A stretch of DNA of 45,000 nt from Takakia lepidozioides (Eukaryota > Plantae > Bryophyta). The DNA is taken from positions 1 to 45,000 of the forward strand of contig JAKLZA010000318.1 of the NCBI GenBank assembly GCA_030704615.1, in the 5' to 3' direction. Below the pieces are notes generated by a model that saw nothing but the letters and a program-made list of their open reading frames with translations, made no database searches and was not told the DNA's origin. The translations under genes were made by a program, and so were the position numbers. This document shows positions 1 through 45,000 of the stretch, in pieces (the first letter of the stretch is position 1; each line of letters starts with the position of its first letter).

Positions 1-514
1 TACCGTCTTCGCCACGTTCACCATTTTCCACATCTTCCGTAGACAGCTCTGGCTTCAATGTGTTCTTTTTAGATCCGGCAGCGATGGAGGGCCGATTGTC
101 GGGCTGTGTCACGTATCCTTTCCTCCTCAACTAAGTTCGCTTGTAGTTTACCAGGTGTTTTCCAACTGTTCCCCTGGAAGCGCTCATCAGCATCTTCTCC
201 TTCCTCTGCGCCTTTCGCACACGCTCTGTTGTTTGGAAGTACAATGGCGCCGATTCTATGTCTCGGCCACTCCCACAGGGAGCAGTCACGATGGGTTCTG
301 CCACTCTGTTTAGTCATAACTAAAATATCGGGTTGTCAAAGAAATAATCAAGAAGCCTACCACTTTGCAGTTCTTGATAGTGGTTGGCCTAACTTAGCTA
401 TCTAGCGGGCGCATTAGAGAAGAAGTTGAAATGGCTAAGTCCTACACAGCTACGGCGTCAACGTTTCTTGGAGCCCTCCGGCACGCGAAGTCTTTTTTTT
501 TCCCATTGCTCTAG

Positions 515-1762
515 GTTGATTTGAGTAGGTATGGCAATGTGAACAAGCCCTCTATTCAGGAGTCTCCCAGCACATGGTCCTATTTGCATTGTGATCTCAC
601 AGATAGGCTTGGTTTCACAACTGTCAATGTTACTGTGTTCGGGTCATTGGTCCAAACACACTCAGAGAAGTTCTGCAAAGGCGCTTATGTGCGCTTGGAG
701 AATTTCTCCGTGCGTCCTAAGCTTAAGTTCGAGAGAGGTGATTTGGTGTACTGTTTGAAGATTACCTCCGTCACCCTTGTGCAGGTCATAGCACCATTTC
801 AGAGCCCTCCAATACTCAACTTCTTTTGCAAAGACACCATCAGTGCTTTCTCAAACGATTCCATGAGAAGTTTGCTACCGCCACTAATGCTGTGGTGGTT
901 ATAGGAGTACGTGGTCAGGTGGAACAGCGTTTCGAGCTGACAGTGGCGGATGGGGCCTTTTCAGCTGGATGTTCAGATTGTAAGTCTCTTACCATTTGTT
1001 TGCTTTTCGCCTTTTCTTTGTTATGCTATTTTAAACTTATTATGGAGTAGTAATGGTATTGTTTGAGTGTATGGAGGTCAGTTTTCTGCCAGCGTTCCAT
1101 GCAGAATATGAGCGGTTAGTCCAGCAGTTTCGTAGGGGAGGTGCTACATATGCAATTTTCAAAAACATTGGGGCAACTCAGAGCGGTGACATGCGGCTGG
1201 TCACACTCCCTTGTACCATTTTCGCTCATGTTTTGCATGATGACACATGTGCCGCTTTGCAGCGAGTGCATAATGCCCAACAGCCCATGGAGGACATGGC
1301 ATAGCTACATAGGTAATGATTTATTTTTATTTTCAAGGTTTCTCCTCTTTCTATTTGTTTTGCAATTGCATTATCTTCTCATCTCTAACACCTTTGGGGA
1401 TTTTTTACATCACCTCGCCTTCCACTCCACCCTTCAAACGAGTGTGTGCCACATGTGGCCTCGAGGACATAGCACGTCAGGATGACGACTTGTTCTTTTG
1501 TAATGCTTGCAAAACAGCAAGTCACTGTGCCCTTCATGTTTGCATAGCTGGTAGCATTCAGGGTGTGGATGGGATTGTGCAGGTGTATGTCAATTCAGAT
1601 TGGGTGGAGGCCATAGTGGGCATGATCGAGGAAGATCTGAAAAATGCTCATAGAACAGACAGACTTTCCATCATCGAGGCGTTCTCTAGCGTGCGTCATG
1701 TGGGACGGTTTTCTTTGAACCCTGTGGGGGATTTGGTTGGATTTGAAGAACATGCAGCATAG
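515..1762 (+). pseudogene. RPA1/RPA70-like multi-OB-fold ssDNA-binding protein with C-terminal Zn ribbon; spliced, with frameshift/stop
   Basis: Acceptor TTTTTCCCATTGCTCTAG ends at 514. First OB-like segment: LHCDLTDRLG..VNVTVFGSLVQ..SEKFCKGAYVRLENFSV. Frame switch near 850; donor GTAAGT at 980. Last segment has CATC..FFCNAC followed by VQVYVNSDWVEAIVGMIEEDL, resembling RPA70 DBD-C. A possible ATG lies at 431. Confidence 0.55.
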
Positions 1763-2025
1763 TTCTTTTGCTGCATTCAAGAGCATGCTAGACTAGAGGG
1801 CTGCTTTCAGGTGTATCAACCTTTACAATAGTTTAGTGTATGCTCGGATTTCCTCGGATTAACTTGGACTTCCTACATCTATAGGCTATTTGGTTTCATG
1901 GTGCTGCTTCATATGTGAAGCATTTTTCCTGAGCATCTCTACTTCGTCAAAGTAGTTCTTACCATGACAATAGAGCCCACACAACATGATTGGATTTTAT
2001 TAATCCATTTTTGTGAGTTGTGTGT

Positions 2026-2457
2026 GAAGGCGACTGCCGAAGAGCCTTCCAACACCCCAGGATTTCAGAATATGGTCTCGTTCTTTGAGAGGGTGTGTGC
2101 AGACAAGGATTGTAAGAGGGGCGGAAATGCCACCGAGTGGTCTTGCGATATGATCATCTTGGATATTCCGGACGGAGAGCCTGTGGAAGGACTGCAAGCT
2201 TTGCCATCTTGGAACAGGTACTCGGAGGACTTTTGGAAGAAAGGATTCGGGCTTGCCCGCAAGGTGTTGGACGACAGAGGCTGTGTGGTTGTCCTGGCGA
2301 GCAGAGGAAAAAACACTCAGACAAGAATTGCGAAGTGGACCCACAAGAGCGCCGTCCCGATTCTGAAAAAGAAGTGGACGTGCATCAACACACTGGGCCT
2401 TCGGTCGGAAGGGAAGAAGGTGATTACGACACTGGCACTCGTCCATTCATTTGCTTG
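2026..2457 (+). pseudogene. Isolated, inverted fragment of the family-A methyltransferase exon
   Basis: Near-exact reverse complement of 6265-6696 (KATAEEPS...DMIILDIPDG...SEGKK plus the start of the next intron). Homology stops abruptly at both ends. Confidence 0.9.
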
Positions 2458-2480
2458 TGTCGCGGCCCTTTGCCTTGAGG

Positions 2481-2531
2481 GGGGGCTGCTATTTCATGAG
2501 CCATGAGCCATGAGCGGCATGAGCCATGAGC
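2481..2531 (+). repeat. Left terminal inverted repeat plus five CATGAGC subterminal heptamers
   Basis: CTATTTCATGAGCCATGAGCCATGAGCGGCATGAGCCATGAGC mirrors the GCTCATG run at 17011-17114. Confidence 0.85.
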
Positions 2532-2943
2532 AGAGTCGTAAGTGTGGAAAAAAAACATGAGCAGCACTATTTTCCGGAAATGAGTGTCCGCGGAATAGGG
2601 TTTAGGGTGCCACGGTCATAGGGGGAGAAGGACCTCCCGATGAAGGAGGTTCGGCAATGTTATTTAGAATTATATATTGAAAGGCAATGTTTCGCGAATG
2701 GTAGGGTGGTACTGCTCTGTACAATGGGGGCCCATTTCAGCCTACCAGCCATTTGCAAAATTCACCCACACTCCCAATCCCAAACGAAATGAGCAATGAC
2801 GCATTCTCGGAACGATGGACACAGAATAGAATAAAAAGAGGGCACAATGAGGTTTTTATTGATCCACATGAATTGCATTTGAAGCACGTCTACTGTGCTG
2901 ATTGTGCCCTCAAATCTTGAGCCCTGTGCCTACTGAATACAAG

Positions 2944-3507
2944 TCACGTTGTCAATGGGACTTCGACTGCTCTCAGAACTAGCTCATGAGTCATGGGGCT
3001 CCTCCATGTAAAGTCGATTGCAGCCGTTGTACCGCCCCTAGTGATGTTCACCACAATGTCCTGCCCTTCAATCATACCACCATCGAATATGGAAATCTTC
3101 ACGTTTTCGTCGTCCACACCAATGCGAATGTCCCCATACAATGGAGAAGAGGAGCGCACTCCTCGAGGAGAATAGGTCTCTCCGATGGAGTCCACCCACG
3201 TCCAGTGGCAGCAGTTCCACCGCAACAGCATAGCAGTGCGCCTTCTTCTGCATGGGTGACCGTCGTAGCTGGGAAAATCGGAATCGAGGATGCGCAGGAG
3301 CCACGGACTCCTCAGACCAAGATCGTCACCCCGCTCGAAGGCGTAGTGGCCTACGATATACTCAAAAGCCACCAATGTTTCCACAATCGAACCAGTATCT
3401 TCTGTGTAATCTGTGTACCAGATAACAATGTCTCCCGATGTGGCCGAATACATTGCATAATCGATGCCTCCAAAGGGGCAGTCGTCCCGGTTCCGGAAGC
3501 ACGGCAT
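2944..3507 (-). CDS. Conserved orphan cargo protein (~187 aa), family A version
   Basis: Intronless ORF from ATG 3507 (MPCFRNRDDCP...). Aligns end to end with the ORF at 20759-21325, for example RRTAMLLRWNCCHW/RRTAFLHHWRCCQW, YGDIRI/YGDIFI and FTWRSPMTHELVLRAVEVP/FTYRHPVSHELVERPMEVP. Confidence 0.8.
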   Translation of the reverse strand: MPCFRNRDDCPFGGIDYAMYSATSGDIVIWYTDYTEDTGSIVETLVAFEYIVGHYAFERGDDLGLRSPWLLRILDSDFPSYDGHPCRRRRTAMLLRWNCCHWTWVDSIGETYSPRGVRSSSPLYGDIRIGVDDENVKISIFDGGMIEGQDIVVNITRGGTTAAIDFTWRSPMTHELVLRAVEVPLTT

Positions 3508-4135
3508 CCTTGCAAAGGAGGACCTGAGGACGACTTGGATGCCGATGACCTTGCGGACAGCTACGAAGCCCTTAGATTTTGGAAATGATACGAAGCGGAA
3601 GAGCAGTCCGGCCTCCAAAATGGAGCATCTGGGTCACACGTACCCACCGACGGAGGTGGAACGTGTTCATCACGCCAGCGGTGGATGAAGCCATACATCT
3701 TTCTCATCAACAAGTTATAGTTTGAGATCTGCCACCGAAGTCCATCCCCCCGGATGGAAATTCGGCGCCGCATTTACATCGAAGAGGGGATGGACTTCGT
3801 CGTGTCCAGTGGCTATCGGCCCACCTGGCAGTGACTGCCCATAGTTTGCATGGCAGGGTAGGAAACTGAAACGGCTACATTCATGCAGCAGCCAATCTTC
3901 ATCGGTCCAGGATCCTGTACGGGGGAAATTTAAATGTGCCCTGGAGTGTGCCCTGGAATGTACCTCACTTCTGTATGACTGTGTTTCATTGTGTTGAATA
4001 ACTCTCGGATTTGGCCCACTGTTTACAATTTGATGTCTCATTTCTACAATTTGTCTGTCTGGTTGAATAAAGCAGAGTAACCGGTATGTGAGTCATGTGT
4101 CAAGAATATACCAGAGTAACGCCATGTCGGACATT

Positions 4136-4880
4136 GAAATGCGGCACCGCATTTCCATGTCGGCATGAAATGCGGCGCCGCATTTCCATGTCGGCATCGA
4201 AATGCGGCACCGCATTTCCATGTCGGACATCGAAATGCGGCACCGCATTTCCATGTCGGACAAGAAAATGCGGTGGATCATTTCCGTCCAGGTACACGAA
4301 ATACCAACACGGGTCTATAAATTGATCAGAAAACGAGGTTGGCATTGCAAATGCGGCGACGCATTTCCAGCTTGGCAATGGAAACTTCTTTTTGGACAAG
4401 GGAATGCGGTGCCGCATTTCCGTCCAACACTTCGAAAAGTGCACCTATTTCCGACCAGCGCGATGGAATGCGTTACCGCATTTCCGAGAGAGGGTCTGCA
4501 AATTGACAAATTGCGATGTCCGTTCTGGAAATGCGGCGCCGCATTTCCATGTCCGTCATCGATTTTTTTTTACAATGGAATGCGGTGCCAGTTTTTGCTG
4601 ATGGGTCTGCAGTTCGAACAACCACCATCCCCAATATGGAAATGCGGCACCGCATTTCCAATCCCGCCATGTCGGCCTCCTTGTTCGACCTCCTTGTTCG
4701 ACCTCTGTAAGCGTGGTGGCATCCATGCAATGAGCGGGAGAGGCCAAAACTGGCGTGTGGACAAAGGAAATTTTGGAAATGCGGCACCGCATTCCCAATT
4801 CAGATTACTTTTTACTATGCCAACATTGAAATGGAAAAATTAGTCCCTCCCCTGTTTTGGAAATGCGGTGCCGCATTTCC
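4136..4880. repeat. Left cluster of about a dozen GGAAATGCGGYRCCGCATTTCC palindromes; first four in 31-33-bp tandem units
   Basis: Units such as GAAATGCGGCACCGCATTTCCATGTCGGACATC at ~4136, 4167, 4199 and 4232, then dispersed copies to ~4880. Confidence 0.9.
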
Positions 4881-5068
4881 AAAAGAGGTTCTTAGAGTTG
4901 CCAAAATTTTGGAAATGCCCTGACCCATTTCTGATTTTGGGAGCGTCCTGGTTTGGGCGATTGTGTGGCTGGAATGCACACTGGAGAGGGGTCACGAATG
5001 TCGGGCAGAATTTTCTTTATATACTCTGGAAGAGAATTTACATTTACAGAGACTTCATTAAAATTCTA

Positions 5069-8000
5069 TTAATCTTGAAAATCATCGGAATCCTCATCCT
5101 GTTCTAGACTGTCCTGCTCCTCCTCCACCCCCTCAGTGCCTCTCTCATCTCCAGCGGACTGCTCGTTGGCCAGGCTTTCGAAAATCCCATCTTCCCCTTG
5201 CGGAACTGTCCATCTCACCTCCGTTGGGTCGTCCTCCTCCCTGTCTGCGTCGCTCTCATCCGCTGAATCACATATGTACTTTCGTACTCGTCTACCTGTC
5301 TGAGCTGCTGCCAACTCTTTCCTTATCCTTCTGTCCTCCCTAGCCCTCTCCAAAATCTGCTCTACTTTACTGGGATTCTCACTTCTTCTAATCGCTGTAT
5401 TTGCGAGTTTAGCTGCATAACTAGGAAGGGAGTAGTCCCTCACCGGGCTCGTCATGAAGTCGGCCCTCGCAAAGAACGGGACATTCTTCCTGGCAGGAAG
5501 TGTAGGCCCTACATGTTTCGACCCGGACCCTGCAATCCTGCACATGACAATCATCAACGAGACTAATGAGAACCACAGTCGGGAAATTCCTTTGACATAA
5601 ATGACCCAGAAGGCTTTGCAAACTTACAATGTTTGCACTCACTCGTATTCCGGGTTCTCCTCTGCATCAATGTCCACTGTGTCTTCCTCGGACTCCGACG
5701 AATCCGAGGAGACTTCCGCTCTGTCGGGAGCCTTCACATTCCGTTGCAGCCCCTCCAGATGGGATCCCCACACGGATGAATCCTCCTCGTAGGCAAAGAG
5801 GTGCCGGTCGGAAAACCGCCCAGCCCACATTGAGGCACCTGTTACAATGCCATCCACACATTACCACATGGCGCTTCAGATGTTGCGAACTACATCCTAA
5901 CGAGAATTTGCAGAACAGCAGAGATCAAGATTCTGCATACCTGTCCCACAGATGAGGTCCAGCACTGTGCCCTCCACGTCTGTGCATGTCTCCATAATTG
6001 TCTGAATGAAGGCAGGGCTCCGAGTCCGTGAGTACCGCAGGGGTTCCGTTGAAGTGAGGCTATGAGGGAGAAGTTCCTTGGGAACGTTGTTGAACAGAAC
6101 GTCGTAATCGAGTGGGTCGCAGTTCGGGTCAACCTTTCCTCCCTCCTTCCGGAAAGCAAAGGTGGAGTTTTCCTTCACAAAGCAGTATGCATCGAACTGC
6201 TTCGTCTGCATACACAGGGGGAAAACGATTAGAAACCGAATGCGGCACCGCATTTGAAAGCACCCAAGCAAATAAATGGACGAGTGCCAGTGTCGTAATC
6301 ACCTTCTTCCCTTCCGACCGAAGGCCCAGTGTGTTGATGCACGTCCACTTCTTTTTCAGAATCGGGACGGCGCTCTTGCGGGTCCACTTCGCAATTCCTG
6401 TCTGAGTGTTTTTTCCTCTGCTCGCCAGGACAACCACACAGCCTCTGTCGTCCAACACCATGCGGGCAAGCCCGAATCCTTTCTTCCAAAAGTCCTCCGA
6501 GTACCTGTTCCAAGATGGCAAAGCTTGCAGTCCTTCCACAGGCTCTCCGTCCGGAATATCCAAGATGATCATATCGCAAGACCACTCGGTGGCATTTCCG
6601 CCCCTCCTACAATCCTTGTCTGCACACACCCTCTCAAAGAACGAGACCATATTCTGAAATCCTGGGGTGTCGGAAGGCTCTTCGGCAGTCGCCTTCTTCA
6701 GTGCTCTGCCCTTCAGACCCTCCATGGTCTTCATGTATGCCAACTTGGCTGCCCGTCCATCCAAAGCCGCCAAGAAACTCTCATTTACACACTGGACTAC
6801 AGTTTCGGGAGCCACTTTCGGCCTCTTCATTTCCACCGGCTCGAAAGGGTGCCCCCCTGGGGGGTTGAAGAGTGCCTTCTTTGCCGAGCCAGTTCTCGTG
6901 CCTCTGGTGACAACGGTGGGCACAGGGGAGGCAGCCTGCGTTTGGGGGGGTGGGCTGGTTGCAAAGTCTCCATCGGAGTCCTCTTCCTCACCCTCTTCCT
7001 GAACAGGCTGTTTCTGCTTCTTCGTTTTGGCGGGTGTCACAACAGCTGCTCCTTGCTGGCGAGTCCTCTTCTTCGACCCCTTCTGTTGGGCCTGCACAGC
7101 TGCATCCACCGTCTTTTGTGCCATCTCAGCTGCCTTTCTGGATTCTTCCAGAGCAGCAGATTCCTTTGCCGACTTTGGCCCAGCAGGGACACGTCTTTCC
7201 TTTCTCTTCTCTTCTGCCAAGGCGTGCAGATCTTTCTCAGACTCGTCAACAATACCGCCAGACATGTCCAGGTACCACGGGCATCCAACGAGATGCGCGG
7301 GATGCCATTGTTTCTGCATCTCGGGTGTGTAGACACAGCTTGGGCCCGCCACGGTCCAAGCCATGAAGAACGGGGGCTCTTGAGCCAGGGCCCCTGTCTG
7401 AAGGAGCACGTATTTCATATACCTGCAAGGCAGTCAGCATGCGTGAGCAAAACTTGAGACCAACCTACTGGCAGAGTGCCACCGAAAACATAAAATGCGA
7501 ATGCGGTGCCGCATTTCCGAGACAAACCTCGTAACCAGGCTTCGCATACAAGGGCAGCTGTGCTTCACCTGTAAACAATTCGCATTGCAGCTTTCCCCGC
7601 TCCCTCCTGATGTGTAAACTCCACGCTCCTTCTTGCTGTCTGTAGCTCTCTGGCGAAAAGGTTGTCCTTGTACGCACATCTGAAACGTGTCACGTAGTCT
7701 TCCAATGTCTGTGTTCCATCCCATTTGACGTACAAGCCGAACGAATTTGTGTGCATTACGACTTGCTCCTTTGCATTCGACATTACCTGCCATTCCCAAA
7801 TGCATTGTCACGTAGCAGTTCAGGGAATTCATGTCAGAAAAGCAAATCTGGGGAAGTACCTTGAATTACCTGGAACCACCAAGTCATACGGTTGAGCCAC
7901 ACATCCACTGCAGGGTCGGAAACTTCCAGTGGAAAAGACCACATTGTCCTTATGCTCTCGGATGCATTCCAGATCGACAGCCACCGTGTCTGCCATTTCC

Positions 8001-9982
8001 GATCCAATGTCAGTGGCTGGAAGAGAGTGGCTATTGCTAGGAAGGAAATTCAGTGCATTGAAACCTCACCTTCTCTTTCGCCTCCACACATGCCGTTGAG
8101 AGGTGATGCAGTTTCTCCAATTGCATGGTCGGCTGCATGGCCCGAGAATAGTGTTTTGCAATCTCGGGGATGAAGTCCTTTCCAAGTGCCGGATCTGCAA
8201 TTGCCACCAGCTTCACAAGCTTTGACTTGTATTTGGTTCTGGACTTGACACCGGCTTCCTTCAAGTGCTCAGTCAATGACTGCAACGTTTTGACCTGCCC
8301 CTCACTTTCCATGAAGAAGCGTTTGGCATGGGCCAAATCCAGCTTGATGTTTGACTGCCAACAAAAACATGCAGAAGCGTTACATTCGATTCATGTGGAA
8401 ACATTACTGGAAATTGGGGAAGGATGAGCAGAGGGAAATTGGAGCACGACTTACTTCGTATATCACCTCCACCATTCCATCCATAGTGAGACGATACCAT
8501 GTCCGGTCTGTTTTTGCAACGGCTTTCTGAATGAGCTCCGGCTCCAGCATTTCCGCAAACATCTGCGGATCAGTAAGACCAGTTTTCCTCACCCTGTACA
8601 GCATATGTGCCATGTGGGTATGCACGTACGCATTCTCAGTGACCCTGCAAGGCACACTCTCCAGTTCAGTACACGGAAGCACGGAATCAAACCAGAATGG
8701 AAACCGAAATGCGGCACCGCATTTCGAATGTGCTAGGGAGGGTATGAGTATCTTACGAGTTGAGGTCCGCCATGGCATTCTTGAGGAGGGAGGAGTCTGC
8801 CGCCTTCACCTTGAGGATGACACACTCCACCATGTAATGCCAGCCAATGTGCTTGGCATGGTTCTGCTTGATGTACTCCCACCAGGCGAGAAGTCGGTGA
8901 TTCCCGTCCCACACAAAGAACATTTTTCCCGACATATGGCCGAAGTCGGGATCACCCTTCAGCGTCGCCTCGAATTCGTGGTTGCGAGTGTGCCAGTGGG
9001 TATCCCACGTTGACAATTCATCGGCAGTGGGTCCACGGGTTTCGCCGTCCTCATTCTCTATGGAAACGTAAAACGCTGCCGATCCCAGACGGTACCCTTC
9101 TCGAAATGCGAACTTGAGCTTATCCACATCTCCGGGAAGGGCCTGCCTGACGATGGGAAGGGAGACCATGCGACAGAGTGGGATTCGAAGAGTCCGCTGG
9201 AATACCCTGCTGCCCAGAACTCTGCCAATGCTACTGTGTGTCTCCTCCAACATTTTATCCGCTGCACTTTTGAAATCCTCCGGAGACATGTCTGTAGGTG
9301 CCGGTAGTGGCTGAGCAGCTGGAGCATCCTCAACTGGAGCTGCACTCTGGGGCCTGTGTGCGGGCAATTCTGCCACTGCAGAGGCCTCCTCCGGGCCTGC
9401 TAGCTCATCGGTGGTGAGGTCTGCCTGCGAACGTTCAGCGGCAGCACCCTCCTCCGGTACCAAATCGAGATCAACGGTCGATCCCATTGCCTTCGCTGCA
9501 GCAGAGTCGGCCCCAACATCTGCAGGCGGGAAATCCTCCAGGAACTGAGCTTCAGCTCGTGGAAGCGGTTTTGCGGGAGATTGTTCGCCGTCGCCCTGAT
9601 TGCCTTCTGCTTCCTCATCCTTGCAGGTGAAGGTGTCTGCTGCAATAGAATCTGTCTTCTACCCTGCTGCTTCATTCGCGTTGGGGGGGTGAATCGGCCT
9701 GAGCCGGTTCAGAAGCCAGTAGAGGGACGGGCTGCTTCTTCTTCGACTTTGCTGGAGAAGGGCCCGACCCCTGCTGGCGATTCTCCATGATCGAAGAACG
9801 CGAGTCGATCTCTGAGACTTTGAACTTGCCCTTCGAAGACGCGTCTTTGAATCGCAGAGGGCTAGGCCCGGCAGGAGTACCCGCGCTCGGGGATCGGGTG
9901 GGTGTACGTGCTGCAGCTAGCTCCTCGGACTCTTCCTGCGGCTCTTCGGATTCCTGCGATCCCTCCAGCACGTCCACCTTTC
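5069..9982 (-). CDS. Spliced ParB/Srx-like domain + beta-class N6A/N4C DNA methyltransferase-fold protein (roughly 1350 aa); a few 1-nt indels
   Basis: Inferred exons: 9982-8757, 8644-8455, 8354-8070, ~8017-7870, ~7785-7569, 7422-6303, 6205-5941, 5838-5643, 5537-5069, with GT-AG boundaries where resolved. ParB-like IPLCRMVSLPIVRQALPGDVDKLKFAFREG...VWDGNHRLLAW. MTase-like DMIILDIPDG, RSPAFIQTIMETCT and, across an intron, VLDLICGTGASMWAGRFSDRHLFAYEED. Confidence 0.8.
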
Positions 9983-10071
9983 CTGTTAGGCATGCAAACA
10001 TGTTCTGCATTCAAGTCTCCTAGCATTCAGTCTAAGAATTACAGAAGCAAAATGGGGGGTTCGGTGCTCGA

Positions 10072-10278
10072 TCAGCTGCGCGCAGCCCGATCGCATGGAG
10101 CTCTCACTGGTGGCTGGGTTGCCTGAGTGGCCTGCTGCTCGGAGATGGCAATCTCCTCCTGTAGACGCATCTGCTTCCTCCCCTTCGGCATTGGCCTACG
10201 TCCGAAGTATAATTTCCGGAGCTTGCGACGAGGTCTCCTGTCTGGTGCACGAACTCCCCCCCTCTCAGGTTCGAGCAT
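10072..10278 (-). CDS. Short basic ORF or first exon upstream of the ParB-MTase gene
   Basis: RRPRRKLRKLYFGRRP..K.QMRLQEEIAIS matches family B PRPRRKLKALYYGRRP..MAKLKLQQEIPLS (23781-23960). The splice link to the next exon was not resolved. Confidence 0.55.
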   Translation of the reverse strand: MLEPERGGVRAPDRRPRRKLRKLYFGRRPMPKGRKQMRLQEEIAISEQQATQATQPPVRAPCDRAARS

Positions 10279-10626
10279 AAGAAGAACAGAGAGAGGGAAA
10301 AGGGCAAAGAGTGCAGATGGAAAGGGCGCGAGAGGGGTGACTGAGGAGACACGACAAAAGTAGATGAAACGGCGGTGATGCACCACTTGGGTTCGAAAGG
10401 TTGGACGAAAGTGTCTCCTCGTGGAGTTTGCGTCATTACGAAATTCGAATCGTTGAGGGTACGCCCGCCGTCCGAAAATCAAACATCATTATCCAACGGT
10501 CAGGCCGCGCCGCCTCATGCCCCTTCAGTCAGATAGAGTGCCGACATGTGCAGCAATTCCGTTGCTCCACGTGTTCACATTTCAAGGCATTTCCGTCCCA
10601 GCGTCTGATGAGTTGGAGCGAGAATG

Positions 10627-12240
10627 CGAATGCGGCGCCGCATTTCCGTTAAGTACCATCACTGCTACACATCCGTACTTGTTGGAAGAAAATGCGGCAC
10701 CGCATTTCCGTTCCACCTTCACATACCTTAGTTGTTGAACGGAAATACGGTGCCGCATTTCCGTCCCACAGCTCCATGTATGAGATTCAGAAGGGAAATG
10801 CGGCGCCGCATTTCCGTTCCCACTTCACATACGTTAGTTGATGAATGGAAATGCCGTGCCACATTTCCGTTCGGGAAAGTATAGAGGTCTCACCTGGACA
10901 GAAATGCGGTGTCGCATTTCCGTCTGGAAAGGTTGAAGGTCTCACATGGATGGAAATGCGGCAACACATTTCCGTAGCACAGCTCCAGCCAGGCCGAATA
11001 TACAAAACGGAAATGCGGCGCCGCATTTCCGTTCGAGAATGTCGGAAGGTGCGACTCGAACGGAAATGCGGTGCCGCATTTCTGTACCCGTTGCGCACGA
11101 TTTTCAGTCAGAATGGAAATGCGGTACCGCATTTCCGTTCTGTAGAGTATTAACGTCTGACGCTGGCGGAAATGCCTTCCCGCATTTTCGTTCCACAGCT
11201 CCATGCCTCACATACAAAACGGAAATGCGGTGCCGCATTTCCGTTTTGGAATGTCGGATGGTGGGACTCCGGAAATGCGTACCGCATGCGGATACCCAAT
11301 TGCCGCATTTCAATTTCAATGTTTCAGGATATTTCACAGAACGGAAATGCGGTTCCGCATTTCCCTTTTAAATCTAATACATTCCGTTCTGGAATGTTGG
11401 GAGGTGCGACTCGGATGGAAATGCGTTGCCGCATTTCAGTTCCGATGGTTCACGATTTTCAGTCAGAACGGAAATGCGGTGCCGCATTTCCGTTCTGGAA
11501 TGATGGTAGGTGCGACTCGGATGGAAATACGGTGCCGCATTTCAGTTCAGATAGTTCACGATTTTCAGTCAGAACGGAAATGCGGTGCCGCATTTCCGTT
11601 CTGGATAGTGTGAATGTCTCAACCGGTCGGAATTGCGCTGTATGAAGCTGTCGGAATCTTACTCGGCTCCAGGCATCAGATACAAAATGGAAATGCGGCG
11701 CCGCATTTCCTTTATGGAATGTCGAAAAGTGCGACTCGGACGGAAATGCGGTGCCGCATTTCTGTTCCCGTTGTTCATAATTCTCAATCAGAACGGAAAT
11801 GCGGTACCGCATTTCCGTTCCACCTTCACATACCGTGCTTGTTGAATGAAAATGCGGTACCGCATTTCCGTTCTCGAGAGTATGAATGTCTTTTAAGGAC
11901 GGAAATGTGCTGCAGCATTTCTATCCCTCAGCTCCATGCATCAGATACAAAATGGAAATGCGGCGCCGCATTCCCGTTCTGGAATGTCGAAAAGTGCGAC
12001 TCGGACGGAAATGCGGTGCCGCATTTCTGTTCCCGTTGTTCATAAATCTCAATCAGAACGGAAATGCGGTACCGCATTTCCGTTCCACCTTCACATACCG
12101 TGCTTGCTGGATGGAAATGCGTTACCGCATTTCCGTTCTGGAGAGTATAAAGGTTTCCCCCGGACGGAAACTCGGTGCCGCATTTCCGTCGCTCTGTTGC
12201 ATGACCAAGATGCAATACGGAAATGCGGCGCCGTATTTCC
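10627..12240. repeat. Central array of ~29 22-bp palindromes (GGAAATGCGGYRCCGCATTTCC) with 53-bp periodicity
   Basis: Palindrome starts at 11689, 11742, 11795, 11848, 11901, 11954, 12007, 12060, 12113, 12166 and 12219, exactly 53 apart. About five recurring 31-bp spacer types form a 265-bp higher-order unit. Lies between the two divergent genes. Confidence 0.95.
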
Positions 12241-12669
12241 GTCCACCAGCAATCGACAGAATCACTCGGGACGGGAAATCTGGAACCTCAATGGGTTGCA
12301 TTGTTCCGAAACAACACAATTGCGGCCAGTCTTGATGAGCACAACTTGGTTGTCTGACCGTTTTAACCAGCAGTCCTGGCACTTGTCAGTGCGAACGTTC
12401 CTGTCTGCACCGAGAATACTGCTGGATCCACCCTCAGGAGAAACTGTCAGGAGATGTTATTTCGTCGCCGAATCGGCCATCATTGTCCTACTCACTGGCT
12501 ATGGAATCAAACCTCCCACCTTCATGCATGTAGCTTGAAACAATACTTTCCACTTCAATGTGCGACTTCCAATCGTCGATGGACTCCGCAGATCCACTTA
12601 GATGGTGCCTGTGAGCCTTGGTCTGTCGCTATACTGAACCTCGCACTTGCCAACTCCGTGCGGTGTTCG

Positions 12670-15600
12670 ATGGCTCCGAATTCCTACGCTATAGTTTGCT
12701 GTCCTCCGCAACTTGGGAGAGCCTGGATCCCAAACGAGGGAGGACTTTGCAGAGTGACTGAAACTTACCTTTGTTCCAAATTCAAGCTCAAACCGGCACA
12801 GTTTATTTGGAAGAAGAAAGGAAGGATGTTCCTGGACAGGTTGACGAGACCATTGTCGTGCTAGGTAACGACGGAGGTTGCGGAATCGAATGGCACGTTC
12901 CCCCGTCAGACACCATCCTGTACCGAGCTGTGGGAATGCCCATTCCCTTTCCGAATCAGTCGCTGCCCACACCATCCACAAAGGAGTCCGGAAACCGAGA
13001 GGCGGCCACTGCCACAGAGAGGTATGCAACGATAATCATTCCCGACCTGGACCGTCAAGACCCTCCATAGCTTCTCGTGTGGACGTATTCGACATTTCCG
13101 ACGAGGAAGATGATTGCATTGAGGTACCCATGTCCTCCACACGGTCGTTCAAATCCGGCATGGACGTCTCTGTAGGTGCTACGCATGTGCCCTCGAGCAT
13201 AACTCCAACCCGGTCCATTGTGCAGCTCCTACGACAACATCACCTCGATGGTTCTCGCTCCGAGCTGGCTGCTCTCGACTATGCCAAATTCCCAGTCAGA
13301 AAGGTAACTTTTCTGCCTCCCGAAGTCGATGGCAATGTCATCTTCGAGTTTCCACCTGTTTCTTCGTCAAAGAAAGCCTCCGGGATGTTAACAGACATGG
13401 ATCGAAAGCATGACGGACACCCCTGGTGTGTGACGAAGACCAGTAGCACGAAAATTGCTGATGGTGTTCGTGTACGATATGTCCTCTGTGCGGGGAAGCT
13501 GAGGTGCCTCAATCCCACCTGCTTCCACTTTCTCTCCAAAGGAGGGCGGAGAAACGAGACGGATTGGACTGGCACAACGCATCATCCATTCATTGTCTCC
13601 AGCCAAGCTCCTGCGGGTTCTTTCAAGTGTGCACATTGCAAAGAACCACCGACGTGCATGTCCATGTGCAGAGCCAAGCAATATTACGTAATCCATTTGC
13701 TCCCGGACTTGACTAGAGCTTGCATACACGTTGGGGTCCACTGCCACCCCTTGGCGAGAGGCAACATGCGTGAGGCTGTGCAGGAAGCACACGACATCAT
13801 AAAAGAGGAGGTGAAATTGAGCCCCGGAGCCAGACCAAAGCAGATTCAGCTGAAGGCAGCCCACAAGATTGCTCTTGGCAAAATCATGTCTGAAGATGGT
13901 TCCGACCGAGAGCCCTTGACCGAAGACGAGATGCGTGACCTCTTGGAGTCCGTCTCGCACGTTTGTAGTCCGAATGTGCGGAATCACATCGTATCTTGCA
14001 AGGAGTTCGGCAGGGGGTCGGACATGTACTCAATCCTGGAGGTGAAACGAATGACTGGATATGACTACATCCAAGGTAGCAGGTTTCCAGGGCAAGGCAG
14101 CGAATCCGATCGTTGTTACATTTTCAAAATGTCGACGTGTGGGCCTGGGAGTGGAGTCGACTTGGTCACTCGCATGACAACTGGAAACTTGTCGAATGCT
14201 TGGGTGATGTTTGATCACATCAAGCGAATTACAAACCATCAGTGGGGTGACTATGGGTGCGCATGTTTATGACTATCACTCCAAGAGGCTCATGACGATT
14301 GCAATCTGCGAGATGAAAGGGGAGGACACACAGTCCGAGATGCATCTGTGGGAGGGCATAAACCAGCAGATGGCAAGGGCGGGATTGCCAGAGCCCAATT
14401 TCAGGGGATTCATGGCAGACAACGCTCAGGCCAACTGGGCAGCGGTGCGGCGTGTGTACGGTGAGGACCCCAATGTTCCAATGGAGGGGAAAGAGAGATC
14501 CTGTGGATTCCATTGGATGCAGAGTCTATCCCACTACACTACCAAATTTGTTGCTAGCTCATTCCCTGAACACCGTGTCCTTTGTACGGCGTGGAAGGAT
14601 GCACCCACATTTGATGACGCGGAGGTTAAGTTTGCTATCATCGAGGCTGGTGGAACACGTCAGGTGCAGGGAGACAACCAATCTGGGAGCATTGCACAGC
14701 TGGTTGGGGTGGTGGCATTTTCGGTATCGACAGTTCGGACAGTACATGCGGGAGGTAGGCTGCTGTCATTTTCGTTCATTTGTCTTTCTGTTACGGACAT
14801 TTCGATTGGTCCCTCACCGTTGTTTGTGTCCTTCTAGGAGCGGTGCTTGGATTCCGACACGGACATGCCGAACACGAATATGGCAGAATCGGTCCACTCC
14901 TCCTGGCGAGCGTCTTCTGCCGCACATCTGGTGGACGTAGTGACGGCCACAACGGAGGACATCGACAGAGCAATCATGCAGCAAGCCACGTACTACAAGT
15001 TCCTGAGCGGCAAACAATGGGGCTTTGGGCCGGACAGGGAGGAATTGTTGGTACGAACAGCTTCGAGGTCCAAGAATCCAGTGAAATGGGCGACAGCATT
15101 GCGAGAGAAGATCAAAGGGACGCCTCTGCACCGCAGAGGTGAACACCTAGAGGGGGACGTCCGGACTCGCCCTGTCAGGCGGAGGATTGAAGAGGAACCC
15201 GGTGCGAAGAGGATTCCTGGAGATCCGACAGGAACATTCGGACAGCACCTCGAGGTCCCGTCATGTTGCCGCACAATGTGTCTTCCAGCAGTGGAAGCCC
15301 AAGAAATTCCAGATCGCCGTCGCCTTCAACCGGGGATTTCGTGCAACAAATTCCCACCGCTCCCTTGCCCCACATTCCGCCCGCTGTTATGCAGTATGGC
15401 CAAGCCATTGTGGAGACGACTGTGTCTGCCTCACAGTGGAGAATTGCTCGCACAAAGCCGTCGTTTCGAGGAAGGTGTTCCGCAATTCGTGTGGATACAC
15501 GGCAACGTTGTTTAGAGATGATAAGGAGGAATCCAGATGGGGCTGTCCCTGCTCCTACTTTTACAGGAAGATTTGTCCATGCAAAGTTTGCGGAGGCGAC

Positions 15601-16266
15601 AACCACCCAGTTCTGGTTCTGCAGGCACGACATTATGACTTGCGTGTATGGAAAGCCCAAGTACGGCATACAGACAATGCCAGAGGCTCCCCCGGTGTGG
15701 CCGGTGGAACCAGGCTGCGATCTGAGTCAGGTTGAGGCCGACGCCCTTACCGCCGCAGGATTTCGGATGGTGCAGCGCACTGACGTGCCCAGACAACCAT
15801 TTCCGCTTCCACAGCCTCCACCACCGACCCCTGTGAGAGCAAGAACAATGGGACACGACAGCTCTAAGCATCCTACACACCGTTGGGGGAAACCGAAGAG
15901 GCGGCGACCTCCCTCAAAAGTGAACGAGACAAGGATGGGGAATGCACTTCGGATGAACTGTACAATCCAGAGCTCGACAGAAGTGCCCCCACCAGGATTC
16001 GGGCGTGTGTATCAGATGGCCACGGCGGGCTCAGCTGTTCGCAATGAGGTGTACACCATCACCATTTCAGAATTACCCACCTGCAATTGCACCGACTTCC
16101 AGATCATGGCGAACAAGGGGCATCATACTGCCCTTGCAAGCATTTGTACTACGTGTACCTAAAGAGACTCCGTTGTAATTCCACAACTCATCACTTCATA
16201 CATGCACCAGGGTTGAGCCCCCAGGAGGTTCACACTCTTCTGAATATGGATCCAGGGGACCAGTGA
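12670..16266 (+). pseudogene. MULE transposase, family A copy 1 (several 1-3-nt indels relative to copy 2)
   Basis: Near-identical to 39638-43245; intron 14755-14837. Motifs VMFDH, FMADNA, CGFHW, NMAES and SWIM CNCTDF are present but split over frames. Confidence 0.85.
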
Positions 16267-17010
16267 GCTTGGCTTGCGGTCCACATACAATGGTACGCCC
16301 ATCGGATAGTAGAACTGTACTGCTGCCAGTACCTCAGACTCTGGCCACACAAAGGTCCGACATATGTCTTGCCTACCAGTAACCTGTTTTGATCGAACTA
16401 AGATATTACTATATCGTTCACTTGTTTCCACGTGCATGTATTTTTGTATGTTGGAGGGTTCATGTTTTTCTGCTTTCCGAAAACTTGCTCTCCTCATTCG
16501 ACCTCCGACAAGGAAATGCGGCGCCGAATTTCCAAGTATCGTCGTAGGTACCCCAGAGGCGGCCTTCGCCAACAACCAAACCGCTCCGAAATTTCGCACG
16601 TGCGAACCCTAATGCGGCACACCCTATTTCCCAGTTCAGTTGCAAACCTTTCCCGCCGAATACCCGAAGAAGACAGAATTGTGAAGTACTGCATACTGTA
16701 TTGGTGCAGACTCCATTGGTTCAATCGCGGCAAAAGGGTCAGCTTCATTCCAATGTTAAGGCATGTAAAACCGCGGAATACTCTATACAGGCCAGTATGC
16801 GACGTCCTTTTGCAGTGGTATACTGGATTTCCCGTTGCACGGTCACTTATTTCCATGAGCGGATCTATAAAACCATGAGCGGACTTGTTACTGACGACAT
16901 ATCTTCGCCGCATTACATGATCTGGAACGTCCAAAAACGGCAAGGTCAAATAAAAAACTATTATTTTAATACTTGTTTAATCTGCCGCATTTCCAAATTT
17001 GGAGGAGTCC

Positions 17011-17114
17011 GCTCATGAAATCCGCGTATCTTAGACTTTCGGCTCACCGCTCATGCGGCTCATGCGGCTCATGGCTCATGGCTCATGGTTTCTGCTCATG
17101 AAATAGTAAACCTC
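17011..17114 (-). repeat. Right terminal inverted repeat with GCTCATG subterminal heptamers
   Basis: GCTCATGCGGCTCATGCGGCTCATGGCTCATGGCTCATGGTTTCTGCTCATGAAATAGTAAACCTC; the same end occurs at 44097. Confidence 0.9.
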
Positions 17115-20100
17115 CTATTCCAAGAGCATTGGCAATCCGAGTCTCATTCAACTTGTTGGGAGGGTGTTGTCTCTTCTCTTCACTCTTCCGAATCGCATTG
17201 TGGGATGTGCACAATTGTCCAATCCGTCTCTACTAGACCGAGCAGTCTGCATTGGCTGGGTCTGAGGAACTGGAAAGGAGTGGGCCGGGACGTCTGTGCG
17301 TTGCACCATTCAAAATCCTACTGCAGAAAGAGCATTCCGCCTCATTCTGAGAGAGGTTTCAACCCGGTGCAACAGGCCAGACGCGGAGGCTCCGGCATTC
17401 CCTTAATCCCGTACTTGGGCTTGCCAAATACAACAGGTCATTATGTCGTGCCTACAGACCAAACGTCTGCGTTGTGGCGTGAGAGAATGTGGGCAGTAAA
17501 AATCTGCCGCTGAAAAAAGGTGCAGGTACATCACCGTGTGGGTTTCTTCTCGAATCATCTCACCACAGCGTGCTCTCGTATCCACCCATATGGCGGCCAC
17601 ACTTCCCTCGCAATGCCGGCAATGTCCTTGCAATTCTCCACTGTGACTTCCGACACTCTTGTCTCCACAATGGGTATGTTGCACTCGTTACCACAATGGC
17701 TCGTTATGTTCCTCGGGCACTTGCCCTGTGCTCAAAGGAGATGTCGATCTTGAACGTGCAGGATTGTGGTGCTCGACGAGACCTTCCTCGGCAACATCAC
17801 GGACCAACGAGGGAGCGTGCAAATATTCTTGTCAGCTCGCCATGAATCCTCTTCTCTATCTCCGCCAGGGTGCCTCATCAAGTCTTCGTCTCACTGGACA
17901 TGTGTGAAACATCTCCCTTCCAAGTGCTGGCCTCTTCCGAGCAATGGTGTGTCCCCAAAGGCCCTTGCAAGGCCTGCCGCCCACTTTTGCGAGGATTCTT
18001 CGATCTGGAGGCAGTCCGCATCAGCATTTCCTTCTTGTCCGGCCCCAAGCCCCACTGTTTCCCTTCATCAAGAACTCATTGTACCTGCATTGCTGCATAA
18101 TTGACCTCACAATGTCCGCCGTTGTGGCAGTGAGGATGTCCACCAGATGCGCCGCAGAGGCTGGCATGCCAGGAAGAATGTCTGATTCGGCCACGTTTTG
18201 TTGTCGGCATGTCGGTGTCGGAGTCCAGACACCTTTCCTGTAATAGCCCATGTTTAGGTTACAAGCAAGTTACAAATAATGACTAGGCATATATTGAACA
18301 GGACGGGAATTCGTCCACTCCCTCCCGCATATAGTCGCCGAACTGGAGGAAACGATAATGCCACCATGCTATCCAGCCAACTGACCATTGCTCCCTGTCC
18401 TGATTTCTTTACAGCCCTGCCGTTGTCCACCAAGCCCTGTATACCATGCAAACCTGGTCTCTGCATCATCCAAGGTGGGAACACGCTTCCCCCCAAGACA
18501 CATGGCACGTGCTCCTCTCTCCTCTCTGAAATTTCGCCACGAGCCGGGTTGTGTACTAAACCGCGACACAAGCTCTGCAGAAAATGGAACCCACAAGATC
18601 TCTCCTTGCCTTCCATCGGAACATTGGGGTCTTCCCCGTACACCCTTCGGATGGCAGCCCAATTTGCTTGTGCGTTGTCCGCCATGAAACCACGGAAATT
18701 GGGAGGGGGCAATCCCGCCCTGGCCATCTGTTCGTTTATTCCCTACCAAAGAAGCATCTCCGATTGTGTGTCCTCTCCTTTCATCTCACAAATAGCAATT
18801 GTCATTAGCATCCTGCAGTTGGTGTCGTAGACATGTGCAGCCATTGTCACCCACTGGTGATTTGTAATTCGCTTGATATGGTCGAACATGACCCAACTGT
18901 TTGACAAGTCCCCACTCGTCATCCGGTCAACCAGTTCGACGCCGCTGCCAGGCCCACACGTGGACATTTTGAATACGAAACAACGATCTGCCTCAATCCC
19001 TTGTCCAGGAAACCTAGTTCCACGAAAGTAGTCATATCCACATCATCGCTTCACCTCCAGAATGGAGAGCATATCCGAGCCACGCCCAATTTTCTGTTTG
19101 CAGGAGACAATGTGGTTTCGGACATTCGGTGAACAGACGTGGGACACTGACTCCAGCAATGCCTCCATTTCCTTCTCATCGAGAGGAACTCTGTCGGAGC
19201 CGTCTTCCGACATAATTATGGCCAATGTCATCTTATGGGCGGCCTGCAGCTGAATCTGTTTGGGTTTGGCACCAGGTCTCAACTTAACCTCCTCTTGAAC
19301 GAGCTGCTCTGCCTCGTGGTGGAAGCAAGTTGGGGAGAAACACTGCAACGCGCCCGCACAAACAACGTAGCGCACCCGCACACCATCGAGCATCTTCATG
19401 CTGGTGGTTTTGGTGACGCACCAAGGATGACCGTCATATTTCCTATCCATATCTGTCAACATTCCGGACGCCCTCGAATAGTCCGTTCGAGGAGGGAACT
19501 CAAAGAACATATTACCGTCGACGTCTGCGGGAAGGCATGTAATGGATTTAATGGCAAACTTGTTGTAGTCCAGCCCAGCCAGCTCCGAGCGGTGTCCCTC
19601 CTTGTGAAGCCCTCGCAGAATTTCAAGAATGGATCGAACTGTTGTGTTCGTGCTGGGAATATGACTCCCTCGTCTGCTGATGTCCATTGAGGACTTGCCT
19701 GATCTCCAGGATGATCTCGGAACTTCCATGACCTTGTCGGAGTCGGACAGGTTGTGAACAACCCGGTTCTCGCTCGTCTTCATTGATGGGTTCGGCTCTG
19801 GATTTACTTCGTTGCGGACTTCTCTCTTTGAGGTACCCACTCTCTGATTCGCGGATTGTTTCGTGGAAGGCGGCAGGATAGAAGGCGCATTTGGCGGGCA
19901 AATGAAGTCCCCAACAGCCCTGTATATGACGCTGTCCGATGGTGGAACACGCCATTCCCTGCCGTCGCCGAAATCATCGTGGAGCACAACAATACTTTCG
20001 ACTACAACTCCGTTTGAATCCTTCTTTTCCTCCTCCAAAAATACCGACCCCGGTTTCAGGTGGTATCGAACGCAAAGATATTTCTCCATCACCCAGCAGA

Positions 20101-20176
20101 TCTCCCCTCTGCATGGAAATGTAGCTCTATGCTCGTGAGGAGGGCAGTACACTATAGCGCTCGGGTTTTCTGCCAT
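17115..20176 (-). pseudogene. MULE transposase, family B (frameshifts, internal deletion near 19315, 3' end lost)
   Basis: MAENPSAIVYCPP start, GMLTDMDRKYDGHPWCVTKT, WVMFDHIKRITNHQWVTM, NFRGFMADNAQANW and ERSCGFHF are all colinear with the A transposase. Confidence 0.85.
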
Positions 20177-20758
20177 GGGAGATGTGCACACAAGACTGCC
20201 AGGACGGCGTTCGGACAAGCGCCCTGGGAGAAGGGGGGATGCAGCAAGGGGAAGGAATGCAGGGCCGATTTTTGCAAGCGATGAAGCCTATTCACGAATC
20301 CGGGGAGCCCACTCTCCCGAAAATCCACTGTCAGAAAGTTAATGAACCTTGTCTGCGGAATGCGGCCCCTGGCCTTTGCGCAATAACTGCCAACGGTATG
20401 CAGTCAGAAGGTATATGACCTGTGCAGATGCGCTGCGCAAACCAATCATTACGGCGTCTGACAAGAAGCGTGGGGGGGCGAGCGTGCAAGCACCTTCCCC
20501 ATGGACAGAGGGAACTGACAGAGGTGGCATTCCAGTGGGTCTGATTACAAGATTGAGTGCCAGACCCTTGCTGCTAAAAGTCAACATACAACAAAATGCA
20601 ACATTGCGCAAAAAGTGGAACTTTGGTTCAAAGGAGACATTTTTATTAATAATGAATTGTGACAAGTATGCATGCCCTCACAAGCCGAGGGAAGCCAAAA
20701 TTATGCATGCCATCCATGCTCAGGTAAGTTGGGAATTTTTTCCCGTGTTGCACTATCC

Positions 20759-21325
20759 TCACCAAGAAGCTGGAACCTCCATTGGCCTCTCAACAAGCTC
20801 ATGACTGACAGGGTGTCGGTAGGTGAAGACAATGGATGCAGCCCGTTCTACTTTGGTGTAGTGGACAACGGTGTCATGTCCTCCGATATATGCACCATCG
20901 TAAATCAAGATCTTTGCTGTGGAGAGACCGTGTCCATAGGACTCATCCTCGTAGCTTATGAAAATGTCCCCATACATTGTTTGCGATGGAATCCTCTCTA
21001 GCATGTACGTACACCCGATGCAATCCTCATAGGCCCACTGGCAGCACCTCCAATGATGTAGGAAGGCCGTGCGTCTTTTGGGGATGTTCCATGTAGGTGG
21101 ATACTGCAAATCAACGATTCGCAGGCACCAAAGCCGCGCAAGCCCGTCCCCGCGAGGCTGGTCGTGGAAGCCAGGAAGGTACTCAAGAGCGGACAGGTGC
21201 ACCCTCCTCTGCTGAGAGTGGTCTATCCAATCCTGCAGGTATATGAAAATATCCACTGACTTGGGCGAGAAGTCCCACGAGGTGCGATGCTTGTTTGGGC
21301 AGTTAATGGGATCCCGGCACGCCAT
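20759..21325 (-). CDS. Conserved orphan cargo protein (188 aa), family B version
   Basis: Uninterrupted ORF; full-length homolog of 2944-3507. Confidence 0.8.
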   Translation of the reverse strand: MACRDPINCPNKHRTSWDFSPKSVDIFIYLQDWIDHSQQRRVHLSALEYLPGFHDQPRGDGLARLWCLRIVDLQYPPTWNIPKRRTAFLHHWRCCQWAYEDCIGCTYMLERIPSQTMYGDIFISYEDESYGHGLSTAKILIYDGAYIGGHDTVVHYTKVERAASIVFTYRHPVSHELVERPMEVPASW

Positions 21326-21589
21326 CGAGGACTACTGAAAGGGCTGCCAGGAAGCAGAGAGGGTGCGCAGGGAAGGGGGAGTGTGGGGAAGATGAGGAGC
21401 TCAGAGCGAGGAAGTGTTGTTGTTGTCTCGGTTTGAAACGCGTGGGTCACGAGCGAAGGTCGGGCAAGTGGCAAAGGAAAAGAGCACCATTTAATATAAC
21501 CGTACCCAGGAATGAGGCGTAGAATTTACTTCGACAGGACGTCCAATCGGAGGGTGACGGCCCCACGTGCCTGCCAGAGAAGATCCCCC

Positions 21590-22125
21590 GGATGGAAAAA
21601 CGGCGCCGAATTTCCATCCGAGGCCCGTTGGATGAAGTCGTCTCGGGGGGAGAGGCCGACACCTGGCCGACAGAGAGCATCCCCCGGATGGAAAAACGGC
21701 GCCGAATTTCCATCCGAGGCCGTTCGGATGAAGTCGTCTCGGGGGGAGAGCCCGACAAATGGCCGACAGAGAACATCCCCCGGATGGAAAAACGGCGCCG
21801 AATTTCCATCCACAGACGCCCGTATCGGCCCTTCTTCAACAATTTTTAGCCGTTACATCAAGTCTTTCGCGTTTTTTTGACTGGTTACACACAAAACTTG
21901 AAATTTTTTGCCTGCACGATGGAAATTCGCTCCGAATTACCTGCAGGATGGATAGTCGGCACCGGATTTCCATCCGGCGACGTTCCGAATTACCTGCAGG
22001 TTGGAAATTCGGCGCCGGATTTCCATCCGGCCACGCTCCAAATTACCTGTAGGTTGGAAATTCGGCGCCGGATTTCCACCCTGCCCCGCTCCGAATTACC
22101 TGCAGGATGGACTTTTCCATCCGGC
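21590..22125. repeat. Family B palindrome array: 3 x 96-bp units (GGATGGAAAAACGGCGCCGAATTTCCATCC), then 53-bp units (GGAAATTCGGCGCCGGATTTCC)
   Basis: Units at ~21590, 21686 and 21782; then 21950, 22003, 22056 and 22109, each preceded by AATTACCTGYAGG. Confidence 0.9.
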
Positions 22126-22174
22126 GTCTCGTGGATGAGAACGGCTCGGGCGGAGGGAGGTGGGTTGCCTCCAA

Positions 22175-23960
22175 GCGGCCAACTTCATATCCGCCTCCGA
22201 CATGACGTCTGTTGTAGGGGGGTTCTCCGGCAGCCCACCCGGACCGCCAAATCCAGCCTGTATGCTCTGGGTTTGGGGCTTGGGGATGTCCGGGAGGATG
22301 TCATCCTGGTCAGAAAGCTCCCTCTCGTCGTCCTCAACATGGTCAACCACCACCGGAACCACCTCGAGCACTCTCCCCGTCTCTACTGCCCTCTCCCCGG
22401 CTTCACCTCAAACTTCCACAATCCGTGCTCTTTGTGGTGTTCTTTCCCCTCCTCCAGTCTCCACCGTATGGGTAATTTGGTGGGCTGCTCCCACCCGCGA
22501 TGGTGTAACCGGTGTGTTACTGCCTGTTTGTGGTGTCTTGGAGGGATCCACCGTCTCTGTGCGTCCCTCGCTTACATGGGCATCTGTCATTTCGACAACC
22601 CTGGCCTCTTCAGTGGCCTTTTCTCTTGCCTCCTGGCTAGCCTTATGTCTCGCCTGTTCTTTTGCCCTCTCTTTTGCCCTCTCACGGGCCTTCTGTTTCT
22701 TACTAGGGGTAGCAGCAGGGGAGGCCTCCAGGACGACCACCTTTGATTGAGGCGAACTGACACCCTCGCGTGCCTTGCTCACTCCCCCCTCCGCAGCCCG
22801 TGACGGCTCTCTCACGGGGATTGCATGTGCTTGGCTTTCTTCTTCATCTTTGCGTGGGCGGGCCCTACTGCATATGCATCAACTTCCTCCATTGCCGGAT
22901 TTGCTGTCCTCATCCGATGCCCTTCACCTGCCATGCCGCCTGCACCAACCTCCCCAATGCCTATTTTGTCGTACTCTCGCTGCAGGTCCTCTCGTCCGCC
23001 AACAAAAGGATTTAGTTTGCCCTCCCGCCCCAAGTTGGGCGATCCAAACATGCGATGAGTAGTGGCTTTTGGAGTGACTGCTCGAGCAATTGGAGCTGTC
23101 GATGATACCACCAGCGTGTCGGGCTCGTCGTCACTCTGTCATCCCCAACAATCGTGAGAACCAACATCGCAATGAAAACCACCATCGCAACAATTGTAGA
23201 ACAACAATGAAAACAAAACAAAACCAAGTATGGAGTGGCATGGAACAACAATGAAAACAAACCCAAGCAATCCCTAAGAATCACATGCAGAAGCAGCCTT
23301 TTCTAGAGCTGCCGGCTTTGCACACGCATTGCAAACTATCTAAGGTTCACTCAACCAGTAACTTGCTGAAATCAACATGAAAATTTAAGAACGATTTCGA
23401 TAAGACGGGAAAAGAGGGTGAAATGTTTTGAAGGCACTTCATCTGCCCAGACAATCTTCTTAGCTCAGCATGGATTTCCTTAATTCTGGAATGTAACCTG
23501 TCATCTATAGCGAAGGTGTGCACCCTGTTGCAAATCTCAATGCAGCAACGACCTGGCTCTAATCCCTCTGACCTTCATCATTCTTCTCACCAACTCTTGC
23601 TTTTGCAACGACCTGGCTCCTTTCTAACCCCTCTAACCTTGATCATTCATCTCACCAACTCGTGCTTTTGTGATGCAACCATGCACTTCCAGGGCTGCCA
23701 GGCTGAAGATGCCAAAACAAACAAACAAAAAGCGAGGAAGACTGCACATGTTACACAAAGCGAAAGAGGAAGGGGCTTGCCTAAGAGTGCTCGGCTTTAG
23801 TTGGCGCGGGCTGTGAGCAAGACAATGGGATCTCCTGCTGGAGCTTCAGTTTGGCCATGCGAGAGGTTGGACGCCGCCCGTAGTACAAAGCCTTCAGCTT
23901 CCGCCGCGGTCTGGGTGTGGGGTTTCTCTCAGGAGAGCCACGCCCTTCTCCACGCGGCAT
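22175..23960 (-). pseudogene. 5' part of the family B accessory gene, lying in an inverted segment
   Basis: Begins with the RPRRKL..LY.GRRP ORF, runs through low-complexity frames and ends at PPTTDVMSEADMKLAA, equivalent to A's PAPTDMSPEDFKSAA immediately before the ParB domain. Confidence 0.7.
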
Positions 23961-24210
23961 AAGTCCCAGCAAAAGAAAAAAATTCCCGAGGTATGCGTGC
24001 GTACATGCCTCGAATGGAATTTCATCCAAGCGTCACATCAGGTGTCGAAGGCGTATCCGGGAAGCAAGCGCGGAATCCTTGTGGAACATCCGGTTCAAAA
24101 CCGACGGCGGAGAACATTTAATGCGCAACTGCGCCATTAAATGTCGTAGGTATGGAGGTCGGCCACAGGCGCCGACAGGCCCACCCTCCCCCCGAGACTT
24201 CATCAGTCGC

Positions 24211-24251
24211 CCGCTGGATGGAAAAAACGGCGCCGAATTTCCATCCAGCGG
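24211..24251. repeat. Extended B-type palindrome at the inversion breakpoint
   Basis: CCGCTGGATGGAAAAAACGGCGCCGAATTTCCATCCAGCGG, preceded by a reverse-complemented B array spacer. Confidence 0.85.
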
Positions 24252-25860
24252 ATGAAGTAGGACGCAACTGGCAGGGTCCTGGGGGGCATGGTGTACCCGG
24301 CCAAGCTTCGGATTCCCCTTTGCCGCTTGGTTTCATTGCAGGTGGTGAGACCTGCTCTCCCAGGTGATATCGACAAGCTGAAATTCTCTTTCCGGGAGGG
24401 ATATCGAATGGGGTCTGCCGCGTTTTACGTTTCCATGGAGAACGACCACGGAGCTTCTCGTGCCCACACTTCTGATGAGGTGGACAAATGGGGTCCCCAT
24501 TGGCAAAGGCGAAATGAGGAGTTCGAGAGATTGATTGCTACTGATCCTCTTTTCCAGCACTTGTCTGGAAAGATGTTAGTTTACGTGTGGGACGACAATC
24601 ATCGCCTCCTGGCATGGATGGAGTACATAGCCTAAGCCCACCCCAATGACCTGGATTGGCATTTCGCCGTGGAGTGTGTTATGCTCAAGGTTGCGGGGCC
24701 CAATCGCAGTCTTCTCAAAGCGGCAATGGCAGACATCAACTCGTAAGTTACAATGCCTCTTGCTTTGGAACTTTGAATTTGAAACAGTCATTTCATTGCC
24801 AATCGTCATATTTGTTGCAAATTCTCATTTCTGTATTGTTTAATGGAAATGTGGCATTGCAGGGTGACTGAGAATGCCTTCATTGCCACCAACTTGTCCC
24901 ATATGCTCTTCTGAGTGAAGGATGTTGGGAAGCAGGGGGTGCAAGAGTTTGCCAATTCGCTTAGTGCTGACCTGCTGCGCAAGTCGGAGGCAAAGACAGA
25001 CAGAACCTGGTATAGGCTGAGCATGGACGCCATGGTGGACTACATATTTCGGGTAAAGCTCCTGACTGTTTTGTCAGCTTATCTGTCTCTCCTCCCCCAA
25101 TAGAAGAAAAAGTGTTGACCAGGATTTCTAATCATATCTGCGCATTCTTGACAGACGAAAATTCAGCAGGATTTGGCACATGCGCGGAGGTTCTACATGG
25201 AGTCAGAGGAGAAGAAACTAACCCTCCCGGCACTGGAATCGTATCGTATCTCAAAGCTGCGGAGGCGAAAGCCCGCATAAAGTACAAGTCGCGGATGGTA
25301 AAGTACGTGGCCATAGCTGATCCCGCCCTTGGTGCCGACTTTCTGGTGGAGGTGGGGAAGCACTACTCCCGTGCTCTGAAGCCCATGATGACATTGGAGA
25401 AGCTGCATCGTCTAGCCACATCCTGTGTGGATGCAACAGAAAAGGTTATACATTCTTAACCAAATTGTCGTGGCAGCAATTCATTTTTGTGGTGTTTGGC
25501 GCTTACTAATATGCTGGGTGGTTGGACAGACCCGGTGGCCGGTGGCTCCAAATCTGGAATGGTTCCCAAAGTACAAGGGACATGTGAAGCTTCCCCAAAC
25601 CCGACAAACTGTCCGACCCCACATTCGACATGTGGATGAACCGCATGACATGGTGGTTTCAGGTGCTTTCCCATGCTTCATTTGGGGCTTCTACTCTTGT
25701 ATCGGATGGATTTATTGTATTTTTTGAGGAAAGCGGTTTGATGGAGAATGTCCACAGGTGACGATGAATGCGCAAGAGCAACTTGACACACAAGCACATC
25801 AGTTCAAGCTGGAGATTTCTGGTGAAGCAGAGAGCCTACGTGACTATGTGACGAGGTACT
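24248..25860 (+). pseudogene. ParB-domain and middle exons of the family B accessory gene (MTase part missing)
   Basis: GRVLGGMVYPAKLRIPLCRLVSL..ALPGDIDKLKFSFREGYR, VWDDNHRLLAW, KTDRTWYRL, VAIADPALG, NRMTWWFQ, LRDYVTR. Introns fall at the same codon positions as in A (e.g. AAC TC|GTAAG). Stops and frameshifts are present. Confidence 0.85.
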
Positions 25861-25867
25861 TTCTGCT

Positions 25868-25941
25868 CAGCGTAGCTACGGCGTGAGCCCAGCCCCGTGA
25901 GCCTGGGAGCTGAGCTCACGTTGTAGGTGCAAAGCGTGAGC
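25868..25941 (+). repeat. Putative family C terminus with CGTGAGC subterminal heptamers
   Basis: CAGCGTAG-CTA-CGG-CGTGAGC parallels A's GAGGTTTA-CTA-TTT-CATGAGC. CGTGAGC occurs at 25882, 25896 and 25935, and inverted at 25914. B-gene homology ends just before. Confidence 0.6.
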
Positions 25942-26243
25942 GGCACAAATTTGCTGGAGAAGCAGGTCCTATAGGCGAGGATTGCAAGAAGAGGGCCTAT
26001 TACCGTGGACAAAACAAAGGGGGCCACCATGCACCATGTCTACAATGCCTGCACAAAAAGAGTAATATGAAAATATGGCAGAATAGAGCTCAGAATGATT
26101 GACACACTCTATTTCAATTCACAGATAGACGCTTACAATGAATGGCATGTGCATTTGCGAAATGTATGTGTTTGTCCTAAATGCAAAGTCTTCACACGGC
26201 AACCTTGAAACCAGTATGGGAAGTGGGCATGGCTCGTATGTGT

Positions 26244-29200
26244 TCAAAGAGAATTTGGCTGAGCCCTACGTGAGGTGTCCCGCTGCAGAAGGGTGATGAC
26301 TTCTCCGTAGCCTAGTGTGGCTTGGTGAATGAATTGGTCTCTCTTACCGTCGCAACACATAATTACAAGGTATATGTAATATTGATGCTTGCAGGGGACC
26401 CACTTCCCTCTCATGCCGAGAGCGCCCTCACGCATCGTTACAAAATCCGGACAAGTGCAAGTAGGGAAATTCCCCACGGTAACCTGATATTCTTTGCCAT
26501 GAAGAACTGAGCCAATAGACAGCACTGTGTAAATCCGTCCATACCCCGGGGCAGGGACTTCGGTGATACGAGCCACCCGAGCCTGCAAAATTCTAGCCGA
26601 TTCCATCTTGCATTCGTGATCTGCACCCGAAGCGACACGGCGCACTGTTTTTCCATCTCTTTTTGTTGGGTGGGAGTCGGCACCGGGTGGAGGCATTGCC
26701 GGAGCTTGTGGCACATCTGTGCCGACAGTGCACAAGGGCACCACTCGGGATCGTGCAAGACAAAACCCTCCCTCCTCCAGCATGCTTATCTCGGTTGTTG
26801 ACAGCGACGTCCCAAGTTTCACAGGCCAAATTGCGGGGGGAGGGGGTTTCATTATCACCGAAGGACAAACTGTTCCCTTGACGCATCGTGCCATATCGTC
26901 TGGGCAGAACCAGAACTTGTGGTCCTTTGACTCCCCACTATGATAAGGTCGGAACAACCCTGTGAATGTTGGAGCTGGAGTCCCCCTGGAGCCTTTGCAT
27001 ATTTTTGATTTGCATTTCTTGAAAGAGGGGGTCCGAATTGCCATGCAAGCAACTCTAGATCCTGGTGGGGTGCGTTCTATATGCCACTCACTATCAATGC
27101 AATCAGATTCCTGCACCATGGCCACCACCTCCTCCAATGGGATTCCTGCTGCTGTGCTTGCATGTTCTGCACCTGCTCCACATGAGGAGGACCCACCTGG
27201 GAAGGGGCCGGCACAGGACTTAGTCTGCACTGGAGACACCTTTGGCACAGAGAAATTGACCCTGTCTGGGCGATGGGAATCTCCATCTGAACCTGGAAGA
27301 GTGTTCAATTTCCTTTTGCATGATCCAAATCTTTCCTCGCCTTCCAAATGAGGGAGCCTGGATTGCAATGGGGAGCCTTCAGTGCACCTGTTCAGAGCTT
27401 TGGCCATCTTGGATGGGTCTCCAGACCTACTCGCAGCCCTTAGCATCAACAAAGTCGAACCGGGGCCCTTGCCTCCACCCCGTCCCATCAGAAAATTGCG
27501 GTACCTGGTTTGTTGTGTGAGTGCCCGCACCATGTCATCAGCAGTGGCCACATACAAGTCACGACCTGCTTTGGTAGATTGCTGCATCCAGGCGTTATGA
27601 ACAGTCTCCGCCAAATTACAGGATGGCATGTCGGCCAAGTCCTCCAAGGACATTTCCTACACGAGGCATTGCATGGAAATGTGAGGAAGGAAAGGAAATG
27701 GAAGAGGTTCTTCAAGCGACAATCCAAGAACCCCAAATGAAGAGGCATGTTGCAAAATTTCTGATTTTGGGATTCGAGAGGCTTACCGTCGTCATGAAAG
27801 CTCCCCACTGTCTGTATCTGAAGTGCCAGAAAACCAACCAGTCCTCCAACTCCTTCAGGTGGATACCAGTAGCAGCACCAGAGGAGAACCACCAAGCCCG
27901 GATTGCTTGGTAAGTGCTCTCAGCTTCTCCCATTGATTTGGCATTTTTGTACTTGAGACAGAGCCTTCTGTGCTCCAACTGAAGGTCAGGGCGAATGCAG
28001 CGCTTTGTATGACGTGCCAAAGATTGACTCCAATGGAAGAGGCATGTGCGCTCCCTATTTTCCATTGGGACCTTAAGATCCCCCGAACCAAACACGCGCC
28101 GCACTGCATTGAAATTTGCCTGTGCACTATCAGCCATGAAGCCCGCAAAATTTGTCTTCTGTATTCCGTTGCGCTGCATGACGGCCAGGAGCGAATTCCA
28201 CATGAGCATCTGGGATTCAGTGTCCTCCGACTGCATATCACAAATTGCTATTGAGAGCACACGTTGGTACGCTGGATCATACACATGGCACGCCATGGTT
28301 GTCCAACCCTTCACCCGTTTGCAGTGATCAAACATCAACCAACATTTAGCCAAATCTCCTCCAGGTTGCATTCGGCGGACAATGCTAACACCACTGCCTT
28401 CGCCCACTGCGGACATCTTGAACAAATAAACCTTGGATGAGCCCTGGCCAGGGAAGATACTGTTTTGAATGAATTCATAGCGACTTCTCCGTTTGAGGTC
28501 CATAATGTTGTCCATGAATCCAGCATTGCCTGTGCCGACTCTGAGTGCATTCACCTGGTTTCGAATATTGGGAGAGCTCAACACGGAGAAATGGTCCATC
28601 ACTGCATCAAGCGAATCTGCATCCAGCATTGGCTGTGTCGAATCCCCTTCACCCAATATGTGTTTTTCCAGGAAAGCCTTGCTAGCTGCAAGCGCTATAG
28701 CAGAAGGTGTTGCAGAAGGGGCATTGTGGAACTCCTGCTTCAGCAGATTTCTAGCGATGTCCACGCTATCCCTGCAACTTCCTTTGGACACAGGATGCTC
28801 GTGTGCACCCATATGAATGCAGGCACGACTCATTGTTTTGCACCGGTGTGCCACCTGGTAGATACGAGCGTGGCACACAGAAACACAGGACGGGGAAAGT
28901 TTGCAGAACCTGCACACAAAAGTATTGGTCTTGGGAGGGGCAAGTCCTGGGGTGAAAGGATTCAATGGCACGCCTTCCCACTCACTCTCGTTTGGTTGAG
29001 CGCTATTTCTCAGGCGAGGGCAAGTTATATTCAGGCACTTGCAATGCCCAACGCAAACCGACCTTCGAAATTTCAATCCAATGTCGTTGTGGATGTTTGA
29101 TGTTTTTGTCCTGCACCAAGGGTGTCCGTCATGTTTCTTGTCCATGCCCTGCAGAAGCCCAGCCAGTCCATTGGAAGACGTGGGAGGGTTGAGCTCAAAC

Positions 29201-29808
29201 AAGATGTCCCCATCAAACTCTGCTGGCACGTATTGAACCCGCTGCACACGAAGGGACTCCCAATCAACAAAACGCAGCTCGCTCTTGCACCCAGGCACCC
29301 CTGCGAGGGCTTTCAATTTTGGAATGACACTCGTTATCTCTTGCAATTCGGATTCATCCAAGAATGGAGTCTGCACTGGCGGAGGAATCTCAGAAACATC
29401 CTCCGAGGACGAGTCTGAAAGAGTCACGAATGTAGTGGATGTGCTCACCTCTTTTTTCACATGAACTGTGCCCTTCTGCTGCACGACCGATGCTGCAGTT
29501 CCAGGGGTAATGACTGATCCTGCTGATTGTCTTCTCTCTTTTCCAAGGACACGGTATGTGCCTGGAAGGACTCTCCACTTCCTTCCACACTCGCCAACCA
29601 ATGGTTTCTCCAAATGTCCAGAATCCAAATTCCCATCCTCGTCATACACCTCCTTTTGAACAAGCAGAGAACCCAATTCCAGTGGGAACACTGTAACCAG
29701 CTCATCCTCATGAACAACTGCAAACCCATCGTCGTCTGCAGTGGCGGTCATTGGAAGACTACCTGCATTGGAATGAAATCGTGCTAGTCTAGCTCTGTCC
29801 TTGGACAT
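26244..29808 (-). CDS. MULE transposase, family C, apparently intact (~1144 aa, 2 exons)
   Basis: Exons 29808-27787 and 27656-26244; phase-0 GT-AG intron at the same position as in A. Motifs LMFDHCKR, FMADSAQA, CLFHW, CNLAETVH, SWIM CTCPDF...PCKH and an N-terminal CVGHCKCLNITC...HMGAHEHP Zn domain. Confidence 0.9.
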
Positions 29809-30671
29809 GTTTTCCTACGCTGACCAAAACTTTCGATCCACAACGGAATCCCCGATTTGATAGCCCGCAATTCTGGAAAGGGGATCCACCACAAAAAAAA
29901 TTGAGGACAACAAGGGTAGCAGTAACCCAAAGGCTGCGGTTGATGCATCAGAAGGATGCAAGAATGACATGCACTGAACTTCGGAGATAACCACGCTGAG
30001 AGACACCAACTAGAAAAAAAAGAAGGCCACAAGAAGCCGTGCTGTTTTTGGATGAAAAACAAATCCTGAACATGACATGAAACCATCCTTTATGGAAAGA
30101 CGGCAAAAACCCTGGAGAGCAGTAAACAGGAAGACCCCGAATGTAATGAGATCATGCCGTGCCAGAAGAGCACAGCACAAACACTGACACTCCAAGAGTC
30201 ACCTCGCACGGATGTGTGCAACACAAGATCATTTCCGACACAACCCTTTATACCGAATGACCCCATGGCGACGATGACGGCAAAATGCAAAGCACAGGGC
30301 AGGCAGTACGAAACACGTGGATGCATATGTGAAGCACAACATTTATGGGGAATCTGCAAGAACTGCTCCAAATTGAACTAGCATTAGATTTGTGCGGCAC
30401 TTCCAAATTTGAAACCATTCCAGAAGGCTGCCATATATTGGCAGGCGGCGAAGTACATCTGACATATATCACAAGTACATGCAACGTATGCACATATTTT
30501 CTGGCACTTTATTTCTTGAATAATGCAAAGACGCCGAAATGGATGAATTCCGTTCGCACACAATAACAACACCAGCATCCAAATACGGTTGACAATGTCC
30601 TATTTTGATTTTGGTTACATGCAATAGGAACCCTTGTTGCAAACGTCAAACTGGAGAGCTCTAGAGTCATC

Positions 30672-31109
30672 GTGGGGAGCCCTTGTTTCCAGCGGAGGAG
30701 GAAGAGATGGAAATCATTGTACTTCACGAGCTCTAGAAACAGGAATAGAGCCAGATATAGAATGAGGACGGAAAGAGTGGCCGAAGAGGAAAAGGCGGAA
30801 GAAGAGGGCAAAGAGACAAGTTCGGCGATGGAAAAGCAGGAATCCGGGGAAGACCAGCAGCCTGCCATAGTTCCAAGAACAGATGAGGAGGACACTGCAT
30901 CCGAGGGAGAGGCAGACGCCGAAGATGATGTTGACGCTGGCCTCACGAAGAACCTAATAGTGGAAGAGAGGATGGGGGAGATGCTCCAGAACACGAGAGG
31001 CGTGGAGAGCAGTCCGAAGCGCAAAGGGTCCCCGGCGATTGGGGAGTCTTCTGGAGCAGCCCAAAAAAAGGTTCAATCTTTGGAACCCATCTTTGTGCTT
31101 CATTGCTGA
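30672..31109 (+). CDS. Acidic low-complexity exon, probably the N-terminal part of the family C accessory gene
   Basis: E/D/K-rich ORF divergent from the C transposase, in the position of the disordered N-termini in A and B. No sequence homology could be shown. Confidence 0.35.
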   Translation: MGSPCFQRRRKRWKSLYFTSSRNRNRARYRMRTERVAEEEKAEEEGKETSSAMEKQESGEDQQPAIVPRTDEEDTASEGEADAEDDVDAGLTKNLIVEERMGEMLQNTRGVESSPKRKGSPAIGESSGAAQKKVQSLEPIFVLHC

Positions 31110-31265
31110 TGTGAACCCAAGTTGAGATTCTATGTCAATATGAACATAGACTGCACACGGCATCTCTGCAGGTTGCATCAACCGCGAACAAGAAGCTCAA
31201 AAAGTGTATCCAAAACGGCCAAATTGGGCACTGTTTGAATTGATCAGAAAACGAGGTTTGCATTG

Positions 31266-31830
31266 CAAATGCGGCGACGCATTTCCAGCTTGGCAATGGA
31301 AACTTCTTTTTGGACAAGGGAATGCGGTGCCGCATTTCCGTACAACACTTCGAAAAGTGTGACATTTCTGACCAGCGCGATGGAATGCGTTACCGCATTT
31401 CCGAGAGAGGGTCTGCAAATGGACAAATTGCGATGTCCGTTCTGGAAATGCGGCGCCGCATTTCCATGTCCGTCATCGACTTTTTTTTACAATGGAATGC
31501 GGTGCCAATTTTTTGCTGATGGGCCTGCAGTTCGAACAACGACCATCCCCAATACTGAAATGCGGCACTGCATTTTCAATCCCGCCATCTCGACCTCGTT
31601 GTTCGACCTCTGTAAGCGTGGTGGCATCCATGCGATGAGCGGGAGAGGCCAAAACTGGCGTGTGGACAAAGGAAATTTTGGAAATGCGGCACCGCATTTC
31701 CAATTCAGATTACTTTTTACTATGCCAACATTGAAATGGAAAATTTAGTCCCTCCCCTGTTTTGGAAATGCGGTGCCGCATTTCCAAAAGAGGTTCTTAG
31801 AGTTCCCCTGTTTTGGAAATGCGGTGCCCC
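31266..31830. repeat. Left palindrome cluster of A copy 2
   Basis: Dispersed GGAAATGCGGYRCCGCATTTCC copies equivalent to 4347-4920. Confidence 0.85.
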
Positions 31831-31972
31831 ATTTCTGATTTTGGGAGCGTCGTGGTTTGGGCGATTGTGTGGCTGGAATGCACACTGGAGAGGGGTCACG
31901 AATGTCGGGCAGAATTTCCTTTATATACTCTGGAAGAGAATTTACATTTACAGAGACTTCATTAAAATTCTA

Positions 31973-34900
31973 TTAATCTTGAAAATCATCCGAATCCTCA
32001 TCCTGTTCTAGACTGTCCTGCTCATCCTCCACCCCCTCAGTGCCTCTCTCATCTCCAGCGGACTGCTCGTTGGCCAGGCTTTCGAAAATCCCATCTTCCC
32101 CTTGCGGAACTGTCCATCTCACCTCCGTTGGGTCGTCTTCCTCCCTGTCTGCGTCGCTCTCATCCGCTGAATCACATATGTACTTTCGTACCCGTCTACC
32201 TGTCTGAGCTGCTGCCAACTCTTTCCTTATCCTTCTGTCCTCCCTAGCCCTCTCCAAAATCTGCTCTACTTTACTGGGATTCTCACTTCTTCTAATCGCT
32301 GTATTTGCGAGTTTAGCTGCATAACTAGGAAGGGAGTAGTCCCTCACCGGGCTCGTCATGAAATCGGCCCTCGCAAAGAACGGGACATTCTTCCTGGCAG
32401 GAAGTGTAGGGCCTACATGTTTCGACCCGGACCCTGCTATCCTGCACATGACAATCATCAACGAGACTAATGAGAACCACAGTCGGGAAATTCGTTTGAC
32501 ATAAATGACCCAGAAGGCTTTGCAAACTTACAATGTTTGCACTCACTCGTATTCCGGGTTCTCCTCCGCATCAATGTCCACTGTGTCTTCCTCGGACTCC
32601 GACGAATCCGAGGAGACTTCCGCTCTGTCGGGAGCCTTCACATTCCGTTGCAGCCCCTCCAGATGGGATCCCCACACGGATGAATCCTCCTCGTAGGCAA
32701 AGAGGTGCCGGTCGGAAAACCGCCCAGCCCACATTGAGGCACCTGTTACAATGCCATCCACACATTACCACATGGCGCTTCACATGTTGCGAACTACATC
32801 CTAACGAGAATTTGCGCATACCTGTCCCACAGATGAGGTCGAGCACTGTGCCCTCCACGTCTGTGCATGTCTCCATAATTGTCTGAATGAAGGCAGGGCT
32901 CCGAGTCCGTGAGTACCGCAGGGGTTCCGTTGAAGTGAGGCTATGAGGGAGAAGTTCCTTGGGAACGTTGTTGAACAGAACGTCGTAATCGAGTGGGTCG
33001 CAGTTCGGGTCAACCTTTCCTCCCTCCTTCCGGAAAGCAAAGGTGGAGTTCTCCTTCACAAAGCAGTATGCATCGAACTGCTTCGCCTGCATACACAGGG
33101 GGAAAACGATTAGAAACCGAATGCGGCACCGCATTTGAAAACACCCAAGCAAATGAATGGACGAGTGCCAGTGTCGTAATCACCTTCTTCCCTTCCGACC
33201 GAAGGCCCAGTGTGTTGATGCACGTCCACTTCTTTTTCAGAATCGGGACGGCGCTCTTGCGGGTCCACTTCGCAATTCCTGTCTGAGTGTTTTTCCTCTG
33301 CTCGCCAGGACAACCACACAGCCTCTGTCGTCCAACACCATGCGGGCAAGCCCGAATCCTTTCTTCCAAAAGTCCTCCGAGTACCTGTTCCAAGATGGCA
33401 AAGCTTGCAGTCCTTCCACAGGCTCTCCGTCCGGAATATCCAAGATGATCATATCGCAAGACCACTCGGTGGCATTTCCGCCCCTCCTACAATCCTTGTC
33501 TGCACACACCCTCTCAAAGAACGAGACCATATTCTGAAATCCTGGGGTGTCGGAAGGCTCTTCGGCAGTCGCCTTCTTCAGTGCTCTGCCCTTCAGACCC
33601 TCCATGGTCTTCAGGTATGCCAACTTGGCTGCCCGTCCATCCAAAGCCGCCAAGAAACTCTCATTTACACACTGGACTACAGTTTTGGGAGCCACTTTCG
33701 GCCTCTTCATTTCCACCGGCTCGAAAGGGTGCCCCCCTGGGGGGTTGAAGAGTGCCTTCTTTGCCGAGCCAGTTCTCGTGCCTCTGGTGACAACGGTGGG
33801 CACAGGGGAGGCAGCCTGCGTTTGGGGGGGTGGGCTGGTTGCAAAGTCTCCATCGGAGTCCTCTTCCTCACCCTCTTCCTGAACAGGCTGTTTCTGCTTC
33901 TTCGTTTTGGCGGGTGTCACAACAGCTGCTCCTTGCTGGCGAGTCCTCTTCTTCGACCCCTTCTGTTGGGCCTGCACAGCTGCATCCACCGTCTTTTGTG
34001 CCATCTCAGCTGCCTTTCTGGATTCTTCCAGAGCAGCAGATTCCTTTGCCGACTTTGGCCCAGCAGGGACACGTCTTTCCTTTCTCTTCTCTTCTGCCAA
34101 GGCGTGCAGATCTTTCTCAGACTCGTCAACAATACCGCCAGACATGTCCAGGTACCACGGGCATCCAACGAGATGCGCGGGATGCCATTGTTTCTGCATC
34201 TCGGGTGTGTAGACACAGCTTGGGCCCGCCACGGTCCAAGCCATGAAGAACGGGGGCTCTTGAGCCAGGGCCCCTGTCTGAAGGAGCACGTATTTCATAT
34301 ACCTGCAAGGCAGTCAGCATGCGTGAGAAAAGTTGAGACCAACCTACCGGCAGAGTGCCACCAAAAACATAAAATGCGAATGCGGTGCCGCATTTCCGAG
34401 ACAAACCTCGTAACCAGGCTTCGCATACAAGGGCAGCTGTGCTTCACCTGTAAACAATTCGCATTGCAGCTTTCCCAGCTCCCTCCTGATGTGTAAACTC
34501 CACGCTCCTTCTTGCTGTCTGTAGCTCTCTGGCGAAAAGGTTGTCCTTGTACGCACATCTGAAACGTGTCACGTAGTCTTCCAATGTCTGTGTTCCATCC
34601 CATTTGACGTACAAGCCGAACGAATTTGTGTGCATTACGACTTGCTCTCCTTCGCATTCGACATTACCTGCGATTCCCAAATCCATTGTCACGTAGCAGT
34701 TCAGGGAATTCATGTCAGAAAAGCAAATCTGGGGAAGTACCTTGAATTACCTGGAACCACCAAGTCATACGGTTGAGCCACACATCCACTGCAGGGTCGG
34801 AAACTTCGAGTGGAAAAGACCACATTGTCCTTATGCTCTCGGATGCATTCCAGATCGACAGCCACCGTGTCTGCCATTTCCGATCCAATGTCAGGAGCTG

Positions 34901-36865
34901 GAAGAGAGTGGCTATTGCTAGGAAGGAACTTCAGTGCATTGAAACCTCACCTTCTCTTTCGCCTCCACACATGCCGTTGAGAGGTGATGCAGTTTCTCCA
35001 ATTGCATGGTCGGCTGCATGGCCCGAGAATAGTGTTTTGCAATCTCGGGGATGAAGTCCTTTCCAAGTGCCGGATCTGCAATTGCCACCAGCTTCACAAG
35101 CTTTGACTTGTATTTGGTTCTGGACTTGACACCGGCTTCCTTCAAGTGCTCAGTCAATGACTGCAACGTTTTGACCTGCCCCTCACTTTCCATGAAGAAG
35201 CGTTTGGCATGGGCCAAATCCAGCTTGATGTTTGACTGCCAACAAAAACATGCAGAAGCGTTACATTCGATTCATGTGGAAACATTACTGAAAATTGGGG
35301 AAGGATGAGCAGAGGGAAATTGGAGGACGACTTACTTCGTATATCACCTCCACCATTCCATCCATAGTGAGACGATACCATGTCCGGTCTGTTTTTGCAA
35401 CGGCTTTCTGAATGAGCTCGGGCTCCAGCATTTCCGCAAACATCTGCGGATCAGTGAGACCAGTTTTCCTCACCCTGTACAGCATGTGTGCCATGTGGGT
35501 ATGCACGTACGCATTTTCAGTGACCCTGCAAGGCACACTCTCCAGTTCAGTACACGGAAGCACGGAAACAAACCAGAATGGAAACCGAAATGCGGCACCG
35601 CATTTCGAACGTGCTAGGGAGGGTATGAGTATCTTACGAGTTGAGGTCCGCCATGGCATTCTTGAGCAGGGAGGAGTCTGCCGCCTTCACCTTCAGGATG
35701 ACACACTCCACCATGTAATGCCAGCCAATGTGCTTGGCATGGTTCTGCTTGATGTACTCCCACCAGGCGAGAAGTCGGTGATTCCCGTCCCACACAAAGA
35801 ACATTTTACCCGACATATGGCCGAAGTCGGGATCACCCTTCAGCGTCGCCTCGAATTCGTGGTTGCGAGTGTGCCAGTGGGTATCCCACGTTGACAATTC
35901 ATCGGCAGTGGGTCCACGAGTTTCGCCGTCCTCATTCTCAATGGAAACGTAAAACGCTGCCGATCCCAGACGGTACCCTTCTCGAAATGCGAACTTGAGC
36001 TTATCCACATCTCCGGGAAGGGCCTGCCTGACGATGGGAAGGGAGACCATGCGACAGAGTGGGATTCGAAGAGTCCGCTGGAATACCCTGCTGCCCAGAA
36101 CTCTGCCAATGCTACTGTGTGTCTCCTCCAACATTTTATCCGCTGCACTTTTGAAATCCTCCGGAGACATGTCTGTAGGTGCCGGTAGTGGCTGAGCAGC
36201 TGGAGCATCCTCAACTGGAGCTGCACTCTGGGGCCTGTGTGCGGGCAATTCTGCCATTGCAGAGGCCTCCTCCGGGCCTGCTTGCTCATCGGTGGTGAGG
36301 TCTTGCTGCGAAAGTTGAGCGGCAGCACCCTCCTCCGGTACCAAATCGAGATCAACGGTCGATCCCATTGCCTGAGCTGCAGCAGAGTCGGCCCCAACAT
36401 CTGCAGGCGGGAAATCCTCCAGGAACTGAGCTTCAGCTCGTGGAAGCGGTTTTGCGGGAGATTGTTCGCCCGTCGCCCTGATTGCCTTCTGCTTCCTCAT
36501 CCTTGCAGGTGAAGGTGTCTGCTGCAATTGAATCTGTCTTCTACCCTGCTGCTTCATTCGCGTTGGGGGGGGTGAATCGGCCTGAGCCGGTTCAGAAGCC
36601 AGTAGAGGGACGGGCTGCTTCTTCTTCGACTTTGCTGGAGAAGGGCCCGACCCCTGCTGGCGATTCTCCATGACCGAAGAACGCGAGTCGATCTCTGGGA
36701 CTTTGAACTTGCCCTTCGAAGACGCGTCTTTGAATCGCAGAGGGCTAGGCCCGGCAGGAATACCCGCGCTCGGGGATCGGGTGGGTGTACGTGCTGCAGC
36801 TAGCTCCTCGGACTCTTCCTGCGGCTCTTCGGATTCCTGCGATCCCTCCAGCACGTCCACCTTTC
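31973..36865 (-). CDS. ParB-like + DNA methyltransferase-fold accessory gene, A copy 2
   Basis: Same exon structure as copy 1. The ParB exon is fully open (419-aa ORF 35634-36893). 1-nt indels occur at ~33290 (T run) and ~34648. Confidence 0.8.
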
Positions 36866-36954
36866 CTGTTAGGCATGCAAACATGTTCTGCATTCAAGTC
36901 TCCTAGCATTCAGTCTAAGAATTACAGAAGCAAAATGGGGGGTTCGGTGCTCGA

Positions 36955-37161
36955 TCAGCTGCGCGCAGCCCGATCGCATGGAGCTCTCACTGGTGGCTGG
37001 GTTGCCTGAGTGGCCTGCTGCTCGGAGATGGCAATCTCCTCCTGTAGACGCATCTGCTTCCTCCCCTTCGGCATTGGCCTACGTCCGAAGTATAATTTCC
37101 GGAGCTTGCGACGAGGTCTCCTGTCTGGTGCACGAACTCCCCCCCTCTCAGGTTCGAGCAT
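36955..37161 (-). CDS. Short basic ORF or first exon, A copy 2
   Basis: Identical peptide to 10072-10278. Confidence 0.5.
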   Translation of the reverse strand: MLEPERGGVRAPDRRPRRKLRKLYFGRRPMPKGRKQMRLQEEIAISEQQATQATQPPVRAPCDRAARS

Positions 37162-37511
37162 AAGAAGAACAGAGAGAGGGAAAAGGGCCAAAGAGTGCAG
37201 ATGGAAAGGGCGCGAGAGGGGTGACTGAGGAGACACGACAAAAGTAGATGAAACGGCGGTGATGCACCACTTGGGTTCGAAAGGGTTGGACGAAAGTGTC
37301 TCCTCGGGGAGTTTGCGTCATTACGAAATTCGAATCGTTGAGGGTACGCCTGCCGTCCGAAAAACAAACATCATTATCCAACGGTCAGGCCGCGCCGCCT
37401 CATGCCCCTTCAGTCAGATAGAGTGCCGACATGTGCAGCAATTCCGTTGCTCCACGTGTTCACATTTCAAGGTATTTCCGTCCCAGCGTCTGATGAGTTG
37501 GAGCGAAAATG

Positions 37512-39208
37512 CGAATGCGGCGCCGCATTTCCGTTAAGTACGATCACTCTGCTACACATCCGTACTTGTTGGAAGAAAATGCGGCACCGCATTTCCGTTC
37601 CACCTTCACATACCTTAGTTGTTGAACGGAAATACGGTGCCGCATTTCCGTCCCACAGCTCCAAGTATGAGATTCAAAAGGGAAATGCGGCGCCGCATTT
37701 CCGTTCTGGAATGTCGAAAGGTGCGATTGGACGGGAATGAGGCACAACATTTCAGTTCCCGTGGTTCATGATTTTCAATGTGAACGGAAATGCGGTACCG
37801 CATTTCCGTTCCCACTTCACATCCGTTAGATGATGAATGGAAATGCCGTGCCACATTTCCGTTCGGGAAAGTATAGAGGTCTCACCTGGACAGAAATGCG
37901 GTGCCGCATTTCCGGTCGGAAAGTTTGAAGGTCTCACATGGATGGAAATGCGGGTACACATTTTCGTAGCACAGCTCCAGGCCCCATATACAAAACGGAA
38001 ATGCGGCGCCGCATTTCCGTTCTAGAATGTCGGAAGGTGCGACTCGAACGGAAATGCGGTGCCGCATTTCTGTTCCCGTTGCGCACGATTTTCAGTCAGA
38101 ATGGAAATGCGGTACCGCATTTCCGTTCTGTAGAGTATTAACGTCTGACGCTGGCGGAAATCCGTGCCGCATTTTCGTTCCAAGCTCCATGCCTCACATA
38201 CAAAACGGAAATGCGGCGCCGCATTTCCGTTTTGGAATGTCGGAAGGTGCGACTCCACGGAAATGCGGTACCGCATTTCAGTTCCGATGTTTCAGGATAT
38301 TTCATCAGAACGGAAATGCGGTGCCGCATTTCCCTTTTGAATCTAATACATTCCGTTCGGAATGTTGGGAGGTGCGACTCGGATGGAAATGCGTTGCCGC
38401 ATTTCAGTTCCGATGGTTCACGATTTTCAGTCAGAACGGAAATGCGGTACCGCATTTCCGTTCTGGAATGTTGGTAGGTGCGACTCGGATGGAAATACGG
38501 TGCCGCATTTCAGTTCAGATGGTTCACGATTTTCAGTCAGAACGGAAATGCGGTTGCCGCATTTCCGTTCTGGATAGTATGAATGTCTCAAGCGGTCGGA
38601 ATTGCGCTGTATGAAGCTGTCGGAATCGCACTCGGCTCCATGCATCAGATACAAAATGGAAATGCGGCGCCGCATTTCCGTTCTGGAATGTCGAAAAGTG
38701 CGACTCGGACGGAAATGCGGTGCCGCATTTCTGTTCCCGTTGTTCATAAATCTCAATCAGAACGGAAATGCGGTACCGCATTTCCGTTCCACCTTCACAT
38801 ACCGTGCTTGTGAATGAAAATGCGGTACCGCATTTCCGTTCTGGAGAGTATGAATGTCTTTTAAGGACGGAAATGTGCTGCAGCATTTCTATCCCTCAGC
38901 TCCATGCATCAGATACAAAATGGAAATGCGGCGCCGCATTTCCGTTCTGAAATGTCGGAAAAGTGCGACTCGGACGGAAATGCGGTGCCGCATTTCTGTT
39001 CCCGTTGTTCATAAATCTCAATCAGAACGGAAATGCGGTACCGCATTTCCGTTCCACCTTCACATACCGTGCTTGCTGGATGGAAATGCGTTACCGCATT
39101 TCCGTTCTGGAGAGTATAAAGGTTTCCCCGGACGGAAACTCGGTGCCGCATTTCCGTCGCTCTGGTGCATGACCAAGATGCAATACGGAAATGCGGCGCC
39201 GTATTTCC
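37512..39208. repeat. Central 53-bp-phased palindrome array of A copy 2
   Basis: As 10627-12240, with two additional units at ~37703-37808. Confidence 0.95.
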
Positions 39209-39637
39209 GTCCACCAGCAATCGAAAGAATCACTCGGGACGGGAAATCTGGAACCTGAATGGGTTGCATTGTTCCGAAACAACACAATTGCGGCCAGTCT
39301 TGATGAGCACAACTTGGTTGTCTGACCGTTTTAACCAGCAGTCCTGGCACTTGTCAGTGCGAACGTTCCTGTCTGCACCGAGAATACTGCTGGATCCACC
39401 CTCAGGAGAAACTGTCAGGAGATGTTATTTCGTCGCCGAATCGGCCATCATTGTCATACTCACTGGCTATGGAATCAAACCTCCCACCTTCATGCATGTA
39501 GCTTGAAACAATACTTTCCACTTCAATGTGCGACTTCCAATCGTCGATGGACTCCGCAGATCCACTTAGATGGTGCCTGTGAGCCTTGGTCTGTCGCTAT
39601 ACTGAACCTCGCACTTGCCAACTCCGTGCGGTGTTCG

Positions 39638-42600
39638 ATGGCTCCGAATTCCTACGCTATAGTTTGCTGTCCTCCGCAACTTGGGAGAGCCTGGATCCCA
39701 AACGAGGGAGGACTTTGCAGAGTGACTGAAACTTACCTTTGTTCCAAATTCAAGCTCAAACCGGGCACAGTTTATTTGGAAGAAGAAAGGAAGGATGTTC
39801 CTGGACAGGTTGACGAGACCATTGTCGTGCTAGGTAACGACGGAGGTTGCGGAATCGAATGGCACGTTCCCCCGTCAGACACCATCCTGTACCGAGCTGT
39901 GGGAATGCCCATTCCCTTTCCGAATCAGTCGCTGCCCACACCATCCACAAAGGAGTCCGGAAACCGAGAGGCGGCCACTGCCAACAGAGAGGTATGCAAC
40001 GATAATCATTCCCGACCTGGACCGTCAAGACCCTCCATAGCTTCTCGTGTGGACGTATTCGACATTTCCGACGAGGAAGATGATTGCATTGAGGTACCCA
40101 TGTCCTCCACACGGTCGTTCAAATCCGGCATGGACGTCTCTGTAGGTGCTACGCATGTGCCCTCGAGCATAACTCCAACCCGGTCCATTGTGCAGCTCCT
40201 ACGACAACATCACCTCGATGGTTCTCGCTCCGAGCTGGCTGCTCTCGACTATGCCAAATTCCCAGTCAGAAAGGTAACGTTTCTGCCTCCCGAAGTCGAT
40301 GGCAATGTCATCTTCGAGTTTCCACCTGTTTCTTCGTCAAAGAAAGCCTCCGGGATGTTAACAGACATGGATCGAAAGCATGACGGACACCCCTGGTGTG
40401 TGACGAAGACCAGTAGCACGAAAATTGCTGATGGTGTTCGTGTACGATATGTCCTCTGTGCGGGGAAGCTGAGGTGCCTCAATCCCACCTGCTTCCACTT
40501 TCTCTCCAAAGGAGGGCGGAGAAACGAGACGGATTGGACTGGCACAACGCATCATCCATTCATTGTCTCCAGCCAAGCTCCTGCGGGTTCTTTCAAGTGT
40601 GCACATTGCAAAGAACCACCGACGTGCATGTCCATGTGCAGAGCCAAGCAATATTACGTAATCCATTTGCTCCCGGACTTGACTAGAGCTTGCATACACG
40701 TTGGGGTCCACTGCCACCCCTTGGCGAGAGGCAACATGCGTGAGGCTGTGCAGGAAGCACACGACATCATAAAAGAGGAGGTGAAATTGAGCCCCGGAGC
40801 CAGACCAAAGCAGATTCAGCTGAAGGCAGCCCACAAGATTGCTCTTGGCAAAATCATGTCTGAAGATGGTTCCGACCGAGAGCCCTTGACCGAAGACGAG
40901 ATGCGTGACCTCTTGGAGTCCGTCTCGCACGTTTGTAGTCCGAATGTGCGGAATCACATCGTATCTTGCAAGCAGGAGTTCGGCAGGGGGTCGGACATGT
41001 ACTCAATCCTGGAGGTGAAACGAATGACTGGATATGACTACATCCAAGGTAGCAGGTTTCCAGGGCAAGGCAGCGAATCCGATCGTTGTTACATTTTCAA
41101 AATGTCGACGTGTGGGCCTGGGAGTGGAGTCGACTTGGTCACTCGCATGACAACTGGAAACTTGTCGAATGCTTGGGTGATGTTTGATCACATCAAGCGA
41201 ATTACAAACCATCAGTGGGTGACTATGGGTGCGCATGTTTATGACTATCACTCCAAGAGGCTCATGACGATTGCAATCTGCGAGATGAAAGGGGAGGACA
41301 CACAGTCCGAGATGCATCTGTGGGAGGGCATAAACGAGCAGATGGCAAGGGCGGGATTGCCAGAGCCCAATTTCAGGGGATTCATGGCAGACAACGCTCA
41401 GGCCAACTGGGCAGCGGTGCGGCGTGTGTACGGTGAGGACCCCAATGTTCCAATGGAGGGGAAAGAGAGATCCTGTGGATTCCATTGGATGCAGAGTCTA
41501 TCCCACTACACTACCAAATTTGTTGCTAGCTCATTCCAGGCTGAACACCGTGTCCTTTGTACGGCGTGGAAGGATGCACCCACATTTGATGACGCGGAGG
41601 TTAAGTTTGCTATCATCGAGGCTTGGTGGAACACGTCAGGTGCAGTGGAGACAACCAATCTGGGAGCATTGCACAGCTGGTTGGGGTGGTGGCATTTTCG
41701 GTATCGACAGTTCGGACAGTACATGCGGGAGGTAGGCTGCTGTCAATTTCGTTCATTTGTCTTTCTGTTACGGACATTTCGATTGGTCCCTCACCATTGT
41801 TTGTGTCCTTCTAGGAGCGGTGCTTGGATTCCGACACGGACATGCCGAACACGAATATGGCAGAATCGGTCCACTCCTCCTGGCGAGCGTCTTCTGCCGC
41901 ACATCTGGTGGACGTAGTGACGGCCACAACGGAGGACATCGACAGAGCAATCATGCAGCAAGCCACGTACTACAAGTTCCTGAGCGGCAAACAATGGGGC
42001 TTTGGGCCGGACAGGGAGGAATTGTTGGTACGAACAGCTTCGAGGTCCAAGAATCCAGTGAAATGGACGACAGCATTGCGAGAGAAGATCAAAGGGACGC
42101 CTCTGCACCGCAGAGGTGAACACCTAGAGGGGGACGTCCGGACTCGCCCTGTCAGGCGGAGGATTGAAGAGGAACCCGGGTGCGAAGAGGATTCCTGGAG
42201 ATCCGACAGGAACATTCGGACAGCACCTCGAGGTCCCGTCATGTTGCCGCACAATGTGTCTTCCAGCAGTGGAAGCCCAAGAAATTCCAGATCGCCGTCG
42301 CCTTCAACCGGGGATTTCGTGCAAAAAATTCCCACCGCTCCCTTGCCCCACTTTCCGCCCGTTGTTATGCAGTATGGCCAAGCCATTGTGGAGACGACTG
42401 TGTCTGCATCACAGTGGAGAATTGCTCGCACAAAGCCGTCGTTTCGAGGAAGGTGTTCCGCAATTCGTGTGGATACACGGCAACGTTGTTTAGAGATGAT
42501 AAGGAGGAATCCAGATGGGGCTGTCCCTGCTCCTACTTTTACAGGAAGATTTGTCCATGCAAAGTTTGCGGAGGCGACAACCACCCAGTTCTGGTTCTGC

Positions 42601-43245
42601 AGGCACGACATTATGACTTGCGTGTATGGAAAGCCCAAGTACGGCATACAAACAATGCCAGAGGCTCCCCCGGTGTGGCCGGTGGAACCAGGCTGCGATC
42701 TGAGTCAGGTTGAGGCCGACGCCCTTACCGCCGCAGGATTTCGGATGGTGCAGCGCACTGACGTCCCCAGAGAACCATTTCCGCTTCCACAGCCTCCACC
42801 ACCGACCCCTGTGAGAGCAAGAACAATGGGACACGACAGCTCTAAGCATCCTACACACCGTTGGGGGAAACCGAAGAGGCGGCGACCTCCCTCAAAAGTG
42901 AACGAGACAAGGATGGGGAATGCACTTCGGATGAACTGTACAATCCAGAGCTCGACAGAAGTGCCCCCACCAGGATTCGGGCGTGTGTATCAGATGGCCA
43001 CGGCGGGCTCAGCTGTTCGCAATGAGGTGTACACCATCACCATTTCAGAATTACCCACCTGCAATTGCACCGACTTCCAGATCATGGCGAACAAGGGGGC
43101 ATCATACTGCCCTTGCAAGCATTTGTACTACGTGTACCTAAAGAGACTCCGTTGTAATTCCACAACTCATCACTTCATACATGCACCAGGGTTGAGCCCC
43201 CAGGAGGTTCACACTCTTCTGAATATGGATCCAGGGGACCAGTGA
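39638..43245 (+). CDS. MULE transposase, family A, apparently intact (~1174 aa, 2 exons)
   Basis: Exons 39638-41731 and 41815-43245. DDE motifs WVMFDHIKR, FMADNAQA and TNMAESVH; CGFHW (CxxH); GCM-like CAGKLRCLNPTC..CAHC..HVGVHCHP; SWIM CNCTDF..CPCKH. The start was chosen by alignment with family B. Confidence 0.92.
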
Positions 43246-43994
43246 GCTTGGCTTGCGGTCCACATACAATGGTACGCCCATCCTTTTCGGATAGTAGAAC
43301 TGTACTGCTGCCAGTACCTCAGACTCTGGCCACACAAAGGTCCGACATATGTCTTGCCTACCAGTAACCTGTTTTGCTCGAACTAAGATATTACTATATC
43401 GTTCACTTGTTTCCACGTGCATGTATTTTTGTATGTTGGAGGGTTCATGTTTTTCTGCTTTCCGAAAACTTGCTTTCCTCATTCGACCTCCGACAAGGAA
43501 ATGCGGCGCCGAATTTCCAAGTATCGTCGTAGGTACCCCCAGAGGCGGCCTTCGCCAACACCAAACCCGCTCCGAAATTTCGCACGTGCGAACCCTAATG
43601 CGGCACCCTATTTCCCAGTTCAGTTGCAAACCTTTCCCGCCGAATACCCGAAGAAGACAGAATTGTGAAGTACTGCAGACTGTATTGGTGCAGACTCCAT
43701 TGGTTCAATCGCGGCAAAAGGGTCAGCTTCATTCCAATGTTAAGGCATGTAAAACCGCGGAATACTCTATACAGGCCAGTATGCGACGTCCTTTTGCAGT
43801 GGTATACTGGATTTCCCGTTGCACGGTCACTTATTTCCATGAGCGGATCTAAAAAACCATGAGCGGACTTGTTACTGACGACATATCTTCGCCGCATTAC
43901 ATGATCTGGAACGTCCAAAAACGGCAAGGTCAAATTAAAAACTATTATTTTAATACTTGTTTAATCTGCCGCATTTCCAAATTTGGAGGAGTCC

Positions 43995-44097
43995 GCTCAT
44001 GAAATCCGCGTATCTTAGACTTCGGCTCACCGCTCATGCGGCTCATGCGGCTCATGGCTCATGGCTCATGGTTTCTGCTCATGAAATAGTAAACCTC
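43995..44097 (-). repeat. Right terminus of A copy 2
   Basis: Same GCTCATG run and terminal TAGTAAACCTC as copy 1; flanks differ immediately afterwards. Confidence 0.9.
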
Positions 44098-44140
44098 AAC
44101 ATTCTTGCCATCGTTCTTATAAAAAACATGTCTGTTGCAG

Positions 44141-44958
44141 GTGAGCACAGGTCCCACCTTCGTGTGCGGTGTGCAGAAAACTTATGCGGCCGACATTGTC
44201 ATTCTCGACATCCCGGATGGCCAGGCTGTGCCAGAAGTTCTTCCAAAGGGCAAGACGGCAGGCTGGAACAAATTCGAGGACAACTACTGGAGTTGGGTGT
44301 TCGGGTTCTTTAACAATTTCCTCTCTGATGCAGGGACACTTCTGCTTTTTCAGTCATGTGACAATGATAGTCGTCGGGCATTGGCATCATACCTCAAGTC
44401 TTCAGGGTTTGAAGTTTTGCGCATGGAATTGTGTGAACAGCCTCTACCTTGTGAAAGGGGGTTTCCCTGGTCAGCTGGTATGCCGTCTCCCTTCTGCTTG
44501 TGCTTTGATCATGAGTTTCAATTTTCTCTGCAGCTCCACTGTAGTAGAATGTTTTATGATCGACACCGATCATCAACGATTCATGATTTTTTTGTGTCAG
44601 AGTTCTGAATAGCCGATGTACACACTTCCACTATAGATTGTGTTTACCACACTAACCTGCTATCTTTGCCAGACGAGGATGTTCGAGGCGATCTGCCTGC
44701 GGAGGATTCGCACATCAAAGACACCATCCTCCATCCGCAACTTTGAGATTTCTGACCAGGGTTGTTTCGTCAACCCCCCCTATGAACCCCATGTCGATGA
44801 CATTTTGTACAACTTCATGCAGTCCAGTCAGACTCTGAAGAGACCAGATGGCACTCCCTGGAGAGGTGCAAAGGAAAAGTCACCAGCATTCATGCAAATA
44901 CTGCTGGAGTCAGGCAGCCACCGCTCTGCACGGGTGGTCGATCTTTCTGTGTCCACAG
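44141..44958 (+). CDS. Methyltransferase-fold exons of a diverged accessory gene (probably family C); one frameshift near 44420
   Basis: Exon 44141-44477: ADIVILDIPDGQAV...WNKFEDNYW..F.F...LSDAG.LLLF...WNCVNSL. Exon 44673-44958: TRMFEAICL...FVNPPYEPHVDDILYNF...PWRGAKEKSPAFMQILLESGSHRSARVVDLSVSTG. Both following introns match A in position and phase. Confidence 0.8.
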
Positions 44959-45000
44959 GTTCGTTTTTTCCCTTCCGAATTGGTTTCCTTTCAACAGTTT

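What the first reader, a model, noticed from the sequence alone, without database searches (positions are those of the whole stretch)
6206..8756. Single palindromes sit inside three introns of the accessory gene and none in its exons
Seen: copies at ~6238-6255 (intron 6206-6302), ~7499-7518 (intron 7423-7568) and 8706-8725 (intron 8645-8756), plus one downstream of the transposase (16512-16533). No full site was noticed in coding exons. Isolated copies in ~100-150-nt introns are hard to explain by tandem slippage. Established: VANC target motifs in VANDAL elements likewise accumulate in non-coding parts. Inference: selection distributes binding sites along the whole element.
Basis: partly seen in the sequence, partly recalled or inferred. 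Interest (0 to 1): 0.7.

Follow-up and report, generated by a model that had tools for sequence, protein, structure and literature searches.

The report
Intron palindromes in a ParB transposon
A plant jumping gene carries the same 18-letter mirror-image DNA word once in each of three old introns of its second gene and never in that gene's exons, likely as landing sites for the predicted ParB-like protein of that gene; related algal elements are already proposed to recognise themselves this way.

Summary
AAATGCGG-NN-CCGCATTT lies at 6238, 7499 and 8707, one copy in each of 3 of 8 modelled introns. No exon site scores near them (shuffles give none). The three introns were not seen spliced in RNA contigs, but their positions match those of a palindrome-free homologue, so the sites were gained inside old introns. 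The gene encodes a ParB/Srx-fold domain and a degenerate methyltransferase-like domain, in a 14.6-kb Mutator-like element with 45 sites. In 15 of 40 homologous locus clusters a family-specific palindrome of the same build recurs; 0 of 91 sites are centred in coding matches, and different introns are used. 'Along the whole element' fails: 4.3 kb of transposase, intron included, has no site. Selection on the intronic copies is not shown; relatives carry tandem arrays in introns, so singles may be shrunken arrays. Best reading: binding sites of the element's ParB-like protein (0.55). ParB cargo with adjacent inverted repeats is published for algae, intronic motifs for VANDAL. This scan noted the same intron pattern in other genomes before.

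The parts
6238..6255 (.). single palindrome in intron 6206-6302, 1 mismatch
7499..7516 (.). single palindrome in intron 7423-7568, 1 mismatch; shares its variant left flank with the first array unit at 10628 (14 of 24 flank bases)
8707..8724 (.). single perfect palindrome in intron 8645-8756
16514..16531 (.). single palindrome downstream of the transposase
6206..6302 (-). GT-AG intron, phase 0; homologue L003 has a phase-0 intron 3 columns away, and the diverged window copy has one at 44478
7423..7568 (-). GT-AG intron, phase 2; same column and phase in L003; L002 reads through the junction without an intron
8645..8756 (-). GT-AG intron, phase 2; same column and phase in L003; 42 of 63 homologous predicted proteins end within one residue of this point
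5069..9983 (-). accessory gene (5' end not fixed, possibly near 10192): ParB-like domain, helical middle, low-complexity linker, methyltransferase-like domain, acidic tail. Five further introns without a site: 8355-8454, 7990-8069 and 7787-7869 (the last two spliced in run X1), 5839-5940, 5538-5642
8759..9208 (-). predicted ParB/Sulfiredoxin-fold domain with a conserved DGNHRxxAW motif
5645..6641 (-). degenerate amino-methyltransferase-like region (DIPD in place of the catalytic motif, DLICGTG in place of the SAM-binding motif), recognised at motif level only
10628..12238 (.). array of 28 palindromes, mostly 53 bases apart, between the two divergent genes
3758..4878 (.). cluster of 13 palindromes downstream of the accessory gene
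12367..16266 (+). Mutator-like transposase, frameshifted in this copy, open in copy 2; its intron 14755-14837 has no site
2478..2531 (.). probable left end: short imperfect terminal repeat and CATGAGC repeats
17049..17114 (.). right end (same end at 44097 in copy 2); no matching target-site duplication found
31238..44097 (.). second, left-truncated copy of the element with the same intronic sites at 33119, 34378, 35588 and the downstream site at 43499

Best explanation
The three intronic palindromes are extra copies of the element's own 18-base site, likely bound by a dimer of the predicted ParB-like protein that the surrounding gene encodes. Shown: the sites, their confinement to non-coding DNA, the age of the introns, the two-gene element, and the recurrence of family-specific 8+2+8 palindromes around and inside homologous genes. 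Predicted: the ParB/Srx fold. Inferred: copies spread from the arrays by conversion or by growth and shrinkage of repeats, survive only outside exons, and are kept because loading points about every 1.2-1.9 kb let the protein cover its own gene, to keep it free of host silencing or to regulate it. The methyltransferase-like domain probably acts as a binder or altered enzyme rather than a classic N4C/N6A methylase.
For: Fixed arms with a free 2-base centre (TG 17, CG 11, CA 9, TA 6, other 2 of 45), as expected of a dimer's DNA site. Model pLDDT 93.6; the 8 chains with Z of 5 or more are KorB, sulfiredoxins, PadC, SerK, a ParB-N domain, Atu1540 and SbnI (best Z 7.8, rmsd 2.7, 91 aligned; grouping as ParB/Srx superfamily recalled); Foldseek ranks the same group first (best E 0.0075). 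In 15 of 40 clusters of 82 homologous loci, 3 or more copies of a family palindrome exceed the shuffle maximum; 0 of 91 are centred in coding matches, 22.8 expected, 0.007 when each cluster counts once. Different families use different introns. Sites sit in the ParB gene's introns, not in the transposase intron, and the other transposase at 26244-29814 has no array beside it. Published precedent for ParB cargo with adjacent inverted repeats in another transposon superfamily (10.1101/2025.02.11.637652, passages).
Against: No binding was tested, and no helix-turn-helix was identified behind the ParB domain (one search found nothing). Best Z is under 8 and no Foldseek hit reaches E 0.001. Arms looked more conserved than spacers between the two copies (5 of 479 against 65 of 1400, p 0.0001), but this vanished when sites were defined in either copy (15 of 530 against 54 of 1345, p 0.28); intronic sites alone are uninformative (0 of 54 against 16 of 747, p 0.62). 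25 of 40 clusters show no repeated palindrome (many contigs are short or decayed), and L003, an intact homologue, has none in 8 introns. Most intronic sites in relatives are tandem arrays, and many are only 'outside coding matches', not bracketed by exons. One L069 site overlaps an exon edge.
Confidence: 0.55

Rival explanations
1. Neutral spill-over: the arrays are the working sites; stray or shrunken copies in introns are passengers, and their absence from exons only reflects selection on the protein.
For: Relatives hold arrays of 1 to 12 units in introns, some visibly decaying. No excess conservation of intronic sites. 5 of 8 introns and the transposase intron are empty. The site at 7499 shares its variant flank with array unit 10628.
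Against: All three sites are within 1 mismatch of consensus while their flanks match no array unit beyond 14 of 24 bases, and no decayed relic scores above -10 in the other introns. Their spacing is the most even of 56 triples (post hoc). The pattern recurs in unrelated families using different introns.
Confidence: 0.27
2. The sites are bound by the transposase, as subterminal or activating motifs, and the ParB gene only hosts them.
For: A Mutator transposase alone can activate cognate copies (10.64898/2026.08.24.746577, passages). Related transposases lie beside homologues in 3 of 40 clusters. A related transposase at 17262-20287 lies near variant palindromes at 21594-22075.
Against: Sites are not concentrated at the termini; none lies in the transposase gene; similar repeats go with ParB genes in a different superfamily.
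Confidence: 0.12
3. The palindromes act as RNA hairpins in the pre-mRNA, affecting splicing or small-RNA production.
For: Each site folds as a hairpin in its intron; intron 8645-8756 has z -2.13.
Against: The other two introns give z 0.68 and -0.84. Among 45 sites, 31 changes are one-sided and none two-sided. Positions relative to splice sites vary, and 42 of 45 sites lie outside the modelled gene.
Confidence: 0.04
4. The palindromes are the remains of insertions that created the introns.
For: One site per short intron.
Against: The same intron positions and phases occur in L003, which has no palindrome, and the 8756 position is shared by 42 of 63 homologues.
Confidence: 0.02

Closest known systems
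Plavaka elements of the red alga Bostrychia, gene PAG3 (bioRxiv 10.1101/2025.02.11.637652; passages read; supplements not seen)
   Same: Transposon accessory gene with a ParB-like N-terminal domain; tandem arrays of inverted repeats beside it, proposed as its binding sites.
   Different: EnSpm-type element; ParB fused to a 2OG oxygenase, methylase in a separate gene; arrays described as adjacent, with no intronic copies in the passages seen.
Sola1-1_Ec32 of the brown alga Ectocarpus (PMC12477816; abstract, passages and part of the reference list read; supplements not read)
   Same: About 1100-residue ParB plus N4C/N6A methyltransferase-like gene on the strand opposite to the transposase, proposed to bind and modify its own element.
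   Different: Sola element in a brown alga; 'palindrom' and 'binding site' do not occur in the main text; here the catalytic motif is altered and a site is defined.
VANDAL/VANC of Arabidopsis (PMC5735166; passages read)
   Same: Mutator-like element with short termini; family-specific motif accumulated in introns, intergenic and terminal non-coding DNA; accessory protein as reader.
   Different: VANC motifs are 9-base non-palindromic words in same-orientation tandem repeats; here an 18-base palindrome, single in introns, and a ParB-fold protein.
Bacterial ParB-parS, KorB-OB, Noc-NBS (structures hit; mechanism recalled)
   Same: Predicted fold of the N-terminal domain, a GxxRxxA-type motif, palindromic site with a short free centre in many copies.
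   Different: No partition ATPase seen, helix-turn-helix not identified, eukaryotic intron-rich gene, long inserts and a methyltransferase-like fusion.

Membership tests
Mutator-like elements (MULE) | DDE transposase of MULE type with CxxH motif and SWIM finger | tested here: met
   FDH, MADN and CGFHW motifs (motif pattern recalled); atlas hits to PF10551 clusters at 0.92 and 0.90; Pfam itself gave only SWIM at E 0.063, so support is moderate
Mutator-like elements (MULE) | 9-11 base target-site duplication | tested here: not met
   flanks of 2478 and 17114 do not match; this copy lies in a nested, rearranged region, so the two ends may not belong to one insertion
Mutator-like elements (MULE) | terminal inverted repeats | tested here: inconclusive
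   only a 13-base shared core plus CATGAGC repeats
VANDAL/VANC | family motif concentrated in introns and other non-coding DNA | tested here: met
VANDAL/VANC | short non-palindromic motif in same-orientation tandem repeats | tested here: not met
   motif is an 8+2+8 palindrome
VANDAL/VANC | accessory protein homologous to VANC | not tested
   no VANC sequence was compared; Pfam gave no hit for the exons scanned
VANDAL/VANC | sequence-specific loss of DNA methylation | not testable with these tools
   needs methylomes or transgenes
ParB/parS-type site binders | ParB/Srx fold | tested here: met
   best Z 7.8, a consistent set of top hits, each below the tools' strong thresholds
ParB/parS-type site binders | GxxRxxA nucleotide-binding motif (recalled) | tested here: met
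   G 89%, N 99%, H 95%, R 86%, A 83% in 76 aligned sequences
ParB/parS-type site binders | helix-turn-helix after the N-terminal domain | tested here: inconclusive
   profile of 8 long homologues found no such structure; region not folded
ParB/parS-type site binders | CTP-dependent clamp loading at the palindrome | not testable with these tools
   needs biochemistry
N4C/N6A DNA methyltransferases (beta class) | catalytic (D/S/N)PP(Y/F) motif (recalled) | tested here: not met
   DIPD here; DIPE, DIPD, DIKD in homologues; DVPF and DFPI in P0138 and P0142
N4C/N6A DNA methyltransferases (beta class) | profile match and SAM-binding motif | tested here: inconclusive
   PF01555 only at E 0.049 on one exon of homologue L003, 1 of 9 pieces scanned; no PDB hit
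Transposon ParB-methyltransferase cargo (Sola1-1_Ec32 type) | ParB-like plus methyltransferase-like fusion of about 1100 residues opposite a transposase | tested here: met
   architecture; direct homology to the algal protein was not tested

The most novel reading that the evidence does not exclude
A eukaryotic transposon runs a bacterial-style ParB sliding clamp: the protein loads at parS-like palindromes, and because chromatin limits sliding the element has seeded its own introns with loading sites at roughly even kilobase spacing, so that clamp and pseudo-methylase coat the gene and shield it from host silencing.
Probability: 0.2. Interest if true: 0.8.

Novelty: new variant of a known kind. 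Interest (0 to 1): 0.5.

Why it matters
Two algal genome papers propose that ParB-like transposon cargo proteins bind their own elements; the passages read report no test. This element gives a defined 18-base site, relatives with different sites for swap experiments, and three isolated intronic copies that can be mutated one by one. If they work as loading points, plants host a ParB/parS-like self-recognition system that arose apart from VANC, and each family is a ready pair of DNA-binding protein and site.

Tried and rejected
No whole genome is held for this window, so no many-copy test was possible. No RNA holder is on record; possible RNA contigs do not cover the three named introns. Pfam, PHROGs and PDB sequence searches did not name the ParB domain or the window's own methyltransferase-like exons. 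The single-sequence fold was too poor to use (pLDDT 46.5). A homologue search with the methyltransferase-like exon found nothing. Longer loci from plant assemblies could not be obtained, so linkage to transposases was seen in only 3 of 40 clusters. The apparent excess conservation of arms was dropped after a looser site definition removed it. Intron creation by the palindrome and an RNA-hairpin role were considered and rated low. No complex prediction was run. Literature searches listed no paper on intronic palindromes in ParB-carrying transposons; Iyer et al. 2011, cited by PMC12477816 for similar proteins, was not seen, and unseen supplements of the two algal papers could describe such repeats.

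Full report
Observation. The word AAATGCGG-NN-CCGCATTT occurs 73 times in the window at up to one mismatch and never in 100 shuffles. Between 4878 and 10628 there are exactly three copies, at 6238, 7499 and 8707. Retaining any of the three truncates the protein. Matrix scores are bimodal: 29.9, 26.2 and 13.8 for the three, -3.8 for the best exon position. Uniform placement would put all three wholly in introns with probability 0.003.

Are they introns? Contigs of two possible RNA runs splice two other introns of the model (7787-7869, 7990-8069), one of which corrected my first guess of an acceptor. None bridges the three in question, and one runs 49 bases into 6206-6302 before leaving the element. 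Homology fills the gap. L003, an intact homologue (26% identity, E 1.6e-85), has introns at the same column and phase for 5 of the 8 window introns and a sixth, in phase, three columns away; all three palindrome introns are among these six. L002 reads through the 7568/7423 junction, and 42 of 63 homologous predicted proteins that reach the end of the ParB exon stop within one residue of it. L003 has no repeated palindrome, so the introns are older than the sites.

The element. It runs from about 2478 to 17114, with a second, left-truncated copy at 31238-44097. It holds a small unknown gene, 13 sites, the accessory gene with 3 sites, an array of 28 sites at a 53-base period, a divergent Mutator-like transposase and one last site. 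No target-site duplication was found. Kin sequences are in plant assemblies. The exon before intron 8645-8756 folds at pLDDT 93.6 with 76 sequences, and its best structural matches are KorB, sulfiredoxin, PadC, Noc and ParB, each of moderate score. The C-terminal region has methyltransferase-like motifs in beta-class order, but the catalytic motif reads DIPD and profile support is one E 0.049 hit on a homologue.

Across families. I examined 82 loci (2 from plant assemblies; the best 80 of 90 from metagenome contigs), which form 40 clusters. In 15 of 40, three or more copies of a family-specific 8+2+8 palindrome exceed the maximum of 10 shuffles; none of the 91 sites is centred in a coding match, against 22.8 expected, or 0.007 counting each cluster once. 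Many share the inner CGG-NN-CCG with the window and differ in the outer bases. L001 and L002 have sites in introns bracketed by exons, L002 with three dispersed copies in one intron; L005, L017, L027 and L065 have them on both sides of the ParB exon, in different introns. Against: 25 clusters show none, most intronic sites are tandem arrays, coding matches understate exons, AT-rich families are weak, and one L069 site touches an exon edge.

Is it selection? The three occupied introns give gaps of 1377, 1261, 1208 and 1921 bases, the most even of 56 triples by spread and among 5 of 56 by largest gap (post hoc, one element). The transposase region stays empty for 4293 bases although it has an intron at 14755-14837, so coverage concerns the accessory gene, not the whole element. 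Conservation between the two copies does not settle it: the arm-versus-spacer contrast depends on how sites are defined (p 0.0001 or 0.28), and the intronic sites alone give p 0.62. The centre varies along the series CG, TG/CA, TA, which fits decay of a methylated CpG in an unread position (inference).

Mechanism. Most likely the accessory protein binds the palindrome as a dimer, and the intronic copies extend its footprint over its own gene (0.55). Neutral spill-over from arrays with exon exclusion is the main rival (0.27), then transposase binding (0.12). Binding, clamp activity and any effect on silencing are untested.

Known and new. ParB-methyltransferase cargo is reported in Ectocarpus (PMC12477816), ParB cargo with adjacent inverted-repeat arrays in Bostrychia, and intronic motif accumulation in VANDAL. 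PMC4738411 (passages) describes ParB-type helix-turn-helix methylase fusions in chlorophytes and chytrids. Seven searches listed no paper on intronic palindromes in such genes. Earlier unchecked notes of this scan describe the same system, and the one-per-intron pattern, in other genomes; one of them pointed me to the Ectocarpus passage at the same time as my own search did. Verdict: real, a variant of a proposed kind, testable, not unique; interest 0.5.

Noticed in passing
window 21547-25900: A related ParB-methyltransferase gene seems split: its ParB part starts on the + strand at 24261 right after a variant palindrome, while a possible N-terminal part lies on the - strand at 22130-23138 beside arrays of variant palindromes; both breaks show the same five bases. 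Judged by eye; tblastn did not link the two parts.
   Followed up: partly
window 2026-2460: An inverted 435-base fragment of the methyltransferase-like exon (98% identical) abuts the left end and stops 7 bases short of the intronic palindrome; contig 10 of run X2 also leaves the element inside that palindrome.
   Followed up: no
window 2944-3633 and 20759-21331: A small unknown gene, present in two diverged copies (38% identity), lies inside the element's left arm; no Pfam hit.
   Followed up: partly
window 8871-8924, runs X1 and X2: Contigs of higher depth match only the DGNH motif region and continue as other sequence, hinting at expressed paralogues of the ParB domain.
   Followed up: no
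L003:161-3756: An intact 8-intron homologue without repeated palindromes in the contig; possibly a domesticated gene.
   Followed up: partly
window 8759-9280: The atlas lists fungal DUF3723 clusters among look-alikes of the ParB-like domain (score 0.93, family on 31% of members).
   Followed up: no
window 44098-45000: Copy 2 is inserted next to a diverged methyltransferase-like gene of the same family with introns at matching positions.
   Followed up: partly
window 12367-16266 and 9587-9690: Many single-base frameshifts of copy 1 are absent from copy 2 and from run X3 contigs, so some may be assembly errors rather than decay.
   Followed up: no
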